Part shown: positions 1 through 64,000 of the stretch, piece by piece
Layout of the letters: the number at the start of each line of letters is the position of its first letter
Position numbering within the stretch: the stretch's first letter is position 1
Assembly (NCBI GenBank): GCA_050730875.1
Contig: JBOHNX010000002.1
Span: forward strand, 92,805 to 156,804
Direction: 5' to 3'
Source of the DNA: Candidatus Saccharimonadales bacterium
GTDB lineage: Bacteria; Patescibacteriota; Saccharimonadia; Saccharimonadales; EFPC-124
Length of the DNA: 64,000 bases
The notes under the pieces: generated by a model
What the model saw: only the letters and a program-made list of their open reading frames with translations
Database searches by the model: none
What the model was told of the DNA's origin: nothing
Program-made: the position numbers and the translations under genes

Positions 1-68
1 TCCCCGGGTCTTTTTCGCCCTTTTTGTTTGCTTATTAGCTTAGCACCATTGGTGCACCAGCTTCAAGC

Positions 69-281
69 TTACGCTTTGTTTGCCTTTTTAAGGGTCAGGA
101 AGCCGTTGCGTGGGTTTTCTTGGACCACGTAGCCTTCTGGAAGCTCAGAAACTGCGTCAGCTGGGCGCTCGTCCTTTGCGAAGAAATAAATGCGTTGCTG
201 CTTGCCACCGCGAAGCGTCACGTCTTTAGAGTGCAGGTAGTAAGTTACCCCTTTAGAATTGGTGTGTGAGTAAGCTGCCAT
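69..281 (-). CDS. small conserved hypothetical protein (70 aa)
   Basis: Intact ORF. AAGGAGGAG Shine-Dalgarno about 10 nt upstream of the ATG at 281. No catalytic motif recognised. Confidence 0.6.
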   Translation of the reverse strand: MAAYSHTNSKGVTYYLHSKDVTLRGGKQQRIYFFAKDERPADAVSELPEGYVVQENPRNGFLTLKKANKA

Positions 282-358
282 TTGTAGAAACTCCTCCTTT
301 TAGTTGCTTACGTGACTTTACCATACGCCGACCCTTTAGGCTTTGTCAACAGGGATGA

Positions 359-988
359 CTACTGATGCCTCATTTTTAGCACAAATCTCAGTAACAGATA
401 GCCGACTATTCTTAGTACCATCAGAACCCCCACCACTAGTGTTACGAGAACCGAAATACCCGCCATATCTAGGCTCCAGCGTGGCGATGCAAAATTGTAC
501 CGAAAAAGTGCGGAATCTGGCGCCTGCAGACTAGCCAGTGGGTCCTGGCCGGGAGAAATTGTCCCGAGTTTATCCCGTGCGCACTGCGTATAAGCCGGGA
601 ACGACCCTGTCCGGCGGAAAACGGGTTGGCATTCGCGCTCTACCTGCTCGTACAGGTGACTGGTAGGGTTTGTGGCGCTGAGCGTCTCCTGCACCGCTAA
701 ATCGTACGCTCGTTGGTGGCTATGCTCTAAAAAGACACCATTGCCTAAATTTGTATTCATATGCGCCGAAACATAGCGCTGGAGCTCGGTTAGAGCCTCT
801 TTGACGTTGCTCTTTTCCTCGTCCGCCTTTTTAACCGCATTGCGGCGCTCTACCATGCCAAGGTTATTTTGGCGGAGCAAATAGGCTGAGAGCACGGCCA
901 AAAGGATAAAAAGCAAAATCAACTGCCACAATTTAATGTAGCGCAGAACTGTCAGCCAATGATGGAGTCGACGTTTATTGAGTGCCAC
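359..988 (-). CDS. hypothetical membrane protein (N- and C-terminal TM helices)
   Basis: 209-aa ORF. Hydrophobic stretches LWQLILLFILLAVLSAYLL and ISVLVTLVVGVLMVLRIVGYLLL. Confidence 0.5.
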   Translation of the reverse strand: MALNKRRLHHWLTVLRYIKLWQLILLFILLAVLSAYLLRQNNLGMVERRNAVKKADEEKSNVKEALTELQRYVSAHMNTNLGNGVFLEHSHQRAYDLAVQETLSATNPTSHLYEQVERECQPVFRRTGSFPAYTQCARDKLGTISPGQDPLASLQAPDSALFRYNFASPRWSLDMAGISVLVTLVVGVLMVLRIVGYLLLRFVLKMRHQ

Positions 989-1012
989 CTAAATCACCCT
1001 AATTTCTTACGC

Positions 1013-1630
1013 TTAGTATACCTTAAGTGCGCCCTGCCGCAGCACCTTGGGTTGCCCAGCTTCTACAGACACAAGGGTTGAAGGCTCGTTTTTGAGCTCG
1101 CCATAATCCACATAAAAGTCGACTGCATCGCCAAAGTAAGCCTTAGCTTGCTCAATGGTAGTTGCAGGCGGTTCGCCCTCTAAATTTGCGCTTGGAGCAA
1201 TGAGTGGGCCTGTTGCACTCAGCAGCTTACGAAGTTCACCGTTTTCTGGAACACGATACGCCAGTGAGCCGGTACCGCGATGTAGATAGGTCGGTGTTTC
1301 CGTAATCGGCGCAACCAAACTCAGTGGGCCCGGCCAATAGCGGGCAGCAAGATCATAATGGGCTCTCGTCCAGGCGGTCTTGTCAGGAATTTGTGTAAGA
1401 TCAGAGACCAGCACAATGCATGGTTTTTCGGGGGCACGGCCACGAACTTTATATACTCGTTCTACCGCCGTTTGATCGGCCGCTCGTGCAACAATTCCAT
1501 ACAAAGTGTCGGTTGGAATAACACCAATACCGCCCGTCTTGAGACTGGCAATTATCTCGGGTTCATCAAGCTTAGCAAACTTTCGCACAGCTGCTATACT
1601 ACCAGATAAGTACACTATGATGAACTCCAC
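1013..1630 (-). CDS. tsaC: L-threonylcarbamoyladenylate synthase (YrdC/TsaC family)
   Basis: 205 aa. GVIPTDTLYGIVARA and PLIAPSANLEGEPP motifs are typical of YrdC/Sua5-domain proteins. Confidence 0.8.
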   Translation of the reverse strand: MEFIIVYLSGSIAAVRKFAKLDEPEIIASLKTGGIGVIPTDTLYGIVARAADQTAVERVYKVRGRAPEKPCIVLVSDLTQIPDKTAWTRAHYDLAARYWPGPLSLVAPITETPTYLHRGTGSLAYRVPENGELRKLLSATGPLIAPSANLEGEPPATTIEQAKAYFGDAVDFYVDYGELKNEPSTLVSVEAGQPKVLRQGALKVY

Positions 1631-2465
1631 TCAAGCCTGGCTTAACGAAAACTGGTTCCCTATCCTTTTGATTATTATTGCGGCGCTTTTAGTACGGCGC
1701 TTTGGCGATATAGTAGTTGCTTCGCTTATCCGGCGTGCCGTGAGGCATCGGGTGCATGGTGACTATACCGACGAAGACGTTAAAAAACGCCAGAACACGC
1801 TTATTAGCATGTCTTCGACCGTGCTACGCATTATGGTGTGGTTAGTTGCTGGTTTTACTATTTTGCGCCGTTTCGGGATTGATCTCACCCCCTTGCTGGC
1901 CGGTGCCAGTGTGCTTGGTGTAGCAATTGGTTTTGGTGCGCAATCGCTTATTAAAGACTTTTTCTCCGGCCTGTTTATTATCCTCGAAAATCAGTACCGA
2001 GTTGGCGATGTGGTTGAGCTAGATGGCGCCAATGGCACCGTAGAGCAAATAACCGTGCGTTCCACTATTGTACGCGACAACGACGGCAGTGTGCACTACA
2101 TTCCCAACGGTACAATCATGCACGCCATTAACAAAACCATGGGGTATGCCAAGGTGAATCTAGCAATCGCCGTGACCGCTAAAACCGATATCGACAAGCT
2201 GGCCAAAGTCATCAACGAGATCGGCCAAAAAATGGCTGACGAAGAGAAGTGGAAAAAGAAAATTATCGACCCACCGCACTTCTTGAGCATTGGCACCTTT
2301 ACTGATACCGCGCTTGAGGTAAAAATCATCGGCAAAGTACAACCCGCTGCCCAGTGGAGCGTGCCCGGTGAGCTGCGCAAACGCTTGCTCGCTGCTGTTA
2401 AAAAACACGATATCGAACTCGCCAACATGCCCGCAACTGGGGCAGTCACTACTGGGAAGAAATAG
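1617..2465 (+). CDS. small-conductance mechanosensitive channel (MscS family)
   Basis: TM helices followed by FIILENQYRVGDVVELDGANGTVEQITVRSTIVRDNDGSVHYIPNG (MscS beta-domain signature). I prefer the ATG at 1617 over the ORF-track start at 1506, which overlaps tsaC. Confidence 0.8.
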   Translation: MMNSTQAWLNENWFPILLIIIAALLVRRFGDIVVASLIRRAVRHRVHGDYTDEDVKKRQNTLISMSSTVLRIMVWLVAGFTILRRFGIDLTPLLAGASVLGVAIGFGAQSLIKDFFSGLFIILENQYRVGDVVELDGANGTVEQITVRSTIVRDNDGSVHYIPNGTIMHAINKTMGYAKVNLAIAVTAKTDIDKLAKVINEIGQKMADEEKWKKKIIDPPHFLSIGTFTDTALEVKIIGKVQPAAQWSVPGELRKRLLAAVKKHDIELANMPATGAVTTGKK

Positions 2466-2469
2466 TAGC

Positions 2470-2871
2470 CTACTCTGCTGGCTGGGTTGGCGGTGTGTCC
2501 GTTAGCTGCAGACCTTCATCGCCAAGACTTGCATCTTTGAAGTTTCCGTAAGAGTTTAAGTCGTGTATACGACCGTCAAATTCGCGCAAGAACCCGTCAA
2601 TCGTCTCTTTCGTGACTGGGCTGGTCGTGTCATATTTCTTCTGAGCCTCCGGGCGAGTAACAGCATCGCGTTCCCGCTCGTACCCCGGCCGGCTCAAGTC
2701 GAAAATCGCAAACCCAGCCACGTAGTAAATAGTCGTGCTGATAATAGTCATGCCTACGGCGACAAACACAACCAAGCCAAGCGCAAATGGAAGTTTGTGC
2801 TGCTTTATAAACGCTTCCGTGCCTTCTGGCAGATGCAAAAACCGTATAGCTTTACGAAACACTCGCTTCAT
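2470..2871 (-). CDS. hypothetical single-pass membrane protein
   Basis: 133-aa ORF with one TM (LPFALGLVVFVAVGMTIISTTIYYVAGFAIF). Start overlaps the upstream gene's stop by 1 nt. Confidence 0.45.
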   Translation of the reverse strand: MKRVFRKAIRFLHLPEGTEAFIKQHKLPFALGLVVFVAVGMTIISTTIYYVAGFAIFDLSRPGYERERDAVTRPEAQKKYDTTSPVTKETIDGFLREFDGRIHDLNSYGNFKDASLGDEGLQLTDTPPTQPAE

Positions 2872-3413
2872 TACTCTTTCACCCGCGCCGCCGTTGCGTT
2901 TAGTTGTTCGATTTGTGTCCGTAAATCAGTCACGGCTTTACGGTATTCGATTGTCAGTTCCTCTGCCTTGGTGACTTCATTGCCAATCGCCTGGCGGGCC
3001 GAGCGCGTCTGATCTAGCAAAACACCAAAATCAGCCGGTTTCGCCTGACAGTCAGCTTGTATCAGCGCTGTTAGGGTCGCATCGTAATGCAAATAAGCAT
3101 TGCGGAATCGGTCTACTGTGGCTTTTAAATCAACCAACAGACGGTCGTGTCGATCGGCATTTATTTTGTTGTAATGAAGCCGGTCCGAAAAAGCCTCGAG
3201 CTGCGTAACGAGACTCTCGTACCCGCGACCACGGTTATTGCGCGATACCAAATCGCGGCGCTGCTGTTGCTGCAAAAGTCTTTTTAAATTAGTGCAATTG
3301 TCGTGGATTAACGCCGCTCTTTCGGGTGATGTAGCATTTTCGGCATTCACGGCCACTGGCACAAGTAGCAAAAATCCTAAGACGACTACAAAAGCACTTT
3401 TAATGTGGTTCAC
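2871..3413 (-). CDS. hypothetical secreted protein
   Basis: 180 aa. Signal-peptide-like N-terminus MNHIKSAFVVVLGFLLLVPVAVNAEN. The rest is helical and charged. Confidence 0.5.
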   Translation of the reverse strand: MNHIKSAFVVVLGFLLLVPVAVNAENATSPERAALIHDNCTNLKRLLQQQQRRDLVSRNNRGRGYESLVTQLEAFSDRLHYNKINADRHDRLLVDLKATVDRFRNAYLHYDATLTALIQADCQAKPADFGVLLDQTRSARQAIGNEVTKAEELTIEYRKAVTDLRTQIEQLNATAARVKE

Positions 3414-3427
3414 ACTTCTAGGCTAGG

Positions 3428-4249
3428 CTACGCTTGGTGGTCTGTCAAATAGAGACGCTTGTTTTTTCTTTGGATCATGCCTTCGTTTAGCAGTTCTTCC
3501 ACTACTTCCGGCAGACGCTTGTCTGTAATAACTTGTCGCAGCTGCGATTCGGGCATAGAGTCGTGTTGCGTCAGCGCCCGCAGCACTGCGCCTCGGACCT
3601 GGCGCCGTGAGCCTTCAAACTTGCTTTGACGGGTGTAATGACGAGAACGGCTAATATTGTTTTCTGTCTGTTTAAGGTACGTGCCGTAATCCATGAGTGC
3701 CCAGTACCATTCGCGCGGATGCTCGAGATCCAGGGTTTGTTCGATAAGTGTCGTAAGCTCTTTATCGTCAATTTTGTCACTATCCGCAAAAAAGTGATGG
3801 AAGAACACGGTGCGGATATTGGTCTCGATAAATACCACCGGTTCATTGTATGCGTAGGCTAAGATTGCTCCGGCGGTATTTTTGCCGACACCTGGCAAGG
3901 CGACTAGTTCCGGAATCGTAGATGGCAAAATGCCGCCAAGATCTTGTACAACCTTCACGGAGGCTTGATGCAAAAACTTCGCACGACGGTTATAGCCTAA
4001 GCCACTCCATACTCGAAGCACATCGCCTAACGGCGCTGCGGCGAGCAATTGGATCGTTGGGAAGTGGGCAATAAATTCATTAAACTTTGGCAAGACACGT
4101 TGCACTTGTGTCTGCTGCAACATGATTTCTGATACCAACACAAAGTACGGTGTCGGTTGTTCGCGCCATGGCATATCGCGCCGGTTGGCGTGGTAATGCG
4201 CCCAAACCGTATCTTGAAATTCTCTGATGACCTCTGGTTGTAATTGCAC
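3428..4249 (-). CDS. MutY/Nth-family HhH-GPD DNA glycosylase, cysteine-free variant
   Basis: RDMPWREQPTPYFVLVSEIMLQQTQVQRV, GLGYNRRAKFLH and LPGVGKNTAGAILAYAY match the MutY N-terminal and HhH motifs. There is no Cys anywhere, so no 4Fe-4S loop. Confidence 0.7.
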   Translation of the reverse strand: MQLQPEVIREFQDTVWAHYHANRRDMPWREQPTPYFVLVSEIMLQQTQVQRVLPKFNEFIAHFPTIQLLAAAPLGDVLRVWSGLGYNRRAKFLHQASVKVVQDLGGILPSTIPELVALPGVGKNTAGAILAYAYNEPVVFIETNIRTVFFHHFFADSDKIDDKELTTLIEQTLDLEHPREWYWALMDYGTYLKQTENNISRSRHYTRQSKFEGSRRQVRGAVLRALTQHDSMPESQLRQVITDKRLPEVVEELLNEGMIQRKNKRLYLTDHQA

Positions 4250-4253
4250 AAAT

Positions 4254-4547
4254 TCAGTCTAACAGCTTGTCTATTGCTTCGGCCAGCGCAACATCCCGGT
4301 GCGTCACGCCACCGGCACCCGGCGTCGTAAGCACCAACTGTAAGGTGTCACCAGCGACCAAGAGCGTCGGGTTGCTTTGGTAGTGCTCGATAAGTCTGGC
4401 TAGTTTACGCGCTAGCTCAAACCCTTCTGCAAATGACGTCGTTTGCCATACTCGCACCAAACCTTGGCCGGGAATAGCCGACCACGCCACATGGAGCATG
4501 TTTAGTGCTTGGTTGAGTTCTTCGTTGGTAAGTGCCTTTGGTTCCAT
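4254..4547 (-). CDS. pterin-4a-carbinolamine dehydratase (DCoH/PhhB)-like protein
   Basis: 97 aa. Overall pattern (LxxW..., FxxAxxLxxxIxxxxE-H..., GGVTHRDVALAEAID) resembles the PCD family, but the HHP triad reads HYQSNP. Confidence 0.45.
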   Translation of the reverse strand: MEPKALTNEELNQALNMLHVAWSAIPGQGLVRVWQTTSFAEGFELARKLARLIEHYQSNPTLLVAGDTLQLVLTTPGAGGVTHRDVALAEAIDKLLD

Positions 4548-4549
4548 GA

Positions 4550-6322
4550 CTAGTTAAATTGGAAAAATTCCGGTGTGCCACCCAGCGTCGTCGCTGTGAC
4601 ATCTGTTATTTTTTTCGGCTCGCCACCTTTCACCGATAGGGCAAAATCCGAAGCGCCATTAGCGGTAACGATCCGAAAGACGATGCTGTTACCGACCCAC
4701 CGAACCGGACCCTGCAATCCTGCCACGCCATACAATTGTTCTTCTTTGCCTGAGGCTACATTTTTGAGGATGATGGTATTTTTGTCTTCAATTTTGTCGA
4801 CTAGCAAGCGCCATTGGCCGTCCGCGCTGGTCGAAGCCAGGAACGTACGGTTCGCGCTAGCCGGAACCGACGTATTGATAACCTGAGTCGTATTAAGATT
4901 GTACTCGTGCCAGGCGTTGTCTTCAGTTTGGTACGCCACGCGGTCGTAATCGAGCTGCGTGACTTCCTGTATTTTGTTGCCGATGGTTTTTTCGGTGCCG
5001 CCTTTAACGCTGACTACCCGAAGCTGTGGACTGGTTTCTTGGCCAGGCTTGCCATGCAAAAAGCCAGGGCTGTATACAACTGAGCCCAAGCCAACAGTAG
5101 CTACATCGATGTAATCGGCAGTTGATAGATCGGTGCGTTTGTTTGCAGCAACATCAATACTCGCTAGTTGCTGGATTATTTCTGGCGCTTTTGCGTCGCG
5201 TTCGCCCTTCACGTAGACAAGCGTATCGCCAGACCAGTCGGCAAAATCAAACCAGTTAGCTTCATCCACGGTGGTTAGCTTTTTGGTCTCCAGATTAACT
5301 ATATACAACTTTTGTAGGAGTGTGTTGCGCGCATCACGCACACCTTCACGCGTCGAAGCAAGGACACCATACTTGCCACTGGGGCTCGCGGAAAACACCA
5401 GGTTTGGGGATTCTTTAGCGCTGCCAGCTACAACTTCCGCCGCATCACTGCCATCTAAATTGCTGCTGGAGACCCCGAATGTCCCTGTATGTTTGCTTAT
5501 GAAGTAGTGTTTGCCGGCGGGCACAAAAGCAACTTCTTGCAGTGTATCCGACTGTAGGTTTACTTCAAATTCTTTGTTGAGGTAGCCGCCAAGTTTTGCT
5601 GCAATTTTTATTGTTTTGGCATCGGTTGCCGGAATTTTCAGATTTACCACTCCCTGCTCATCCGACTTTACGACAATATCGCCCACGCTGAATTCGCCGT
5701 TTGTAATCGGCTCATCAGTAAGCCAATCTTTTACCTTAAAGGTAAGTGGCACGCCAACGCTTTTGAGTTTTACATCTTCTTTGTATTCGGTAACTTGTTT
5801 GGTCCCCAACAGGTTTAAGAATGGGTTAAAGTCGAGTGTTTTTTCGAACGTAGCCGTTTCGTAGCCCTGTTTTTCGGCGGTCACGTTCAAGATGCCATAC
5901 GGTTGTGTCAGTGTTATTGTTCCATTTTCGTCTGTCTGATGCGAGGCGCCGTTTATTTTAAGCGTCACATTTTTAAGCAGCGCGCTTGCCTGTCCTTCCT
6001 CGCCTTGTACCTGTGTCGTCAATGTGACTTTAGTCCGCGCACCAAAGAAGTTTACAATCGCCCAGCGGGTTGGGTCGATAAACCAAAGTGTAACTGCGGC
6101 TACCAGTACGATAAATACAAAATATGCCCAGAATTTTTTACTGATGAATATCCGTTTGAGCTTCGCGCCAAAACCCTCTTTAGTTTTCAGCTGGGTTGGT
6201 TCGGGATTGGTGGGAGTTTGTGGATCGTCGGTTTTGGGCAAGCTGTCGACAGCATCGTCGAGCTGACTTTCGACGGCCACAACTTCAGGACTCAGTTCGT
6301 CGTTTTCGAGTTTATTTTCCAT
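4550..6322 (-). CDS. membrane-anchored protein with Ig/carboxypeptidase-regulatory-like and TolB-like beta-propeller regions
   Basis: 590 aa. N-terminal acidic tail, one TM (FWAYFVFIVLVAAVTLWFI), then beta-rich repeats (GKYGVLAS..., LVYVKGE..., WRLLVDK...). Function not recognised. Confidence 0.5.
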   Translation of the reverse strand: MENKLENDELSPEVVAVESQLDDAVDSLPKTDDPQTPTNPEPTQLKTKEGFGAKLKRIFISKKFWAYFVFIVLVAAVTLWFIDPTRWAIVNFFGARTKVTLTTQVQGEEGQASALLKNVTLKINGASHQTDENGTITLTQPYGILNVTAEKQGYETATFEKTLDFNPFLNLLGTKQVTEYKEDVKLKSVGVPLTFKVKDWLTDEPITNGEFSVGDIVVKSDEQGVVNLKIPATDAKTIKIAAKLGGYLNKEFEVNLQSDTLQEVAFVPAGKHYFISKHTGTFGVSSSNLDGSDAAEVVAGSAKESPNLVFSASPSGKYGVLASTREGVRDARNTLLQKLYIVNLETKKLTTVDEANWFDFADWSGDTLVYVKGERDAKAPEIIQQLASIDVAANKRTDLSTADYIDVATVGLGSVVYSPGFLHGKPGQETSPQLRVVSVKGGTEKTIGNKIQEVTQLDYDRVAYQTEDNAWHEYNLNTTQVINTSVPASANRTFLASTSADGQWRLLVDKIEDKNTIILKNVASGKEEQLYGVAGLQGPVRWVGNSIVFRIVTANGASDFALSVKGGEPKKITDVTATTLGGTPEFFQFN

Positions 6323-6375
6323 GGTTAGAATGTGTTTATGTTTTTAACTTATACCCAGTATACAATAAGGATGAC

Positions 6376-7014
6376 ATGACCGCCTGGACATCGCAATTAA
6401 AACTGGCTGCTAACCACCTTTTGGCGAATGACGCTGTACTTGCACCGATAATCAAAGCGCACGGGCTCTGCACTATCGAGCCGCACAGCAATTACTATCA
6501 CGAACTGGTTGATTCTATTATTAGTCAGCAACTCAGCATTAAAGCCGCGGCAACTATTGCAGGGCGTTTTCGCGATTTATTTGGTGGTAAATTTCCCTCG
6601 CCAGAAGAGATCTTGACTAAAGATACTGAGGAACTTCGCACCGTTGGCCTTTCGCGCGCCAAAGCCACCTATGTGCGCGACCTTGCGCAGCACATCATTG
6701 ATGGTGAACTGGATATCGAGAATCTACCACATTTAAGTAACGAAGAAATTATCCGCGAGCTAACTGCAGTTAAAGGCATAGGCGAATGGACTGCCCATAT
6801 GTTTTTGATGTTTAGCCTGGGCCGATTGGATGTGCTAGCTGTTGGTGATTTAGGGATTCGCAACGGCGTGATGAGACTATACGGCTTACCAACTCTTCCC
6901 GATGCTAGTGGGGTGCGCGCCATCGCCCTGCAAAACAACTGGCACCCATACGAGACCATTGCCTGCTGGTACGTCTGGAAATCGCAGGACAACGCGCCGC
7001 TTAGCGCGGAGTAG
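6376..7014 (+). CDS. DNA-3-methyladenine glycosylase II-like (AlkA-type HhH-GPD)
   Basis: LTAVKGIGEWTAHMFLMFSLGRLDVLAVGDLGIRNGV is a HhH-GPD motif with an Asp. The ATG at 6376 removes an implausible 60-aa extension that overlaps the upstream gene. Confidence 0.7.
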   Translation: MTAWTSQLKLAANHLLANDAVLAPIIKAHGLCTIEPHSNYYHELVDSIISQQLSIKAAATIAGRFRDLFGGKFPSPEEILTKDTEELRTVGLSRAKATYVRDLAQHIIDGELDIENLPHLSNEEIIRELTAVKGIGEWTAHMFLMFSLGRLDVLAVGDLGIRNGVMRLYGLPTLPDASGVRAIALQNNWHPYETIACWYVWKSQDNAPLSAE

Positions 7015-7645
7015 CGCTGACGTAGTTAATTGGCGTGCCTTCCGCCATAAACCGACGTTCGTAGTAGGTGGTGATTTTGTACTCGTCTGGCAGGTCGCTT
7101 TCGTGGAGGTCAAAGTTGAGTTCTTTAATGTCCCAGTTTTGCGCGATTAGCTGCTCGAGACTCCACAGGAATAATTCGCGGTTGTCAGTTTTGAAGCGAA
7201 TTATGCCACCGTCATCTAGAATATTGCGATATTGTTGCAAAAAGCTTGGATGCGTCAGTCGGTGTTTCGCCTGCTTTTTGCGTGGGAACGGGTCTGGGAA
7301 AGTAATCCAAAGTTCTTTGATTGAGTGCCTCGCAAACAAATCTTCTATTTTGTCGAGCTGCGCGCGAACAAACGCAATATTTTTTATGTCTTTTTCCAGC
7401 GCACGTTTTGCGCCAGTGTAAAGCCGATCCGATTTTATATCGACCCCTACAAAGTGCCGGCGTGGATATTGCTTAGCCAGCTCAACGCTTAAATCAGCCG
7501 ACCCAGCGGCGATTTCTACCGTTAGTGGCTTCTTCCACTGCGCTGGATCCACCTCATCTTGCTGGAAACAATTCGGCCACTCGTCAAAATGGGCAAACTT
7601 CCATTTTTTACGCTTGCGAGTAATAAAAAGTTTATCGTTTTCCAT
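7001..7645 (-). CDS. trmB: tRNA (guanine46-N7)-methyltransferase
   Basis: 214 aa. VEIAAGSADLSVELAKQYPRRHFVGVDI ... WITFPDPFPRKKQAKHRL is typical of TrmB. Confidence 0.85.
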   Translation of the reverse strand: MENDKLFITRKRKKWKFAHFDEWPNCFQQDEVDPAQWKKPLTVEIAAGSADLSVELAKQYPRRHFVGVDIKSDRLYTGAKRALEKDIKNIAFVRAQLDKIEDLFARHSIKELWITFPDPFPRKKQAKHRLTHPSFLQQYRNILDDGGIIRFKTDNRELFLWSLEQLIAQNWDIKELNFDLHESDLPDEYKITTYYERRFMAEGTPINYVSATPR

Positions 7646-7649
7646 GCAT

Positions 7650-7808
7650 AGCCAGCGTAATACAAAACCCGTCTCATAGCCAGATGATCTGAGCGAGTCA
7701 GAACCTTTCAGACTGAGTGAGGCATAACCGTCGTTACGTTGAACGAAGGCTGGAAGTTTCTGGCCGGTCAGGCGCTGGGTAGGAGGCGGGTTTTGTGTTG
7801 CGGTGGCT
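7650..7808 (+). ncRNA. candidate rod-shaped structured ncRNA (6S-like architecture; class unassigned)
   Basis: 7650-7683 pairs with 7775-7808 (34 positions: 28 Watson-Crick, 3 G-U, 3 mismatches). Pairing continues inward (7688-7692/7768-7772, 7697-7711/7750-7764) to an apical hairpin 7728-7735/7742-7749. The G-U pairs would be A-C mismatches on the minus strand. Confidence 0.45.
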
Positions 7809-8274
7809 ATCTAAATTTAGTGAACCAAAAAACACCGTAAGCCACAAACCCGCCCACGGTATTTGCGAGCAGGTCCCACCATTCATCCCCTTCTTCAATC
7901 GGCGAGATGCCAGTTTTATCTAGAAAGAGCTCAAACAATTCGTTCAGTACACCAAGGCCGCTGACAAAAAAATACAGCGCGAGCACCTGCAGCCACCAGG
8001 TTGCGAATTTTATTTGATACACGCGAGTGACGTACAAAAATAAAATTGTAGCCACAACGCCGCCCGTAAAATGCATGGTAGTTGTGTCAGTCTCCGGCGA
8101 AATCGGTACATTTGGCAGCGTCATCGCCAGCACCCACGCAATCGCCGCCGCCCACAAGTAGCCAGCATGCTGCATGTACGGCAACTGCCTAGTTTTGTCG
8201 GTCGCAAAAACATAGCGCACCAAAACCCATGGCATAAAAAGCAGGGCGAGTGGAATAAGCACGGTATAGATCAT
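7807..8274 (-). CDS. polytopic membrane protein, possibly VanZ-like
   Basis: 155 aa with 4-5 TM helices. The C-terminal WWDLLANTVGGFVAYGVFW resembles the VanZ family. Weak call. Confidence 0.35.
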   Translation of the reverse strand: MIYTVLIPLALLFMPWVLVRYVFATDKTRQLPYMQHAGYLWAAAIAWVLAMTLPNVPISPETDTTTMHFTGGVVATILFLYVTRVYQIKFATWWLQVLALYFFVSGLGVLNELFELFLDKTGISPIEEGDEWWDLLANTVGGFVAYGVFWFTKFR

Positions 8275-8292
8275 GGCTTTAAGTATACCTGT

Positions 8293-9603
8293 TTAGGGCG
8301 CTAAACGGTTGATATCACGAGGGAACAGGGCGGCTTCTTTGACGTTTTTGAGGCCGATGATTTTTTGGGTGAGGCGCTCGAGGCCCATGCCAAAACCGCC
8401 GTGTGGTGGGAGGCCATACTTAAAAGCGTCGAGGTAATATTTGAAACCCAGATTTTCAGGGTCGCCGCCGGCCATGCCGCGCAGTTGCGTTACTAGTTTG
8501 TCGTAACGGTGTTCGCGCATGCTGGCGGTTGCGATTTCGACGCCGCGGAATAAGAGGTCGGCGCGCTCAGCAACGGTTTGGTCGTCATCTTTAAACTTGT
8601 GGTAGAACTTTGCGCCTTCACGTGGCCACTCGGTTACAAATACAGCTTCGCTTTTTAGGTTGTCTTTTGCCCATTCGCAAATCCAGCGCTCTTCGTCCGG
8701 CCGCAGGTCTTTTTCGCCTACAGTGTTTTCGCCTGTGGCTTCCGAGTATTTTTGGTGGATTTCTTCCATCGAGAGCTGCGGAATTTTTTTAGGCAGCAGT
8801 GGCTTTGTGGCGTTCCAAAGCTTTAGGTTGTCATCGCAGTTTTCCCACACATCGTCTACGACAGCGTTAAGTAATCCACTCATAAAGTCGAGGAGCTCTT
8901 GCAGATCCACAAAGCCCATTTCGGCATCGATATGGATGAATTCGGTCATGTGGCGGGTGGTGGCGCTGAGCTCGGCACGGTAGGTTGGGTTGATTTCGAA
9001 CGCGCGTTCGAACACGCCGACCATAATCTGCTTATAAAACTGTGCACTTTGCGCCAGGGTTGCATCTTTGCCAAAGTAGTCGAGCTTGAAGACCTCTGCC
9101 CCACCTTCGGTTGCGCCAGGTAACAATTTCGGCGAGTTAAATTCGGTAAAATCGTTGGCGCGGAAATATTTGCGGGCAGCTTCTTTGACCTCTGCTTGCA
9201 CCTTAAAGATGGCTTGCTCTTTTAGGTTGCGCAGGCCCACCACGCGGTAATCAAACAGGGTGTCGAGCGATCCGGACTCGTGGCCGAGCGGTTTGTCGAT
9301 TTCGATTGGCGATTCGTCAGTAACCGGCACTTCGATAGTCAGTGCAACTTCGTGAAGCTCCACACCACCTGGTGCGCGTTCGTCAGCAATGGCTTTGCCT
9401 TCAAGTGTTAGCACGGTGCCAAGCTGCATACCACGCAGCTTTTCGACTTCGTCTTTTTCTTTAATGAGCGCCTGAGCAATACCCGAACGATCACGAACCA
9501 CAATAAACGTTAAGCCGCCAAGCAGACGCTTTTTGTGCAACCACCCCTGGACGGTAACTTTTTTATCAACGTGTGATTTGAGATCTTTTATGAGCGTACG
9601 CAT
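8293..9603 (-). CDS. aspS: aspartate--tRNA ligase, archaeal/short class IIb type (possibly non-discriminating)
   Basis: 436 aa. N-terminal OB fold, LAQSAQFYKQ, class II motif 3 GLPPHGGFGMGLERL and C-terminal FPRDINRLAP. Confidence 0.8.
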   Translation of the reverse strand: MRTLIKDLKSHVDKKVTVQGWLHKKRLLGGLTFIVVRDRSGIAQALIKEKDEVEKLRGMQLGTVLTLEGKAIADERAPGGVELHEVALTIEVPVTDESPIEIDKPLGHESGSLDTLFDYRVVGLRNLKEQAIFKVQAEVKEAARKYFRANDFTEFNSPKLLPGATEGGAEVFKLDYFGKDATLAQSAQFYKQIMVGVFERAFEINPTYRAELSATTRHMTEFIHIDAEMGFVDLQELLDFMSGLLNAVVDDVWENCDDNLKLWNATKPLLPKKIPQLSMEEIHQKYSEATGENTVGEKDLRPDEERWICEWAKDNLKSEAVFVTEWPREGAKFYHKFKDDDQTVAERADLLFRGVEIATASMREHRYDKLVTQLRGMAGGDPENLGFKYYLDAFKYGLPPHGGFGMGLERLTQKIIGLKNVKEAALFPRDINRLAP

Positions 9604-10575
9604 TTACTTAACTTTCTTTGGGTCGGTTGCCACTGGGCTTTCTTTTGGAAGCGGCTCGCCCATTAATTTTGCGAGTGCATCCTGCAGTGTTATGAGCCCA
9701 ACGGTTTTACCAGTGTCGCCGACTACTATAAACAGTTGTCGACCAGTTTGCAAACTGGCTGCGAGCAGTGCACTGAGCGGAGCGTCCTCTGGCAGATAGT
9801 AAACACTGGGCCGCACGGCGTCTTTTACCTCTTTTAGATCTGAATCCAGCGGCACGAGATCACGCATGAACAAGAAGCCCTTTATGTGGTCGAGATCCTT
9901 TTTGACCACCGGGAATACGTTGTGACCATCTTTATGCAACCGGTCCAAAAGCAGCGGACCAACAGTTTCGCCGACGCCAACGGTTTTGACTTTGTCGCGC
10001 GGCACCATGACATCACTTATTTTGAGTGTCCCAAATTCCAGGGTGCTCAGCAGGCGCGTTTTTTCATCTTGCGAGAGCACCGATTGGTCGGCGGTGATAA
10101 GCTGCTTAAATTCGGCCTTCGACAAAAAACTTGCCGAAGTTGAGGCGCGACGCGGCGCTGTTAGCAAGCGAAGCACCACCACACCTTGCGCTGCCAAGCG
10201 GAGCAAGCGCGGTTCGTGCTGAGCTGCAAGACGCTGCGCGTACCGCGCAATCCAAACGCGCGCAGCCAGCAATTCGGCGAGTAAAAGATATGCCAACGAA
10301 ACCACTAGCGCAAGCCACACATCGAGCACACTCACCTGCAGCACAACTACCAACAAGCTCAAAACTAAAATCTTGACCTGCACCAAGCCGTCAACCATCG
10401 GGAGCATTTGCCGACGCTGCGCCTCAGCCACAGCACTAGCATCCCCTTGCTGCGCGAGCCTCTCAAGCTCAAAATCACTCAGATGGTTTGGCGCAAACTG
10501 CGCGCTTTTGAGGAAGGCAATCAGCAGTGCTACGCCAAGCGATAAGAATTGAACCAACCATTCCATTGTCACCAT
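9604..10575 (-). CDS. CNNM/DUF21 membrane domain plus CBS-pair protein (hemolysin/CorC family)
   Basis: N-terminal TM domain, then ISDVMVPRDKV... and a CBS pair (VFPVVKKDLDHIKGFLFMRDL, LFIVVGDTGKTVGLITLQDA). No CorC_HlyC C-terminal domain is evident. Confidence 0.7.
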   Translation of the reverse strand: MVTMEWLVQFLSLGVALLIAFLKSAQFAPNHLSDFELERLAQQGDASAVAEAQRRQMLPMVDGLVQVKILVLSLLVVVLQVSVLDVWLALVVSLAYLLLAELLAARVWIARYAQRLAAQHEPRLLRLAAQGVVVLRLLTAPRRASTSASFLSKAEFKQLITADQSVLSQDEKTRLLSTLEFGTLKISDVMVPRDKVKTVGVGETVGPLLLDRLHKDGHNVFPVVKKDLDHIKGFLFMRDLVPLDSDLKEVKDAVRPSVYYLPEDAPLSALLAASLQTGRQLFIVVGDTGKTVGLITLQDALAKLMGEPLPKESPVATDPKKVK

Positions 10576-10625
10576 TGTAGTCGATATATTGCCGCCTAGG
10601 CTAGTAGTCCTATATCATTACAAGT

Positions 10626-11336
10626 ATGGATAAAATCAAATGGATCATTTTCGCTGCCTTGGTGCTTGTAGTCTTCGGCGGCATCATTTTTTTCAATAAA
10701 TCTAGCGCTCCAAGCTTTAGCGGTGACGCGACAAAAGCCATAACCGCGGGGCCGATCGCCGACCACGTGTACGGGTCGGACGAGCAAAAAGTGGTTTTGA
10801 TCGAGTACGGCGACTTCCAGTGCCCCGGCTGTGGCGGCATGTACCCGACCGTCAAAGACCTGAAGGAACAGTACAAAGATAAGCTCACGTTTATTTTCCG
10901 TAACTTCCCACTCACCAACATTCACCCGAACGCGTTAGCCGCCTCTACTGCCGCTGAAGCTGCTGGCATGCAGAATAAATTCTTCGAGATGCACGACGCG
11001 CTGTTTGAAAACCAAAAAGCCTGGCAAGATGCAGCGGTGAACCAACGTGGTGCCATTTTTGAAGGATACGCTAGTTCGTTGGGGCTCGATGTCGAGAAAT
11101 TTAAGCAAGATATGAGCAGCCAAACAATTAGCGAAAAAATTAGCCGCGACCGCACGACGGGGCGAGATGTCTTTAAGGTAGATCAGACGCCAAGCTTTGT
11201 ACTGAACGGCAAGCTACTGCCTGCAGATGTTGCCACAAGCCAGGAAAAGCTTGCCAAGGCCGTTGAAGAAGCGGTCAAACAGGCTTATCCCGACGCACAG
11301 ATTCCGCCAGCCACAAAGCCGGAAGGCCAACAATAA
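10626..11336 (+). CDS. DsbA-family thiol:disulfide oxidoreductase, membrane-anchored
   Basis: N-terminal TM, thioredoxin-fold active site YGDFQCPGCGG, and a C-terminal TPSFVLNG cis-Pro-loop-like motif. Confidence 0.8.
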   Translation: MDKIKWIIFAALVLVVFGGIIFFNKSSAPSFSGDATKAITAGPIADHVYGSDEQKVVLIEYGDFQCPGCGGMYPTVKDLKEQYKDKLTFIFRNFPLTNIHPNALAASTAAEAAGMQNKFFEMHDALFENQKAWQDAAVNQRGAIFEGYASSLGLDVEKFKQDMSSQTISEKISRDRTTGRDVFKVDQTPSFVLNGKLLPADVATSQEKLAKAVEEAVKQAYPDAQIPPATKPEGQQ

Positions 11337-11340
11337 AAAA

Positions 11341-11364
11341 TGCCCCGGACTTCCGGGGCATTTT
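11341..11364. terminator. rho-independent terminator (A-tract, hairpin, T-tract; potentially bidirectional)
   Basis: TGCCCCGG-actt-CCGGGGCA followed by TTTT and preceded by AAAAAA, immediately after the dsbA-like stop. Confidence 0.8.
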
Positions 11365-11367
11365 CTG

Positions 11368-11460
11368 CTAGTGGACTAGATAGTCTTGCCACTCAGCTGG
11401 GACAATCTCCACCGCAACTTTTTTTGGCCGCGAGGGCGCTTTGCGGATGTCAATTGGCAT
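11368..11460 (-). CDS. possible small protein (30 aa, MPIDIRKAPSRPKKVAVEIVPAEWQDYLVH)
   Basis: ATG preceded by TAAGGAG at 8-nt spacing, inside a 290-bp gap. No homology recognised. Confidence 0.3.
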   Translation of the reverse strand: MPIDIRKAPSRPKKVAVEIVPAEWQDYLVH

Positions 11461-11628
11461 GAGTATACTCCTTAAATTACGGTGCTTGCACTTGGCGAGC
11501 ACAGACCGTGCGCGCTCCGACAGCTGGCCAATGCCCGAGCAAACACACAATGTAAAAGGTAGCAAAGGCTGGTCCAGGGGTCAAGCGTAAGCTCTAAGCT
11601 AATATACGCATATTCTGCGCATATATCT

Positions 11629-12558
11629 TTAAAAGATGCGCTTCTTCCGTGCAATAACAAATACAACAATTGCCAGGAGTATGCTGGATCCAACAATCAC
11701 CGGGTACGCCCAAACTTCATTCTGAATTGGCAGTTGAATGTTCATACCGTACATACCGTAGAGCACGTTTGGTAGTGTGATAAGCACGGTTGCAGCCGTC
11801 AGGATCTTCATGGAGCGGTTTAGATTGTTCGAGCTAATGGTCGAATATGCTTCGCGAATGTTGACGATTGATTTTACGTGCGAGCGACAGCCTTCGATCG
11901 ATTGTTCGTTGTTGAGCAGCAAGTCCTCGACCAAGTCTTGATCTTCTTCAAACAGCGGAATATGCCGCCCTAGCAGCAATCGGCGCAAGATGGCGGTGGT
12001 TGGCAGCAGAGCAGACAAGAACTCATTCAGTTCATCTTCGATTAATACAAAATCAATAAAGTCCTGGTTGCCGATTTCGTGCCCTTTTAAGCGCGAACGG
12101 ATGATTTTAATTTGACGGCCGATGTTGTTAATGAATACCTCATATTGGTCGACAATCTGGTTGAGGATTAAAAGCACCAGTTTGGTGCGCTGTGTGGTAG
12201 CAAAGTTGAGTTTACTGGTCATAAACCGCTGGAAACGCGGTAGATCGCCAGGAGCAACCGTTAGCAGAATATCGTGGCCGACTACAAATAATAACGGTGC
12301 GGTGGTAAGTTCCAAATCTTCGTTCGTATATGCGTAGCGTACAAAAATATAAGTCAGCTCACCTTCTTTCTCGAGACGAGGCATTTCGTCTGGGTCGAGT
12401 GCGTCTTCCATGTGGCCTGGATCAAGCTTGAATCGTTTGATTAAAAAATCAACCTCTTCCTGCGTTGGCGCCTGGGCGTAAACCCAACAGCCAGGCTGAT
12501 ACGAGTCCAGCTCGTTCACCTGCTTGGCACGCAAATTTTTATAGTAGTACTTGATCAT
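11629..12558 (-). CDS. corA: magnesium/cobalt transporter CorA
   Basis: LYGMYGMNIQLP (the GMN motif) plus two C-terminal TM helices. The ATG at 12558 (MIKYYYKNL) is preferred over the longer ORF start. Confidence 0.85.
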   Translation of the reverse strand: MIKYYYKNLRAKQVNELDSYQPGCWVYAQAPTQEEVDFLIKRFKLDPGHMEDALDPDEMPRLEKEGELTYIFVRYAYTNEDLELTTAPLLFVVGHDILLTVAPGDLPRFQRFMTSKLNFATTQRTKLVLLILNQIVDQYEVFINNIGRQIKIIRSRLKGHEIGNQDFIDFVLIEDELNEFLSALLPTTAILRRLLLGRHIPLFEEDQDLVEDLLLNNEQSIEGCRSHVKSIVNIREAYSTISSNNLNRSMKILTAATVLITLPNVLYGMYGMNIQLPIQNEVWAYPVIVGSSILLAIVVFVIARKKRIF

Positions 12559-12630
12559 CTTGGGCTTAGTATAACAAGGATAAGCGGTTTGCGGAGTAAG
12601 TTTTAGGTGTGTAATAATGGCAGTACCCAA

Positions 12631-14310
12631 ATGGAATATTCGCTTTTTACACAACTCAGCATCGTTCTCGTTGTCGTAGCAACGGTCTCTGGTGTAATGC
12701 GATTACTCCGACAACCACTTATTATTGGCTACATCATCAGTGGTGTGCTGGTTGGTCCGACATTTCTCGATATCCTTGGCAACCAGGAGGCGTTTCATGC
12801 GTTTAGCAGTCTCGGCATCGCCCTGCTACTCTTCATTATTGGCCTGGGGCTGAACGTCGATATTATTAAGCGTTTAGGTCGGGTGGTAATTGTGACGGCC
12901 ATGGTGCAAATGGTGCTCACCGCACTCATTGGAGGGTTGGTGGCGTTGACATTTGGCGTACCGTTGGTGGCAGCGAGTATCCTGGGCCTAGCAGTTAGCT
13001 TTAGCAGCACCATTGTTATTATCAAGCTCTTAAACGATAAGCGCGAGCAAAGGCAATTGTATGGCCAAATTGCCATTGGTATTTTGATCGTGCAAGACGT
13101 AGTTGCGTCGATCGCCCTATTGTTTGTAGCAGCGGGCGACACCGGTAATCTGCCAGCAACCGAACTTGCCATGTTGTTTGCCAAAGGTATTGCATTGGCG
13201 GCTGGCCTGACGCTGGTTGTTACGCAGATTTTGCCACGGTTGGAACGCTTCGTGGCCAGCTCGCAAGAATTTTTATTCCTATTCGCCATTGCTTGGGGCT
13301 TTGGCATTGCGACCGTGTTTGAGTTTGCAGGGCTTTCGCTTGAAGTTGGTGCATTGTTTGCAGGTGTCAGCCTGGCCTCGCTCCCCTACAGCCAAGGCAT
13401 GGCGGCTCGGCTTAAACCGCTGCGCGATTTCTTTGTAGTGATCTTTTTCGTTGTACTTGGCGAAGGGCTGCAGCTGGCGGACTTCTTGGGCTCATTGCCG
13501 CTAGCAATTGGCTTGTCGGTAGTGGCGCTCGCTATTAAGCCACTGATTGTATTGATGAGCATGGGTGCACTTGCCTATACCAAGCGCACCAGTTTTAAAA
13601 CTGCTGTTTCGCTTGGACAGATCAGTGAATTTTCGATTATTTTTGTTATTTTAGCGGTAAGTGAAGGCATTATCCCGCCGTATCTAAATTCGGCCATAAC
13701 GCTCGTAGCGCTTATAACCATTGCGGCGTCGACTTATCTGATGAAGTACGACGATCACCTCTTTCGTATACTCAATAGCACTTTGCAATTATTTGAGCGC
13801 GAGGTTGTCAAAACAGCACGCGAACGACGTGCAGCGTTGCAATCGTACTCGCAGGTTTTGTTTGGCTACAACAAAGGCGGTGCCGAGATCATCAGAGCAT
13901 TCGAGCGTTTACACGAACCTTTTGTAGTAGTCGATTACGATCCTGATGTCATTAAGCTACTCGAACAAAAACAACTGGCATTCCGCTACGGCGATGCCGC
14001 CGATCCTGAGCTGCTGGAAGAATTAGACATCGAAAAAGCCAAGTTGGTTATTTCGACCATTACTAACCACGACACAAGCATGGGGTTGGTGCGTTACGTA
14101 GCAGGCATGAGCCCGAAGGCAACTATCGTCTGCCATGCTAATAGTCTCGAGGAGGCTCGTGAGCTGTACGACGCCGGCGCCACCTACGTCATGTTGCCGC
14201 ACGCCGTTGGTGGCGAAAAAATTGGTAGCTTGCTAGCCCACGGCATCGAAAAAGTTGATTTTGAGGCGCACCGCCGCAAACAACTGGCCGCGCTCGAACA
14301 CAAAATCTAG
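12631..14310 (+). CDS. Kef-type cation:proton antiporter (CPA2) with C-terminal RCK/TrkA-N domain
   Basis: About 12 TM helices, then VLFGYNKGGAEIIRAFERL...VVVDYDPD (a Rossmann-like RCK). The ATG at 12631 is preferred. Confidence 0.8.
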   Translation: MEYSLFTQLSIVLVVVATVSGVMRLLRQPLIIGYIISGVLVGPTFLDILGNQEAFHAFSSLGIALLLFIIGLGLNVDIIKRLGRVVIVTAMVQMVLTALIGGLVALTFGVPLVAASILGLAVSFSSTIVIIKLLNDKREQRQLYGQIAIGILIVQDVVASIALLFVAAGDTGNLPATELAMLFAKGIALAAGLTLVVTQILPRLERFVASSQEFLFLFAIAWGFGIATVFEFAGLSLEVGALFAGVSLASLPYSQGMAARLKPLRDFFVVIFFVVLGEGLQLADFLGSLPLAIGLSVVALAIKPLIVLMSMGALAYTKRTSFKTAVSLGQISEFSIIFVILAVSEGIIPPYLNSAITLVALITIAASTYLMKYDDHLFRILNSTLQLFEREVVKTARERRAALQSYSQVLFGYNKGGAEIIRAFERLHEPFVVVDYDPDVIKLLEQKQLAFRYGDAADPELLEELDIEKAKLVISTITNHDTSMGLVRYVAGMSPKATIVCHANSLEEARELYDAGATYVMLPHAVGGEKIGSLLAHGIEKVDFEAHRRKQLAALEHKI

Positions 14311-15671
14311 AGCTTTATTTCCTCGCCAGTGCGAATATTCTGGATAACTTTCCAGGCTGTGCCAACCCCCATGCGCTGCATCACTATGCCCACTTCGCCA
14401 TTTGGCAAGCGTACCTTTTGTCCAACACGCATTTTTTCGGGGTGCTGGGCTTGTTTTTCAGGCTTCTGTAATTGCACAAATTGTTGAGTCACCCGCTTAC
14501 CCAATGTTTGCAGGTTATGGTCTATAATTTCACCGTCACGAGCTTCTCGCTTACAGGCAGGGCAATAAATACCACCTTCATGGGTAACTTTGGCGTCGAC
14601 TGTTTTGCCGCAACCTTTCAGCGGACATTTTACGCATTTAAGGCTTTCCTCGAGAGACTTAAAGCCGACTTTGCTCAGTTGTTCAGCCGTTGTCGGCGCC
14701 TGACCAGTTGGGCAGTCACCATCCAAGTTGCGGCCTTCGGCTCGAGCACTGACGCCGGCATCTGCTGCGCTAGCCACGGTCTTACCGTGGATTAAGTCGT
14801 CTATCGCCGCTGCCAGGTCATAGCGATGCGGTTCCATAAGGCGATTTCGTTCGTGCGGGTCGGTCACCAGTGCGAATATTTTGCTGACATGCGCCATGTG
14901 CTCGTCGAGCAGCGTGTGCTGCGCGGTGATAAAACCCATAATGTCTTTGACGCCAATTGGCCTGCGACCGCCATGCCACTCGCCGCCAAAGTCACGGGTC
15001 ATGGCGCCGTCGTAGGCCTGGCGCAAAATTTCATCCAACTCGTCGATGGACTCGACTGGTGCATCAATGTGTCGGCGCTGGCGGGCACGTTCTTCTGAAG
15101 ACAGCGTTGGATCGAACGTAAACCCAAGCGCTTCGTCCATCGCTTGTACGCCCGGCAAGTAACTGCCGTCGTAGGAATGATACTTAATTGCCAAGCCTTT
15201 TTCGGTGGGCACGGCGATCCGAGTAAACATCTTCAGGCGTTCGCGGTTGTAGCCCGGGAGCAAGCTTCGACCTTGGCGTACAGCATCCGGAATAAGCCAA
15301 TAGGACACGATAGCACCTGAGCCAGGACCGGCTTTCGCTAAAATCTCGTACTCATCGTATTCTTCGAGGTCAATTGAGTCACGCTCGACTTCAACTTGCC
15401 AGTCAGGGTTGTGCACTGCCATTCGCTGCGCTTCCCTAAGGCCACCTTCGATGACAGGTCGTAACAGTTCGCCACGTTCGCTGACCAAACCTTTCGCCGT
15501 GAGTGCGAACTCTTGTTCTGGTTCAATTGGCGCGCGCACGCGTTCAGCGACATCAGTAATTTCATCGTACAACCGACGCTTGTATTCCCATTCGCGGTAC
15601 GCTTCAAAGTCTGTCCGTTTTCGTTCGGCAACTAGTCGGCGTTGTTCCTGTATGGTCGGCGTACGGTGCAT
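14307..15671 (-). CDS. uncharacterised cytoplasmic protein with zinc-ribbon and C-terminal SH3-like segment
   Basis: 454-aa intact ORF. CVKCPLKGCGKTVDAKVTHEGGIYCPACK is a 4-Cys ribbon. C-terminal MRVGQKVRLPNGEVGIVMQ. Lies directly downstream of the riboswitch-like leader. Confidence 0.6.
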   Translation of the reverse strand: MHRTPTIQEQRRLVAERKRTDFEAYREWEYKRRLYDEITDVAERVRAPIEPEQEFALTAKGLVSERGELLRPVIEGGLREAQRMAVHNPDWQVEVERDSIDLEEYDEYEILAKAGPGSGAIVSYWLIPDAVRQGRSLLPGYNRERLKMFTRIAVPTEKGLAIKYHSYDGSYLPGVQAMDEALGFTFDPTLSSEERARQRRHIDAPVESIDELDEILRQAYDGAMTRDFGGEWHGGRRPIGVKDIMGFITAQHTLLDEHMAHVSKIFALVTDPHERNRLMEPHRYDLAAAIDDLIHGKTVASAADAGVSARAEGRNLDGDCPTGQAPTTAEQLSKVGFKSLEESLKCVKCPLKGCGKTVDAKVTHEGGIYCPACKREARDGEIIDHNLQTLGKRVTQQFVQLQKPEKQAQHPEKMRVGQKVRLPNGEVGIVMQRMGVGTAWKVIQNIRTGEEIKL

Positions 15672-15844
15672 TAAAAATCCCTGCTCTTTTGGCCTCGAGC
15701 AGGGATTTTGCGATCACGAAAGGTGGCAAAACTTTTGTTTCCTGCTCGGGATAACTCATCTCCGTAGTGTCGGACTTTCTGGCTTACCAGATCACCGTTG
15801 CGGCACAGTGTACGACTTTCACGTACTTCCTAGCGGAGCGAGTG
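15672..15844 (-). promoter_or_regulatory. cobalamin (B12) riboswitch-like leader: aptamer about 15756-15844 plus terminator/RBS-sequestering hairpin 15674-15709
   Basis: Minus-strand read: CUCGCUCCG-CU-AGGAA-GUACG-UGAAAGU-CGUAC-ACUGUGCCGCAACGGUGA...AGCCAGAAAGUCCGAC...CGGAGAUGAG. P1 is CUCCG/CGGAG. The core resembles GGGAA...GUGAAAnUC...CCGCnACnGU plus a B12-box. It is followed by AAAAUCCCUGCUC...GAGCAGGGAUUUUUA-AUG, with an alternative pairing partner CGAGCAGG upstream. Confidence 0.6.
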
Positions 15845-15911
15845 CTGTTTGTTAATATTCTCATTCTACAGCACAAATAGTGTGCCTTCATTGTAAAAAG
15901 CACCATATATG

Positions 15912-18392
15912 CTACCAGCTGTACAACGCGCCCTCTTCGACGTACATCCAACTTACCTCGAGACTTTTAGCTGCCGCTGCAAGTGTGGTTATGCTGTTAA
16001 CCACTCTCACTCTGTCGCCGCTCGGAGAGTCGGCTATGCGACATACTTCATCACCGTTGATCTTAAATACCGTTTCAGTAAAGGTATAGAAAACTTCAAA
16101 CCTGAATTCCTTTGCTGTAACGGTAACACCTGAATCAACAATTGTTGGGGCGGCGAAAGGCCTCACGACACACTTGAACGTGGTATCACCGGCGCCGGTA
16201 TCATAGCGAAACGCAGCATAGCCACCGCTCGCTGGTTCAGACGACCCGCCCATTGTGGCAATATCTAGGGTGGTAAATCCTAACCAAACACGCCGATCTG
16301 TAGTGCTACCAAAGTATGCATAGGTTTGGTACAGCAGGTAGTCCGAATCGAACGCTCTGTCCCAAGCTACGTTGCTTGATGCACCGGCGACATTACCACT
16401 TGTTGCTGTTGTAGAGTGCTGAATTGCAATACGAGGGATCGTATCTGCTGCGACCGTCCCTGTATTCGTTATGGTTGCCCCGTAGCCTTCCCATGTGGTG
16501 TCGGTTCCGTTTGCCATCTTCATCATGGTTCGGCGAGCATTTGGTCGAGGTGTGCCTGTGCATTCGGTCCATGTACCATCCTCATAGCATCGGTTTCTAC
16601 CGTTCTCACTGTTATAGTACATACCGCCCTTAACAGCCGTAGGATCGCCTATAGTATTTTTGGTATCAAGCACCAATAGAGCCCCCGTAGCATCGGCAGT
16701 TGGGTCGCCAACGTATGCTCGGCTATTTGTTGTATCAATAACAAACAGGGGCACGGATGTGGCGTTGAGCACCCTAAACGACGTAGCTGAATTTGCGGAG
16801 TTTTGGAACGTCGCCGCGCCACCCGAGGCAAGTGTCGCAACAGTAGCCCCGCCTGTGACAAAGTTAATCGCATTGGCATCTGTCGTGCCGATATCCAAAC
16901 TCGCACCGAGGGTATTGCCGCCATCACATACGTAGTTGCTTGTTGCCGAACATGAAGCTTGTGCACCTGTGTTGGTAATAGTCACGGTATTCGTGCCCGA
17001 AAGGCTAATGCCGGCACCCGCAGCGAGCAATGAGCTGAGGTTTTTATATTCCAGAGCAGTGCCGCCACTGTTCACGCCGAGCAGCTGGTTTGCGGTCCCC
17101 AGACTGCTTAGGTTGGTACCGCCGTTTGCAACCGGGAGCACGCCCGTGACCTCGCTGGTAAGCTCTACTGAGCTACCAAGAATCGCCTGAAGCGTCCCAG
17201 CACTTATTGTCAGACCAGTCCCGGTTAAGTCTGTAAACGCATCGCCATTAATGGTAATTGTTTGCCCTGTTGTTATGGTGGCGCCGGCGCCAAATGTCTG
17301 AAGCGCATTCCAAGTATTTGCGTTACTGAGATTAACGGATAAACCTGTCGCGCCTTTGCTCAGCGTTGTACCGTTGAGCTCGAGGCTAAATGTCGTGCCG
17401 ACTAGCTCAATACCATTGCCGTCGGCGGTGTAGGTCGTATTGGTGTCTGCATCCGGTGCGCAAGCCCATTCGCCACTGGTGACCTGCGCTTTCAGAATTT
17501 CACCGCTTGCACAAATGGCGAGGCCAAACTGCGTGCTCGATAGACGCAGCCCACCATTTGTAATCGTTGAGTATGTGGTGTCTGCATCGGGAATAACAAC
17601 GCTGTTGCCGTTCGATATGCTCAAAGTACGAGTTCCGCCGACCCAAGCCAGTGTTTGGGCGTCGGTATCGGTATCGACATCGGACGAACAGACAAATGCG
17701 CTTCCGTTCCATTGCAGTTTGGCTGTACCAGCGCATGTTGGGCTATTAACCGAAAATTCTGTGCCAACAAGCTGCAAGCCGTTGCCTGCAGTGTAGCTCG
17801 TCCCGCCCGCGTCGGCCGCACATGCCCACGAGCCCCCGCTTCGCTTCAAGATTTCTCCATCTGCGCACGATTGCAGACCAACTTTATACGGATCAAGCGA
17901 CGTGCCAGTACCCACGCGCAGCATCCCGCCACCACTTGCAACATCGGTTACCTCATTGCCAACCGTGCCGTCTCCATCAGACGGTAACGCAATGCTATTG
18001 CCGCGCGTAATCGTAAGGATATTGCCAGAAACGCTGAGCGTCTGATTATCCGCCGTGCGCCCGGTGATGTTATAGGTGGGATAAATATTAGTAATGTTTT
18101 GTGTTACCGGACCTTGTTGGTCGGTTGGCGTTGAACTGACAACTTCCTCTATGAGAGCTTTAAGGTCAACCGCCGAGCCTTCGGTACCTGGGATACGCAG
18201 TGTCGTCCCATCAAGTTCAAGGCCAAGGTTTTTTACTGAATGGCCGTTATCGGAGGTGGGGCGAATAAGCAAAAATGCGACGATTAAAATGGCTATAGCT
18301 AATGCAAGCAGAACTGACCCTGCTATAAAAACAAGCCGATGCCGCGGTGCTGTTTGAGCAGCACCTCCAGTCCCTTGGTCCCAATACTCCAT
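15912..18392 (-). CDS. large membrane-anchored surface protein (826 aa), fibre/adhesin-like
   Basis: N-terminal TM (LVFIAGSVLLALAIAILIVAFLLI). Repeated C..GEILK...W.CA.D and G/T/S-rich beta repeats. The C-terminal region shares FRVLN...VDTTN and GGMYYNS..G..RCYE.G.W..C modules with the 2312-aa protein. Confidence 0.75.
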   Translation of the reverse strand: MEYWDQGTGGAAQTAPRHRLVFIAGSVLLALAIAILIVAFLLIRPTSDNGHSVKNLGLELDGTTLRIPGTEGSAVDLKALIEEVVSSTPTDQQGPVTQNITNIYPTYNITGRTADNQTLSVSGNILTITRGNSIALPSDGDGTVGNEVTDVASGGGMLRVGTGTSLDPYKVGLQSCADGEILKRSGGSWACAADAGGTSYTAGNGLQLVGTEFSVNSPTCAGTAKLQWNGSAFVCSSDVDTDTDAQTLAWVGGTRTLSISNGNSVVIPDADTTYSTITNGGLRLSSTQFGLAICASGEILKAQVTSGEWACAPDADTNTTYTADGNGIELVGTTFSLELNGTTLSKGATGLSVNLSNANTWNALQTFGAGATITTGQTITINGDAFTDLTGTGLTISAGTLQAILGSSVELTSEVTGVLPVANGGTNLSSLGTANQLLGVNSGGTALEYKNLSSLLAAGAGISLSGTNTVTITNTGAQASCSATSNYVCDGGNTLGASLDIGTTDANAINFVTGGATVATLASGGAATFQNSANSATSFRVLNATSVPLFVIDTTNSRAYVGDPTADATGALLVLDTKNTIGDPTAVKGGMYYNSENGRNRCYEDGTWTECTGTPRPNARRTMMKMANGTDTTWEGYGATITNTGTVAADTIPRIAIQHSTTATSGNVAGASSNVAWDRAFDSDYLLYQTYAYFGSTTDRRVWLGFTTLDIATMGGSSEPASGGYAAFRYDTGAGDTTFKCVVRPFAAPTIVDSGVTVTAKEFRFEVFYTFTETVFKINGDEVCRIADSPSGDRVRVVNSITTLAAAAKSLEVSWMYVEEGALYSW

Positions 18393-18450
18393 TTTTTCTC
18401 TGTTTTTTAGAATTTTTGTTTTTTACAGAGATCTACTTAACGTTCTTTAC

Positions 18451-18484
18451 TATAACATAAAACGCTCATGGTTCTGGGCGTTTT
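18451..18484 (-). terminator. rho-independent terminator downstream of 18510..18950
   Basis: Minus strand: AACGCCCA-gaacca-UGAGCGUU followed by UUAUGUUAUA. Confidence 0.55.
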
Positions 18485-18509
18485 ATGTTGTGATTTCAAC
18501 TCTTACAAT

Positions 18510-18950
18510 CTAGGGGGATCGTTCTTGCTGCTTTTGATCGTTTTGTTGTTGCGTGTTTTGATCTTTCTCATCGGTTATCGCGATAGGGCCAACATTAATC
18601 AGCTTATTATCCTTTTCGCGATACAAGATAGCTGTTTTTGCATTGGTGTATATCAAAATGTAGTCGCCATCTTCGGCATTTTTAAAAAATGCCTGATCCT
18701 TTAATTTTTCTTTATCTTTCACCTGGGCAACAGTGGGTTGCTCGTCTTTTGGCACAGCATAAACCTTCGATACTTTATCGACAAGGCGCTGTGTGGTTTC
18801 CTCGGCTACCGAATTTGGGTTGTTTCTTAAATTGACATACTGCCAAATAAAATACCCGGCTAGCACTGCAAGCAGTGCAATAATGACGCCCCCTACAATG
18901 AGGAGTATCTTTGTATTTGAACGCTTAAAGTTGCTTCCTACCTCTAACAT
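18510..18950 (-). CDS. hypothetical membrane-anchored protein
   Basis: 146 aa with one N-terminal TM (ILLIVGGVIIALLAVLAGYFIW) and a Q-rich tail. Confidence 0.5.
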   Translation of the reverse strand: MLEVGSNFKRSNTKILLIVGGVIIALLAVLAGYFIWQYVNLRNNPNSVAEETTQRLVDKVSKVYAVPKDEQPTVAQVKDKEKLKDQAFFKNAEDGDYILIYTNAKTAILYREKDNKLINVGPIAITDEKDQNTQQQNDQKQQERSP

Positions 18951-18991
18951 ACCTTACATCTTACGCGAAAGTGCTTAAGCCGGTCAACGTT

Positions 18992-21900
18992 TTAACGTAT
19001 TTGGAGTTCGACAAGGCCAAATTCTGGATCGGCGATGGCATCGCCGGTGATGCCGACAACTCGGAGGAAGACATCACTTTTTGCGCCACCGGTTACAGTA
19101 ACCCAGCTCGAAACCTTGAGGCCGGTAGTATCAATAACCGTTGAAGGACCCGTGCCGCCATCCAGATAATTCCACGTGCTTTGGTCAGTCGAATACTGCA
19201 CACGCAATTCCGAACCCGTGGCCCCAGCCGTTTTGACATTGGCCACGAGGCGAACTTGCGCAGCATCCGAAAGGTCAAACTTGGTGCGTGATGAAGTTTG
19301 GCCAAGGAATTCTGTCAATGCTGCTGGCATATTTGTCCAAATGGCGCCATTCGTACTGTTGAAGTTAGCCGATTCGTTCATGCCTAGGCAATTCTTCCAG
19401 GCACCCCCTTCGTAACAGCGGAATTTGCCAGTATTGGAATTATAGTACATGCCGCCGTTTACGCCGGTTGGGTCGCCCGAAGTGTTTTTGTGGTCGAGAA
19501 TGACCAATGCAGGCGTGCCGTCTGCGCCGACGTCGCCGCCGCCAATCAGAACCCGCATATCGACAGTGTTGACCGTAAATACCGAGGCAGCTGACGAATT
19601 GAGAATACGGAAAGCAGTCGTTGAATTTGTATTGGTCTGGAAAAAGACAACACCGCTTTGGGCAATGTTCATCACTTCGGTACCACCCTTGCGCACACTG
19701 AGGATATCCATGGTCGACGCGGCGTTTTGGTTGATAATCGCCGCAGTACTGGTGGTATTAAGTGCATTCACGTCGAGTGTTGCGCCTGGAGTTATGCTGC
19801 CAATGCCGACGCGTTTGTTTACGGCATCGACACCAAACAGTGCTTGACCAGACGCATCATGGACTTGCAGCACGTTGGTCGAGTCGTTATCGTTTTGGAC
19901 CGCAACCGGTCCCGTGAAGGCAAGTGCGCCAGAATTGAGTTTGCCATCGAAGAACGCGCCAATGTTGCTGGCCTGCACAATTTGCAGCGCATCTATCCAT
20001 ACAGTTCTTGCTGTACCGGTATCGCCGTCTTCAAAATAAAAGTATGGCGTGCCGCTAATAATGCCGGCGGTCGTAAAGGTACATTCGTAGCGAGTCCAAC
20101 CCCCGGTTGCAACGGTTTGGCTGCTCTTGCAATCGGTCTCGCCACCGACCGTGCCGTCTGATGAATAACCAAAACGCATGGTGGTGAGTGTCCCGCTGGA
20201 GAGTTTCGCGTAGAACGATGCTGCATATTGCGTGCTGGCTGTGAGCGTTACGTTATACTGCGCACCGGAGTTGGCACTGCTTGAGCTTGTCAGGGTTTCG
20301 AGCGACGCCTGGCCAACATAGCTTTGGGTTGTTACACGGCCAACCGTGGCGCCACCTTTACCTGCCCAGTTCGTGGAACTGATCTCGATACTACCGTTTG
20401 TTACGAGATCGCTTACGTTATGGATAGTGCTAAGGCTTAGTAGTTGCTGACCGGCAGCGTTCACAACCTGAAGAGCATTCGTAGAGTCAGTCGTGGTCCG
20501 AATGGTCGCCAAACCATTGACCGACAGATTACTATTTACCACTGCCCCATTGCGGAACATGCCTTCGCCACTGACGTGCAGATTACCAGATATGAAAGTG
20601 TTGCCTGCCGTCAAAGTACCGGCAGAACTACCATCTGCCATGCCTTCGCCACTGTAGCCTAGTAGGTCAAGCGACGCGCCAACCTTCACCCGCGTGCCGC
20701 TCGCATACCACACATTGCTTTGCGCACCTGCGTTATAACCGCCTATGGCGTATATGTACCCGTTAATAACAGTCGCGCCCATACCACTCCGTGCAGCCGT
20801 GAGGGCTGTGCTATCGGTCGTCCAACTGCCTACTGAACCATCGTTGTTTAGCGGAGCATAGTGCACCGTGCCAAGCGTCGTGCCAGTGCCGTCTATACCG
20901 CCGAGCACGTACATGTAGCCATTAGCAACTGCCGTCGCAAGACTGTAGCGGGCAGCCGCAATGGCACCGGTGGTTGCCGCAGCGATAGTTCCATCTGCGT
21001 TAATCTTTCCGTAATAGAGCGTACTTTGTGCCGCGGTGCCAGTATTTGTACGGCCACCGGCCACATACAGGTAGCCGTTTGCTATTTGGATACTGCCATT
21101 GTTAACTACTGTCGGCAACCAGCTTGATAATGTTGAAAAGCTACCTATTGTGCCGTCTGAGTTAATGCGCGCGTAGTAGATATTTTGGTTGTTTACACTG
21201 CCGAGCGTTTGACCGCCTATTACGTACAGATAACCGTTGTAGGCGGTCATGGTGTGGTGACGAAGGTCAGTCGGGAGCGTTACGTCGAGGGTGCGCCAGG
21301 AGCTTATGGTACCATCGCGATTTGTACGGCCCATGTAAATATCGTCAGCAGTGCTGGCAGACGACGTACCGCCAGCAACGTATATGTAGCTATCGTAGCG
21401 GGCAAAGCCAGCGTTGCAATTGGTATTTGTTAGCGCAGTTGTGGTACCCCACACTCCAATCGAGCCATCACCGTTAACAGGCGCATACTGGGCAGTGTTC
21501 GTTCGGGCGCCCGCTCCATCGCATCCTCCTAACGCATAGAGGTATCCTTGATGGGCGATAACGCCATGGCTTTCACGAGCACCCGACAGTGAGTTCGCGT
21601 TAGTTGCAAAGGCGGCAATGTGTCCAGTGTTATTGCCAAATAATGACAAGATTGAATCGCTGCTGTTAAGCCCAACGAGCTCTCCGCTTGCTGCGTTTAA
21701 TATACGGAAAGCAGTTGATGAATCAGTGCTGTTTTGGAAGAGTGCCTGACCGGTTGTATTAACTTGCGCAAGAAGAGTTGAACCATTGCCAATCTTCAAT
21801 GGTTGGTCGGGGAAAAGGTTGCCTATTGCAACAAAATTATCTTTTATTTTCAGCCCGTTGGTACCTGCGGTCTCAATACGGAAGTAATCGTTGGTGCTAT

Positions 21901-24900
21901 CCCACTGCAAGTAGCCATTTTGACCAGCCGTGGTAGAATCGCCCAGGATTAAACGCGGGTTGTTGCCATTGTTATAGATTGCGGCATCGCCATCGATTAC
22001 CTCGAATTTCGAAAACGCCGCCGTTCCGCCCACACCAACCCGTTGGTTGGTAGTATCGACGTTAAGGACACTGCTGCCAGTAGCGTTGAGCACGCGCAGC
22101 GCATTGACTGAGTCGGCGGAATTTTGGAAGGCAATCTGGCCCGTGTTGCCAACCCCAAAGAGGATGTTACCAAGGCCAGCACCGTTGCTGGCGCGAACGT
22201 TCAGCAAGTTAGCGCCAATGGTGCTGTTTGCATCCTGAATATCAATGGCCCCCCGTGTTGCATCAAGTTTAATTTCCGGTGTTGTGCCGCCTACCGAGTT
22301 TGTGTATGAGGTTTGCAGCGTGCCGCCAGCGCCGGCACAGTTACCAGTAGAAAGACACACGGTGCCGCTCTCATCAGGGAAGGTAACGGTGCGGTTAGCG
22401 GTTGCCGTAGCAGAAATAAGGGTAATTGCATTGGCGTTCGTGGCGTTAGCAAATACCAGCTTGCCCGACAGAGCACTCGACTCACCCAGCACTAATTGGC
22501 CGTTCGTGGTATCAACCGTCGCAACGCGCGAACCGATACCATTTAGCACACGCAGCGCCGTTGTGCTGTTGGCTGCCTGGAAGGTCGCCGAGCCACTTCC
22601 ATCCAGCACCAACGAGTTAAGTAGCCCGGTTGTTAAGTAAATACCGCTCCAACCAGAAAGCTGCAGTTGGTCCGTATCGGTCGTATTGGCTTCACCAACA
22701 TACACCAACCCGCCGCTCCCAAATTGCAAGCGGCCACCCGCTCCGTTAATGCCGGTTCCGTTAATAATCGTCTGGTTATTGGTTGTGTCGACTGTCAAAA
22801 GAGCATTGCTGGCGGCATTCAGCACCCGCAGCGCCGCTGTAGAATTAGCTGAATTTTGCAGTGTTACCTGGCCCGTGTTGCCGACCCCCAACAAGATATT
22901 GCCCAAGCCCGCTCCATTGCTGGCGCGGATGTTTAGCAGGTTAGCAGCAATCGTCGTGTCAGCATCCTGGATGTCCAATCCAGCCCGGGTGGAGTCAAGT
23001 TTAATTTCTGGCGTTGTACCACCGGCCGCATTATTGTACGCAGTTTGCAACGTCGCCCCAACGCCGGCACAATTGCCACTTGAGGTACAAAGGTCGTAGG
23101 TACCCGCTGTGAGCGCCGGCAGGCGAAGTGTGGTGTTCGCAGTCGGCGCAGTAAACGAAAGCGTCGTCGTATTGGCGCCAGAGGTTGCCGAAAGCGTTGT
23201 ACTAGCACCACCTTGGAGCGTCAGCGTTTGGGTAGTTGCACCAACTGTCAGCGTTCCGCCAGGCGTAATGTTGAGCGCACCACCCGCTGTAATATCGCCA
23301 CCGTTCACTGCTAAGTCGCCCGTTAGCGTCGTATTGCCCGTCACGGCCAGCGTTCCGCCCACGCTGGTATTGCCGCTCGCGCCCACCACGTCGAAGTTTG
23401 TAAAGTCAATATTGCCAGTTGTACCTACAATATTATTGGCGCCAACACTCAAGGCATCGCCAATCTCGGCATCACTGGCGTCAATGCCGGTTGTTATGCC
23501 TCCGGTTGCTGCCTGGATCTTGATGCCGACGGGCACGGCGCGGTTCAGATCTAAATTATCAACCAGCAGTAATTGCGCGGGGTCAGCCAAACCTGTGCCA
23601 TTTGCACGTACAAACGACGTAAAACCAGTGCTGTTATCGGCCGTGGTAATCGTAAAGTTAGGGTCGGTCGTCCAGTCCGCCAAGGTGAGCGTCAGATCGC
23701 GGGCATCGGTAGTAAGGATAGTATTGCCGGCATCGTAGGCCGCCTGCAAAGTGTTTGGTGAGCCAGCCCCAGAGCAGTTACCACTGGTGAGACAAATGGT
23801 ACCGTTCTGGTCTGGCAAAATGTACGTGCGGTTAGCCGTCAGCGCTCCTTGAATAATGGTACCGAGGAACGAAGAGCCGCTGTGGGCAAAGTGAAGCGAA
23901 CCAGTTTGGCTGGCCGCGACACCAATGGTGGCGTCACCTCCTTGGATGATTAAATCGACACTCGTGGTTACACTGGTGCCGTCGTCAGTAATGGTTGAGT
24001 CTGCAATCGTTTGCCCTGCCGTAAATTTGGCTAATCTGTTTGTCGTGCCACCGGGCGTCGTAACACCTCCACCCACACCAGTACAGTTGCCGGCAGTCGT
24101 ACAAATGTCGTAAGTGCCAACACCGGTCGTCAGCAACCGGTATGTCACATTGGCGGTTGGCGCTTGAAACGCCAAAGTAGTGGTATTGGCGCCGCTGGTT
24201 GCGGTCAGTGTTGTTGAACTGTTACCCTGCAGCAATAAGTTCTGGCCGGTAGATCCGACTGTCATGGCGGCGCTTGGCGTAATTGTGTTTGCGTTTAACG
24301 TACCGGTAACGGCTGCTCCCCCGTTTAGGTTGGCTGCACCAGCAACAGCTACCGAACCCGTAAAGTTGGCGGTGCTCGAGATCGTTTGCCCATTAATACT
24401 GCCGCTTACGGTCATATTACCCGCGGGCGTAACGTTCAACCGGCTTACGCCACTTTGCTGTAGGTCGAGCAAGTTACCCGTCGCAGCGCCATTTGTATTA
24501 TTGACGAGCAACATCGGGCTGCTTGCCTGCGAAGATGTAAGTGTTAGCCGACCAAATGTCGGCGCAGCGGTGGTATTAATATCTTGAACCGTATTTACAG
24601 CGCCAGAACTCGCCGTAAAGTTAGTCGCGTTAAAACTAGCGATGCCTTTAGCAACGGTTGACGCATCGTTGATAGTAATCGTGCTCCCTGCACCGCTGGC
24701 GTTCGCAATCGTCAGCGCCCCTGTCAAGCCGTTGACCGAAGTGACACCTGCACTGCTTGGACACGCCGCAAAAGCAGGCGCACCAGCCGTAGACAGCAAA
24801 CAAAGGCCAGCACCCCCGGCGGTTACGGCAGTCAGTGCGCCCGAGCCTTGGCCAACAACCACGCCATTATTTGCGAGCGATGTCGCCCCTGTGCCGCCAC

Positions 24901-25930
24901 TGTTTACGCCGAGCGCCGATGAAAGCGATAGACTGCCCGTTACACTCAAGTCGCCGTTTACCGTAACAACCGTGCCACTTTCGCTAAGAAGCGAATCGGC
25001 GATTGTTTGCACGCCGGTGAATTTAGCAATCCGGCCAGCAGTGCCACCAGGGCTCTGCACCGTGCCGCTGCCACCACCGACATCGCTGATGGTGAGGTTC
25101 CCGCTTCCGTCGTTACTAACAATTAAGCTCGCCGAACCAGAAGCAAGGCTGTTTACACCACTGTTGCGTAAAGTGCCGTTCGAAATAGCCAGGCCACTAC
25201 CCAACGTAATGTCACCCGTTTGCCCGCCAATCGAAAGAACTCCTGTGTTGGTAAGGGTCGTGCCGTCGATTGCAATGCCACCGCCACTCGTCAGATTGAC
25301 GTTCCCTGTTTGGCCTTGCAGCGCTAGCACACCGGAATTACTTAATTGTCCGTTACTGAGCGCCAAGCCACTCCCCACGCCCTGTAAAGTGCCACTGGAA
25401 TCGGCCACTGTTACAAATTCTGTCCCGTTAAAATAAGAAAGCTGGTTAGTGGTTTGGTTGTAATAAATCTGGCCGGGTGTCCCAGTACTCGGCTGGGCCG
25501 ATGGCGAGAGGATGAATGCATCATTCAGCTTAAGCGGGCCGTTAATCGTGAGGTTGCGCGTCCCCAGCAAACTCAGGTCGCCTGATTTCGCAAATTCTTC
25601 CAGTGGGATTTGCACGCTTTCAAAACGATTAGCAACAGTTGTCGGCACTTCACGCCTATTGGTAATTGTGCCGATTGTGAGCCAAGTGCCGCCGACAAGC
25701 AACAAGGCCAGTACACCGATCCCGGCGCGCTTTACAAGGCCCGGGAAATTACGTGGTTTTGAAACAGGCGGTGGTGGAGGCGCCGCGGGCGTAGGCGTAG
25801 GCGAAAACGAATCCGAAAACGGCGTCGGGCTGAAGGTCGCTGCGGGTTGCCCAACACTAGCAGAAGCCGTAGCTTGGTCACTACGGTTGTTCACATATGG
25901 AACACCTATGTCCTGAATTTTATTTTCCAC
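18992..25930 (-). CDS. giant surface protein (2312 aa): N-terminal Pro-rich tail and TM, fibre repeats, Kelch-like beta-propeller, CBM-like domain
   Basis: Uninterrupted 6.9-kb ORF. TM GIGVLALLLVGGTWLTI. Four G(T)Y(D)xC..(S/T)GNC.G.G motifs. At least 7 F(R/Q)(V/I)LN...VDT.N modules. Six Kelch-like blades (YLYALGG, YIYVAGG, YLYVIGG, YLYVAGG, YMYVLGG, YIYAIGG). A CBM4/9-like segment (QYAASFYAKL...WTRYECTF...VWIDALQI). Confidence 0.85.
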   Translation of the reverse strand: MENKIQDIGVPYVNNRSDQATASASVGQPAATFSPTPFSDSFSPTPTPAAPPPPPVSKPRNFPGLVKRAGIGVLALLLVGGTWLTIGTITNRREVPTTVANRFESVQIPLEEFAKSGDLSLLGTRNLTINGPLKLNDAFILSPSAQPSTGTPGQIYYNQTTNQLSYFNGTEFVTVADSSGTLQGVGSGLALSNGQLSNSGVLALQGQTGNVNLTSGGGIAIDGTTLTNTGVLSIGGQTGDITLGSGLAISNGTLRNSGVNSLASGSASLIVSNDGSGNLTISDVGGGSGTVQSPGGTAGRIAKFTGVQTIADSLLSESGTVVTVNGDLSVTGSLSLSSALGVNSGGTGATSLANNGVVVGQGSGALTAVTAGGAGLCLLSTAGAPAFAACPSSAGVTSVNGLTGALTIANASGAGSTITINDASTVAKGIASFNATNFTASSGAVNTVQDINTTAAPTFGRLTLTSSQASSPMLLVNNTNGAATGNLLDLQQSGVSRLNVTPAGNMTVSGSINGQTISSTANFTGSVAVAGAANLNGGAAVTGTLNANTITPSAAMTVGSTGQNLLLQGNSSTTLTATSGANTTTLAFQAPTANVTYRLLTTGVGTYDICTTAGNCTGVGGGVTTPGGTTNRLAKFTAGQTIADSTITDDGTSVTTSVDLIIQGGDATIGVAASQTGSLHFAHSGSSFLGTIIQGALTANRTYILPDQNGTICLTSGNCSGAGSPNTLQAAYDAGNTILTTDARDLTLTLADWTTDPNFTITTADNSTGFTSFVRANGTGLADPAQLLLVDNLDLNRAVPVGIKIQAATGGITTGIDASDAEIGDALSVGANNIVGTTGNIDFTNFDVVGASGNTSVGGTLAVTGNTTLTGDLAVNGGDITAGGALNITPGGTLTVGATTQTLTLQGGASTTLSATSGANTTTLSFTAPTANTTLRLPALTAGTYDLCTSSGNCAGVGATLQTAYNNAAGGTTPEIKLDSTRAGLDIQDADTTIAANLLNIRASNGAGLGNILLGVGNTGQVTLQNSANSTAALRVLNAASNALLTVDTTNNQTIINGTGINGAGGRLQFGSGGLVYVGEANTTDTDQLQLSGWSGIYLTTGLLNSLVLDGSGSATFQAANSTTALRVLNGIGSRVATVDTTNGQLVLGESSALSGKLVFANATNANAITLISATATANRTVTFPDESGTVCLSTGNCAGAGGTLQTSYTNSVGGTTPEIKLDATRGAIDIQDANSTIGANLLNVRASNGAGLGNILFGVGNTGQIAFQNSADSVNALRVLNATGSSVLNVDTTNQRVGVGGTAAFSKFEVIDGDAAIYNNGNNPRLILGDSTTAGQNGYLQWDSTNDYFRIETAGTNGLKIKDNFVAIGNLFPDQPLKIGNGSTLLAQVNTTGQALFQNSTDSSTAFRILNAASGELVGLNSSDSILSLFGNNTGHIAAFATNANSLSGARESHGVIAHQGYLYALGGCDGAGARTNTAQYAPVNGDGSIGVWGTTTALTNTNCNAGFARYDSYIYVAGGTSSASTADDIYMGRTNRDGTISSWRTLDVTLPTDLRHHTMTAYNGYLYVIGGQTLGSVNNQNIYYARINSDGTIGSFSTLSSWLPTVVNNGSIQIANGYLYVAGGRTNTGTAAQSTLYYGKINADGTIAAATTGAIAAARYSLATAVANGYMYVLGGIDGTGTTLGTVHYAPLNNDGSVGSWTTDSTALTAARSGMGATVINGYIYAIGGYNAGAQSNVWYASGTRVKVGASLDLLGYSGEGMADGSSAGTLTAGNTFISGNLHVSGEGMFRNGAVVNSNLSVNGLATIRTTTDSTNALQVVNAAGQQLLSLSTIHNVSDLVTNGSIEISSTNWAGKGGATVGRVTTQSYVGQASLETLTSSSSANSGAQYNVTLTASTQYAASFYAKLSSGTLTTMRFGYSSDGTVGGETDCKSSQTVATGGWTRYECTFTTAGIISGTPYFYFEDGDTGTARTVWIDALQIVQASNIGAFFDGKLNSGALAFTGPVAVQNDNDSTNVLQVHDASGQALFGVDAVNKRVGIGSITPGATLDVNALNTTSTAAIINQNAASTMDILSVRKGGTEVMNIAQSGVVFFQTNTNSTTAFRILNSSAASVFTVNTVDMRVLIGGGDVGADGTPALVILDHKNTSGDPTGVNGGMYYNSNTGKFRCYEGGAWKNCLGMNESANFNSTNGAIWTNMPAALTEFLGQTSSRTKFDLSDAAQVRLVANVKTAGATGSELRVQYSTDQSTWNYLDGGTGPSTVIDTTGLKVSSWVTVTGGAKSDVFLRVVGITGDAIADPEFGLVELQIR
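22000..23100 (-). repeat. internal tandem duplication within the giant gene (unit about 735 nt)
   Basis: About 22030-22365 and about 22770-23100 are clearly similar at DNA level and encode GGTTPEIKLD(A/S)TR...IQDA...NLLN(V/I)RASNGAGLGNIL(F/L)GVGNTGQ...ALRVLNA...VDTTN twice. Confidence 0.7.
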
Positions 25931-26025
25931 CTGTTTTTGTTTTCTCTTTTCCTTTTTGTGAAAAGAAAATCTCTCCAGTTACATCGTACACCGCTTATGG
26001 CTAGTTTTACAAGTAGTTTTTACAA

Positions 26026-28443
<2,418 letters not shown>

Positions 28444-28447
<4 letters not shown>

Positions 28448-29868
28448 ATGCCAGCTCCCATGGTTGTTGCCTCGAGCAATTGCTGTTTAAGCACATCGAT
28501 ACTCGCATCATCGGTGACCGATGATGCTGCGTCGCGCGCCTGCTTTTTTAGCAAGCCAACATTTAACTGACGCTGTCCGGCGCTCGCCAGCACTGTTTCT
28601 AAGACGAGCTGCTGCTCGACCAAACTAAACAACTCTTTTGGCGTTTGGCGAAAGGCTTCGATTATAAACTGTCCAAGCTGGAGGTCCTGCTTTGTTTCGG
28701 GCGCTAAATCGGACCCAAAGTGGGCAAATTCGGCAGCTTGCCGGTAGTCGGCCAATTTTTTAAACAAAGTACCAGAAAGTGTTTTTTGACGTGGCGTTTG
28801 CGCCCGCCCACCAACGCGCGACACCGACAGGCCAGCGTTTACAGCCGGGCGAATGTTGCGGCGGAAACTTTCGAGGTCGAAGATAATCTGCCCATCGGTA
28901 ATCGACATAATGCTCGTTGGTAAGAATGCCGTAATGTCGTCGCCTGGCGTAATGACTACGGGCAGGGCGGTCAGCGTTTTGCCATTGCTTTCTAGTTTGC
29001 CCGCGCGTTCCAACAGCGACGAATGGGCAAAAAACATATCGCCGGGGTACGAATCGCGGCCTGGGTTACCATGGGACATCAGTGCGACCTCACGGTATAC
29101 TTTGGCGTGGCTGGAAAGGTCATCATACATGATCACCACATCGCGGCCGTTATGCCACAGATGCTCCGCAATTGCGCAGCCAATGTACGGCGCTAAGTAT
29201 GATTGTCCCAGGGAATCGAAGATATTTGCAACGACGATAATACTATTGTTGATGGCACCAGACTCGGTGAGCGAATGGATGAGTTGGTCAATTTCAACAC
29301 GGCGTTTACCGATAAGGACATACACGACCACACGATCGCTATCGGCCTGATTGACGCCAAGCTGCATTAAAAAGCTACTTTTACCCGATTTTGTATCGCC
29401 TAAAATAGCGATGCGCTGCCCAAGCACAATCGGGAATAGCATATCGACAACCGTAACGCCGGATGGCAACTGCTGGTTGAGGAGTGCACGTTCCATCATG
29501 CCTGGGGCTTGGTTAAAGACCGGCCAGGTTCCAGCCAGTTGCACATGGCCTTTGCCATCCAGCGGCTGACAAAGCGGATTTATGACCCGGCCAATCAACC
29601 CTTCGCCTACGCCTGTTACAAGGACATTATCTTGCAAAACTGCCAGGCTGCCGAGCGGCGTGTTTTCCGACTCCAAGTTTAAAACCAGCACTGTGTCTTC
29701 GCCCACTTCGCGCACCATGCCGCGTTGGCCAGATTCGAACATAACAAGCGCATTGGCTGCTACGCCATCGAGCCCTTTGACGCGCACTAAAAAACGGTCG
29801 GTTCCTACGACTTCGCCAGTCGCGTTCCCCTGTTCAACAAGTTGGCTGAATAAACTATTCTCAAACAC
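28444..29868 (-). CDS. atpA: F-type ATPase alpha subunit (divergent, 474 aa)
   Basis: Walker A reads GDTKSGKSS (canonical GDRQTGKT). ITDGQIIFDLESF and AVNAGLSVSRVGG are alpha-like. Confidence 0.8.
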
Positions 29869-30331
29869 CGGCTAGCTCCGAAATACGCGCTTTATTATCT
29901 AAAATTTGGCGCTTAAACGAGAAATCATACATGTGCGAGCCAGCTTGGAGGATTGCACCGCCACCAATGTCGCTCCGAGCTACAAACGTTAACAGGCAGT
30001 CCGGATGAATTTCGGTACGAAACCAGAGCGTCAGTTGCCGTTTTACGGCGCGGTTGGGTAGCACGGCGAACGTTAGGTGTACAACCGGAGATTTTTCTAA
30101 CTTTTGTTCGAGCTCGTCCACCAGATTTTCCAAGCTTCCGCGGTCATTCTCAGCAGATGCTGTCTCGAGAAATGACTTAAGAAATTCGGATGCGAACGGT
30201 TGTTCGGTTGTCGCTTCGGGCTTCACTTTGGCGCGTACGGCCACGTCGCGCAAGCCGCCTACATAACTTCGCAGCTCCATTATGAGCGTACTCAACTGAT
30301 CGGGAGAATATAGGTCGATCGGCAAATTCAC
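29861..30331 (-). CDS. atpH: F-type ATPase delta (OSCP) subunit
   Basis: 156 aa. Position in the operon, and C-terminal IGGGAILQAGSHMYDFSFKRQI resembles the OSCP C-terminus. Confidence 0.65.
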   Translation of the reverse strand: MNLPIDLYSPDQLSTLIMELRSYVGGLRDVAVRAKVKPEATTEQPFASEFLKSFLETASAENDRGSLENLVDELEQKLEKSPVVHLTFAVLPNRAVKRQLTLWFRTEIHPDCLLTFVARSDIGGGAILQAGSHMYDFSFKRQILDNKARISELAGV

Positions 30332-30939
30332 GACAGCATATCCCGCTTAATATCTTCTTTGCGTTTCTGCAACGACTGCAGGATATAGCTCATTTGCGCA
30401 CCTAAATCTACCTGGTTGCCGAGGCTTTCAGCTACATAGCTCGCCACCACGCTATTGAGCCGCTCATCAAATTGGTTCAAACGTCGCTCACGCTCTTTGG
30501 CTACCTCTTTATCGAGTTCAGCGAGTAGTTGGTCGCGGCGTTGGTCGAGCTCTTGTTGCAGCTGGCTAAACTGCTCGATACTTTGGTCACGCAATCCTTG
30601 CAAACTTATCTGGTATTTTTCGAATTCCTGGCTTATTGCCGCCGTTGTTGTTTCGTTCACCTGCGCTACCAGCTGATCAACTTGCTTGGCAACCGATTGT
30701 TGCAGGCGCTGTGCCTCGTCGTGGACTGTTTGATGCAGCTGCTCGCTGGCTTGTTTCTGAACCTGCGAAACATCTATTTCAGAAAGAATTTTACTCGCAT
30801 CAACTTGCACCGCATACTGTTTAGAGGTTGGACGGCCGCGCAACCTGTGGTCTAGGTACGATGCCCAGATGAGACTGGCTGCGTTAACCATCGCTAACAC
30901 AACAAGGCCGGCGACCAGGAAAAGCTGCAATGGATCCAC
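30328..30939 (-). CDS. atpF: F-type ATPase b subunit-like (TM plus long coiled coil)
   Basis: 203 aa. N-terminal TM LFLVAGLVVLAMVNAASLIW followed by a Q/E/R-rich helix. Position is immediately upstream of atpH. Confidence 0.6.
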   Translation of the reverse strand: MDPLQLFLVAGLVVLAMVNAASLIWASYLDHRLRGRPTSKQYAVQVDASKILSEIDVSQVQKQASEQLHQTVHDEAQRLQQSVAKQVDQLVAQVNETTTAAISQEFEKYQISLQGLRDQSIEQFSQLQQELDQRRDQLLAELDKEVAKERERRLNQFDERLNSVVASYVAESLGNQVDLGAQMSYILQSLQKRKEDIKRDMLS

Positions 30940-30951
30940 ACATAACTCCCA

Positions 30952-31782
30952 CTAAGTTGTTAAGATCAAATATATAGCAATAAGCGTAAGCAGTAAAATA
31001 CCGATGATCGTCAGACCAACCTCAAGCAGGCCTTTTCGGACGGCTACTTCAGAAAGCGGGTTACGGCCAATCGAGATAATGCTCGATTTTACGGCCGAAT
31101 AAAGCAACGCTAAGATGCTCGCAAAGGCAAGGACCAGCGCACCGGCTGCGATCAACACACGCACCGGCGAGACCTGGTGGCCGGCGATGTTATTGGCAAA
31201 GTCTTGCAGAAAGCCTGGCAGAAATGTTGAACGATCATCGGGCGATGCATAGAATGTAACGTTTACCTGTACCGGTATCAGCCCGACACGTACCAGTTGC
31301 TGCCTGCCCTCCCGGTCAGTTATAGTGCGTTCGGTCGGTTTTGCGCCACTAAGATCTGCCTGGGCCGTACCAACAATTTGGATACTGTCGGTCGCCTTCA
31401 TGCCAACCCCAGCGATGGGCGAAGCCGTAATTTTATCGCCCGTCTTTACCTCGCCGTTAATATCGCTGACGAGAGCCAGCGTAAGCCCGCCTGTTACAAC
31501 CTGAACCGACTTACTATCTTGCGATAATTCAATCAGGGGCTTCTCAGCAACAACACCTATGAGCTGATCGGTCCGCTCTATATTGCCAAGTTCAACAGTG
31601 TTTGGGCTCCCTGGTTTTAAGCTCATCAAAGCACCGGTAGCCACATCTGTTTCAGACGTTTGAAAACCCTGGGCGATCGCCCCACGGCCTTCGGCTTTCA
31701 GGGGTACATTCGTCACGCACAGCAAAATAATCAGGACGACTCCTAGGCTTATGTACCCTATTTCTGTGGCGTAACGACGCAT
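30952..31782 (-). CDS. hypothetical membrane protein occupying the atpE position (signal/TM, about 190-aa beta-rich ectodomain, C-terminal two-helix hairpin)
   Basis: The ATG at 31782 (MRRYATEIG) is preferred. C-terminus LIAAGALVLAFASILALLYSAVKSSIISIGRNPLSEVAVRKGLLEVGLTIIGILLLTLIAIYLIL. Confidence 0.55.
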   Translation of the reverse strand: MRRYATEIGYISLGVVLIILLCVTNVPLKAEGRGAIAQGFQTSETDVATGALMSLKPGSPNTVELGNIERTDQLIGVVAEKPLIELSQDSKSVQVVTGGLTLALVSDINGEVKTGDKITASPIAGVGMKATDSIQIVGTAQADLSGAKPTERTITDREGRQQLVRVGLIPVQVNVTFYASPDDRSTFLPGFLQDFANNIAGHQVSPVRVLIAAGALVLAFASILALLYSAVKSSIISIGRNPLSEVAVRKGLLEVGLTIIGILLLTLIAIYLILTT

Positions 31783-31874
31783 GAGCAGCAACACTGCCGG
31801 CCCTTGATTAATATGGTTATGATTATAGCGTACTTTCTGGGCGCTTGGAGTATAACAACCCACCCAAGCGTTTG

Positions 31875-32402
31875 TTACTGTTTGGCTTGTTTGATAGCCT
31901 GAACGACTTTGCTGTCGTCCCTGAGATTTTCCCAAAAGAGAACTTGGTCGCGGCTAACATGCATAGCGTCTTCAGGGCCATGCAATTCACTCCCCAATTT
32001 TGCGAGCGAAACCTGCGGTTGCTCCCCAGACTTTTGTTGGGCCGGTTGAATCGGTTGCTGTACCTGTAGGTAGTAAATTTCACTGAGTTTTACATAGCTA
32101 TCGTTAACGTCAGTCAAGCGCCCAAAATAGACCTGGCCGTTGGTCAAGAAAAGTGCCTGGTATTGGTTGGTTTTTACCTCGGTATTACCTTTGGCCGACC
32201 ACAAGAAGTAGCCGCCAACCGCCAAAAGTAGTAGTACAGTTGCAATAACGACATGTACAATCCACCACTTTTTCCCATTTGGTTGCTGCCACGAAGTAGC
32301 CGGACGGTCGCCAGATGGACGCACTGCTTGCGGCTGCGTGGGCTGGGCGCCACGGTTATCACTTGGTTGAGAATTAGCTCTAAAATCCATACGTTTCCCC
32401 AA
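31875..32402 (-). CDS. hypothetical membrane-anchored protein (occupies the atpB position)
   Basis: 175 aa. Disordered N-terminus, one TM (WWIVHVVIATVLLLLAVGGYFLW), then NGQVYFGRLTDVNDSYVKLSEIYYLQ...ELHGPEDAMHV. Confidence 0.55.
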   Translation of the reverse strand: MGKRMDFRANSQPSDNRGAQPTQPQAVRPSGDRPATSWQQPNGKKWWIVHVVIATVLLLLAVGGYFLWSAKGNTEVKTNQYQALFLTNGQVYFGRLTDVNDSYVKLSEIYYLQVQQPIQPAQQKSGEQPQVSLAKLGSELHGPEDAMHVSRDQVLFWENLRDDSKVVQAIKQAKQ

Positions 32403-32482
32403 ATCCTTTATTTAGTTTAAGTCTAGCTAAGTTAGCCTACTAGCACAAGCAGTTTGACGCTTACAGGACTTCTATTTTGATT

Positions 32483-32511
32483 TTGCAAAAATGTCGCAAT
32501 TTGCATACAAT
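32483..32511 (+). promoter_or_regulatory. sigma70-like promoter with overlapping palindromic operator upstream of fur
   Basis: TTGCAA (32483-32488), 17 nt, TACAAT (32506-32511). Perfect palindrome TTTTGCAAAA at 32481-32490, and TGCAAA...TTTGCA inverted repeat across the spacer. Confidence 0.5.
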
Positions 32512-32519
32512 AGAAAGTG

Positions 32520-32933
32520 ATGGAAGCTGGTATAAGTAAGTTCAAAACCACCCTTAAAGAAGCGGGTTGTAGCACGACAAAAAGCCGTATGCGCATTTTT
32601 ACCTACCTACTCAGCACTGGCCCGATGAGTGTAGGGACACTCGCCTCGCGGCTGCGCAAAGACGCCGACCGCGCAACCGTGTACCGCACTATCGAACTTT
32701 TCGAAAAATTAGGTATTGTTAACCGAATTTGGCACGGCTTTAAACATCAGATTGAACTAAGCGAAATTTTTACGCCGCACCACCACCATGCCTTGTGCCA
32801 AAACTGCGGCCGCACCATGGACATTGCAAGCTCAGAGCTGGAAGCCGAGCTTGCCCAGCTTGCCAAACGTCATAGCTTTTTGGCACTCAGCCACTCTGTT
32901 GAATTGCTAGGTTATTGTAAAAATTGCCATTAA
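32520..32933 (+). CDS. fur: Fur-family metal-responsive transcriptional regulator
   Basis: Winged-helix N-terminus (VYRTIELFEKLGIV), HHHHALCQNCG and GYCKNCH metal sites. Confidence 0.8.
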   Translation: MEAGISKFKTTLKEAGCSTTKSRMRIFTYLLSTGPMSVGTLASRLRKDADRATVYRTIELFEKLGIVNRIWHGFKHQIELSEIFTPHHHHALCQNCGRTMDIASSELEAELAQLAKRHSFLALSHSVELLGYCKNCH

Positions 32934-33247
32934 ATTTGCCTGCAGAAAAGTTTTTTTGAGTGAAAAACTTTAGCATTCCAAAAAGCCAGCAGGCTAATAG
33001 TGAAGAGTTTTACGGTCATAAAATTCTACATACGGTCGGCTTGTCATTGTGAAATGCCACAATCTACGCCTCACCTCCGTTTGTAATTACCCTTCACCTA
33101 TGTTCTAATGGAACTGCAGGTGCTTGGGTGAAGTTACTGCTGTGCGCAGACGCACACTGTGTTTTGATGCATCGTGTGAAGCAGGTGAGCAGTTTTTTCT
33201 CAAAGCGGTCGTGTCCTGCTTTAATTTTTTTGAATAAGGAAACGTTC

Positions 33248-33577
33248 ATGGCAGTAAAACTCTATGTTGGCAACCTACCCTACTCGACTACCGATTCTGA
33301 CTTGCAAGAGCTGTTTGGCCCGTTTGGTACTGTAGAATCAAGCGTGGTGATTAGCGATCGTGATTCTGGCCGCTCGAAAGGGTTCGGATTTGTCGAACTA
33401 AGCAGCGCCGATGAAGCGAAAGCTGCAGTCGATGCCCTCAACGGCAAAGATTACGGTGGTCGCGCCATTGTGGTAAGCGAAGCTCGCCCAATGGAAGATC
33501 GTCCAAAACGCACCGGTGGTGGCTTCCGCGGAAACGGCGGTGGCAGCGGTGGCGGCTTTCGTCAACGCAGCTGGTAA
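33248..33577 (+). CDS. RRM-type RNA-binding protein with Gly-rich tail
   Basis: KLYVGNLPYS (RNP-2), KGFGFVEL (RNP-1), and a C-terminal GGGFRGNGGGSGGGFRQ tail. AAGGAA SD before the ATG at 33248. Confidence 0.85.
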   Translation: MAVKLYVGNLPYSTTDSDLQELFGPFGTVESSVVISDRDSGRSKGFGFVELSSADEAKAAVDALNGKDYGGRAIVVSEARPMEDRPKRTGGGFRGNGGGSGGGFRQRSW

Positions 33578-33600
33578 GCTCGCTTAGGCAGAGTAAAGGA

Positions 33601-33633
33601 ACTGCTCCTCTTAACGAGGAGTAGTTTTATTTT
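33601..33633 (+). terminator. rho-independent terminator of the RRM gene
   Basis: ACUGCUCCUC-uuaac-GAGGAGUAGU followed by UUUAUUUU. One G-U pair is valid only on the plus strand. Confidence 0.75.
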
Positions 33634-34037
33634 GTACGAACGAGACGTTTTTCCACTAGCTGTTCGTGGCGCTCAACAAATTCCTGGCGCAGTTTACGAA
33701 AATCATCTTGTAAGTCATCGAGTTCTTTGTCGGTCAGCTCTTCAAGATCAACAAGATCTGTGCGGGCGGTGCGCATGGCTTTCAAAAGCTCATCTAACTT
33801 CAGGTGCATAGCACGATTATCACGATTCTGAGTGTTTTGGATCAAGAAAACAATCAGGAATGTCGTAACTGAACAGGTAGTATTGATAAGAAGCAGCCAA
33901 CTGTCGCTAAAGCCCCATAAGAATCCGCCGACTAACCACAAACCAACTAAGACGAAGGCAAATACAAACGCCCATGATGAGCCAACGCGCCGAGCAATGC
34001 GCACTGCAAAACGGTGAAATAGTTCGTTAATACTCAT
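33627..34037 (-). CDS. low-affinity iron permease family protein
   Basis: 136 aa. FLIVFLIQNTQNRDNRAMHLKLDELL is the hallmark of this family. Confidence 0.7.
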   Translation of the reverse strand: MSINELFHRFAVRIARRVGSSWAFVFAFVLVGLWLVGGFLWGFSDSWLLLINTTCSVTTFLIVFLIQNTQNRDNRAMHLKLDELLKAMRTARTDLVDLEELTDKELDDLQDDFRKLRQEFVERHEQLVEKRLVRTK

Positions 34038-34077
34038 ATTTGTTTTTTTAGTGAAGTTGTTAGTGCTTAGTATACGA

Positions 34078-34683
34078 CTAACGGTAGATAATGGCTAGAC
34101 TTGCTTGGGTACGGATTGTACATGGATGCGTGCGTTGCCATTCCTCAATTGCACGGCGCACACCTGGTAAAGCTTCTGTATGATAATCGTCGACAATAAT
34201 AGTTGCGCCGGGACTCAGCCTTGGCCACACCAGCCGCAAGCTAGCTAAAATCGAGCTATAAAAATCGCCATCTAAAAATGCGAAGCTAATTTGCGATGGC
34301 ACGTCATCTGGGGTGAATTCTTCGAACCAACCCTTATGAATCGTCGGGAGTGGCAAGCCAGCCTGTTTGAAGTGTTTAATTAATTGCGACTTTGTCGCAA
34401 TTAATTCGCCTTGTTTAAACTGCTCGCCGGCCGGACTTTGGTCCTCGCTAGTCTTGGGCGGCAAGCCAGCGAACGAATCGTAGACATGTAATTTTTTATT
34501 TCCGCCATATTGCAAAAGGAGACGCTGTAAAAATAACGAGGTGGTGCCTGCAAAGCAACCAAACTCTACAACGTCGCCTTTTACCTCCTGCTTTAGTACC
34601 TTTTCTAGTTCAAGGAGAATAATTTCGAGTTCTTTAGCGTCGACTTGGTCTGAAACAATCGGGTATGCACGAATTAGATCCAC
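34078..34683 (-). CDS. class I SAM-dependent methyltransferase (TylF/macrocin-O-MT-like)
   Basis: VEFGCFAGTTSLFL (SAM motif I), YDSFAGLP, FAFLDGDFYSSILASL and IIVDDY. Confidence 0.65.
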   Translation of the reverse strand: MDLIRAYPIVSDQVDAKELEIILLELEKVLKQEVKGDVVEFGCFAGTTSLFLQRLLLQYGGNKKLHVYDSFAGLPPKTSEDQSPAGEQFKQGELIATKSQLIKHFKQAGLPLPTIHKGWFEEFTPDDVPSQISFAFLDGDFYSSILASLRLVWPRLSPGATIIVDDYHTEALPGVRRAIEEWQRTHPCTIRTQASLAIIYR

Positions 34684-34692
34684 ACCTCTATT

Positions 34693-34959
34693 CTAAATTC
34701 GTCGGGCGGTTTCATCCAATGTCTTTTCGCTCCACTTGCCTGCTTCTTTTGCTTTGTCGCCCATTTGGCGCAAGATTGTACGAGCTTTGTCTTTGCCTTC
34801 AATAAATTTTTCTTGGCTCCGATGGCGCATTTCGAGCATTCTGCGGCGTATGTCAGCGCGCGTTTCGTGACCACTCTTTGGGGCGAATAGCATGCCAGCG
34901 GCGTAGCCAATACCCGCAGCTAGGACGGTGAAGGTTAGGAGTCGTACTTCTTTGTTCAT
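34693..34959 (-). CDS. YtxH-domain protein
   Basis: 88 aa. AAGIGYAAGMLFAPKSGHETRADIRRR is the YtxH signature. Confidence 0.7.
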   Translation of the reverse strand: MNKEVRLLTFTVLAAGIGYAAGMLFAPKSGHETRADIRRRMLEMRHRSQEKFIEGKDKARTILRQMGDKAKEAGKWSEKTLDETARRI

Positions 34960-34973
34960 AGCTTCTCCTTATA

Positions 34974-35169
34974 GGTGTGGAGAAGACGAGCTTCATATCT
35001 TGCTCGCTCGTAGTTCGCTTCGCTCACCTCGCTCGGCCAAGCATAGATTACATAGACTGCCACTGGCAGTCTATGGGCGCCAGGTTGGCTGGACAATTCC
35101 TTGGAGCTTGTTAAGACGAGCGGGCGCCAGGCGGAAAACCAACTCTGGCGCCGAGGGACCGCACACACC
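34974..35169. repeat. structured intergenic element containing the third copy of the conserved 45-nt core found in the tRNA-Asn modules
   Basis: 35001-35043 (TGCTCGCTCGTAGTTCGCTTCGCTCACCTCGCTCGGCCAAGC) is about 90% identical to 58437-58480. Flanking helices: GGUGUG/CACACC (34974/35164), TAGACTGCC-ACT-GGCAGTCTA (35053-35073) and GGCGCCAG...CTGGCGCC (35123-35152). Confidence 0.5.
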
Positions 35170-35276
35170 TTATTATTGCCCCTCAACTATGAGCTTACTG
35201 ATGCGCCTAAAAAATGAAAATGAAAAATTTCACTTTGTGAATCATTTTATAGACTTAAACATAGTAAACTAAATAT

Positions 35277-35918
35277 ATGGAGGAGTGGCGTCAATTCATC
35301 ACAAAATTCTCGCTCCGGTCCTACCAAAAAGGCCAACTCATCGTTTGCCAGGACACGGTTCCTCCTTATTGTTACGTTGTGCGCAAAGGTTTTGTAAAAA
35401 CCTACCTTATCACTGCCGAAGGGGACGAGAAGCCAATTAGCTTCGAGGGTAAAAACGACATTTTCCCATTTGATGTCGTCTTTGGTCATTCACAAGAAGC
35501 GAAATATTACTACGAGGCCTACACCGATTGCGAGCTGTACCACATTCCGTGCAACGAGTTTATCGCCTTTGTGAAAGTGCACCCTCACCTGTTTACGCGA
35601 TTATTCCACTACCTCATAGACCGTACGCTGGGCTACCACGAACATATTGCCAGCTTAGAGCATGCCAAGGCGGTCGACAAACTACTGTTTGCACTTAATC
35701 TGCTCACCAAACGGTTTGGCAGGCAGGTTGCCCGCAGCCGCTCGCTTATGATGTTGCCCATCACTCAGCAAGACCTTGCTAATTTCCTTGGACTGACGCG
35801 CGAAACAACCGGTACGCAGCTCAAAACGCTCGAGCGTGAGGGTGTACTGCGCTATCATCGGCAAAAATACACTATCTACACTGACCGTCTTCATTCGCTG
35901 CTGGAAGAACGGGGTTAG
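35277..35918 (+). CDS. Crp/Fnr-family transcriptional regulator
   Basis: N-terminal cNMP-binding-like beta-roll and a C-terminal HTH (ITQQDLANFLGLTRETTGTQLKTLEREGVL). Confidence 0.8.
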   Translation: MEEWRQFITKFSLRSYQKGQLIVCQDTVPPYCYVVRKGFVKTYLITAEGDEKPISFEGKNDIFPFDVVFGHSQEAKYYYEAYTDCELYHIPCNEFIAFVKVHPHLFTRLFHYLIDRTLGYHEHIASLEHAKAVDKLLFALNLLTKRFGRQVARSRSLMMLPITQQDLANFLGLTRETTGTQLKTLEREGVLRYHRQKYTIYTDRLHSLLEERG

Positions 35919-35939
35919 GGGTTATGAGATGAGCCCTAG

Positions 35940-36278
35940 CTACTCGCGCTGTTTCACCCTCGGCGCCCACTGATTATTCAAAATTGCTAACTGTTTTTCT
36001 ATGCGCTGCAGGCGCTTATGGATAACCTCTTCATCGTTTCTCTTTTTGGCACCCCTCAGTAAATACATGAGGAGAACAACCAAAATAAGCAGCTGCAAAA
36101 ACGTTGCCTGCCAGTTTGCGAGTGTCAGGCCCAGAAAGTGTGGCCAAAAAGCATCCCAACTAAATGGCTTTACGGTGAGTGCTTGTGCTATAAATTGTCC
36201 GGCAATACTCAGGGCGAATAATCCCACCAGCAACATCAAAAATTTGTACTCTTGCCGTAAATGGCCACTACTTTCCAT
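35940..36278 (-). CDS. hypothetical membrane protein
   Basis: 112 aa with two TM helices and a basic C-terminal helix. Confidence 0.45.
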   Translation of the reverse strand: MESSGHLRQEYKFLMLLVGLFALSIAGQFIAQALTVKPFSWDAFWPHFLGLTLANWQATFLQLLILVVLLMYLLRGAKKRNDEEVIHKRLQRIEKQLAILNNQWAPRVKQRE

Positions 36279-36287
36279 ATCCCCTCG

Positions 36288-36581
36288 CTATCGTTCAACA
36301 AATTTGCAAAACCGACTTATGTGTCCCTCCGCTGTTGTTTCTTGATATAAAAATGCCAAGCTTTCTGCTTCGAATTTACGGAAAAAACTGTCCCAGCTAA
36401 TTTCTTCTAGTGAATCTTCGTTGCCCCAATCGCCGTCAGGGCCTTCGGGGAAATCTATCCGCAAAATACCTATACTACTCTCTTTAGCCGTGCCCCTAAC
36501 TTGCGCAGGGCGACCGCCCCGGGCCTCTGCCCATTCGCGGATTTCGGTATGGTCAGTGGTCCGTTTTGCGTCGCTGCTCAT
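36288..36581 (-). CDS. conserved hypothetical protein (97 aa)
   Basis: Intact ORF. ATGA start/stop overlap with the upstream ORF. The motif IREWAEARGGRPA...ISWDSFFRKFE looks conserved, but I cannot name the family. Confidence 0.5.
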   Translation of the reverse strand: MSSDAKRTTDHTEIREWAEARGGRPAQVRGTAKESSIGILRIDFPEGPDGDWGNEDSLEEISWDSFFRKFEAESLAFLYQETTAEGHISRFCKFVER

Positions 36582-36835
36582 GGCTCTCCTCGTTCAATGT
36601 CTCTGCTTCGTTGGTGCGGGCCGCCGGCGTCTTCTTCGTCAAGATCTGCATCGGCATCGCCATCTTCGCTTGGGCGACCACCTGCCCCCTCGCGCATCTG
36701 GCCTTCGCCCATTGCCTCGCCAAGTTTCCGCTCGCCTTTTAGTCCATCGGCGCCAAGGTCTTGATCCTCAAGATCTTTTACTCGTTCACCTTCGTCATCG
36801 TTGGTATGGCCTGGAACATGTGTCATGCTTTGCAA
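36578..36835 (-). CDS. acidic, low-complexity hypothetical protein (85 aa)
   Basis: Translationally coupled (ATGA) to 36288..36581. D/E/G-rich. A long antisense ORF also exists, so the call is tentative. Confidence 0.35.
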   Translation of the reverse strand: MQSMTHVPGHTNDDEGERVKDLEDQDLGADGLKGERKLGEAMGEGQMREGAGGRPSEDGDADADLDEEDAGGPHQRSRDIERGEP

Positions 36836-37088
36836 CCCCTTTCGTTTTTTAGTAATTCACTCTGACTAATTGTGCCCCTAAGTAGCGTAAGCGGCTATGA
36901 AATATTTCACTAGACCTTGCCACAGAATAATTTTGGAGGCAGAAAGTGAATTAGTTTTGAGCGAAAACCGTGCAGCGGGAGGAAGCGTACCGGAAGTACT
37001 CTGACGAGCGCTAAGCGGTTTGCAGCCAAAAATAATCAGTTTCTGATCCAAAACTTTATTTTGTGGCAAGGTCTTGTATGCTAAAGCT

Positions 37089-38378
37089 ATGCATATTTTC
37101 TTTAGTGGTATTGGCGGACATGCCATTGGCCCACTGGCGCTGATTGCCAAACAAGCCGGCTATGAAGTGTCTGGCTCTGACAAACAAGAAAGTTCAGAAA
37201 CAAAACACCTCCAAGAGCAAGGTATTCAGTTGCATATTGGGCAAAGTGAGGAGCAAATTGCTACGGTGCATGCCAATCAGTCGATTGACTGGCTGGTGTA
37301 TTCATCGGCAGTCGTGCGCAGCAATCCAAACCATCCCGAAATTCAATTTGCAAAGAAGCATGGCATTAAACACGGCAAGCGCGATGAGCTGCTTAATGCA
37401 ATTATTGACGACCACAACCTAAAGTTAATCGCCATTGCTGGCACGCATGGCAAGACCACTACAACCGCTATGGCGGTATGGCTGTTTAGGCAGCTCGGCA
37501 TGCCGCTAAGCTACTCGGTCGGCGCGGAAATTGGTTTTGGACCCATGGGTCAATTCGACGGTGATAGTGAGTACTTTGTGTACGAATGCGATGAGTTCGA
37601 CCGCAACTTTTTAGCCTTCCACCCATACATGAGTTTGATTACCGGCATTGCTTGGGATCACCACGAAGTGTTCCCCACGCGCGAAGATTACAACCAGGCG
37701 TTTCGGGATTTTATAGCACAAAGTAAGCAGCTAGTTATTTGGGAAGGAGAGCGTGAACTTTTAGGACTGCATGAAAACGATGACTGCTTGGTCATCAAAG
37801 AGGACGATCCTGCTATTGATCAAATCGAGTTGCATGGTTTAGTGAATCGCCAAGACGCTTGGCAAGTTGTGCAGGCTGTCCACAAGTTAACCAAACGGCC
37901 TATTGCTGAACTAATTCAACACATGAATCAATTCCCTGGGCTCAAGCAGCGCATGGAACGGCTCGCTCCTAACCTGTACACAAATTACGCTCACACCCCC
38001 GAAAAGATTAAAGGCGGCATGAATGCGGCGCTCGAAATTGCAGCCGACAACAACCAAGATATCGTTATTATCTACGAGCCGCTGACCAACCGCCGGCAAC
38101 ACTACATAAAAGACGAATACAAAGACTGCTTTACCGGCGCAAAGAAAATCTACTGGGTGCCGACGTACCTCGCCCGCGAAGATCCAGATCTGCCAGTTCT
38201 AAAGCCGGAAGACCTCATTCCATCACTTGCCGATCCAAGCATTGCCGAGCCGGCCAAGCTTGACGACGATTTACTTGCGGCAATTCGTTCACACCTACAA
38301 AAAGGCGATATGGTGGTAGCCATGGGCGCCAATGGAGCCAATTCCCTCGACGAATGGCTTCGACAACGCTTCCTATAA
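37089..38378 (+). CDS. murC: Mur ligase family protein (MurC/Mpl-like UDP-N-acetylmuramate ligase)
   Basis: MHIFFSGIGGHAIGPLA...GYEVSGSD (MurC-type N-terminus), P-loop IAIAGTHGKTTTTAM, and the Mur ligase middle and C-terminal domains. Confidence 0.7.
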   Translation: MHIFFSGIGGHAIGPLALIAKQAGYEVSGSDKQESSETKHLQEQGIQLHIGQSEEQIATVHANQSIDWLVYSSAVVRSNPNHPEIQFAKKHGIKHGKRDELLNAIIDDHNLKLIAIAGTHGKTTTTAMAVWLFRQLGMPLSYSVGAEIGFGPMGQFDGDSEYFVYECDEFDRNFLAFHPYMSLITGIAWDHHEVFPTREDYNQAFRDFIAQSKQLVIWEGERELLGLHENDDCLVIKEDDPAIDQIELHGLVNRQDAWQVVQAVHKLTKRPIAELIQHMNQFPGLKQRMERLAPNLYTNYAHTPEKIKGGMNAALEIAADNNQDIVIIYEPLTNRRQHYIKDEYKDCFTGAKKIYWVPTYLAREDPDLPVLKPEDLIPSLADPSIAEPAKLDDDLLAAIRSHLQKGDMVVAMGANGANSLDEWLRQRFL

Positions 38379-38411
38379 GCGTTAGTATTATAGGGTAAGG
38401 GCATATCAAAA

Positions 38412-39887
38412 GTGACAACACAAACACGCTCCGTCGCCCACTGGGCAAACCTTGACCGCCACCGACGCTCGGCGATTATCGCCGGTTTTTACACGTCGAA
38501 CAACCAGGCGACCGCCCATGCCCTCCTCTCATTGGTAAAAGCTCCGCGCGGTTACGGCGTCTATGCCAGCACAGGACCAAATTACCACTTTTCGATATTC
38601 GGACGTGATTCTATTGCTGTCGCAGAAGACATTTTGGAATCCCAGCCCAAAGTCGCCAAAGAAATTATATTCCTGCTGGCAAAACTGCAAGGCAAAAAAG
38701 TCGACAACGCCAGCGAGGAAGAGCCTGGTAAAATCCCCCACGAATACCGAGCCCGAAAATTCAGCCACGCACCGTTTTCGCGCGCGGCCGCTATTATGCT
38801 CGATACACTCAAAATTGTATGGGGTGGCACCGAAGACCAACTGCTCTATTATGGAGCGTTCGATGCCACACCATTATTTGTGCGCTTAGTGGACCGTTAC
38901 TGCGAAAAATACGGGCGCGACATACTCGACGAAATAGTTGTCGACCGCGACCATAAACGCAAGCCACTGCGCGAACATGTCTACGCAGCGGTAAAATGGA
39001 CGCTCGATAAAGTTTACTCATCCCCTTGGCAACTACTGGAATTCAAGCGACTAAACCCGCTTGGCCTCTACAACCAAAGCTGGAAGGACTCCAATACCGC
39101 GTACTTACACGTGAACGGCAGCGCTGCCCAGTCTGATAGCGGCATTGCCGCCATAGAGCTGCAGGGCTACGCCTACGACGCACTTATGGCCGGCGCCCGG
39201 TTGGTTTCGCGTAACATGGCCGAAGCTAACACCTGGCATGCTGTGGCGCGTACCATCCAGGTTAAAACATTGGAGCTCTTGTGGCTGCCAGACCAAGCCT
39301 TCTTTGCGCAAGGTGCCGACCGCGACGAAAATAATGCCCTACGGCACATCGCCACACTTACTTCAAACCCGGCATTGTTGCTTGATACCGGTCTACTGAA
39401 AGATCTACAGCCCGAGACCGCCAGACCGTACGTCGAAGGAATTGCTCGGATGATTATGAGCGAAGAGTTTTTAACCGTGGCAGGAATCCGCTGCCGCGCC
39501 AAGCGCCATATCGAGCTTGTACCGTTTGCGGATTACCACGGTAGTCAGGTTACCTGGCCGCACGACACCTGGCAGGCGGCAAAAGGACTGCGCCGCCACG
39601 GCTACGAAAAGCTCGCCGCCCATTTGGAAAATTGCATCCTCGAAAGCGTGCAAGAAGCTGGCGAATTTTATGAATTCTTTTTCGTTACCCTTGATGGACG
39701 TGCTAAATACCACTACCGTCAAGAAGCTCGGGACGAACCGACCTCGCATGATTTTGGCGCAGCCAACAAGCCCGAACCCGGCCAAGCCTGGACCATCTCT
39801 GCCGTCCTTGGCATCATCAATGGACGTCACCTGCAGGCGCGCAAACCACGACATAGCGAGAAAGAGGCAGTTAAGACGCCTAGCTAG
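38412..39887 (+). CDS. amylo-alpha-1,6-glucosidase / glycogen-debranching-enzyme C-terminal family protein
   Basis: FSIFGRDSIAVAEDIL, SWKDSNTAYLH..., and IAAIELQGYAYDAL are typical of the (alpha/alpha)6 GDE_C family. Confidence 0.65.
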   Translation: MTTQTRSVAHWANLDRHRRSAIIAGFYTSNNQATAHALLSLVKAPRGYGVYASTGPNYHFSIFGRDSIAVAEDILESQPKVAKEIIFLLAKLQGKKVDNASEEEPGKIPHEYRARKFSHAPFSRAAAIMLDTLKIVWGGTEDQLLYYGAFDATPLFVRLVDRYCEKYGRDILDEIVVDRDHKRKPLREHVYAAVKWTLDKVYSSPWQLLEFKRLNPLGLYNQSWKDSNTAYLHVNGSAAQSDSGIAAIELQGYAYDALMAGARLVSRNMAEANTWHAVARTIQVKTLELLWLPDQAFFAQGADRDENNALRHIATLTSNPALLLDTGLLKDLQPETARPYVEGIARMIMSEEFLTVAGIRCRAKRHIELVPFADYHGSQVTWPHDTWQAAKGLRRHGYEKLAAHLENCILESVQEAGEFYEFFFVTLDGRAKYHYRQEARDEPTSHDFGAANKPEPGQAWTISAVLGIINGRHLQARKPRHSEKEAVKTPS

Positions 39888-39946
39888 CCTAGCAAGACTG
39901 CTTACGTTTGAGCTTGCATCAAATTGGTTCCGGAGTAGCCGGCTTT

Positions 39947-40165
39947 TCAGGGTGCTTCTTGTGGTTTGATAGGCTGCTGGTTTGGATTAGGAAACGATTT
40001 ACCATCTGGAGCTGCACAAACCTCCGGGTAACTTTCCTGGACCGGGTAACCAGCCTGTACACATTCTTCAAAGCTGCTTACCGGCGGCTTACGGAAAAAC
40101 AGCACCGCAGCAGCGGTAATTAGTATGACACCCACAATAACTAACACAATAATCCATTTCTTCAT
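39947..40165 (-). CDS. small membrane-anchored Cys-containing protein (72 aa)
   Basis: N-terminal TM MKKWIIVLVIVGVILITAAAVLFF, then ...FEECVQAGYPVQESYPEVCAAPDG. Confidence 0.5.
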   Translation of the reverse strand: MKKWIIVLVIVGVILITAAAVLFFRKPPVSSFEECVQAGYPVQESYPEVCAAPDGKSFPNPNQQPIKPQEAP

Positions 40166-40232
40166 GTAGCCAGCATAGCAAAAAACAGCCCAGTATTTGC
40201 GTTGTCAAAAAGTTACGTATTTTCTTTGCAGC

Positions 40233-40264
40233 AAAAGAGGTCCCGGGTAGAGGACCTCTTTTTC
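40233..40264 (-). terminator. rho-independent terminator downstream of 40282..40587
   Basis: AAAGAGGUCC-8 nt-GGACCUCUUU followed by U-rich sequence on the minus strand. Confidence 0.75.
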
Positions 40265-40281
40265 GATGCGTAACCCAGTTG

Positions 40282-40587
40282 CTATGCGCCAATCATGTAG
40301 TTGATGATGATGCTAATGGCGTTGTTGTTGCCATTGACGTCGAGGTCTATGTTGATGTTGCCACCGCCATAGCCATTACCCCGCTCTTTCGCCCATTCGC
40401 GTACACACTGGCCATAATTGTCGTGGCCGGCTGCCTTACATTGCTCTTTCGTCGGCTTGTCGACTGGAGCAGCGTGTGCGATGCCGGCAGTACCGACTAA
40501 CGCAGTCATTGCTGCTACCAGAAAGCCGAGAACGAGCTTGTTTGGCCCGACCTTCTTCGTCGTTAACGTTTGGGTTGCACTTTGCAT
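40282..40587 (-). CDS. small secreted protein (101 aa)
   Basis: Signal peptide ...LVGTAGIAHAAP. The mature part has 2 Cys and a G/N-rich tail (GNGYGGGNINIDLDVNGNNN). GGGGGA SD. Confidence 0.55.
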   Translation of the reverse strand: MQSATQTLTTKKVGPNKLVLGFLVAAMTALVGTAGIAHAAPVDKPTKEQCKAAGHDNYGQCVREWAKERGNGYGGGNINIDLDVNGNNNAISIIINYMIGA

Positions 40588-40677
40588 AAAATTTTCCCCC
40601 TTGCGTTTAGACTTGCCTCCCTATGGTATCAACGCTTAGTTAACATTATCAACCACTTTTCCACAGGTTTTGACGTG

Positions 40678-41259
40678 TCATTTACGCAACAGTTTTGTTT
40701 CGCGCACAAGCTCTATGCACACTTGCAATGCACCTATCGCAAACAGTAAAAAACTATAGGCGCCAAAGTTTTCGGCAATGAGTTGCCGACCGAGCGTAAT
40801 GGCAATGGGCACGACTCCAAGCGACAAAAGTGCGAGCATGAATGTGGTTTTGCTGGGTATACGAAAAATAAACGACGCAATGGCATACACCCCAACCACA
40901 ATCTGACCAATAAACTGAAACTGCGCCAAAAACCCGAGCGCCATGGCACTCATAATGACCAGCACGGTGCTTTTGTTGATATAAGTTTGAGCAGCCGGTC
41001 GAGAAGCCGCCTGTTTTGCCTGCTTTGCAGGCTGTGGCGGTTCAGGCTTTGGTGTCGGTGGTGTAGCCACAGGAGTGATGGAAGCTTGCTGTGGTGGCGG
41101 TATTGGACGCTGTCTTACCTGCGGACTTACCGGGGGTTTTGTTGCGGACTTGGACGTAGGCTGCGGCCTTGCCGGACGTATAAAATCATCTATTCTTCGT
41201 ACCGGCCGGGGTCGCCTGCGCGGTAATTTAGGAGGTTGTGTCGATGCGGATGGTTGCAT
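40678..41259 (-). CDS. Pro-rich N-terminus plus 3-4 TM membrane protein
   Basis: 193 aa. Last gene of the co-directional array. P-rich, basic N-terminal half and hydrophobic C-terminal half. Confidence 0.5.
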   Translation of the reverse strand: MQPSASTQPPKLPRRRPRPVRRIDDFIRPARPQPTSKSATKPPVSPQVRQRPIPPPQQASITPVATPPTPKPEPPQPAKQAKQAASRPAAQTYINKSTVLVIMSAMALGFLAQFQFIGQIVVGVYAIASFIFRIPSKTTFMLALLSLGVVPIAITLGRQLIAENFGAYSFLLFAIGALQVCIELVRETKLLRK

Positions 41260-41261
41260 AG

Positions 41262-42911
41262 CTACCTCCTTTTGATTTCATAGAGCTTGAGTGTTTCGGT
41301 TTCAGTGGTTAGGTTGAAATCTGGCGACTCGTTTAGGAATTTATAATCTTCAAAATCGTGCTCTTTGGCCAGCAATACGTACTTAATGTTCTGATTCGTA
41401 AGTGTTCGTGCCAAGTGTTCGGGATGTTTGAGCGTCTCTTGTATCTCCCGCTTGGCGGCGTTTGGCACAGTCGGACTTATGTCTTTAAATTCGGGGTTGT
41501 CGCCCACCACAAAGGGTTTATCGAAAAACTTATCGCCCGGGTTGGCAATAATGCGGCCGGCAAATCCAAAATGCATGTACTGATGCCACGGCAAGAACAA
41601 CACCTTAAAATCTTGCGTATCGGCGTTGAGCTTTTCATTCATGGCATACCAATCCGCCGGGTAGTGGCGCGGTGAAAGCTGACCGCTAAAGCCCCACAAC
41701 ATGGTTGGGGTAAATACTAACGGCAACAGCAGCGCACCCACCAACACGCCACTCGTAACAGTTGGATTAGCTCGCTCGTGGAATCTGGTAAGGAGTGAGG
41801 CAACGCCAAGCGCGCCAAAGTACGCGTAGGCAAACACCAAAATATTGACGAATTTTTGCGGCTCGCGGTAGCCATTAAAGAACGGAATAATCTCGCTCAA
41901 CCAACTCATTAATGGACTCACTGCCAAAATGATGGCAGCCAGAGCACTTATGCCAAAGAGGAGCGCCATAAATCGCTGCTTGCGCCAGGCTGCCACCGCA
42001 CCAATGCCAACCACAACCCAAAGCACCAATGCAGCTAGGCCCCATATCGGCACCTGATCTTGCGGCAATACATAGAGACCGCGCGCATCTAACCAAAAGC
42101 CTTGTAAGCGAATGACGTTGCCAATAGCGCCAAGCGCGCCCTCGTTATTAGTGGCAAAGGCATGGTGATGAGCTGTATCGAAACTTTCTACCGATTGCGC
42201 AATGCTGCTTGAGCCCATAAGCGCCGGTATTAGCCAGTAGCTGCTAACTACCAGCACAATCGCCATACTGGCTGCTGCCCAGCCTATGAAACGCCGGAGC
42301 ATTGGGCTATCTTTTCGGTATCGCCAGAGCGCCAACACACCAGCAATAGCCGCAACCAATACAGCAATGCCCACATGGTGAATCGAAACAATACTAATTG
42401 CTAGCAACCATGCCGCTACGCTCAGCGCAGACTTGCGGCTTGGTTTAGCAACAAGCGTTATTACGCTTCGCACAAAAAACGGCAAGAGCGCGTATCCCAG
42501 AAGCACTTGCCACTGCCCCGCCATAAAGCGCGAATACACAAACGGATTGACCATGTACAGAATGCCGGCAAAATACGCCCCCCACTTCCAGTACTCTGGC
42601 GCCACCGAGCTGGCCGGAATAGTGCGCACCAAGCGATGCGTACCAACACCCGAGAGCAGCAAAATAGCGAAGAGCACAATCTTTTCGATAACATCCGCTG
42701 GAATCGCAAAGTTCAACAGCGCTAACACTGCCTGTAGTGGATACGAATTTGTGAGTTCGGTTGGCCACGCAATATGCGGCGCAAAAACCAAATCGAGCGT
42801 TAGGATATAACCCGGCAGCAACATCGGCAGCATAATGGCCAGTACCAACACACTGTATTCAAAATAAATGGATCTTTTTTCGTGCCGTATCCAGTCAAAA
42901 AATTTTCTCAT
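41262..42911 (-). CDS. polytopic membrane protein with C-terminal extracytoplasmic domain (putative GT-C-type glycosyltransferase/polymerase)
   Basis: 549 aa with about 11 TM helices and a soluble tail of about 140 aa. Context is between glycan genes. The family was not identified by motif. Confidence 0.45.
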   Translation of the reverse strand: MRKFFDWIRHEKRSIYFEYSVLVLAIMLPMLLPGYILTLDLVFAPHIAWPTELTNSYPLQAVLALLNFAIPADVIEKIVLFAILLLSGVGTHRLVRTIPASSVAPEYWKWGAYFAGILYMVNPFVYSRFMAGQWQVLLGYALLPFFVRSVITLVAKPSRKSALSVAAWLLAISIVSIHHVGIAVLVAAIAGVLALWRYRKDSPMLRRFIGWAAASMAIVLVVSSYWLIPALMGSSSIAQSVESFDTAHHHAFATNNEGALGAIGNVIRLQGFWLDARGLYVLPQDQVPIWGLAALVLWVVVGIGAVAAWRKQRFMALLFGISALAAIILAVSPLMSWLSEIIPFFNGYREPQKFVNILVFAYAYFGALGVASLLTRFHERANPTVTSGVLVGALLLPLVFTPTMLWGFSGQLSPRHYPADWYAMNEKLNADTQDFKVLFLPWHQYMHFGFAGRIIANPGDKFFDKPFVVGDNPEFKDISPTVPNAAKREIQETLKHPEHLARTLTNQNIKYVLLAKEHDFEDYKFLNESPDFNLTTETETLKLYEIKRR

Positions 42912-45529
42912 GAGTTCCCTCCTTTTATCACAAGTTCAAATAGCTGTGGCTGAGCTGTGGGTTTAATGTCAACCTCTGGCCGTTCGATCGAATCGAACGT
43001 CTGTGGCACTTCATCCTTTGACAGCAACGTAGCCGACTCTACAAGCACGGCATTTTGCCTGGTGTTTTCGATTGCCAATGTCTGCGCACCGGCCACGAGC
43101 TCAATATCGGCAACAAAATAAGTGAAGTCGAGATAGTCGTTATCGGCATTGCGGTCGTCTTCGATCTTTTGCATGCGAATGCGGTGGCCACCCATGAGCG
43201 CGCTTAGCTCATCTTCGTTAGATGCACCATGCAGCAATACACGGTAAGTGCCGTCGCGAGGCACGTTGAGTGTAAGGTCCATTTTTTTGTCGCCTTTAGT
43301 GAGCCCTATAAATTGCGGCGTCTGCAAATTCACCAGACTGGGTACGTTTTCGTGCAGGTAATTGTAATCGTCGTTTTTGTTATATAGCGTGCTGAGCGAC
43401 AGCGCATTGTTGGTGAAGTTAGAGCTAGCAACTAGCTCTGCGGTGAATGCCAATGTTGCCGGATTTGGGTAAAATACCTGCTTTCGGTGCTGCGCCGTAT
43501 ACACATCATAAAAACTTCGCTCAACGCTATCGGTTGCCAACTGCACGGTTTGCGGCTTCGCTACCAGGCGATCTAATTGCAGTGGGAAATAGAGTGTTGA
43601 GTCGGCGTACGGCCTTTCTTCTAGATATTTGGTCATGGCGTTTAATTCCATGTCCACCAATACGTGCGAATCTTTGCTGGCAGGTTGTTGGGCGGCATAC
43701 AATGCATATTCGTCGCCTTCATGTACCGGCTTGAACTTTGTGCTGCGTTTTAATTGCTCTGTAACTCTATCTTCTACGCCTGGCAAGTAGGTAATACCGA
43801 CCCTGCGCGATTCCAGTTTCTTTGGCATCAAAACGTGCGTAATGCCAAGATTGTTCACCAAAATATCCTCCCACCATGGCTCATTGAAAGCGATGGCACG
43901 ATACACCAAATACGCAATAATTTTATTGTTGGTATTTGCCCCAACGCCGTAATAGTACGTCGGCTGGTTGAGGTAATAAATTAAAAATTTATCTAAAAAG
44001 CTGTAACGCTCACCACTTTTAACAATCTCTCGCCCACTTTCGAGCGTTGGCATAATAAATACTTTGTTGCCCTGGCTTCCGGCTAATTCTTGCTTTATGC
44101 GTTTAAGGTCATCGGGGATTGCATACGGCGCGACAAAGCTTGCGACATCGCCAGAAAACATGGCGCTGCGGTAATCGCCGCTCCCTACGATCGGGAATAT
44201 TGCGAGCAGAACAACCATTGCCGTTGCCATAATTCGCTTGCCCATTTTACGGCTCAGCGCATCGCGGAGCCAGACAAGCACTATCGTTAAAAGCACGCCG
44301 GCGACGTAAAAATATATAAACTGGAACCGATGCGGGAAACGCAAAATATTAATAAAGAGCGCGATAAGCTGGCTCAAAATATTGGACAATGCACTCCCCT
44401 GCTCGGCAAAAAAGAGCGCGAGATTACCCAAAAACGAATGGAACGAAAACGGACTATTCGGAGTATACCCAAGCGACATCCACATCGCCACAATAAGCAA
44501 AAAGAAAAGTGTCACCAGCAGAACTTTTTTAACCATGTGCAGATCAGCCCATTGCTTAAACAAGAATACTGAGCCTACTAAAAAGGTTGCGACCAACGTG
44601 CCAATGCGCGGAATTGGTGCAAGGTAGTCACCATACCGAATAAGGTCCAGGTGCCCGGCTGTATCAAGCGAAAATATAAACGGCGTCGAAAGTGATGCAT
44701 AAAAAATCATCCAATAATTAACTGGGATTTGCGTCGAAACCGACGATAAATCCGTTTGCGTTGCGAAGAAAATAAGCAGCGAGTACGGAATAAAACTTAC
44801 TGCGGTTACAACCAAAAAATAGATGAGGTTCTTTTTTAAATAGAACCAAAAATACGACCGGTTCATAAAAAGCGTGAACACCATGTACGCCACCAGGACC
44901 AACACGAACGTCAAATAGAAGATGACATGATAGTGGATGGCGGGGTTAAACAGCACCAGTAACGATACAGCCAGCACATTCCGTTTTTCGATATTCTTTT
45001 TAAAAAACAGTTGCTCGCACATGAGTGTAACCGCTAGTGCAAACATACTAAAGCCAATAATCAGCACGTAAAAGTGAGCGATTTTGGCATACAGCAAAAT
45101 GGTAAAAATAAGCAGTGCGCTAAGGGCGGCGGCCAGCACGCCAAAAAGTGAGTCGCGCGTAAAGTAGCGGCCAATGCGATGAAACGCATAAAAAAGCAAG
45201 AAGAGTGAAAATGCATTCAGCAGCACTAGCGCAAATGGCAAAATTGCCACGTGGCGAACCCAGGCTGTCCAAAACGAATAGGCAACCCGCACTTCATCAG
45301 ATGAAGTAAGGGCCGAAGTACCTTCTGAAAAAAACTGTGACGTAAAGCTAAAAAACGGGACGAGCTCTTCGCGCACTACAACCGCATCGCCGCTTAGGAT
45401 TGCCGGGATTGCAGCTATAACATCACGAAAAATAACTATGTGCAGCAGTAAAAATGCGACAAATACCAGGCTATACACCAACAGTGGTTTTTCTCGTAAT
45501 TTGTTTAAAAGTGCAGTCTTCTCAAACAT
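42908..45529 (-). CDS. large polytopic membrane protein with about 390-aa extracytoplasmic C-terminal domain (putative GT-C-type)
   Basis: 873 aa with about 13 TM helices. Overlaps both neighbours by 4 and 25 nt. Confidence 0.45.
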   Translation of the reverse strand: MFEKTALLNKLREKPLLVYSLVFVAFLLLHIVIFRDVIAAIPAILSGDAVVVREELVPFFSFTSQFFSEGTSALTSSDEVRVAYSFWTAWVRHVAILPFALVLLNAFSLFLLFYAFHRIGRYFTRDSLFGVLAAALSALLIFTILLYAKIAHFYVLIIGFSMFALAVTLMCEQLFFKKNIEKRNVLAVSLLVLFNPAIHYHVIFYLTFVLVLVAYMVFTLFMNRSYFWFYLKKNLIYFLVVTAVSFIPYSLLIFFATQTDLSSVSTQIPVNYWMIFYASLSTPFIFSLDTAGHLDLIRYGDYLAPIPRIGTLVATFLVGSVFLFKQWADLHMVKKVLLVTLFFLLIVAMWMSLGYTPNSPFSFHSFLGNLALFFAEQGSALSNILSQLIALFINILRFPHRFQFIYFYVAGVLLTIVLVWLRDALSRKMGKRIMATAMVVLLAIFPIVGSGDYRSAMFSGDVASFVAPYAIPDDLKRIKQELAGSQGNKVFIMPTLESGREIVKSGERYSFLDKFLIYYLNQPTYYYGVGANTNNKIIAYLVYRAIAFNEPWWEDILVNNLGITHVLMPKKLESRRVGITYLPGVEDRVTEQLKRSTKFKPVHEGDEYALYAAQQPASKDSHVLVDMELNAMTKYLEERPYADSTLYFPLQLDRLVAKPQTVQLATDSVERSFYDVYTAQHRKQVFYPNPATLAFTAELVASSNFTNNALSLSTLYNKNDDYNYLHENVPSLVNLQTPQFIGLTKGDKKMDLTLNVPRDGTYRVLLHGASNEDELSALMGGHRIRMQKIEDDRNADNDYLDFTYFVADIELVAGAQTLAIENTRQNAVLVESATLLSKDEVPQTFDSIERPEVDIKPTAQPQLFELVIKGGNS

Positions 45530-46656
45530 TGGTGCGCTTCTTTAAAATTATCGGCCGCGACTGCCTGGAGTTGTTTGGCTGAGGTTTTACGTTGGCCAAG
45601 GGCATTATTGTATGTTTGGATCAGTTTTTTAAAGGTAAGGTCTTCAATTTTTACCGCGTGTGGGTAGTTTGCTTCTTCTATAAACCGCCAGCATTTTGTG
45701 TCGTAGGCAATCGCAACAAACGGCGTGGCATTAGCTGCAGCGAGCAGCAGGGAGTGGAATCGCATACCGACAAACACGTCAAATTGTCGCATATAACTGC
45801 TCGCTTGTTCGAGCGGAACTTCTTGTACGACATGCAAGTTGGCGGGCTTACCAAGTGGCGCGACAATTTCTTCTTGCATGAACACTAAGTCGTTGCGCGG
45901 ATTAAACGCATGTTGGAATGGCAGAAAAACCACATAGACACCGGCATCGAGCAACCGCTGCACGAAACGGCGCATAGCGGTGATGTACTTTTCACGATTG
46001 ACCCAGTCGGGTATATCGGAAAGTGCATTAATGCCGACGACCGCTTTATATTTTTTACGCGTTGCCGGCAAACGCGCCGGGCGCCATGGCTTTTGCCAGA
46101 TTGGGTTTAAAAATAATCCATCGGTCGAGCTGCATACTTTGCGCTCCGAGATACCAAGCCGTGCCAATGCAAATTTATATGACTCATCATCTCGAAACAC
46201 ACTGTACGTAGCGGCCGTAAGTGCCCATTTGGTAATCATCCGCCCGCGCCAAGTACGCAGACTACCAATGCCAATGTTTAAGTGATAGACTTTGACGCCC
46301 ATGAACCGCGCCAGCCAATTAAAAGCCAAAAGCCGCCGGATTACACTGTACTTCGAACGGCCGGTCGAAGCATATAATTCTTTATAAATTGTGCCGCCGC
46401 CGTACACCGCACACTCGACCGAACGGAGGATACGGATCCAACTACGCATGCTAGTGCGGTAGGTTTCGACAATTTCGATATCAGGATATTTTTCACGAAT
46501 TATCTGCGGAATAAGCGCTTTAGTGCTTACATTGACGTAGATTCTTTTAAAATCTTTTTTGCCGAGCAATTCGAGGTAATTCCACATAAGCAAATCATCA
46601 CCCAGGTTGGTCTGCCCATAGCTGCCCAGTAGCAATACGCCCTTTTTATGCGCCAC
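45505..46656 (-). CDS. polysaccharide pyruvyl transferase (CsaB/WcaK family)
   Basis: N-terminal VLLLGSYGQTNLGDDLL..., C-terminal MRFHSLLLAAANATPFVAIAYDTKC. Family pattern. Confidence 0.7.
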   Translation of the reverse strand: MAHKKGVLLLGSYGQTNLGDDLLMWNYLELLGKKDFKRIYVNVSTKALIPQIIREKYPDIEIVETYRTSMRSWIRILRSVECAVYGGGTIYKELYASTGRSKYSVIRRLLAFNWLARFMGVKVYHLNIGIGSLRTWRGRMITKWALTAATYSVFRDDESYKFALARLGISERKVCSSTDGLFLNPIWQKPWRPARLPATRKKYKAVVGINALSDIPDWVNREKYITAMRRFVQRLLDAGVYVVFLPFQHAFNPRNDLVFMQEEIVAPLGKPANLHVVQEVPLEQASSYMRQFDVFVGMRFHSLLLAAANATPFVAIAYDTKCWRFIEEANYPHAVKIEDLTFKKLIQTYNNALGQRKTSAKQLQAVAADNFKEAHQCLRRLHF

Positions 46657-47848
46657 CTGCTACCTCCGCGTAGAGCATTTTGGTCTGCTCGCCAACTTTT
46701 TGCCAGAGCCGCTCTTTCTTTAACTGCTGCGAAATCTTGTTAAATGCCTGCTGATCTTTAAAAAACGCATCCAGCTTGGCCGCGAGTGCGTCGGGTTTGC
46801 GATTGAACAGTAGCTGCGGATAATCGGCAAAAACATCGGCAAAAACAGTGCTGGCTAAAAATGGTTTTTCGAACCCAATAGCAAAAGACATTGGTCCAGA
46901 ACTCGACATAGCAACGGTATACGGATAAATTGATACGTCGCTAGCGCTGTAATAGAGCGGTATGTCTGGTTCTGCGATAAATCCAACCCACTGGTAATTT
47001 TGTGTCGGGATTAAATCGTTCGTTTTTTGTTGTAGGCGCGTGTATTCGGCTAGGTATGTTTCGTCATGTTCGAGCTTGGGATGTTTGCCAGCACCGATGA
47101 TTAAAAAAGCCTTCGGGTTATTTTTACAGTGCATAGCAAAGCCCTCGATCAACAAATCGATACCTTTGTAGCCCGTTAAGTAGCCCATATAAAGAGCAAC
47201 CTGCGCATCTGGCGGAACTTTTATTTTTTTGCGAGCGGTTGACTGTTCGATAATATGTAAATCTTCAACACCATGGTGAATCACAGCTACTTTTTCTGGC
47301 GAGGCACCGTATTCTTCCACCAAGATATTTTTAAAATACGTTTCGTGCACAATGATTCGGCTCGTCCATTTGGCCAATGGCGCATATATAACTTTGAACG
47401 CGAGCTTAACTAGCCACACTGGCAAATCTGCATTGTTTTGCCGTACAAAATCTTTGTTGATACTTTTGATACTCACCACACCATGTAGTGTTATAACAAT
47501 GCGTTCGTGCCACCACCGAACCAACCACTGCAGCAAATACGCAGTTATTACATTGCCGAATAGCGCCAGTTCCTGTTGTATGTGGATGACATCCGGTTGC
47601 AGTGTTTTTAGTTCTTGGTGCAACTGCCAAATAAAGCCCGGAGAGCGGTCGAAGCAGCGAATAACCGTCACCCCGTCTTCTTCATAGCGGTCGGTCACGC
47701 CACCTTGCTTTTCGCATAGCACATACACTTCGTCTCTTGTATCTACCGATATATTTTCGAGTAAATTTTTAGTGTACGAAGCAACGCCGCTGGCGTTTAC
47801 GTGCTTGCTATTTTTGGCCGGGTAAATGGTGATGTGCGCTATCTTCAT
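46646..47848 (-). CDS. glycosyltransferase family 4 (GT-B, retaining)
   Basis: 400 aa. N-terminal MKIAHITIYPAKNS...GVASYTKNL. C-terminal half with ...YPYTVAMSSSGPMSFAIGFEKPF (an EX7E-like region). Confidence 0.7.
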   Translation of the reverse strand: MKIAHITIYPAKNSKHVNASGVASYTKNLLENISVDTRDEVYVLCEKQGGVTDRYEEDGVTVIRCFDRSPGFIWQLHQELKTLQPDVIHIQQELALFGNVITAYLLQWLVRWWHERIVITLHGVVSIKSINKDFVRQNNADLPVWLVKLAFKVIYAPLAKWTSRIIVHETYFKNILVEEYGASPEKVAVIHHGVEDLHIIEQSTARKKIKVPPDAQVALYMGYLTGYKGIDLLIEGFAMHCKNNPKAFLIIGAGKHPKLEHDETYLAEYTRLQQKTNDLIPTQNYQWVGFIAEPDIPLYYSASDVSIYPYTVAMSSSGPMSFAIGFEKPFLASTVFADVFADYPQLLFNRKPDALAAKLDAFFKDQQAFNKISQQLKKERLWQKVGEQTKMLYAEVAGGA

Positions 47849-48801
47849 TCTTGTTCTTCGCTTGGTCTCTTTGCCACGTACAGCGGCCGGTTAATAACTT
47901 CTTCGTGAATACGGGCAATGTAGAGCGCCACCATGCCAAGGCAGATTAGCACGACTCCAATCAAGAACAGCAAAATAATCGCGAGCATAGCCGTACCGGT
48001 AATGTTGAGGTTATATGGATCGCCCATCATATATTCTTCGACATACACAAATACGCCCAGCGCAATAGATAGGAATAAAATTAGGACGCCTAAGTATCCG
48101 GCAAACTTCAGCGGCAGCAGGCTGTAAGCCGTGAAGCTATTCATGGCAAGCTGAATGAGTTTGCGCGGGCTATAACCAGCCTCTCCGTTGACGCGCGGCG
48201 GCGCCTCGAAATAAACGTACTGGCGATTAAAACCAAGCCAGTCAATCAGGCCGCGAGTCATGCGATTTCGTTCGGTGAACCGATTAAATTCGTCGATGGC
48301 CACTCTATCCAGCAACCGATAGTCGGTAGCGTGGGGGGTAATTTCGGTTGAGGCGATCAGCCCCAAAACGCGGTAGTACATCGATGAACTTGCTTTCTTC
48401 AGCAAGCCTTCTTCTTTGCTGTAGCGTTTCACACCAACCACTACTTCTGCCCCTTCTTCCCATTTTTTTATAAACACCGGAATGAGGTCGGGCGGGTGCT
48501 GTAAATCGGCATCTAAAATAATTGCCGCGTCGCCACGAGCGGCGTGCAGTCCCGCACTGACAGCAGCTTCTTTGCCAAAATTGCGCGCAAATTCGACAAG
48601 GCGCACTGACAAACTACCGGACGCTTGCAATCTTTTAATGGTATCGATTGAATCGTCACGGCTGCTATCGTCTACGAAGATGATTTCAAACTTATACGGT
48701 AAATCGGCGAGTGCAGAATCTAGTGCCTTGTGCAGAAGCGGAATGTTTAGTGCTTCGTTATAGACGGGTACTATTATCGATATGAATTTCTGCGTCGTCA
48801 C
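47845..48801 (-). CDS. family 2 glycosyltransferase, polyprenyl-phosphate sugar synthase type (GtrB/ArnC/DPM1-like)
   Basis: ISIIVPVYNEALN, FVDDSSRDDS, ILDADLQHPP and two C-terminal TM helices. Confidence 0.8.
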   Translation of the reverse strand: MTTQKFISIIVPVYNEALNIPLLHKALDSALADLPYKFEIIFVDDSSRDDSIDTIKRLQASGSLSVRLVEFARNFGKEAAVSAGLHAARGDAAIILDADLQHPPDLIPVFIKKWEEGAEVVVGVKRYSKEEGLLKKASSSMYYRVLGLIASTEITPHATDYRLLDRVAIDEFNRFTERNRMTRGLIDWLGFNRQYVYFEAPPRVNGEAGYSPRKLIQLAMNSFTAYSLLPLKFAGYLGVLILFLSIALGVFVYVEEYMMGDPYNLNITGTAMLAIILLFLIGVVLICLGMVALYIARIHEEVINRPLYVAKRPSEEQE

Positions 48802-50086
48802 TTGTTCTCCGTTTGAGTTTATTGACTCCTACTGAGATGCCGAGCAGGCATACCATTGCAATACTTCCTAGGAGCAGGCTCTCAACAACAGCCTGCAGCG
48901 TTTGGTGGTGCACGAGCATGAGCCCGAACGCGACACCAGCACTCATTATACCAATAATGGCGATTATGTACCGACGCAATGCAATGTAATATGTTACAAA
49001 CAGGTTAAGAATAGAAATAATAAAAATTGCAACACCCAAACCTGGCAGCAAATTTGCGTATTCCAGATACTTCTCGCCCATTAATATTTCGATTACCAAC
49101 CTTGGCGCGAGCACAAACACAGCAAGCGCCACGCCACCTATAACGCCATTGAGCGCGAGCGATTTTACAAGCACGCCGCGATTAGCGCGCGCCGATTGCT
49201 TTAACTGAATTGCCGGCATCATAACCTGGCTAATCGACATGGTCAGGAAAAATATAATTCGTGCGACAGTTGCAATGCCGGCATACAAACCTGCTGTGTG
49301 CGCATCGAAATAATGCTTGACCACGATAATATCGATGCTATAAAACAGCGTGATAACCATCGTGCCCACGAACACCAGGGCCGCGTACTTTAGTTCTGGC
49401 CGAACAACGCCGAGGTCTACCCTATGCAAACGCGGGCTATCCGGTGGCCGCTCAAAGCCTAATCGAGCAGCGTGCCAGGCGGCGAATCCAAACGCCAGAC
49501 CTTGCGCTGCAATAATCCCGCCGATTGCTCCGAGCGTTCCCCAACCAATCAACACTAACGCAACCGAGGCAATCAACTTGCCTACAGCGCCAAACAAATT
49601 AATTGCCGATGCCGCGCCAAATTTCTGACGTGCCCGCACGTAAGCAGTACGGAAGGCAAGCGGCACGCTCACCACAAACGCCAACGCCAACGCGACAAAA
49701 GGCAAACCAGATTCAAACTTAAAGAAATGTTGGAGGGGCTGCATACCAATAACCACCACGACAACAAGCGCCATACTCAGCAGCAGCGCCAGCTTTTCCA
49801 GCTCGCTCACAACCTTGTTGGCTTTTTGCGAATCATCGTAATTGGAAACGATGTTCACCGTGATCATACTCAGCACATTCAAAAATATGGTGAGTTGTAG
49901 AAATATCGAAACAAGGGCCTGCACCTCACCAAACACAGCTGGTTCTAGCAACCGCCCCAGTATCGGGTAGTACAGATAGTTCAAGGCGCCGACTGCGACA
50001 GAACCAAAAAAGAAAATCGCATTATGTCGCACAAATGTACTGCGACGCGCTTGGTCTAACATCTCGAACATGCGAGTTTTAGTCAC
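48758..50086 (-). CDS. MOP-superfamily oligosaccharide flippase (Wzx-like)
   Basis: 442 aa with about 12-14 TM helices. Polysaccharide-biosynthesis-protein pattern and context. Confidence 0.7.
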   Translation of the reverse strand: MTKTRMFEMLDQARRSTFVRHNAIFFFGSVAVGALNYLYYPILGRLLEPAVFGEVQALVSIFLQLTIFLNVLSMITVNIVSNYDDSQKANKVVSELEKLALLLSMALVVVVVIGMQPLQHFFKFESGLPFVALALAFVVSVPLAFRTAYVRARQKFGAASAINLFGAVGKLIASVALVLIGWGTLGAIGGIIAAQGLAFGFAAWHAARLGFERPPDSPRLHRVDLGVVRPELKYAALVFVGTMVITLFYSIDIIVVKHYFDAHTAGLYAGIATVARIIFFLTMSISQVMMPAIQLKQSARANRGVLVKSLALNGVIGGVALAVFVLAPRLVIEILMGEKYLEYANLLPGLGVAIFIISILNLFVTYYIALRRYIIAIIGIMSAGVAFGLMLVHHQTLQAVVESLLLGSIAMVCLLGISVGVNKLKRRTSDDAEIHIDNSTRL

Positions 50087-50103
50087 TATACGATGATACC
50101 AAA

Positions 50104-50586
50104 CTATTCGGTCCGTTTGCGGCGGCGCTTGGCTGCGGCCGCAAACAACCCGTGGCCAAAAAGCGCAATAAAGATGCTGTTAGCGATCAGCAGAAGCAGC
50201 ACGAGGAGGACCAGCGCAACCACTACTATAGACAATGGCCCCATTATCAGCCCACCTTTCCCGGCGTCGATGTAATAATCGGCGTCGCCGGTCGGGGTGG
50301 GAATGGGGATATCTTCCTGCGGTTGCGTTGGTTGCGATGGTTGCGACGACCCAGACCGGCGGATCGTGCGGCTTGGAACTTCTGGTATCACGAGTGGCCC
50401 CTGCGGTACTTGCCCTGGTTCTGGCGGGCACGTAATAACTTGGACCGGCCCTTGCCCATTGTCGACAGTGTCAATGGTACATTCTTGTGGTACGATCCGG
50501 AACTGGAACTGCGAACCGTTTGCCGCAAATGCAGGCTCGGCAGCAAGAAGCGTAACTAAACCAACAAGCGCAAGCAACTTCTTCAC
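50104..50586 (-). CDS. small Pro-rich secreted protein with C-terminal hydrophobic anchor and KRRRKRTE tail (CscD-position)
   Basis: GTG start overlaps the upstream stop by 1 nt. Signal peptide MKKLLALVGLVTLLAAEPAFA. No LPXTG seen before the anchor. Confidence 0.55.
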   Translation of the reverse strand: MKKLLALVGLVTLLAAEPAFAANGSQFQFRIVPQECTIDTVDNGQGPVQVITCPPEPGQVPQGPLVIPEVPSRTIRRSGSSQPSQPTQPQEDIPIPTPTGDADYYIDAGKGGLIMGPLSIVVVALVLLVLLLLIANSIFIALFGHGLFAAAAKRRRKRTE

Positions 50587-52547
50587 TAGTTTGCTACCAC
50601 AGTTAAAGTCATCTGAATTGTGTAGGTGCCTGCGGGTAGCAATTCTGGGACGGTTTGGCTCAAAGCAATGCCCGTAAAGTCCCAGTAGCAGTTAGTGGCA
50701 GCGCTTGACGAAGCACTGGCCAGTGTGATGCTGTTGGTGGTACCCTCAACGAAAGCACTACTGCCACCAAGACTCACCCCTGTATTAGTGCACCCGGCCT
50801 GTGGTGTGCTGGTGGCTCCGGAGGGGTTTATGCTTAACTGACCGACTAGGCTATCACTATCACCACCATCGGTGCATCCGCTCCCGCTGCTGTCGTTAAA
50901 ATCATAATTCGCGGTGCCGGATGACCAATCACTTGTACTGCCTGCGGTCGCGGCAACCGAAAGTACCCACGGGGCAGCAGCAGTTGTATTGTTGACGCGT
51001 ATTTTTTCGGAAGCTGTCCCAAATGTACCCGTAGATGTCTGGCACGAACCGCCAGAACTAATCGCGCTCATGGCAAGTGATGGCGAGGTAACCGGATTAC
51101 CGCTACCATCCACAATATCCACTGTTAGCGAACCGACCGAAAAGTTTTGGTGATAGGTAAACGCCGCTCCCCAGCCACCTTCTGTGGCCATGGTATCTTC
51201 CAGCGCAACACCCCCCGGTTCTACATTGGTCCATGTAAAAGTAGTGCCGTCAAATGTCAGCTTTTTGGCAAACAAATCGGCGTTGTCGTCGGTCACAAAA
51301 AGCATAGCTTCGGCGTTATTTTGCGGATTGGTATATAAACGTATAAGCTGGTCGTTGATCGCCCCCGGCGTTGGCGCGGTTGCGAAATCTGTTTGCGACG
51401 TCCACGACGTTTTATCGTAAGTAAACCAGTCGACACCGGCAGCATTGGTGTCATCGTAGGCCACAACTGCCCTGCTTGTGCTGCCGCTTTTGACCCACGT
51501 GACCGAGAGGCTGGTCGTTCCGGCAAAAACCGCATCTGTCGAGTTATCAAGCTCGCTTATCGTACCCCACGCCGAACCATCCCAGGCACCTGCGACTAAT
51601 CCCTGGCCGGCGCCTTCAGCAGTCGAAACAAACGCAATGTAGTTGCCGCCTGGCTCAGCAGCAAGGTCCATATCGGTTGCTTCACCTGCGGACGTAGCCG
51701 CGCTGACCGTCCCCCAAGTGCCACCCGTACCCACACCACGTGTTACATAACCAAACTCAACCGTAACGGCGTCCTCTCCCCACGCAACCAGCAACTCGCC
51801 CGAGGTTTGCTCGAGCGCAAGGTCAAACGAGTTAGTCGTAATACTGGTTGCGCTTCCCACTTTCGAAAGGTTGGTCGAGAGAGCACTGGAGGGCTCACCA
51901 GACCAAGTGCTGTTTGTACCATTAAAATAATCTCCGGACAAGTCAAAATTGCCATCTGCCCAGATCACTGCGATCTCGTTCGTGCCAGCCCGGGCCTCGG
52001 CGCGAATTGCTTGCACTGTACCAGATGTACGCTGCGCATCATAGAGCGTTTCAGACGTCCAGGACGACCCGTCCCAAATACGAAAGGCAATTTCGTTACT
52101 AGCGCCGACGTTTTTGGAGTAGATCACCATTGCTTTGCCAGAACTGGGCATATAGACAATATCGTAGGATGGTGTATTGGTCGCGCCGACCGTTGCCGTC
52201 CACTCGCTGCTCCAGCTCGTGCCGTTCCATCGCAATATGTTGAGCGTACTACCCGTCACAACGCCAGCTATAATTTCGTTGCGGCTTGGGGCTGCTTCCA
52301 TAATCGACTGCGAGAACGTACCGCCAATACTTGGCAGGTTGCTTTCGGCAGAAAATGTATCGGTGCTATTCGTCCAATCGCGGGAACGCGGCGTCTGCAC
52401 CGTGCCTTCGCCGTACAGAACCATGCCATCGCCCTGCGCAAAGGCGCCTACCTTTTGTTGCGGCAGCAAACCAAATATAAGTGCGGCAATAGCTACCACA
52501 AATAATACTCGTCTTTTTGTGCTGACGCGCGGATATTCGCTCGCCAT
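50586..52547 (-). CDS. large secreted protein with C-terminal WxL-like domain (CscC-like)
   Basis: The ATG at 52547 has a GGGAGG SD. Signal peptide ...LLPQQKVGAFAQG. The last ~190 aa are paralogous to 53731..54408 (PWVLSVAAT, DFNDSSGSGCTDGGDSD, VEGTTNSITL, GTYTIQMTLTVVAN). Confidence 0.7.
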   Translation of the reverse strand: MASEYPRVSTKRRVLFVVAIAALIFGLLPQQKVGAFAQGDGMVLYGEGTVQTPRSRDWTNSTDTFSAESNLPSIGGTFSQSIMEAAPSRNEIIAGVVTGSTLNILRWNGTSWSSEWTATVGATNTPSYDIVYMPSSGKAMVIYSKNVGASNEIAFRIWDGSSWTSETLYDAQRTSGTVQAIRAEARAGTNEIAVIWADGNFDLSGDYFNGTNSTWSGEPSSALSTNLSKVGSATSITTNSFDLALEQTSGELLVAWGEDAVTVEFGYVTRGVGTGGTWGTVSAATSAGEATDMDLAAEPGGNYIAFVSTAEGAGQGLVAGAWDGSAWGTISELDNSTDAVFAGTTSLSVTWVKSGSTSRAVVAYDDTNAAGVDWFTYDKTSWTSQTDFATAPTPGAINDQLIRLYTNPQNNAEAMLFVTDDNADLFAKKLTFDGTTFTWTNVEPGGVALEDTMATEGGWGAAFTYHQNFSVGSLTVDIVDGSGNPVTSPSLAMSAISSGGSCQTSTGTFGTASEKIRVNNTTAAAPWVLSVAATAGSTSDWSSGTANYDFNDSSGSGCTDGGDSDSLVGQLSINPSGATSTPQAGCTNTGVSLGGSSAFVEGTTNSITLASASSSAATNCYWDFTGIALSQTVPELLPAGTYTIQMTLTVVAN

Positions 52548-52561
52548 GGCCCAATGCCTCC

Positions 52562-53722
52562 CTAATTTTTTCGTATTTTTAGGCCACTCTGTTTTGTTTC
52601 GGAATGCGGGACATGCAGAATCTGGTTTGGACGTAATGTATACGGTGCCTTCAGTTGGTTGAGCTTGGCAAGCCGGCGCCACGGTATATTGTAGCGAGCC
52701 GCAATTTGCTCGAGCGTTTCGCCAGGTTTCACCGCGTAGCTAACACTCAGTAATTTCAGCTGCCGTTTGCGGCGTTTCACAAGGACGAGAACACTAGCGG
52801 CGAGCAATGAGGCGGCTGCGAGCCCGACCTCAACGGCTAACGCAACCGGGTGCGGCACCACGAATTGCCAAGTGGCCGGAACGCCCAAAGTCTGAGCTTG
52901 ACCTGCTTTTTTCTGACCACTTTGTAGCCGCTCGTACGTTACATTACCGCTAATTTGATACCAGCCACCCCAAAATGGCCGCTCAAGTTCGAGGTTAAAT
53001 TTACTTGTTGCGCCCGGTAATATAGGGAATGTACCGCCAGCTTCGGCCAATTGCATCCCAAACACATTCCGCAACCGCACTTTTACATCGGTGTCGAGTG
53101 ATACGTTACCATCGTTATGCAGTACCGGGCTTGCAATAAGTTGTTTCTCGCGCTGCTGGATACCAAGTTCTTTTAAGGTCAGGTTTGCCCGGACATCGCC
53201 AGGTACCGTTACAGCTACCCGTAGTGCGCTGCGAAAACTCAGGACGATTCCATTTGGAGTAGCTTCGTTCTTTTTTAAATCCTGCACGGCGATACAGCCG
53301 TTATGCTCACCCACGCTAGCGTTTTTAGGTGCAGTAATGGTGAAGTCAATCGTTTCGCTTGTACTTGGCTTTAGGACTACTTCTTGTTTGGCTAATTTGA
53401 TCCAGCTGCCAACACTTTTTTTCTCCTCGACTGCCTGGGCACACGCAAAAGCGCCGTCGCTCGACAGTTCGGAATCCACCGCGTAGACGCTTAGTGTTTT
53501 TTCCTCTTGCGTATTATTAATGACCCGCACCGCATCTTGTACACTTTCGCCTGGGCCGATTTCGTGTACAAAAATAGAGGAAGTACGTGGATTATCTGGG
53601 CGAGGATTGGCTGGCAGCGCGCCAACACCAAACGATTCGATCGCATGCGCCGGCGCTGCCATCAACAAAAAGATAAAGACGTTTGTGGTAATAAAGGCTC
53701 TCAACAGTCGCACGCTTGGCAC
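52562..53722 (-). CDS. DUF916/DUF3324-like cell-surface protein (CscA-like) with TM anchor and C-terminal LysM
   Basis: Signal peptide. FGVGALPANP...IFVHEIGPGESVQDAVRVINNT. Second beta-domain. TM VALAVEVGLAAASLLAASVLVLV followed by KRRKRQ. Then YAVKPGETLEQIAARYNIPWRRLAKLNQL...NQILHVP (LysM). Confidence 0.65.
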   Translation of the reverse strand: MPSVRLLRAFITTNVFIFLLMAAPAHAIESFGVGALPANPRPDNPRTSSIFVHEIGPGESVQDAVRVINNTQEEKTLSVYAVDSELSSDGAFACAQAVEEKKSVGSWIKLAKQEVVLKPSTSETIDFTITAPKNASVGEHNGCIAVQDLKKNEATPNGIVLSFRSALRVAVTVPGDVRANLTLKELGIQQREKQLIASPVLHNDGNVSLDTDVKVRLRNVFGMQLAEAGGTFPILPGATSKFNLELERPFWGGWYQISGNVTYERLQSGQKKAGQAQTLGVPATWQFVVPHPVALAVEVGLAAASLLAASVLVLVKRRKRQLKLLSVSYAVKPGETLEQIAARYNIPWRRLAKLNQLKAPYTLRPNQILHVPHSETKQSGLKIRKN

Positions 53723-53730
53723 GATTTCTC

Positions 53731-54408
53731 CTATGAAGCTGTTACGGTCAGGGTCATATTAAGCGTGTACGTACCCGTCGCTTGCTCTGCAGGTATTGTC
53801 TGTGATAGCGAAACGCCCGTCAAGTAACCGCGCCACACATCATCCGAAAGCGCAGCGGCGTTCAAGAGTGTCACACTGTTTGTGGTGCCTTCAACGTATG
53901 CGGTACTCGAGCCTTTGGTTACATTGGCTGTCGTACAGCTTGCACAGTCGGCCGTGAGCGTGCCGACACTCGGGTCAACAGTAAGCTGGCCACCTTTCGT
54001 GTCTGTGTCAGCGCCATCAGTACAGCCACTGCCACCAGCGTCGTTAAAGTCCATGGTAGGAGTTCCGGCGGACCATGTCGCTGTTGCACCGCTCGTGGCC
54101 GCCAGTGCTAGAGTCCAGCCGCTATCCGCGGCATCCGGGTTTGTCACGTAAATTCGTTCACCGCTTGTACCGAACGAACCTGTGGACGCGCTTCCACCCG
54201 AAAGACAGTCGAAGCTGAACGTTTTCGCGCTCATCGTAACAGAAGGGCTAGCCACCGAGTTATGCGATGCATCTTGAATATCGGTCGCAAGCGTACCAGT
54301 GTTGATAGTCTGGTTAAATGTTGAGTTGTTCGCTGCCCATACTCTTCCCGCAAAGACACTCGCCAGCAAAAATACAGCGGCGAAGAGTAATATTTTTTTA
54401 TGTCTCAT
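53731..54408 (-). CDS. secreted WxL-like domain protein (CscB-like)
   Basis: The ATG at 54408 has a GAGGAAAC SD. Signal peptide MRHKKILLFAAVFLLASVFAGRVWA. GWTLALAAT and C-terminal GTYTLNMTLTVTAS. Confidence 0.65.
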   Translation of the reverse strand: MRHKKILLFAAVFLLASVFAGRVWAANNSTFNQTINTGTLATDIQDASHNSVASPSVTMSAKTFSFDCLSGGSASTGSFGTSGERIYVTNPDAADSGWTLALAATSGATATWSAGTPTMDFNDAGGSGCTDGADTDTKGGQLTVDPSVGTLTADCASCTTANVTKGSSTAYVEGTTNSVTLLNAAALSDDVWRGYLTGVSLSQTIPAEQATGTYTLNMTLTVTAS

Positions 54409-54498
54409 TTTTTTGTTTCCTCTAAGGATTTTGCTTACGTTAATCTTAAAACAAGACTGTAGCAAAAGTCAATGCATGATTTATGATTTTTACAACAC

Positions 54499-55830
54499 TT
54501 ACCGGGCAGGCAGCGACAGCGTGAAAGTAGTCCCCGCGCCTTCCTTCGAAACAAATTCGACTTTGCCTTTGTGCTGCGTCAAAATAACCCGTGTCAGATA
54601 AAGGCCGAGGCCAGTGCCCTCGACGCCCTGCGCTTTGGCATTACTTGCACGATAAAAACCGGCAAACACCCGGTCTTGCTCTGCCTCTGGAATGCCGATA
54701 CCGTGGTCTTTCACAGAAATCCGATGCATTTTTTGCACTTTCTCATACCGCAAGGTGACATCGGTATTCGGTTGCGTGTATTTTACGGCGTTCGAAACAA
54801 TGTTATGAAGCGCTCGTTTGAAATGCTCGGCATCACAATTAACAGTGAGATCCTTCGGCCACGAATCGTCCATGACAATTTTGACGCCACGTTGCTGGGC
54901 GGCCAGTTTTTGGGTGTCAATGATTTCTTCTACAAGTTTGGTCATGTTGCACGGCGCAAATGTCAGTTTGTCTTTGTGGCGAGTGACGCGCGAGAGTTGC
55001 AAAATGTCTTCAACACCAGCTTGCAGGTGAATCACGCTGTCGTAAATAGCTTGGGCGAGTGGTTTGGTGCTGGCGTTGGCTTGCTTGAGCAAGCTTTCTG
55101 CCGCCCAACGAATGCCCGTAACTGGCGTGCGCAGCTCGTGCGAGGCAATCGAAACAAGTTCTGACCGCATTTGCAGCTCGCGTTGGCCACGGCGCAGCAT
55201 CCATTCGTACACCATAACCACAATAATCAGCACGCTAGCCACAATTACCGGCGGCGCGGCTGCAGCTATAAGTGTTTGGTTGTATTCATCGGCCGCAACA
55301 TCAATACCAATCACAGCTACTGTTTTTCCGGTTTTTGTATCGACAATCGGCGCTAACGATGAGACCCACGTACCAAGCGAATCGGTCAGCGGACCCTCTA
55401 CAATCGCTGGACTGCCGCCAAAGAGGTTCTGAAACTGCACGGATGCTTCTTCGTATTTTTCACCAGGTGTCGAAAAATATTCGCTGCCTGGCGATTCGGA
55501 ATCAACGTAAAAAAACACCTGCCCACCCCGCATACCTGCCAAATAGAGGGAACGCGCATCGGTATTCACTTCTTTTAGAGCGTTGAGGCGCGTTTTTAAA
55601 TCCTTATACGCCGGGGTGTTTTCATCGCCTTTTGTGCCAGAAAGTTTTTCAATAAGATTTGCGTCGAGCGCATACGCAATAGTCTCGGCGCGATCTTTCA
55701 GCCCTTCGCGTTTTTCGTCATCAGCAATAAGTATATTTAAAAACGCCAGCAAACCGGCACCCACAATAAAAATTATGATGAGCAGCAGCGATATGGTAGT
55801 GTGGCCAGCGGTTCGCTTGGGTAGCAGCAT
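54499..55830 (-). CDS. sensor histidine kinase with extracytoplasmic (Cache-like) sensor domain
   Basis: Two TM helices flank a domain of about 150 aa. H-box SIASHELRTPVTGI. G-boxes VKDHGIGI and GTGLGLYL. Confidence 0.85.
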   Translation of the reverse strand: MLLPKRTAGHTTISLLLIIIFIVGAGLLAFLNILIADDEKREGLKDRAETIAYALDANLIEKLSGTKGDENTPAYKDLKTRLNALKEVNTDARSLYLAGMRGGQVFFYVDSESPGSEYFSTPGEKYEEASVQFQNLFGGSPAIVEGPLTDSLGTWVSSLAPIVDTKTGKTVAVIGIDVAADEYNQTLIAAAAPPVIVASVLIIVVMVYEWMLRRGQRELQMRSELVSIASHELRTPVTGIRWAAESLLKQANASTKPLAQAIYDSVIHLQAGVEDILQLSRVTRHKDKLTFAPCNMTKLVEEIIDTQKLAAQQRGVKIVMDDSWPKDLTVNCDAEHFKRALHNIVSNAVKYTQPNTDVTLRYEKVQKMHRISVKDHGIGIPEAEQDRVFAGFYRASNAKAQGVEGTGLGLYLTRVILTQHKGKVEFVSKEGAGTTFTLSLPAR

Positions 55831-55838
55831 ATCCCTTC

Positions 55839-56216
55839 TTAGGCCAATTTACTTTTTACCAGTTCAACAATTTTATCGATGCTGACATCGGTTTTCATTA
55901 TGTAATCAGTCACGCCGGCTTCGAGCGATTGGTTGACGGCATCAACGCTATACATGTTGGTCATAATAATCGCCGGCACCGTTTTACCCCATGAATCCTT
56001 GCGGACTTCGGCCATCATATCGACGCCGTTCATAAGTGGCATCAAATTATCAGACAAAATAAGCGCTGGATGTTGTTTTAAGGCAGTCTCTAGCCCCTCT
56101 TTACCATTGCCCGCTTCTAAAACCGTGAAGCCACTTTGTTGCAAAGTAGCGGCTAATACTTTTCTAAGCGGTGCTTCGTCTTCGACGATAAGAATTGTTT
56201 GTGTCTCAATGGCCAT
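55839..56216 (-). CDS. single-domain response regulator (receiver only)
   Basis: 125 aa. ILIVEDEAPL, LILSDNLMPLMNG and IIMTNMYS. No output domain. Confidence 0.85.
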   Translation of the reverse strand: MAIETQTILIVEDEAPLRKVLAATLQQSGFTVLEAGNGKEGLETALKQHPALILSDNLMPLMNGVDMMAEVRKDSWGKTVPAIIMTNMYSVDAVNQSLEAGVTDYIMKTDVSIDKIVELVKSKLA

Positions 56217-56272
56217 AATAAACCCTAGCTTTTATAGCCTTAATGTACCACATAAGCACTATCTAAGCGACA

Positions 56273-57001
56273 CTACTTGAGCCAGTCAAAAACAAGAACA
56301 GCACCCACCGCAGCAATGGCGACAAGTACTACCCTTTTGAACTTCTCCTGGGGAATTTTATCGACTATCTTTTTACCAACAAATGACCCCGCTATCGCAA
56401 GCACAAAAAGTAACGGCACAAACCAGTAAAATTGCTGCTGCAAAAACCCGCCCGATAGATAAATCGGGATGCGCGTAAGATCTACAGCTAACGAAACTGC
56501 GGCCGCGCTTGCGATATAAGTGGTTTTAGGAACATCAAAAGCATTTAAAAACGCTCCGCGGAGCACGCCACCCGTACCAATTAGCCCGGCCAAAAAACCC
56601 GACGAAGCACCACCAAGCGCCAGGGTAAATAAATTCTCGGGCATCTTTATCTTTGAGCGCAGTAATGCATAGGCTGCATACCCGACCAAGAACACTCCCA
56701 GCAAACCCTTCAGGACAGTTTGATCAATAGCCAAAACAAGCAACGCCCCAACAAGCGTCAGGGCAACACTCGGCAGCCCGAAAAATAGAATAATCCGCTT
56801 ATCGAACCCGTGTTTAAAAAAGGTAATTCTGCCGATATTCCCAAAAATGTGCATAAACGCCACGAGCACTAAAGCCGTCTTAAAATCAAAAAACAAAACG
56901 GCTACCGGCAACAAAATAGTAGACGAACCAAAACCGGCCACCGTGCCGATAACCTCCGCCAAAAAAGCAGCTACAAAAAACAAAGCTACCATGGTTTCCA
57001 T
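56273..57001 (-). CDS. TauE/SafE-family anion exporter membrane protein
   Basis: 242 aa with about 7-8 TM helices. The internally repeated G-rich TM pattern (GFGSSTILLP / GTGGVLRGAFL) is typical of TauE. Confidence 0.7.
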   Translation of the reverse strand: METMVALFFVAAFLAEVIGTVAGFGSSTILLPVAVLFFDFKTALVLVAFMHIFGNIGRITFFKHGFDKRIILFFGLPSVALTLVGALLVLAIDQTVLKGLLGVFLVGYAAYALLRSKIKMPENLFTLALGGASSGFLAGLIGTGGVLRGAFLNAFDVPKTTYIASAAAVSLAVDLTRIPIYLSGGFLQQQFYWFVPLLFVLAIAGSFVGKKIVDKIPQEKFKRVVLVAIAAVGAVLVFDWLK

Positions 57002-57085
57002 GGTAGCAGACTCGGTCGGTTAACCCTGGCTATCAAACTATTTGTAAGTTAACATTGTTTGCTTAGGAGATGTATAATACCGCTA

Positions 57086-58399
57086 ATGGTTGAAGCAGAA
57101 ACTCCAATAAACGAAAAAAACGAGTCGGAGCCTACAGATACCGCGCCTCAGGGATTGCTGAAACGTAAAAAGAAGCTCGTGCTAACTATTCTTGTCATAC
57201 TTGTCGTGGCAGCCGCATTTTTGCTAATTTTTTATCGCAGTCAAACCGGTCGTTTGCCGGGTGCGCCTGAAGTAGTCAACCCAGTAAAAATATCGGCAGC
57301 TGAACAAGAAGGCAGAAAATACTCCAACAATACCTGCACGGGTAACGAAGTCAAAAAGCTTACCCACCTGCCGCTTGATGCAGAAAACATTACCAACGTA
57401 TTGCCATACGGGGGTGTTGTGGCGGCACATGTCATGCCAATCTCGCATGGCTATATTTGGCCTGGCAGAATGGGAGACCCGCGTGATAAATATAATGTCT
57501 ATGCCATGGCGGACAGTACGCTCTTCTCTATATCTAGCCGTTCCATAAATGTCGACTCCGGCCAAGCCAAACAAACCGAATACCAACTGAACTTTAGCGT
57601 CAGCTGCGTTGAATTCTACTACTATGACCTTATGACAAGCTTGACTCCAGAGCTACAGAAATACCTCGATGATCACCCGAGTCCAGGTTCCGCCGGCAAT
57701 TATGTGAGTGTCAATATACCAATCAAAGCCGGCCAACTGGTTGGCAAAATTGGCGCCCAAACGCTTGACTATGCTGTCTGGGATTTTAACAAAACCCTGA
57801 CGGGTTATATCGTGCCGGAGCATTATGACGGTGATGCGCCACGCACGCACTTGGTAAGCCCGTTTGACTATACGACTGACGATGTCCGGAAAGTACTTGT
57901 AAGTAAGCTTATGCGCAGTGTAGAACCAATTGAGGGCAAGGTTGATTATGACATCGATGGCAAACTCATTGGCGGCTGGTTCCAGGAAGGTACCAACTAT
58001 TACGAACAAGGTGGAGACCGCTACTGGGCGGGTCACTTAGCAATTGTTCCTGATTACTTGGATCCGACACTTTTGCTGGCTTCCATCGGCACCTACAAGG
58101 GTACTGAAACAGCGCAGTTTGCCCTTTCGCGCGATGCGCCAGATCCAAAAACGGTGGGGATTGAGGCAGGACTTGTTAAATACGATCTTTTCGAGATTGA
58201 CCATACTCTAGCGGACGGCTCGAGGTGGGATCGCTTTACTCCGGCTAAGGGCATTAAAGGTAAGACTAACGGCCCCAGCCAAGGCTGTGCGCTGTTCCAG
58301 CTCGTCGAAACACGTAAACTCAAGGCTGAGTTCTTCGCGAGCAAGACTTGTTCCGCAATACCTGGTTTGACCTCACAAGCTAAGACCTATATTCGCTAA
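57086..58399 (+). CDS. hypothetical membrane-anchored extracytoplasmic protein
   Basis: The ATG at 57086 is preferred. One TM (LVLTILVILVVAAAFLLIFY). No family recognised. Confidence 0.5.
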   Translation: MVEAETPINEKNESEPTDTAPQGLLKRKKKLVLTILVILVVAAAFLLIFYRSQTGRLPGAPEVVNPVKISAAEQEGRKYSNNTCTGNEVKKLTHLPLDAENITNVLPYGGVVAAHVMPISHGYIWPGRMGDPRDKYNVYAMADSTLFSISSRSINVDSGQAKQTEYQLNFSVSCVEFYYYDLMTSLTPELQKYLDDHPSPGSAGNYVSVNIPIKAGQLVGKIGAQTLDYAVWDFNKTLTGYIVPEHYDGDAPRTHLVSPFDYTTDDVRKVLVSKLMRSVEPIEGKVDYDIDGKLIGGWFQEGTNYYEQGGDRYWAGHLAIVPDYLDPTLLLASIGTYKGTETAQFALSRDAPDPKTVGIEAGLVKYDLFEIDHTLADGSRWDRFTPAKGIKGKTNGPSQGCALFQLVETRKLKAEFFASKTCSAIPGLTSQAKTYIR

Positions 58400-58408
58400 A
58401 GGTAAAAA

Positions 58409-58585
58409 TGGCTCCGGGGCGGGATTCGTTCGTATTCTGCTCGCTCGTAGTTCGCTAACGCTCACCTCGCTCGGCCAAGCGAGGATTCCTCACAGCGCCA
58501 CTGGCGCTGTTCGACCCATGGTTCGAGTCCTGTCCAAAAAAACATGTGATCTGTCGACGACCTAATGGTCATCACCAAATCACAT
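58409..58585 (-). repeat. tRNA-Asn 3'-end-containing module, copy A (hairpin, U-tract, conserved core, 20-nt tRNA 3' fragment)
   Basis: 58409-58428 is the reverse complement of CGAAUCCCGCCCCGGAGCCA (the tRNA-Asn T-loop to CCA, one C shorter). The core is at 58437-58480. The hairpin 58544-58585 is near-identical to 59874-59915. Confidence 0.7.
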
Positions 58586-58664
58586 GGCTCACCACGATAG
58601 GGCAAGTTATAACCATAATCAAGCACGATCTGACAGGTGTAGCTGTGCTATAGTGATTTAGATC

Positions 58665-59055
58665 ATGGCGAAGCAATCGAAGTACAGCATAGTCATCCCT
58701 GTTGGTATGAAGCCCCGGCCTAAGATACACGAAGAAACAGCAGCCGACATACTGGCTAATCATTTCAAGTGTGATGTGTATTTTATTGAAACCGGCAGTC
58801 ACGGGACACCAGATATATCTATTCAAGGTGTGGAATGGGAAGTGAAGAGTCCTATCGGCAGTAGCAAGAACAATATCCGAAAAAAATATGCGCGAAGCCG
58901 GCACCCAGTCAGTAAACGTAATTATAGATTTACGACGCTCTAAGCTACATCAAACGCGAGCCTTGGGCTATATCAATGAATATATGAACACCTCGAAGAA
59001 GCTCAAGCGCGTCGTGGTCATTACTAAATCTAAACGTATATTGACAATAAAGTAG
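58665..59055 (+). pseudogene. PD-(D/E)XK nuclease-like small protein interrupted by a frameshift in an A7 run
   Basis: Frame 1: ...GTPDISIQGVEWEVKSPIGSSKNNIRK, stopping at 58943. The +1 frame continues coherently from the A7 tract (about 58870-58876): NMREAGTQSVNVIIDLRRSKLHQTRALGYINEY...RILTIK, stopping at 59055. Confidence 0.5.
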
Positions 59056-59155
59056 CACCAAGAGTATAATGATAGGTGTAAAAGACGCATACGGGACTGA
59101 ATCTGACCCAGAGGCGTCTTTTCTTTTTGTCTCGACGATAAACGAACTATTACGT

Positions 59156-59644
59156 CTATCTTACAACTCGCTGGACCTCAAATATTTCCATAATTTTATC
59201 GACAGTTTCGTCGATTGTCATATCAGAATTATCGATTATATAGCCGAAGCTAGGTGATGCAATTCCAGTATCGTAGTGATGCTTTATTCTTGAAACCTCC
59301 CATTCAGACAATTCACGGCCGCCTCTTTTACTTTGGGCTACTTCAAGTCGGGGTGCTAACGTAATAACGACTTTGGGCTGCGTCTCTATTTCTTTTTCAA
59401 AACGATCAAAATCTTTTTGCCTCACCACATAATTAGCCACAACGTCTTTCCCTTGTTTGGTATAGCTATTGATAGTTCGGATTGCTAAGTCCATGGACTT
59501 ATCCAGATCAGTCGCCAAGTTGAAGTTCGGGATTGTGTCGTTGAGATCATCGACATTGATAAAGGCTGCCCCCATACGGTCGGCCAATAACTTTGATGTT
59601 GTCGTTTTACCTGAATTAATACTACCGCTGACGAATATCAACAT
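59156..59644 (-). CDS. P-loop NTPase / small-molecule-kinase-like protein
   Basis: 162 aa. Walker A FVSGSINSGKTTTSKLL. Size and layout resemble shikimate/gluconate-kinase-like AAA proteins. Confidence 0.6.
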   Translation of the reverse strand: MLIFVSGSINSGKTTTSKLLADRMGAAFINVDDLNDTIPNFNLATDLDKSMDLAIRTINSYTKQGKDVVANYVVRQKDFDRFEKEIETQPKVVITLAPRLEVAQSKRGGRELSEWEVSRIKHHYDTGIASPSFGYIIDNSDMTIDETVDKIMEIFEVQRVVR

Positions 59645-59739
59645 TACTTAATAATAGCAAAGTATAGTGGTTTCAATTCTAGTCTGCCTGCATAAAAAGT
59701 CAGAACCAATTACTAGTTCTGACTTCATACATTACGGCT

Positions 59740-59915
59740 TGGCTCCGGGGGCGGGATTCGTTCATATTTTGCTCGCTCCTGATTCGCTTCGCTCATGTCG
59801 CTCGGCCAAGCAAGGATTCTTCGCACTGCCACTGGCAGTGCTCAACCTTCGCTTCAAATCCCGCCAAACAAAAATGTGATCTGCCGACGACCTGAAGGTC
59901 ATCACCAAATCACAT
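59740..59915 (-). repeat. tRNA-Asn 3'-end-containing module, copy B (immediately downstream of the intact tRNA)
   Basis: 59740-59760 is the reverse complement of CGAAUCCCGCCCCCGGAGCCA, identical to the tRNA 3' end. Core at 59768-59812. Hairpin plus U-tract at 59866-59915 acts as the tRNA terminator. Confidence 0.7.
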
Positions 59916-59989
59916 GGCTCCGGGGGCGGGATTCGAACCCGCGACCAATTGATTAACAGTCAACTGCGCTACCGCTGCGCTACCCCGGA
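59915..59989 (-). tRNA. tRNA-Asn (anticodon GUU), CCA encoded
   Basis: Manual cloverleaf: UCCGGGG-UA-GCGC-AGCGGUA-GCGC-A-GUUGA-CUGUUAA-UCAAU-UGGUC-GCGGG-UUCGAAU-CCCGC-CCCCGGA-G-CCA. 75 nt. Confidence 0.9.
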
Positions 59990-60029
59990 ATGCTTTGGCT
60001 ATTATAGCAGCTTATCAACAGAGGTCAAA

Positions 60030-60467
60030 TTACTTTTTTGTAAGTGTGATTAATCTGCTTTTAAATGAGGTTGCGGCATCGGCTAACCCCAGTACCTGCA
60101 GCGAGCCGACAAGTACAAACAAATCATCAATCGCTTTTTGCGACGGTTTTGCAATTTTTTCTACGGCTGTGAAACGTTCGCTTATAAGATCTACCAGCCA
60201 CTTTTCCTGCGACTGGTTAACTTCGCTGAGGCCTTTAAATTCTGCGGCGGTTTGCACCACTTCGAGCGAACGGGCGGAATGATCGCGCTTGCGCAGGTGC
60301 CCTTTTCTGATCAAATTATCTACATGGATTGCGACCGTCGAGACCGACTTATAGCCTAGCCCACGCATAATTTCGCGATAGCTTGGACCGTACCCATGAC
60401 CAGCAATAAAACCATCGATAAAACTCAAGAGTTCGCGCTGTTTTTTAGATGGTCGAGTTTCGCTCAT
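60030..60467 (-). CDS. LexA-type winged-helix DNA-binding protein lacking the S24 peptidase domain
   Basis: KKQRELLSFIDGFIAGHGYGPSYREIMRGLGYKSVSTVAIHVDNLIRKGHL matches the LexA N-terminal domain. The C-terminal 70 aa are helical, with no Ser/Lys dyad motifs. Confidence 0.65.
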   Translation of the reverse strand: MSETRPSKKQRELLSFIDGFIAGHGYGPSYREIMRGLGYKSVSTVAIHVDNLIRKGHLRKRDHSARSLEVVQTAAEFKGLSEVNQSQEKWLVDLISERFTAVEKIAKPSQKAIDDLFVLVGSLQVLGLADAATSFKSRLITLTKK

Positions 60468-60925
60468 ATCCGTATAGGCCCAAGTTTAGGTCCGCGGAAA
60501 ACCCAGTACTTATTGCCCGCATACACCCAAAAGAACATAAATGCGCCAACCACAAATTTGCCAAGATACGGCGTTATGCCAAACCACTGCTCAAGTGCCC
60601 ATAATACACCGTAGGTAATACTAAGGTTTACTATCAAAAATATGGCATAGCGGACCATATTGGCCCGGCCGGTTTGCCTGTCCGCCCCTTTACGGAAAAC
60701 CCAGTACCGGTTTAGCAGGTAGCTTACTAATAGCCCTAGAAGATAAGCGACGACCGTTGCCACCAACAAGCTATGACTTAGGAGGGTGAACAAGAGGACA
60801 AACGAGCCGTAATCAGCAATCGTCACAAAAAAACCCGAAAGCATGTACGCCACCACAGTTTTTTTATCTTCAAAATGGCTGAGGCGGGAATACATTGGTC
60901 CTTGGTAGTACAGGTGCAGTGTCAT
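60464..60925 (-). CDS. GtrA-family membrane protein
   Basis: 153 aa with 4 TM helices. YLLNRYWVFR and GNKYWVFRG are GtrA-like repeats. Confidence 0.75.
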   Translation of the reverse strand: MTLHLYYQGPMYSRLSHFEDKKTVVAYMLSGFFVTIADYGSFVLLFTLLSHSLLVATVVAYLLGLLVSYLLNRYWVFRKGADRQTGRANMVRYAIFLIVNLSITYGVLWALEQWFGITPYLGKFVVGAFMFFWVYAGNKYWVFRGPKLGPIRI

Positions 60926-60958
60926 GAAAACGTAACCTTTAGCTTTATAGGGATAGTA

Positions 60959-62287
60959 CTACATTTTCTTGCTTGAGCGTAAGGGTTGGGGCGAAAATGC
61001 CCATAATCCTACGACCGCCCACCAGGTCATCGCGGTGGGGTCATCAACCCATGTGTGTAAAAACATATTAATGAACGTAAGCCCGGCAAAACTGGCAATA
61101 AGTAGCCTCGGCCACAGTTCCTGAGGCTGTCGCCAAAGAGCCACCGCCAACGCCACATTAATGGCAATAAACAGCCCCAAACCAGCAATCCCAATCTCTT
61201 GCGCGATTTGCACAAAATAATTTTCGGCGATTTTCGGCGAATCGTTTGTGTTGTAGTACGAAGCTGGTCCAGCCACACCAACACCTTGGCCGAATGGATG
61301 CTGCAGGGCGTCTACTGCACCAGCTGCTGTCGAATGCCAATGCTGGGCGCTCGATCCTTCAAGAAGAGATGGGTCTCCTGGGCTTGAATGAAAGATAGCC
61401 AGCCGTACCGAAGGCACGGTAGTTGTTAACCACAAAAGCATTGCCCCTACCACAATAGCCGGTATGCTGCCCCACTTCACCAACTTCACAAGCTGCTCTT
61501 TTCTGAAGGATAATACAGCCAGAACGCTCAAAGCCACTGTGGTGCCGAGCCACGCACTCCGAGAATGTGACAAGAATAATGCGACAAAACCAAGCCCCAG
61601 CGCTGCACCGGCAAGCAAATTGCGTCTCTGCTTCACTACCAAAGCTGCTGCCAATGTAAGCACTAAAATAAGGTAGGAGCCCAGTTCATTAGGACCACGC
61701 AAAGTTGCGAACGCTCTTGGTGTATCGGGATTATCATCAACAAGAAGATATGGTGGAATAGTTTTCAAACTGTCGTACCCAAATTTAGCCAAAAAATCAT
61801 TAGGCAATACCGATACTTGTAGAATTGCCAACACAGAAATTACAATTGCCGTCGTCAAAAGCCAAGGAGAACCCCAAGTTTTTAATTTCTGCACCCAAGA
61901 GTCATTGCTTGCGACAATCAGTTGAGCTAGCAAAAACATTGCCAAAAATCGTAGGTTCATAAGTAATCCGGCAACTGCTGCTTCGCTCGATGCATTTGAC
62001 GTTAGCGCATATACAACAATAAAAATTGCATAGAACAAGACTACTCTGTTAATCCATCGGTCCCATAGAGTCTTAAGAACATCTGGTCGCGCTATGCAGT
62101 AGATGCCAGCGATAATGCCGAGCCCGAGTAGCAAAATCTCTTTCCAACTCTTCCAAGCCAAAAGTGGTCCAACAGCAGTTCCTCCCCAAGTCGATAAAAA
62201 AGCATGGAGCGGTAACAAAAGCAGTATACTCACGAATCCGACAATGAGCACTTTTATGAGTATGGTGAGTATTCTTTGATTTTTCAT
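60959..62287 (-). CDS. O-antigen ligase/polymerase (Wzy_C) family membrane protein
   Basis: About 11 TM helices. Loop with ...FLSHSRSAWLGTTVAL (Wzy_C-like). The ATG at 62287 is preferred. Confidence 0.65.
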   Translation of the reverse strand: MKNQRILTILIKVLIVGFVSILLLLPLHAFLSTWGGTAVGPLLAWKSWKEILLLGLGIIAGIYCIARPDVLKTLWDRWINRVVLFYAIFIVVYALTSNASSEAAVAGLLMNLRFLAMFLLAQLIVASNDSWVQKLKTWGSPWLLTTAIVISVLAILQVSVLPNDFLAKFGYDSLKTIPPYLLVDDNPDTPRAFATLRGPNELGSYLILVLTLAAALVVKQRRNLLAGAALGLGFVALFLSHSRSAWLGTTVALSVLAVLSFRKEQLVKLVKWGSIPAIVVGAMLLWLTTTVPSVRLAIFHSSPGDPSLLEGSSAQHWHSTAAGAVDALQHPFGQGVGVAGPASYYNTNDSPKIAENYFVQIAQEIGIAGLGLFIAINVALAVALWRQPQELWPRLLIASFAGLTFINMFLHTWVDDPTAMTWWAVVGLWAFSPQPLRSSKKM

Positions 62288-62325
62288 TATCCCTACTATA
62301 CCGCAGCGCATGGTACTATACCTGC

Positions 62326-63345
62326 ATGAATGTCCTAGTCACTGGTGGTGCCGGATATATTGGCACGCACACCGTTGTAGAGTTGGTTAACGCAGGCCAC
62401 GATGTCGTTATTGTCGACAATCTTGTTAATAGCAGTGCGGAGGCCGTGCATCGTGTCGAAAAACTTACAGATCGCAAAATCCCGTTCTACAAAATAGACG
62501 TAGCCGATAAAGCGGCTCTGGGACGCATTTTCGACAATCACAGAATTGATGCTGTTATACACTTTGCCGGCCTTAAGGCAGTAGGCGAATCTATAGAAAA
62601 ACCGCTTCTTTATTATAGAAACAACATAGATTCCACCTTAAGTCTTTGCGAGGTCATGCAGGAAAAAGGCGTTACAAAAATGATTTTCAGTTCGTCTGCG
62701 ACGGTTTATGGCCCTCCTCAAGAACTGCCAATCACCGAAGACCATCCGGTGGGTGCAACCACCAATCCCTACGGGCAGACAAAAGTTATGATCGAACAAA
62801 TCTTGCGCGACATAGCTACAGCTGACTCTCGATGGCAAATTAGTTTATTGCGCTACTTCAACCCTGTAGGTGCGCACAAAAGCGGCCGCATTGGTGAAGA
62901 CCCACACGGACTCCCAAACAATCTTATGCCCTACATAAGTCGTGTCGCCGTTGGTAATTTGAAGCAGCTAACAATCCACGGCAATGACTACGACACACCA
63001 GATGGAACCGGTATACGCGACTATATACATGTCGTGGATCTTGCGAAGGGTCACGTAGCCGCGCTCGAACACCTACCACCAAAAGGAGTTGCGGAGCCGT
63101 ATAACCTTGGTACCGGTAAAGGAACGAGCGTTCTGGAAATGATCAAGCTTTTTGAAAAGGCTTCCGGACGGGAAGTGCCCTACGTTATTGGACCCCGCCG
63201 TGCAGGGGACGTCGCCGAATGCTACGCCGACCCTAGCAAAGCCAATGAAGAATTAGCTTGGCACGCCGAAAAAACAATTGAGGACGCTTGCGTTGATAGT
63301 TGGCGATGGCAATCGCAGAATCCAAACGGGTTTGCCAAGGAGTGA
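62326..63345 (+). CDS. galE: UDP-glucose 4-epimerase
   Basis: VLVTGGAGYIGTH, SSSATVYG, YGQTK catalytic motif. 339 aa. Confidence 0.9.
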   Translation: MNVLVTGGAGYIGTHTVVELVNAGHDVVIVDNLVNSSAEAVHRVEKLTDRKIPFYKIDVADKAALGRIFDNHRIDAVIHFAGLKAVGESIEKPLLYYRNNIDSTLSLCEVMQEKGVTKMIFSSSATVYGPPQELPITEDHPVGATTNPYGQTKVMIEQILRDIATADSRWQISLLRYFNPVGAHKSGRIGEDPHGLPNNLMPYISRVAVGNLKQLTIHGNDYDTPDGTGIRDYIHVVDLAKGHVAALEHLPPKGVAEPYNLGTGKGTSVLEMIKLFEKASGREVPYVIGPRRAGDVAECYADPSKANEELAWHAEKTIEDACVDSWRWQSQNPNGFAKE

Positions 63346-63363
63346 TACAATACTAGGCAAGAT

Positions 63364-64000
63364 ATGCCAACACGTTCTGCTCGTCTGTACAGTTTAGCGC
63401 TTCTCGTGGGCGATTTTTTGATTCTTTTGTTTGCGTTTTCACTTGCCTACACGGTGCGCGTGCAGTTTGACCCCCGGCCTTTAGTAGCACATATCTCTGC
63501 TGTCGATTTCTTCCTGACTGCGCTGCTGCTGGTACCGTTTTGGATTGTTGTCTTTGCATTTCTTGGTCTTTATACAAGCCAAATCTACAGCAAGCGGCTG
63601 GTTGAATGGGGCCGCCTACTTATAGGGAGCGTTATCGGCATCCTCATTGTAATCGGTTACTCATTTGTGATTGATGAGCCTGTCTTCCCTGCTCGCTTGG
63701 CTGCGGTATATGCCTTTGCTGGTTCGTTTGTCCTGCTGGTTGTAGAGCGCGAAATTCTGCGCTTTGTGCGCGAAGTCCTTTTCCGGTTTGGTAAAGGCAT
63801 TAGCCGCGTGCTGGTTATCGGCAATTCAGCTGCAACAAAGGACATTGCATTTCAGTTGAGCAATACTGCGCAGTCGGGCTACCAGATTGTAGCGATTGCC
63901 GGGCCGCAATCTGTATTGCCAACAAACTTTAATGGCACGCAGTATCGCAGTGTCGAACAAGCGTTGAATAATCTCGACAAAAAACATATCACAACCATTG
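63364..64000 (+). CDS. polyprenyl-phosphate glycosyl-1-phosphate transferase (WbaP/EpsB-type sugar transferase), N-terminal part; runs off the window
   Basis: My own translation from the ATG at 63364: MPTRSARLYSLALLVGDFLILLFAFSLAY..., 4-5 TM helices, then RVLVIGNSAATKDIAFQL... (CoA-binding-like linker). Open to the window end. Not in the ORF track. Confidence 0.6.
   Translation, partial: MPTRSARLYSLALLVGDFLILLFAFSLAYTVRVQFDPRPLVAHISAVDFFLTALLLVPFWIVVFAFLGLYTSQIYSKRLVEWGRLLIGSVIGILIVIGYSFVIDEPVFPARLAAVYAFAGSFVLLVVEREILRFVREVLFRFGKGISRVLVIGNSAATKDIAFQLSNTAQSGYQIVAIAGPQSVLPTNFNGTQYRSVEQALNNLDKKHITTI

Follow-up and report, generated by a model that had tools for sequence, protein, structure and literature searches.

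Correia elements of Neisseria and ERIC/IRU elements of enterobacteria are imperfect intergenic palindromes of 100–150 bp, located beside gene starts and present or absent between strains; they form long RNA hairpins when transcribed and can be tolerated in, or can modulate, operon junctions, where they act in cis as intercistronic mRNA hairpins. Correia elements possess 26-bp terminal inverted repeats, a non-palindromic core, and a TA duplication, and are highly repeated. Elements of the IS200/IS605 group carry two separate subterminal hairpins of about 20–30 nt, the active strand being located in the lagging-strand template. 6S RNA contains a large central bubble that mimics an open promoter, with closing and terminal stems on either side. 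The genomes of Saccharibacteria and other CPR bacteria are among the most compact known. REPINs are REP doublets that form hairpins, are mobilised by RAYT transposases, measure about 70–110 nt, and number tens to hundreds in RAYT-encoding genomes (PMC3116915), and a single-strand mechanism has been described for IS200/IS605 (PMC6006769). TIGR arrays consist of tandem units with dual 8–12-nt spacers flanked by box C/D and are located next to a Tas gene encoding a Nop domain (PMC12045711). Literature searches turned up no account of small, non-coding mobile elements from CPR bacteria, Saccharibacteria included.

The 64-kb stretch of DNA analysed here (the window), from a Candidatus Saccharimonadales MAG, harbours two long hairpins, designated rod 1 and rod 2 (Table 1), which together with a homologue on metagenome contig L104 form part of a low-copy family, not described before, of Saccharimonadia insertion elements that are palindromic over their full length. 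By analogy, a rod would work most like a REPIN or a Correia/ERIC-type element, yet without a clean target duplication and at low copy number. Rod 1 is read here, with somewhat better than even probability, as a low-copy REPIN/MITE-like palindromic insertion element of Saccharimonadia, about 165 bp and non-coding, that is selected as a single-stranded hairpin (RNA or ssDNA). It occupies the entire spacer between trmB and an ORF of 155 aa, with 2 nt separating the trmB start codon (CAT on the plus strand, 7643–7645) from the rod base. As originally predicted, the minus strand encodes both neighbours; the assignment of trmB was supported by its Pfam domain, whereas the call of a membrane protein for the other ORF comes from its hydrophobic sequence only. 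No homologue of the 155-aa ORF was found in any fetched locus.

Table 1. Coordinates of rod 1, its neighbours, and rod 2 in the window
Feature	Position (nt)	Strand	Remarks
Rod 1, probable extent of inserted element	7647–7811	+	C-ATAGCC...GGCTAT-C
Rod 1, 5' terminal block ATAGCCA	7648–7654	+	Pairs with TGGCTAT 7804–7810; identical in L104-type rod
Rod 1, 3' terminal block TGGCTAT	7804–7810	+	Contains stop codon (7807–7809) of the 155-aa minus-strand ORF
Internal motif CCAG-A-UG, with bulged A 7684 and U.G 7685/7774	7680–7686	+	Pairs with CGCUGG 7773–7778; identical in L104-type rod
Apical module of rod 1	7713–7748	+	Two tandem sheared-type G.A motifs with 2 Watson-Crick pairs between them
Apical hairpin of rod 1, 3+4 bp, loop CGUC	7729–7732 (loop)	+	Sits above the tandem G.A motifs
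5' flank CCATG	7642–7646	+	Same pentamer before L104-type rod
trmB, tRNA (guanine46-N7)-methyltransferase	7001–7645	-	Pfam PF02390
155-aa hydrophobic ORF	7807–8274	-	No Pfam match; ends inside the base of rod 1
Rod 2, divergent family member, 169-nt hairpin	36909–37077	+	Two-sequence model, 28.5 bits, E = 5.5e-5
Apical module of rod 2, GA-G-GA...GA-C-GA around a 19-nt hairpin	36979–37007	+	Geometry as in rod 1 and L104-type rod

Rod 1 (7648–7810, plus strand) folded as a single hairpin of 163 nt with 67 pairs (58 Watson-Crick and 9 G-U). Its minimum free energy was -95.3 kcal/mol, against a mean of -52.1 ± 4.2 for dinucleotide shuffles (z = -10.4), and no other 170-nt window slid along the two strands of the 64 kb (5108 in total; mean -45.3, sd 8.8) was as stable. 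The arms, 7648–7683 and 7775–7810 with 83% Watson-Crick complementarity, confirmed the inverted repeat at the place claimed by the original prediction, and the pair counts given there for 7650–7683/7775–7808 were exact: 28 Watson-Crick pairs, 3 U-G pairs (7658/7800, 7661/7797, and 7672/7786), and 3 mismatches (G.G 7655/7803, A.G 7676/7782, and G.G 7679/7779). The 16-nt one-sided bulge and 8-bp apical hairpin proposed for the upper part, which cost 5.4 kcal/mol and had a pair probability of 0.001, were not upheld. The preferred apex is symmetric, with tandem GA/GA at 7715–16/7745–46 and 7719–20/7741–42 and a short hairpin above, and this is the apex also conserved in the homologues. In both the minimum free energy and the centroid folds, the largest internal loops were the 2x2 tandem G.A motifs. 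Stop codons were present in most frames, and rod 1, being small (the rods measure 163–169 bp, MITEs 100–400 bp) and non-coding with inverted-repeat termini, resembles a MITE in these respects.

Covariance models were built from rod 1 alone, then from two sequences, and then from four. The single-sequence model detected a rod in contig L104 (and also in L105) with 64 bits (E = 2e-13), located directly upstream of trmB and antisense to it, that is, in the same position and orientation as rod 1. The TrmB of L104 shared 48% identity with that of the window, for which the next closest among 5.8 billion proteins was 69% identical; the distance between the two rod-bearing lineages is underlined by their AspRS proteins, with 436 aa and no GAD domain in the window (8293–9603, minus strand) and 588 aa including GAD in the L104-type lineage (L168 2758–4524, plus strand). 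The two rods were about 55% identical (about 45% divergence), the common blocks being ATAGCCA/TGGCTAT, AAAAC/GUUUU, CCAG-A-UG/CG-CUGG with its bulged A and U.G, and the apex. All 54 shared pairs were intact in both rods and 16 of them were changed on both sides, whereas slid controls gave 1–2 double-changed pairs and 32–46% pairing (versus 16 and 100%); the shared structure was derived from the same two rods, which flatters the comparison, but the margin is large. Compensatory pairing as in a REPIN/RAYT hairpin was found, with 16/54 pairs double-changed and 100% of cells paired, and comparison of the rods indicates that the whole length has been kept as one hairpin through compensatory evolution. 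Homologous loci, to which the original prediction had looked for either covariation or a decaying inverted repeat, thus provided covariation and no decay.

Rod 2, detected with the two-sequence model, scored 103 bits after inclusion in the model. Its end is separated by 11 nt from the ATG (37089) of a downstream plus-strand ORF of 429 aa, which from its sequence may be read as MurC/Mpl-like, and it lies at an unrelated locus, indicating that the family is not confined to trmB. When used as a protein query, a spurious ORF inside rod 2 had no match among 1.84 billion representatives. The apical module of all three rods followed the scheme 5'-GA-G(U)-GA-hairpin-GA-(A)C-GA-3', in which the hairpin has 7–8 bp and a loop of 4–5, and ladder views showed two tandem G.A motifs with 1–2 Watson-Crick pairs between them. 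Within 1.46 Mb searched on both strands, the module occurred in a strongly folding context only in these three rods.

The L104-type rod was present in at least 23 independent contigs, always between trmB and mscS, and is therefore not an assembly artefact. A spurious ORF of 60 aa, P0254, is called inside it on at least 20 contigs (for example, L164 3757–3939 and L168 9774–9956, both minus strand), and mechanical ORF listing stretches the N-termini of trmB and mscS into the rod (L104 4729–5418, plus strand); as a protein query against 5.8 billion proteins, P0254 matched its own locus only. The four-sequence covariance model detected no further members in the 704 kb of Saccharibacteria loci searched, blastn of the rods revealed no partial or solo copies in any fetched locus, and blastn searches of plasmid and phage collections gave nothing relevant. 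Viral contigs contained no match to two degenerate two-arm DNA patterns, a hairpin scan upstream of trmB gave nothing comparable in 18 Saccharibacteria loci, and neither blastn nor covariance model revealed anything rod-like in the closest relatives of the window (L001–L003 and L081–L090). TrmB was the entry point to all comparison loci, such that only trmB neighbourhoods were sampled and the trmB-upstream spacer represents about 1 in 10 of the spacers sampled; the shared trmB location is therefore just mildly surprising, although the same orientation and the identical CCATG junction add to the association. Hairpins of other kinds were observed in further Saccharimonadia MAGs, namely a hairpin of 140 nt, the lower stem having 36 bp, in the space between convergent genes (L010 1937–2091, -92 kcal/mol, z = -9.9) and clusters of perfect hairpins (L011 5850–6110 and L012 3990–4190); their sequences are unrelated, and the rod covariance models did not match them.

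The plus strand of rod 1 is the favoured one, the minus strand folding at -60.2 (z = -4.7). The bias of G-U pairs toward the plus strand, noted in the original prediction, stands, with U on the 5' arm in 7 of the 9. Non-canonical positions on this strand are nearly all purines (3 G.G, 2 A.G, and the two tandem GA/GA motifs), the only other oppositions being one C.U and one A.C, and there are three single bulged A residues on the 5' arm; read on the opposite strand, these positions become C.C, C.U, and A.C. Purine-purine oppositions made up 9/11, 10/12, and 8/11 in the three rods, again with bulged A on the 5' arm. Covariance-model scores for rod 1 were 148–198 bits on the plus strand versus 52–80 bits on the minus strand, rod 2 folded at -80.9 (plus) versus -68.5 (minus), and the opposite (minus) strand of the L104 rod had a z of -7.6. 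G-U pairs, purine-purine mismatches, bulged A, and a double tandem-G.A apex on the same strand in 3/3 members, together with the strain substitutions described below, argue for plus-strand selection. The constraint acts on one strand only, plus in the window, and the features that carry it are lost on the complement.

Filled and empty sites, as expected of a MITE, were observed in L104 versus L106 and L108, and in L179 versus L108. The flanks of L106 differed from those of L104 by 2 mismatches in 800 nt (99.7% identity), but L106 lacks the 162-nt rod; L108 represents a second empty allele. On the rod strand, the empty site reads ...GTCATACCATG - GTAT - AATCTATC... (core CCATG - GTAT - AATC) and the filled site ...GTCAT(A/G)C(C/T)ATG - CA(ATAGCC...GGCTAT)AC - AATCTATC... 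(core CCATG - CA(rod)AC - AATC), i.e. the four bases GTAT are replaced by CA(rod)AC. The corresponding junctions of rod 1 in the window are ...TTTTCCATG - C(ATAGCC...GGCTAT)C - TAAATTT. These junctions show that CCATG precedes the element in both lineages, i.e. both type-1 rods (n = 2), whereas rod 2 is preceded by TTTCA; the rod-free relative L083 already possesses GCATGG at the trmB start. No clean direct repeat that could represent a target-site duplication was found between the near-isogenic empty and filled sites. A 9/10 direct repeat, GCTATRCAAT, was rejected as such a duplication, for it depends on a flank SNP, and neither the other allele nor the window contains it.

The nearest relatives of L104 (L161–L163 and one JGI contig, TrmB 79–81% identical) have divergent mscS and trmB with a spacer of 15–24 nt and no rod, and the outgroups L161–L163, L009, L010, and L013 were all empty (6/6), indicating that the empty site is the ancestral state and the rod an insertion. 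Among relatives of the window, the spacer before trmB does not exceed about 25 nt in L001–L003 and L083, and the upstream stop codon of L003, L081, L082, L084, and L090 abuts the trmB ATG or lies within a few nt of it. Rod 1 was acquired by insertion into such a formerly tight gene junction. The MITE-like DNA element that the original prediction had named as an alternative is thus closer to the truth than its main proposal, except that the pairing has been kept by compensatory changes instead of decaying. The interval between AspRS and trmB (7646–9603 in the window; also in L001–L003 and L081–L090) ranges from 17 nt to 2.1 kb with differing lineage-specific ORFs and is a hot spot of variable content among these relatives. 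At the empty site of L106, L161, and L163, which reads ...CCATGGTATAATCTATCACAGATATGG on the rod strand, the 24-nt divergent spacer contains, as judged by eye, an extended -10-like TGGTATAAT 13 nt before the mscS ATG; insertion of the rod turns TGGTATAAT into GGCTATACAAT, and the position of this putative -10 suggests a nearly leaderless mscS mRNA.

Filled and empty alleles were present on both of two haplotype backgrounds, one with L104 (filled) and L106 (empty), which differed at 2/800 flank positions, and the other with L179 (filled) and L108 (empty), which differed at 15/800; the two backgrounds differed from each other at 60/800 positions (7.5%). In L108, a tract of about 175–200 nt around the empty site was identical to the other background, and the identical rods of L104, L169, and L170 lay within identity tracts reaching 333–462 nt into mscS. 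These tracts, around empty site and rods alike, indicate that rod alleles are shuffled by homologous recombination, and the rod is an old polymorphism for which ongoing transposition is not required. Complete identity of the rod in diverged strains was rejected as proof of selection, the tracts of 333–462 nt into the flank making it partly a matter of hitch-hiking with recombination. Two variants of the L104-type rod differed at 5/162 positions (3.1%, compared with 7.5% in the flanks). Three of these substitutions convert A-U to G-U on the rod strand, and the other 2 exchange the bases of one 1x1 loop, G.A becoming A.G. Folding energies went from -77.0 to -74.0 on the rod strand and from -62.2 to -57.3 on the opposite strand. 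In a small sample, the direction of the substitutions matches the family-wide strand bias.

Strand bias by itself is no proof of RNA, since DNA nearest-neighbour parameters gave the same asymmetry (favoured/opposite strand, -47.5/-28.7 for rod 1, -41.3/-34.8 for the L104 rod, and -48.1/-40.5 for rod 2) and G.T, G.A, and G.G are the most stable mismatches in DNA, too. Selection on a plus-strand RNA, as put forward in the original prediction, is thus supported as regards the strand, which may be selected as RNA or as DNA. In favour of a DNA-level intermediate are the lack of a promoter- or terminator-like site in a scan of the plus strand at rod 1, with no arrangement of promoter hexamers conserved between the rods by eye, the host-specific upstream sequence, the antisense orientation to both neighbours, the fixed 5' flank, and the lack of a duplication. 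In favour of an RNA role are the recurring association with the trmB start, the apparently single copy of the L104-type rod, and the lower divergence of the rod than of its flanks. Both rods of the window are on the plus strand, 50 of 60 greedily picked ORFs are on the minus strand, and the GC skew over the 64 kb is -0.03; the minus strand is probably leading and the favoured rod strand the leading-strand template, as weakly as 64 kb can indicate.

According to the preferred reading, an insertion element selected as a single-stranded hairpin, the selected form would be either ssDNA during mobilisation or an RNA transcript, and the hairpin would be recognised through the termini ATAGCCA/TGGCTAT and the double-G.A apex by a REPIN/RAYT-like or HUH-like factor encoded elsewhere. 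The element would be placed directly 3' of CCATG without a clean target duplication, and a resident rod would persist as a presence/absence allele shuffled between strains by homologous recombination. In the window, the self-paired rod would keep the upstream stop codon and the trmB start codon adjacent at the helix base, and it is this self-pairing that may make it tolerable in a compact genome. Against mobility, no multi-copy behaviour was seen: the two copies in the 64-kb window are very divergent, and the L104-type rod was found at one locus only (trmB–mscS). In addition, no clean target-site duplication was detected, no transposase or recombinase domain (including Y1_Tnp) was found among 20 ORFs of 125–244 aa in the window, the population pattern needs homologous recombination only, and rod 2 lacks the CCATG flank. 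The shared trmB location, in part a product of ascertainment, could also reflect function rather than target choice.

Function is central to the possible, though unlikely, case that the rod is a stand-alone plus-strand small RNA gene, horizontally transferred and rod-shaped, with a protein-binding or antisense role. The 5' end of rod 1 lies opposite the translation-initiation region of trmB, such that the RNA could regulate trmB by antisense; the L104 rod and rod 2 would be 5' leaders of the downstream genes, and the double tandem-G.A apex would be a protein-binding site. The G-U pairs, bulged A, and tandem sheared G.A on the favoured strand are indeed what structured RNAs typically show, position and orientation at the trmB start are the same in two lineages whose TrmB proteins are 48% identical, the L104-type rod is apparently single-copy and locus-bound, rod divergence is 3.1% versus 7.5% in the flanks, and rod 2 and the L104 rod are located 11–16 nt upstream of a same-strand ATG. 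Such a gene would nevertheless have to do without a promoter- or terminator-like site on the plus strand, with upstream sequences that differ between hosts and, for rod 1, with neighbours that are both antisense; it is also absent in most relatives, meaning that the rod is not needed for trmB function, while DNA parameters reproduce the strand asymmetry and rod 2 lies at an unrelated locus. A bolder version appears improbable: the rods would constitute a novel class of Patescibacteria genes for structured RNAs, self-contained, horizontally mobile, and about 165 nt long, whose apex binds a dedicated protein (K-turn/Nop/L7Ae-like or another) and which home to CCATG at the trmB start and serve as antisense regulator, guide, or decoy RNA. 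The trmB association in two lineages would then be functional and not a target choice.

The minus-strand mRNA offers another setting, in which an intercistronic hairpin between the 155-aa ORF and trmB would act in cis as an RNase III site, a stability element, or a stop-start coupling device. The minus strand still folds well (z = -4.7, and -7.6 in L104), the base of the hairpin joins the stop codon 7807–7809 to the ATG 7643–7645, and in relatives the upstream stop abuts or is within a few nt of the trmB ATG, but all conserved non-canonical features are on the other strand, leaving C.C, C.U, and A.C to the mRNA strand, the strain substitutions weaken the mRNA-strand fold (-62.2 to -57.3), and L104 has no gene upstream on the trmB strand; this role is quite improbable. 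An inert palindrome, whether an inverted duplication in decay or a product of misassembly, is very improbable. Other Saccharimonadia loci do contain long hairpins, unrelated in sequence, and nothing specific supports this reading; the 54/54 shared pairs maintained over about 45% divergence, 16 of them by double changes, the non-canonical motifs conserved on the same strand in three members, and the independent assemblies of the L104-type rod (at least 23) speak against it.

The original prediction compared rod 1 with 6S RNA, with which it shares size (about 160 nt) and overall rod shape. There is no central bubble, the largest internal loop being 2x2, so that the idea fails on structure too. 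In the proposed Rfam check, neither the whole window at the gathering threshold, in which tRNA-Asn was found, nor 7400–8050 at E ≤ 10 gave 6S, SRP, or any other family for the rod, and searches with each of the three rods at E ≤ 10 returned just sub-threshold noise from plant miRNA precursors and snoRNAs. Housekeeping conservation as in 6S was likewise rejected, the rod being absent in L001–L003, L081–L090, and strains near-identical to rod carriers; it is polymorphic for presence within a species and has two copies in 64 kb. Rod 1 is not a 6S-like housekeeping RNA, and the chance of a known housekeeping rod RNA, be it 6S RNA (SsrS) or a different one such as SRP RNA, is next to nil. Other candidates were also dropped: SRP for lack of an Rfam match, retron msr/msd for lack of an adjacent RT, integron attC for lack of R/L boxes or GTTRRRY, and T-box for lack of a specifier or three-way architecture.

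Among the mobile palindromes, REPINs share with the rod an extragenic, non-coding palindrome that forms one long hairpin in ssDNA or mRNA, conserved ends, and a spacer paired via compensatory changes, and for both the presumed mode of handling is action on the single strand by an enzyme whose gene lies elsewhere. The rod differs in being about 165 nt, with 1–2 copies in 64 kb and the L104-type copy at one locus, and in its head, ATAG instead of GTAG; thus, neither the copy number nor the GTAG head of a REPIN was found. To our knowledge, the double tandem-G.A apex is not a feature of REP sequences. Correia and ERIC elements resemble the rod as hairpin-forming imperfect palindromes beside gene starts with presence or absence between strains, whereas the rod, in contrast to Correia, pairs from end to end, strongly favours one strand, occurs at low copy number, and lacks a clean duplication. 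The likeness to IS200/IS605 lies in strand-specific hairpins that are recognised, insertion without target duplication, and a short fixed sequence immediately 5' of the insertion (CCATG for the two type-1 rods), but there is one 165-nt rod and not two small hairpins, the rods seem to be on the opposite template strand by the IS608 rule, and no TnpA was seen among the 20 window ORFs of 125–244 aa. Tandem G.A (box C/D, K-turn-like) motifs are conserved, too, in the TIGR and box C/D-like guide RNAs known from phages and from Patescibacteria, the phylum in which the rods occur. A TIGR-array reading, prompted by these motifs and the phylum, was rejected against the published definition (PMC12045711): the rod is a single unit with no unpaired spacers, and its immediate neighbours are trmB and a 155-aa ORF without a Pfam match.

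A second non-coding repeat family of about 175 nt, 75–91% identical, is present in the window at 58416–58590 and 59748–59920, with a partial copy at 34979–35070. Each copy begins with GGGGCGGGATTCG, similar to a tRNA 3'-end, and the repeat contains the hairpins GCACTGCCACTGGCAGTGC and ATGTGATCTG...CAAATCACAT; full copies end with ...ATCACATGGCTC. The last 21 nt (TGGCTCCGGGGGCGGGATTCG) of tRNA-Asn(GTT) (59915–59989, minus strand) are repeated exactly 175 nt downstream (59740–59760 and 59915–59935), which looks like a putative att-type duplication left by integration at the tRNA. Beside this region are two minus-strand ORFs, one of 162 aa similar to Zeta toxin/AAA (59156–59644) and one with a LexA DNA-binding domain (60030–60467). 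Elsewhere in the window, an ORF of 2312 aa (18992–25930, minus strand) contains internal 236-nt repeats (22116–22351 and 22848–23083, 73% identical), and the rod-bearing genome encodes a protein of 149 aa (33128–33577, plus strand) with a eukaryote-type RNA recognition motif (RRM_1, E = 1.4e-24).

For annotation, the rod explains spurious short ORFs such as P0254 as well as N-terminal extensions, and it cautions against labelling such rods 6S RNA. With genomes so compact, a tolerated non-coding insertion of 165 bp is informative, and the rod family provides a clean natural experiment, the same gene start being occupied in two deeply diverged lineages, with filled and empty alleles segregating on the same haplotype and with conservation of a non-canonical motif specific to one strand. 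Should the true selected form be RNA, the rods would represent a new structured RNA with a likely protein partner; should it be ssDNA, they would point to an unrecognised single-strand mobilisation system in CPR bacteria.

Follow-up and report, generated by a model that had tools for sequence, protein, structure and literature searches.

What is the 196-nt stretch at 34974-35169, and does it belong with the genes on either side of it? The stretch lies within the 317-nt spacer between ytxH, on the minus strand, and a Crp/Fnr gene, in a 64,000-nt piece of a Candidatus Saccharimonadales genome that was analysed as a whole and that we call the window. The initial annotation described it as one helix-rich element carrying the third copy of a module core, and asked whether expression of the Crp/Fnr regulator or of ytxH depends on it.

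All of the features that had been listed are present and in place. The core at 35001-35043, said to be about 90% like module A, is ~91% identical to 58438-58481 (40/44 positions, one indel) at a distance of 23.4 kb, and a 79-nt match to module B (59761-59839 on the B side) has 82% identity. The hairpin that follows the core is formed by CATAGACTGCCA and TGGCAGTCTATG, whose 12-nt arms are 100% complementary. We also recovered the 10-nt long-range helix GCTCGCTCGT/ACGAGCGGGC (90% complementary), the 8-bp hairpin GGCGCCAG-n14-CTGGCGCC, both copies of the direct repeat AAGACGAGC, and the closing helix GGTGTG/CACACC at 34974 and 35164. The core and its hairpin are clearly above chance: they score well with a covariance model (R1, Table 1), they have homologues in other genomes, and the 43-mer core gave zero chance matches at three or fewer mismatches in 100 shuffles. 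The whole stretch folds better than shuffled sequences on both strands (z = -4.1 and -3.75); because DNA inverted repeats give such folding, this carries no strand information.

The 196-nt stretch does not hold together as one unit. No other member of the family described below has the closing helix, the 10-bp helix, the 8-bp hairpin or the AAGACGAGC repeat, all of which belong to the local flanks and to a duplicated target. By our own estimate ~0.8 direct repeats of 9 nt are expected in 640 nt, so that a single one is no more than chance would give. AAGACGAGC adjoins a second exact repeat, GGGCGCCAGG, and the two together make a 19-mer that is intact at one site; its other copy is interrupted, at 34991/35075, by the element that we call E. 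The long-range helix is box1 of E set against the direct repeat, and the 8-bp hairpin belongs to the region of the intact target. The 6-bp closing helix, weak alone, consists of two of the three copies of the motif CCACACCT, and the copies at 34679-34690 and 34970-34981 form a 12-nt inverted repeat that brackets ytxH. Together with the first bases of the intact 19-mer, the spacer between the split and intact 19-mers makes an imperfect palindrome, a weak one (~59% arm complementarity, which is marginal, by our own count); in tRNA-linked members the inverted target copy and the terminator stand in the place of this spacer.

Table 1. Positions in the window of the three copies of element E, their parts and their neighbours
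Feature	Position	Strand	Remarks
CCACACCT motif	34679-34690, 34970-34981, 35162-35169		ribosome-binding-site-like
ytxH	34693-34959	-	Pfam YtxH E = 1.3e-12
Left half AAGACGAGC of split 19-mer	34983-34991	+	abuts left end of E
Element E, copy C, truncated	34992-35074	.	R1 92.9 bits, alignments; left end TTCATATCT, as in A and B
Copy C box1 TGCTCGCTCG	35001-35010		follows left end
Copy C variable P2 region	35011-35028
Copy C box2 TCGCTCGGCCAAGC	35029-35042		followed by ATAGATT
Copy C hairpin P3	35051-35075
Right half GGGCGCCAGG of split 19-mer	35075-35084	+	abuts P3
28-nt spacer between split and intact 19-mer copies	35085-35112	+	read from sequence
Intact 19-mer AAGACGAGCGGGCGCCAGG	35113-35131	+
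Local 8-bp hairpin GGCGCCAG-n14-CTGGCGCC	35123-35152	.	locus-specific, no family feature
Crp/Fnr gene	35277-35918
Module A	58409-58585	.	E_A R1 score 92.7 bits
L_A	58409-58428		reverse complement of tRNA-Asn positions 57-76, 1-nt deletion
E_A	58429-58516
P3 of E_A	58492-58510
R_A	58520-58535		inverted T-arm copy
Terminator hairpin of module A	58544-58585		then TGGCTC
Second terminator	59694-59725		just beyond L_B
Module B	59740-59914	.	E_B R1 score 91.6 bits
L_B	59740-59760		exact reverse complement of tRNA-Asn last 21 nt
E_B	59761-59847
P3 of E_B	59823-59841
R_B	59853-59865
tRNA terminator hairpin	59875-59914
tRNA-Asn (GTT)	59915-59989	-	intact target gene of modules A and B; ARAGORN; Rfam tRNA 74 bits
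Promoter-like site (11/12)	60028-60001	-	upstream of tRNA-Asn

E itself forms a family. Besides the three copies in the window, it occurs at no fewer than ten metagenomic Saccharimonadales-like loci. Members were found in two independent ways, by a DNA pattern scan and through spurious ORFs that read through E. The metagenome pattern scan gave 42 matches, five of which share the whole core and hairpin (L008, L009, L023, L029 and L037). The conserved DNA of E also keeps one frame open, with the peptide motif 'ARPS.D..CHWQ', and we therefore searched protein databases for read-through ORFs. Out of 1.84 billion representatives, an exhaustive profile search picked nine proteins with E < 0.001, eight of them apparently true members, whose contigs yielded L052, L054, L055, L059, L060 and the more diverged copies L056-L058. 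A word-indexed search with the peptide profile of this frame returned only one protein, and one with a 1574-aa chimera of all translated E frames returned nothing. We rejected the idea that E codes for protein: the spacing between box1 and box2 varies by non-multiples of 3, and the open frame is a by-product of conserved DNA.

Thirteen copies were characterised (A, B, C, L008, L009, L023, L029, L037, L052, L054, L055, L059 and L060). Aligned, they score 40-94 bits with R1, which was built from eight of the copies. The family is small, with one to three copies per genome region examined, and an R1 scan of 164 kb of related DNA found no further copy. A scan of species-representative genomes with CGCTCANNTCGCTCGGCCAAGC gave only four chance matches, and neither pattern scans of viral contigs nor blastn against phage and plasmid collections found copies of E. 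At the gathering threshold, Rfam 15 matched only the tRNA-Asn gene in the whole window; with E up to 10, 34900-35300 gave only chance matches to snoRNA and sRNA models. On L029, L037 and L052, Rfam found only tRNA or tmRNA genes, matches overlapping those, and weak chance matches outside E. The suggestion of an unclassified motif family, made from three loci, thus describes a real family with no Rfam match. It extends to 13 copies with compensatory changes in P3, beyond the three copies lacking covariation that would have spoken against it. We found no account of such an element in Rfam or in the literature searched. E is a previously undescribed family of ~85-95 nt, present in Candidatus Saccharimonadales and in similar metagenomic genomes.

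Its anatomy combines fixed words with variable hairpins. Read on the TGCTCGCTCG strand, E begins with the weakly conserved T(C/T)AT(A/C)T, followed by box1 (TGCTCGCTCG), the hairpin P2, the nearly invariant box2 (TCGCTCGGCCAAGC), a linker that is ANRGATT or ATGGAAAA (GATT/GAAAA type), and the hairpin P3; most copies end in a conserved TC(G/A)NCC. The compensatory stem that had been noticed in the hairpin after the core is borne out across the family: P3 is paired in 13/13 copies (100% of cells), four of its seven pairs have changed on both sides, and its apex, GCC-RCW-GGC, is invariant save for two loop positions. P2, a covarying hairpin missing from the initial annotation, differs in sequence and length in almost every copy and keeps its pairing (GAGC-TAAA-GCTC versus GGGC-TAAA-GCCC, with an outer helix GCCT/AGGC versus GTTTC/GAAAC; further versions are CATGCG-AAA-CGCATG and AAAGTGG-AGTA-CCACTTT). 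P1, a long-range helix between the regions of box1 and box2, is mostly invariant, with one covarying pair (CG in four copies, UA in four, UG in three). The spacing between the boxes is 17-26 nt by our own count. E lacks terminal inverted repeats and conserved termini, and the distance from the flank L to box1 varies from 6 to 11 nt.

The most telling evidence on E is its context. In 12/13 characterised loci it lies beside a tRNA or tmRNA gene, and its polarity is always the same: its P3 end meets the T-stem 5' strand, and its box1 end meets T-loop position 55-58. The targets are tRNA-Asn (twice), Leu-GAG, Leu-CAG, Ala-GGC, Ser-CGA, Ile-GAT, Arg-CCG, Trp and Met, together with tmRNA (Rfam tmRNA 60.7 bits in L052; tmRNA-like 3' ends in L023 and L056-L058). 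The interrupted copy is a short 3' fragment or a decayed second copy of the gene, and an intact gene lies ~40-170 nt away. The flanks are derived from the target and differ at each locus; E itself is conserved.

Two arrangements can be distinguished. In type I (A, B, L008, L009, L037, L023, L052, L055, L059 and L060) the order is L, E, CC(N), a 3-5-nt turn, R, a terminator and the intact gene. L reads, in reverse complement, from gene position 76 down to 55-58 and is a near-exact duplicate of the gene's last 19-22 nt; in B, L008, L009, L052 and L055 it copies 19-21 nt at the 3' end of the neighbouring gene without a change, and in A, L059 and L060 with one change. In eight of the ten loci (our own count), CC(N) corresponds to the final bases of the T-stem 5' strand in reverse complement. 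R is a sense-orientation copy of the T-arm on the opposite strand, covering target positions ~51-76 at 76-100% identity and sometimes running through CCA. T-loop palindromy does not account for its inverted orientation, since R reproduces the asymmetric tmRNA T-loops GGCAGTA (L052, L023) and GGCAGAA (L056). In type II, the sequence immediately after E is the rest of a second gene copy, in reverse complement. In L054 these are positions 53 to 1 of a decayed second tRNA-Arg, with the intact copy 36 nt off; the flanks meet at T-loop position 54/55, with one nucleotide missing. L029 has the same structure with a mutated second copy of tRNA-Ile and an intact copy nearby. In both arrangements, therefore, E takes the place of T-loop nucleotides ~54-57 of a dispensable gene copy, with fixed polarity. 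We found no filled and empty pair of otherwise identical sites, so the insertion boundaries are read from the duplications.

Modules A and B illustrate type I in the window. In tRNA sense, module B runs tRNA, terminator hairpin, R, P3, core, L and second terminator, and module A has the same layout 1.3 kb off. The cores of A and B are ~80% alike, whereas the likeness of their L segments and of their terminators is 91-100%, which sets the history of the conserved core apart from that of the locus-specific flanks. The divergence of A, B and C from one another (79-80%), set against the likeness of the A and B flanks, is consistent with separate insertions. In an independent assembly of the same sample a contig breaks inside module B.

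The pairing in E might also be that of a structured RNA, and we weighed this possibility. E might be a host-useful small RNA or cis-acting RNA on the tRNA-sense strand, produced by read-through or within a leader, and copy C a regulatory 5' leader of ytxH-TylF in which GGCGCC pairings act as a switch. We regard this as rather doubtful. The covariation of P2 and P3 points in its direction, as does the strand on which several signals agree: minimum free energy favours the tRNA-sense strand in 8/9 copies, the G-U pairs in P2 of three independent subtypes (L008, L055 and the A/B/C type) are valid on that strand only, and a terminator follows L on it in B, L008, L052 and L060. The near-invariance of box2 and the P3 apex in distant genomes would also fit a host-useful RNA. 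In copy C, the segment 35139-35152 can pair either with 35123-35130 or with 35075-35088, and the minimum-free-energy fold takes the latter pairing. Against this, the outer P1 U-G pairs (8/13 copies at one pair) are valid on the opposite strand only, so that the strand cues conflict and we assign no strand, as in the initial annotation. No promoter-like site was found in or beside E, and in the tRNA-linked copies a terminator stands between E and the tRNA promoter. Different loci have unrelated protein genes nearby, an RNA gene would have no need of flanks that duplicate the target, and the C-specific helices are missing from all other members. Compensatory changes in DNA palindromes can moreover come from template-switch correction without selection. 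A riboswitch or other cis-regulatory leader was rejected as a description of the family, since only copy C precedes ytxH and the other copies adjoin tRNA or tmRNA genes amid unrelated protein genes. Nor is there support for L-R pairing selected as a closing helix or as a mimic of a tRNA minihelix; such pairing is absent in A, and the duplex energies show no strand bias.

A complete gene accompanied by a partial 3' copy is what integration classically leaves behind (PMC9897764), and the T-loop is among the sublocations that integrases are known to use, one integrase subfamily being able to use different tRNAs (bioRxiv 10.1101/2020.11.02.365908). The modules might thus be decayed attachment-site remnants of tyrosine-integrase islands, comparable to CIMEs, with E as a conserved att arm and L as the displaced tRNA 3' end (attR). 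The E loci resemble such islands in several ways. An intact gene is accompanied by a direct partial copy from the T-loop to CCA, the tmRNA and many tRNAs serve as targets, and a terminator follows each 3'-end copy, giving the terminators on both sides that attL and attR would have. In the window, 58409-59914 looks like tandem accretion, with accessory genes enclosed by modules A and B: a zeta-toxin-like P-loop kinase, for which a database look-up gave no exact match, and a frameshifted small nuclease-like ORF with a weak CdiA-CT-like match. Defence-like genes (SMODS) lie on the L side in L060, and in a sister contig of L054 a caspase-like gene and a faint PycTM match lie ~4.5-5 kb from E.

We nevertheless judge this origin unlikely. 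No recombinase lies between or beside the repeats in any of the 13 loci, and the only large serine recombinase, in L056, is 3.5 kb away, beyond a tRNA cluster. Neither an integrase gene nor island-sized DNA between attL and attR was found; the whole 'island' is ~150 nt in most loci, and independent decay to the same minimum at nine tRNAs would be improbable. The inverted copy R and the two plain insertions into decayed full-length genes (L054 and L029) are not products of reciprocal site-specific recombination. Finally, the conserved part of E has covarying hairpins, which point to a folded strand rather than double-stranded arm sites, and the spacing of box1 and box2 is variable.

Group I introns are frequent in the tRNA genes of Patescibacteria (PMC13011429) and occupy the T-loop of tmRNA (PMC11915505). 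Introns of the tmRNA TΨC-loop share with E the same T-loop nucleotides, a fixed polarity (that of the host gene at all E loci) and the character of a structured invader of many lineages. That E is itself such an intron is very improbable. It has no P3-P9 catalytic core, as Rfam Intron_gpI gave no match even at an E-value of 10; at ~90 nt it has less than half the size of the reported T-loop introns, which average ~293 bp; and it ends in A and not in the expected 3'-terminal G. The gene copies that it interrupts are non-functional fragments or pseudogenes beside an intact gene, with target duplications, whereas an intron sits in an otherwise intact host gene. The patescibacterial tRNA introns lie, in addition, in the anticodon loop (PMC13011429).

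Small non-coding mobile elements offer further parallels. Like palindrome-associated IS200/IS605 elements, REPINs and attC cassettes, E is small and lacks terminal inverted repeats, carries internal hairpins whose structure is conserved while their sequence varies, and has a strand-specific target orientation and presumed mobilisation in trans. Unlike IS200/IS605-type elements it has no fixed 4-5-nt word at its left flank (ATTCG, ACTC, ACTTG, GGTAC and CGAGC occur there), so that of their features hairpins such as P2 and P3 are present and a conserved tetra- or pentanucleotide is absent. Unlike attC cassettes it has no R'/R'' core sites, and inspection of the alignment by eye showed neither GTTRRRY nor RYYYAAC at its ends. 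The E loci showed no gene for TnpA, RAYT (REP-associated tyrosine transposase) or IntI, and none of these systems makes the long direct and inverted target duplications of 19-22 nt found there. MITEs share with E a size of ~100 nt, the lack of coding capacity, several diverged copies per genome and a tendency to break assemblies. In contrast to MITEs, which have element-encoded terminal inverted repeats and a short fixed target-site duplication (2-10 nt), E is flanked by inverted repeats that are target-derived and variable between loci, its duplication is 19-22 nt, and its copy number is very low.

Taken together, the dominant signal is that of mobile DNA: insertion with fixed polarity into the T-loop of tRNA and tmRNA gene copies, with target-derived duplications. 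Based on these features, we propose a model in which E is a non-autonomous mobile DNA. The T-arm would be recognised by its shape, a hairpin with an exposed loop, and not by a fixed sequence word, because the left flanks end in different words and the T-loops of tmRNA are unlike those of tRNA. E probably moves as a folded single strand, and the covarying P2 and P3 hairpins with the invariant P3 apex may provide the handle for a nuclease or recombinase encoded in trans. None of the copies has a linked transposase, integrase or nuclease, which makes the mobilising activity hypothetical. After insertion, copy-and-fold-back repair may leave the direct and inverted partial copies of the target; the T-arm and terminator hairpins are the places where fold-back or template switching would occur. 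Alternatively, the duplications may reflect selection for those events that leave an intact gene.

We also considered variants in which an RNA takes part. L starts exactly at CCA and ends in the T-loop, limits that fit copying of a mature tRNA 3' end as well; a 19-22-nt copy could arise if a reverse transcriptase stopped in the T-loop, but the end points at 55-58 match no single modification stop. E might instead act in the manner of the guide RNAs of TnpB or IscB or the bridge RNA of IS110, L serving as a 20-nt guide; partner proteins of these types are absent from all E loci. In its broadest form our proposal would make E a new kind of prokaryotic mobile element, one that targets the shape of the T-arm loop through a folded single strand or an RNA copy, has no integrase of its own, and leaves direct and inverted partial target duplications as an inherent result of insertion or repair, with copy C bearing the same signature. 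This form we hold only tentatively, at low confidence.

Where does this leave the copy beside ytxH? Copy C is the sole exception among the 13 characterised loci in having no tRNA partner. It is 83% alike to the tmRNA-linked copy of L023 and 79-80% alike to A or B. It lacks the right end of the family (TCGCCC followed by the T-arm copy R), and its similarity ends at 35075. Its flanks nevertheless mirror the logic of type I at a non-tRNA site, with a split target copy, a spacer and an intact target copy. The reading that we prefer, at about even confidence, is that copy C belongs to a new family of miniature insertion elements that target T-loops, as an orphan truncated at its right end. The copy would have reached its non-tRNA site with ytxH or beside it. 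As it lies outside any T-loop, its history may differ from that of the other copies. Two other ideas about its make-up were rejected. The flanks share collinear short words with the tmRNA of L023, but Smith-Waterman scores fall within the shuffle range. A second, inverted and degenerate core on the minus strand (a 19-bit match) rests on the palindromic P3 and GGCGCC.

Comparison with relatives bears on any role at this locus. Their Crp proteins are 70-73% identical, and a ATGAAAtATTTCAC motif near crp is kept. In L048, L049 and L051 TylF lies directly upstream of crp across an 81-95-nt spacer that contains neither ytxH nor E; in L050 a different neighbour lies upstream of crp. Thus, ytxH and copy C are lineage-specific DNA, absent between TylF and crp in relatives. 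No other copy of E stands beside such genes, and a role tied to ytxH or crp is therefore unlikely. Copy C is now at most part of the 5' leader of ytxH. Were ytxH transcribed from the AT-rich region close to crp, that leader would contain copy C together with the GGCGCC segments, and an effect on expression would be possible; any role in ytxH or crp expression is putative. Annotating the 196-nt intergenic element as a regulator would take expression data to be warranted.

tRNA and tmRNA genes are the classic landing pads of integrases, and the T-loop of tmRNA also takes group I introns. If our reading is true, E, at ~90 nt, would be a third kind of T-loop occupant, across at least nine tRNA species and tmRNA, with its own conserved hairpins and a characteristic direct and inverted duplication left behind. 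E creates partial tRNA copies and spurious ORFs, several 'hypothetical proteins' in public databases are its translations, and it also breaks assemblies. If true, E would moreover offer a handle on DNA movement in Saccharibacteria and other Patescibacteria, groups with little-known mobile elements and few genetic tools.

Three copies of the CCACACCT(C)TAT motif surround ytxH and copy C, the truncated copy of the hairpin-bearing element E that lies near ytxH and crp. One pair makes up a 12-nt inverted repeat with ytxH exactly between, and the outer two are direct repeats that enclose both ytxH and copy C. The copies may be the borders of the lineage-specific insertion. On the crp side lie the overlapping motifs listed in the table; the motif ATGAAATATTTCAC is kept at the same position in three relatives (L048, L050 and L051) and is probably an autoregulatory Crp/Fnr site.

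Modules A and B, the two tRNA-Asn-linked copies of E with their flanks, are separated by DNA that carries a promoter and hairpin unit (59041-59128, plus strand) placed between a nuclease-like pseudogene and a zeta-like kinase gene. This unit has the look of a small-RNA gene of ~50 nt that stands alone, and the predicted RNA could be an antitoxin-type RNA. The broken open reading frame and the P-loop protein gene of the same stretch together resemble a very small accessory or toxin islet at tRNA-Asn. A Logan contig, L053 (SRR27067773), from an independent assembly of apparently the same population as the window, stops inside module B at the equivalent of window position ~59819. Such an end is expected if the element there is a repeat or is polymorphic. 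Elsewhere in the window, the 236-nt direct repeat and the five-copy 50-nt family probably represent domains that recur inside coding sequence, and they are unrelated to the finding on E.

Features of the window and of one other locus (coordinates are those of the window unless a locus is named)
Feature	Position	Strand	Remarks
50-nt repeat family	16759-22861		five copies
236-nt direct repeat	22116-22351; 22848-23083		73% identity, 732 nt apart
CCACACCT(C)TAT motif	34679-34690; 34970-34981; 35162-35174		n=3; includes ribosome-binding-site-like AGGTG
ATGAAAAATTTCAC and overlapping TCACTTTGTGA	35220-35240		upstream of crp
Small ORF	58665-59057	+	frameshift in A-run; weak CdiA-CT-like match (E = 5.5e-4); E-V-K motif
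Sigma-70-type promoter TTGACA-18-TATAAT	59041-59070	+	perfect, 12/12 match
Hairpin with T-run	59080-59128	+	starts within 10 nt of the promoter
162-aa P-loop protein	59156-59644	-	Zeta_toxin match just above cut-off
Tandem modules adjoining tmRNA-like gene	L056 5930-6215		also in L057, L058

In the tandem modules of L056-L058, a perfect ~95-nt repeat comprises the part of E proximal to hairpin P3, the inverted T-arm copy, a terminator and a 17-nt 3'-end copy, and a strongly diverged core lies between the repeats. A 518-aa Resolvase-domain protein is encoded 3.5 kb from those in L056, past a cluster of four tRNA genes. At another locus, L029 (reverse strand), ~40 nt downstream of tRNA-Ile there is an additional 41-nt piece of the same gene, which spans the anticodon loop through CCA; it bears the signature of a separate integration at the anticodon-loop sublocation, beside the insertion of E.

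Public protein databases contain 'hypothetical proteins' of 61-144 aa (P0063-P0068, P0070 and P0071) that are translations of the element together with the antisense strand of the neighbouring tRNA or tmRNA gene. These entries are annotation artefacts.

Defence-type genes accompany E at two further loci. In L060, a SMODS cyclase gene (2479-3411) lies on the side of the element that carries L, the copy of the target gene 3' end. A caspase-like peptidase lies ~4.5-5 kb from the element in a sister contig of L054, as does a faint PycTM match, their side relative to the element being unconfirmed. The tRNA-linked copies of E may border small defence islands.

Follow-up and report, generated by a model that had tools for sequence, protein, structure and literature searches.

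Two repeated modules that trail the tRNA-Asn gene in the window (the whole 64,000-nt stretch of DNA that was analysed) are, we think, rather likely to be integrative elements of about 155 nt that carry no gene. These elements, E_A and E_B, would have entered by successive site-specific integrations at GAGCCA, giving rise to an integron-like array on tRNA-Asn. Each of them would be composed of an intrinsic terminator, a short piece repeating the T-arm of its target in inverted orientation, an 85-nt core with three hairpins and a copy of the target end, the latter corresponding to about the last 15 nt of the target gene, up to the shared core GAGCCA.

Organisation of the tRNA-Asn locus

From tRNA-Asn outward, the locus is formed by E_B, a cassette K and E_A, three units each of which has ..GAGCCA at its end. 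The features are listed below in that order; R1 is one covariance model of the element core.

60001-60028: promoter of tRNA-Asn, TTGACC-16-TATAAT
59915..59989, minus strand: intact tRNA-Asn(GTT) (ARAGORN; Rfam tRNA, 74 bits)
59869..59914, minus strand: left end of E_B, intrinsic terminator T_B (18-bp stem with U.G pairs, loop UUCA, U-tract)
59853..59865, minus strand: inverted copy of the tRNA T-arm in E_B, GGCGGGATTTGAA, matching the tRNA reverse complement at 12/13 positions
59761..59845, minus strand: 85-nt core of E_B, with P1 (59823-59841), P2 (59796-59815), a degenerate P3 and a GAGCGA-rich tail ending in ATATGAA
59740..59760, minus strand: displaced older 3' end of tRNA-Asn, 21/21, contiguous with the sequence that trails the intact tRNA in the related genome L057
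58591..59739, minus strand: cassette K, of low GC (40-43%), with leader, kinase-like gene, CdiA_C-like pseudogene and, at its end, the M motif
59694-59726: terminator of the K leader, GAAGTCAGAAC..GGTTCTGAC-T5, accompanied in the leader by a promoter
59156-59644, minus strand: P-loop kinase-like ORF, with weak Zeta_toxin, AAA_18 and CPT matches
59080-59122: bidirectional terminator in K
58665-59055, plus strand: CdiA_C-like pseudogene, frameshifted (two frames)
58585..58640, minus strand: M motif, ..GGTTATAACTTGCCCTATCGTGGTGAGCCA, the right-end repeat of K, terminating in the shared GAGCCA core
58536..58584, minus strand: left end of E_A, terminator T_A
58520..58535, minus strand: inverted copy of the tRNA T-arm in E_A, GGACAGGACTCGAACC, 12/16
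58429..58514, minus strand: core of E_A, with P1 (58492-58510), P2 (58465-58484), P3 and tail (104.7 bits with R1)
58409..58428, minus strand: outermost displaced 3' end of tRNA-Asn, 20 nt, followed by the flank TTTTTACC and then by the stop of a convergent 446-aa gene

The final 21 nt of tRNA-Asn, CGAATCCCGCCCCCGGAGCCA, recur exactly at 59740-59760 (chance expectation 0), and the 20-nt copy at 58409-58428 has one C deleted relative to CGAATCCCGCCCCCGGAGCCA. Module B (59740-59914) and module A (58409-58584) are 82% identical across a 169-nt alignment, with values of 89% for the terminator hairpin (T_A against T_B), 68% for the P1 hairpin, where the changes are compensated, 85% for P2 and 81% for the tail; the similarity drops abruptly 5' of GAGCCA. 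The elements proper, of 154 nt and 156 nt, are free of any ORF and hence of an integrase gene. A promoter-like site was sought ahead of modules A and B and none was found; each trails a strong terminator.

A sequence-only reading of this locus had already described much of the above: an intact tRNA-Asn on the minus strand, copies of its end closing both modules, a likeness of about three-quarters by eye, a hairpin with a U-tract in each module whose U.G pairs are valid on the tRNA-sense strand alone, and intervening kinase-like and nuclease-like genes, the second frameshifted. Our analysis finds this second gene CdiA_C-like and split over two frames. Its layout has to be corrected in two respects. 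The unit begins 6 nt before the module start then proposed, given that GAGCCA also precedes the hairpin of A (58585-58590) and that the similarity ends sharply upstream of it. Moreover, the modules are not two ends bracketing a single islet; the locus holds three separate units, and K has its own M motif.

The evidence that carries our proposal comes from L057, where an intact tRNA-Asn runs straight into AGCC..-terminator-promoter-kinase. This stretch is colinear with the window from 59760 through the kinase stop and about 80% identical to it; therefore, positions 59761-59914 plus one 21-nt repeat are an insertion. Comparison of the two genomes shows module B to be a 154-nt insertion within the tRNA-Asn 3' end, and likewise shows that E_B gives the gene its present last 21 nt (59915-59935) together with a new terminator, displacing the older tail downstream. 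As judged from its sequence, T_B is the terminator of the rebuilt tRNA-Asn. The empty-site junction has the tRNA end joined to AGCCGTAATG. If excised as circles, E_B would read ..ATATGAA-CGAATCCCGCCCCCGGAGCCA-TGTGATTTGG at its junction, and K would read M motif-GAGCCA-AGCCGTAATG. By the marks that Islander applies, the locus has an intact target with displaced direct-orientation 3' fragments on the same replicon (the 21-mer and the 20-mer) as well as an unoccupied site in a relative, the latter based on one species, L057, which is the one independent comparator. Integration into a tRNA gene is defined by just this combination, a displaced fragment in direct orientation and a regenerated target (PMC4383910; PMC9897764). 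The idea that the duplicated tRNA ends are integration scars is thus upheld by the empty site. A long target-site duplication was considered and rejected, as T_B is unrelated to the native terminator.

The comparison of empty and occupied loci called for by the sequence-only reading could be extended to other tRNA-Asn loci: L017 and L019 have decayed modules with the same layout, and L020 has no module. The interiors of the L017 and L019 modules were tried as homologues of the core and set aside, being marginal at best (p 0.005-0.015) and undetected by R1. As regards assembly, the window belongs to a genome assembled from a metagenome, another assembly of this strain, made from short reads, is interrupted within module B, and the contigs of three relatives terminate inside tRNA-Asn.

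The inverted copy of E_B, GGCGGGATTTGAA, pairs with TTCGAATCCCGCC of the tRNA across T_B, leaving CCCGGAGCCA in an internal loop. Folding of the tRNA 3' half, T_B and the inverted copy as one piece yields one long hairpin in which the crossover region stays unpaired (-27.3 kcal/mol, z -5.9).

Cassette K looks foreign by its low GC, to be compared with 50% for the window, and by the identity of its kinase homologues, which reach 75-84% across Saccharibacteria; the best non-self matches of two neighbouring proteins are at 72-76%. The equivalent of K in L057 has a similarly low GC, and there the kinase and its leader directly follow tRNA-Asn. Members of the kinase family occur widely among Saccharibacteria. 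Cassette boundaries in L057 and in L010-L012 are again marked by the M motif. When five relatives were compared via the 446-aa neighbour, a conserved gene order was not apparent at first; L010-L012 contain arrays with M motifs. The motif was also considered as a promoter and rejected, since it lies downstream of genes and is aimed into their 3' ends (L057, L010).

At all 12 junctions, taken from three genomes, the partner changes right after ..G(A/G)G(C/T)CA. The left arm is the tRNA end, the core plus tRNA copy or the M motif, and the right arm is T_A/T_B, a K-type leader, another terminator or the flank at the array end; left and right arms occur in free combination. The junctions have in this way the property that characterizes integron arrays, that is, units ending in a repeated site with the partner switch at one conserved core. 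Homologous recombination among the repeated junction sequences could be an alternative source of the free combination.

Copies of the core beyond tRNA-Asn

Four cores reach 97-105 bits with R1: the two at tRNA-Asn, one in the leader of ytxH and one behind a tmRNA gene. The ytxH copy is the following:

34992..35077, minus strand: third core copy, C, in the ytxH leader (102 bits with R1), with no tRNA end

Copy C interrupts the second copy of a 19-mer between CCTGGCGCCC and GCTCGTCTT; the intact 19-mer stands at 35113-35131. The fourth core is on a metagenome contig, L015 (JGI), behind a tmRNA gene (68 bits), and its flanks match tmRNA instead, with a direct copy of 14 nt and an inverted copy of 10/10. 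This tmRNA 14-mer is again a displaced 3' fragment of the kind that Islander looks for, and it is without the final 5 nt. Both copies, C for having no tRNA end and L015 for its fragment short by 5 nt, were counted against the GAGCCA scheme. Each of them lies upstream of a gene and in the same orientation as that gene. The two tRNA-Asn copies and the tmRNA copy share one architecture: terminator, inverted target copy, GGGTnGA, P1, P2, P3, tail and target copy.

Across the four cores P1 is 100% paired, with double compensatory changes in 4/8 pairs. The change of CACTGCC/GGCAGTG to CAGCGCC/GGCGCTG that had been noticed between modules B and A belongs to this pattern, which the two further copies extend. 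P2 differs among cores solely by C-to-U changes that, on the tRNA-sense strand, retain the pairing as U.G; P3, broken in B, has a single compensatory pair. In the minimum-energy folds of B and L015, the inverted and the distal target copies pair with each other, closing the core. The folding z-scores of the core are modest and alike on both strands. For a role of the modules as RNA or as single strand, the U.G wobbles in P2 are the one hint.

A search for more copies, also proposed in the sequence-only reading, found the core not to be restricted to the locus, as copy C and L015 attest. Its suggestion of a mobile module without integrase fits a recurrent unit that belongs to no Rfam family: Rfam 15, at gathering and permissive thresholds, returned no family for the core or the M motif, just tRNA and tmRNA with the rest far below threshold. 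When 185,579 species genomes were scanned for exact occurrences of the best-conserved core 22-mer, four chance matches and nothing else came up, and the same 22-mer gave one true match (L015) and two chance matches in JGI metagenomes. Five scans of IMG/VR (core 22-mer, core 15-mer, core 3' 18-mer, tRNA 21-mer and M motif) returned nothing real, and module B had no BLASTN match in phage and plasmid collections. The known intact cores are four, one of them from outside this genome by way of the large DNA scans.

Recombinase domains were absent from the modules and from the 26 window proteins scanned with Pfam, which are about half of the window ORFs. No intI with Pc accompanies an attI; upstream of tRNA-Asn the window has a LexA-like gene, and L057 has one for a glycosyltransferase. 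A symmetric 11-6-11 site around GAGCCA is not evident by eye.

Other identities for the modules were examined and discarded. A decayed convergent or tandem tRNA gene is at odds with negative results from ARAGORN and the tRNA covariance model, and the tmRNA-linked copy has tmRNA-specific sequence. A small ORF in the core is broken by a 1-nt indel in A. For a scaffold with guide of the omega-RNA or crRNA type, the three matching targets are without a common preceding motif, nor did a protein resembling TnpB or IscB turn up. Insertions of the IS91, Helitron or IS200/IS605 type give no long target duplication.

Possible origins of the modules

The locus has probably grown by three site-specific recombinations, one after the other, at GAGCCA of the tRNA end. 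E_A would have entered first, the low-GC cassette K (leader, kinase, CdiA_C pseudogene and M motif) next and E_B last, every newcomer occupying the position adjacent to the tRNA. The recombinase would have to work in trans, and a tyrosine recombinase is our guess. The tRNA-Asn end might be likened to the attI of integrons, and the succession of left arm, GAGCCA and terminator hairpin to attC, where the M motif, or else the core with its tRNA copy, serves as left arm; on this view, E_A and E_B would be cassettes that carry no cargo.

Each module might instead be the remnant of a large island or prophage that bore an integrase, entered tRNA-Asn and lost its interior by deletion, leaving just its two att-proximal arms, so that the modules themselves never moved. 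Displaced 3' fragments at tRNA genes do normally stem from kilobase-sized islands with integrases (PMC4383910; PMC9897764), Saccharibacteria genomes are reductive, the versions in L017 and L019 are clearly decaying, and K resembles a trimmed cassette with a pseudogene. However, independent deletions would have had to yield one contiguous architecture at tRNA-Asn (twice, at 82% identity) and at tmRNA, with differing target-derived ends, the copies offer no room for a differing deletion joint and the core is also found apart from any tRNA gene (copy C). We consider this explanation unlikely. Of the decayed tandem integration that the sequence-only reading had suggested, the tandem stack of insertions stands, but not the simple decay of big islands, since the ~155-nt architecture recurs at tRNA-Asn twice and at tmRNA. 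A purely local rearrangement, in which unequal exchange between the 21-nt repeats, or template switching by fold-back at the terminator palindrome, doubled one ancestral module and nothing was mobile, is in our opinion most improbable. Direct repeats of 21 nt are able to drive unequal exchange, and template switching at quasi-palindromes yields inverted copies right after a hairpin; yet neither explains how the first module arose with respect to the empty site of L057, the presence of K with its own M motif between A and B or the uneven 68-89% identity profile, and the unlinked copies in the ytxH leader and at the tmRNA gene, with their target-matched ends, largely refute it.

The covariation of P1 and the U.G-only changes of P2 could alternatively mean an RNA function. 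The core would in that case be a structured RNA, small or cis-acting and read in the tRNA sense, which was spread or kept for its function, with the tRNA-end copies as parts of the RNA (e.g., a closing helix or a CCA-ending tail). Besides the pairing pattern of P1, P2 and P3, the closing of the core in the folds of B and L015 and the location of C and L015 ahead of genes in the same orientation speak for it. Against it stand the modules A and B themselves, each placed after a strong terminator and with no promoter-like site in front, the absence of an Rfam family, the broken P3 of B, and folding z-scores that are modest and similar for both strands. The downstream genes moreover differ from copy to copy, and A runs up against the end of a convergent gene. 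In a perfect palindrome like P1, template-switch correction can preserve the pairing even when there is no selection, and there are just four sequences to compare. We therefore give a functional RNA a low probability.

Going further than integrative elements at one tRNA gene, it is conceivable, albeit speculative, that Saccharibacteria carry an undescribed integron-like gene-capture system docked at the tRNA-Asn 3' end, with GAGCCA as core. Such a system would stack small self-contained cassettes, each having its own terminator, its own promoter and zero to two genes and ending in a mimic of the tRNA end, either the M motif or the E core with an exact tRNA copy. The sites may work as folded hairpins, double-stranded imitations of the tRNA end in which the crossover region is unpaired. 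The E modules would be cassettes with no cargo, which give the tRNA a fresh tail and leave behind a further site for docking, and a sister lineage would have been retargeted to tmRNA through replacement of both its direct and its inverted target copy.

Saccharibacteria are ultra-small episymbionts whose genomes are reduced; few mobile elements have been recognised in them, and genetic tools are scarce. If our interpretation is true, the docking site (GAGCCA at the tRNA-Asn end) and the 155-nt modules would show how they still exchange accessory genes (kinase, Fic, HAD, RibD_C and toxin-like genes), and the size range of tRNA-gene integration would extend to elements so small that they encode nothing. 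Such elements escape the island finders now in use because these require an integrase. The sites are also candidate landing pads for engineering Saccharibacteria. In addition, short-read assemblies are likely to break up at the core and at the tRNA-end copies, sequences that may also be misread as pseudo-tRNAs.

Comparison with known systems

With MITEs, Correia, BOX and ERIC sequences, the modules have in common that they are short, non-coding, structured, multi-copy and intergenic. Unlike in MITEs, the repeats that flank them (21, 20, 14 and 9 nt) are copies of the local target 3' end and not a target-site duplication of fixed length, and the inverted ends are derived from the target, differing between the tRNA-Asn and tmRNA copies. 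The CIMEs of streptococcal ICEs are flanked by att sites, have no recombination genes of their own and are presumed to be moved in trans, all of which can be said of the modules. CIMEs, however, measure kilobases and derive by deletion from an ICE that can be identified in the same species, whereas the modules have 155 nt, a conserved fold and no known parent element. CTX-phi and its kin integrate as folded single-stranded DNA via host Xer recombinases. They share with the modules the inverted and direct site copies around a hairpin spacer, a crossover that is unpaired on folding and the lack of an encoded integrase, but no dif-like site is seen by eye here and the modules are 40 times smaller than a filamentous phage.

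The known islands in tRNA genes are kilobases long, and Islander demands an integrase gene (PMC4383910). As in the tyrosine-integrase islands of tRNA and tmRNA genes, sequence brought by the element regenerates the target that it has split, a direct 3' fragment is displaced to the far end, a single tRNA gene comes to carry tandem arrays and both tRNA and tmRNA are targets. The modules differ from these islands in having about 155 nt with neither gene nor integrase, a conserved structured core adjoining the distal repeat and an inverted target copy after the terminator.

Integrons also include gene-less cassettes, and CALINs are clusters of attC that lack an integrase. The units described here resemble integron cassettes in carrying zero to two genes in one orientation at a fixed docking site, in ending in a repeated, partly palindromic site and in switching partner at one short core. 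Docking takes place at the tRNA-Asn 3' end and not at an attI beside intI, the core is GAGCCA instead of G|TTRRRY (no GTTRRRY core being present here), the cassettes have their own terminator and promoter, and no IntI-like gene was seen. The R''/L''-L'/R' symmetry of attC is not demonstrable in the M motif, such pairing occurring in 1/3 M-type folds, and the E-type sites fold to a long hairpin with an unpaired core region.

Tandem modules at tRNA-Asn and their empty counterpart

The window belongs to a metagenome-assembled genome of Candidatus Saccharimonadales. The sequence-only reading proposed that duplicated modules A and B, each ending in the 3' end of tRNA-Asn, lie behind this gene. Module B ends in an exact repeat of the last 21 nt of tRNA-Asn and module A in the same repeat minus one C (chance expectation 0 in both cases). 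The modules share 82% identity over 169 nt, with the terminator, hairpin P2 and the tail conserved and the stem of hairpin P1 altered in a compensated manner. The observation is therefore confirmed, and it is more interesting than a simple scar.

Layout of the tRNA-Asn locus in the window
59915-59989, minus: tRNA-Asn(GTT), promoter TTGACC-16-TATAAT
59914-59740, minus (tRNA direction): module B, directly after tRNA-Asn
Between B and A: 1.15 kb that hold a P-loop kinase-like gene and a CdiA_C-like gene with a frameshift
58584-58409, minus (tRNA direction): module A, beyond the 1.15-kb stretch

Upstream of tRNA-Asn lies a LexA-like gene (60030-60467, minus; 145 aa) with the LexA DNA-binding domain only, without the peptidase domain. 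The order Wzy-LexA-tRNA-Asn is kept in several Saccharimonadales, with GtrA ahead of LexA in several. Elsewhere in the window, a very large ORF (2312 aa) occupies 18992-25930 (minus).

An empty site was found in a relative, contig L057, in which intact tRNA-Asn is joined directly to the kinase leader (AGCCAGAATAGATGAAGTCAGAAC..GGTTCTGACTTTTT, promoter, kinase). L057 was reached through the kinase-like protein, whose homologues abound in Saccharibacteria (459 matches, the best 120 of the 459 at 74-84% identity). The L057 stretch has a colinear counterpart in the window (~80% identity) that begins with B's tRNA-end copy (59760) and runs as far as the stop codon of the kinase gene. This colinearity shows that the copy at 59740-59760 is an earlier end of the tRNA, still joined to its original downstream sequence, and that 59761-59914 (154 nt) plus a fresh 21-nt tRNA tail is an insertion that regenerated tRNA-Asn. 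A regenerated tRNA with a displaced old end is the classical signature of tRNA-gene integration (PMC4383910, PMC9897764), although the element inserted here is without any gene. Both the empty site and the displaced end bear out the earlier suggestion of an integration scar.

Three further relatives were reached via the LexA-like neighbour: L017 and L019 carry, behind tRNA-Asn, modules that share this layout but have decayed, with inverted tRNA-end copies of 20/25 and 22/27, and L020 has only tRNA, terminator and next gene. For the strain of the window itself, the short-read assembly (L005, end 6484) breaks within the module B core, and in three relatives a Logan short-read contig stops within tRNA-Asn (L021, 5610; L055, 5191; L056, 4580). 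These breaks are consistent with repeats or population heterogeneity and prove nothing.

Module anatomy and the core family

Each module consists of a strong intrinsic terminator immediately 3' of ..GAGCCA (T_A or T_B), an inverted copy of the tRNA T-arm of 13-16 nt (12/13 in B, 12/16 in A), an 85-nt core, and a direct tRNA copy spanning T-loop to CCA. The core holds hairpins P1 to P3, followed by a GAGCGA-rich tail that ends in ATATGAA. Across four copies P1 (loop AGU) has 4/8 pairs changed on both sides and is 100% paired. P2 (CCUYGCU-UGGCCG-AGCGAGG) varies only from C to U, with U.G pairs kept on the tRNA-sense strand, and P3 shows one compensatory pair but is broken in B. With four sequences, and since perfect palindromes can self-maintain, such covariation is suggestive of conserved structure rather than proof. 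An element acting only as double-stranded DNA would not account for the structural conservation of the core.

The search for copies beyond A and B returned two more. Copy C (34992-35077) falls within the leader of a ytxH-like gene. This leader (34983-35152, minus) has an 8-bp GC hairpin (GGCGCCAG..CTGGCGCC) and then the 19-mer CCTGGCGCCCGCTCGTCTT; 28 nt further downstream, copy C cuts precisely through a second instance of this 19-mer. The fourth, the sole further copy in a scan of JGI metagenomes, lies in contig L015 directly 3' of a tmRNA gene (Rfam, 68 bits) and matches the module layout: tmRNA end, a different terminator, inverted copy, core, and a 14-nt direct copy of the tmRNA end. Its inverted copy corresponds to the unusual tmRNA T-loop (GGTACCGCCC, 10/10). 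The tmRNA gene (5716-6129, minus; T-loop GCGGG-GGCGGTA-CCCGC) was missed by ARAGORN and found by Rfam. The core family is thus present at several targets with target-matched ends.

The four copies went into the covariance model suggested by the sequence-only reading, which gives them 97-105 bits and found no further copies in 218 kb of related DNA. Rfam contains no family for the core, and searches of species-representative genomes, IMG/VR, phages and plasmids gave no match.

Cassette K, the M motif and a common switch point

The stretch between the modules, formerly called an islet, is a cassette (K) with a second repeat, the M motif, at its far end. Its GC content is 40-43%, vs 50% across the window. 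GC is low, too, downstream of tRNA-Asn in L057, where Fic, an IS1595 transposase and genes of that kind are present; there, 13199-15377 (plus) holds the IS1595-family transposase and a weak Replic_Relax protein, and the cassette array runs into a larger mobile region.

Cassette leaders and M motifs
Window 59650-59739, minus: conserved cassette leader
L057 9905-10000 and 11220-11316, plus: conserved cassette leader
L010 ~9480-9583 and 5000-5096, minus: conserved cassette leader
Window 58585-58640, minus: M motif
L057 11164-11219 and 12337-12392, plus: M motif
L010 8728-8783, 4185-4240, 7883-7937 and 5097-5151, minus: M motif
L010, ending at 9584, minus: M motif variant

Several cassette starts share a leader, AGCCnnAATAnATGAAGTCAGAAC..GTTCTGAC-T5, then a promoter-like AGAGTTGnAAC-N17-TAnnAn. 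In the window and L057 the kinase ATG nearly adjoins the -10-like hexamer, suggesting that the kinase mRNAs may be leaderless. A perfect match to a sigma-70-type promoter (TTGACA-18-TATAAT, 12/12; 59041-59070, plus) lies shortly beyond the end of the CdiA_C pseudogene and faces the kinase-like gene, pointing antisense into its 3' end.

Immediately before T_A stands the M motif, 45-55 nt long (..GGTTATAACTTGCCCTATCGTGGTGAGCCA). Two further copies occur in L057 and at least four in L010-L012, each at a gene boundary and each with a G(A/G)GCCA end. The motif (..GCTTAnnGGCGGTTATAACTTCCTCTATCGTGGTGAGCCA) marks the 3' limit of small units of accessory genes, with an intrinsic terminator 0-15 nt further, and has no Rfam match.

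When 12 junctions from three genomes were aligned at the ..CCA point, the left arms were the tRNA-Asn end, core plus tRNA copy, or M motif, and the right arms T_A/T_B, the K-type terminator-promoter leader, other terminators, or array-end flank. The arms are paired in nearly all combinations, similarity switches exactly after ..CCA, and A/B similarity ends abruptly 5' of GAGCCA. All 12 junctions have one common switch point; this pattern is what recombination at one short common core yields.

Proposed history and relation to known elements

Site-specific recombination at a short core with target regeneration is the best-supported mechanism, and we consider it moderately probable. Three successive integrations at the GAGCCA core of tRNA-Asn would account for the locus: E_A (module A as an element) would have inserted first, the distal copy 58409-58428 being the original tRNA end; cassette K would have followed, joining the M motif to T_A; and E_B would have come last. 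Two features do not fit the GAGCCA scheme: copy C is without GAGCCA and interrupts a duplicated 19-mer of its own locus, and the displaced tmRNA fragment in L015 is without the last five bases of the tmRNA. As noted earlier for integrases, no recombinase was found in the modules or among 26 window proteins scanned; the enzyme would act in trans and is probably a tyrosine recombinase.

Folding into a hairpin may be how the attachment site works. As DNA, the 3' half of the tRNA, together with T_B and the inverted copy, is predicted to form a single long hairpin (-27.3 kcal/mol, z -5.9) with an internal loop that contains CCCGGAGCCA, and this predicted site of E_B recalls CTX-phi attP and integron attC sites. 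The E modules differ from the integrase-island family in carrying no integrase, and the tRNA-Asn cassette stack differs from integrons in having no intI/attI. In our view, the E modules are best classed with the integrative elements that target tRNA genes, as a new miniature form without genes; they sit within an integron-like stack of cassettes at tRNA-Asn.
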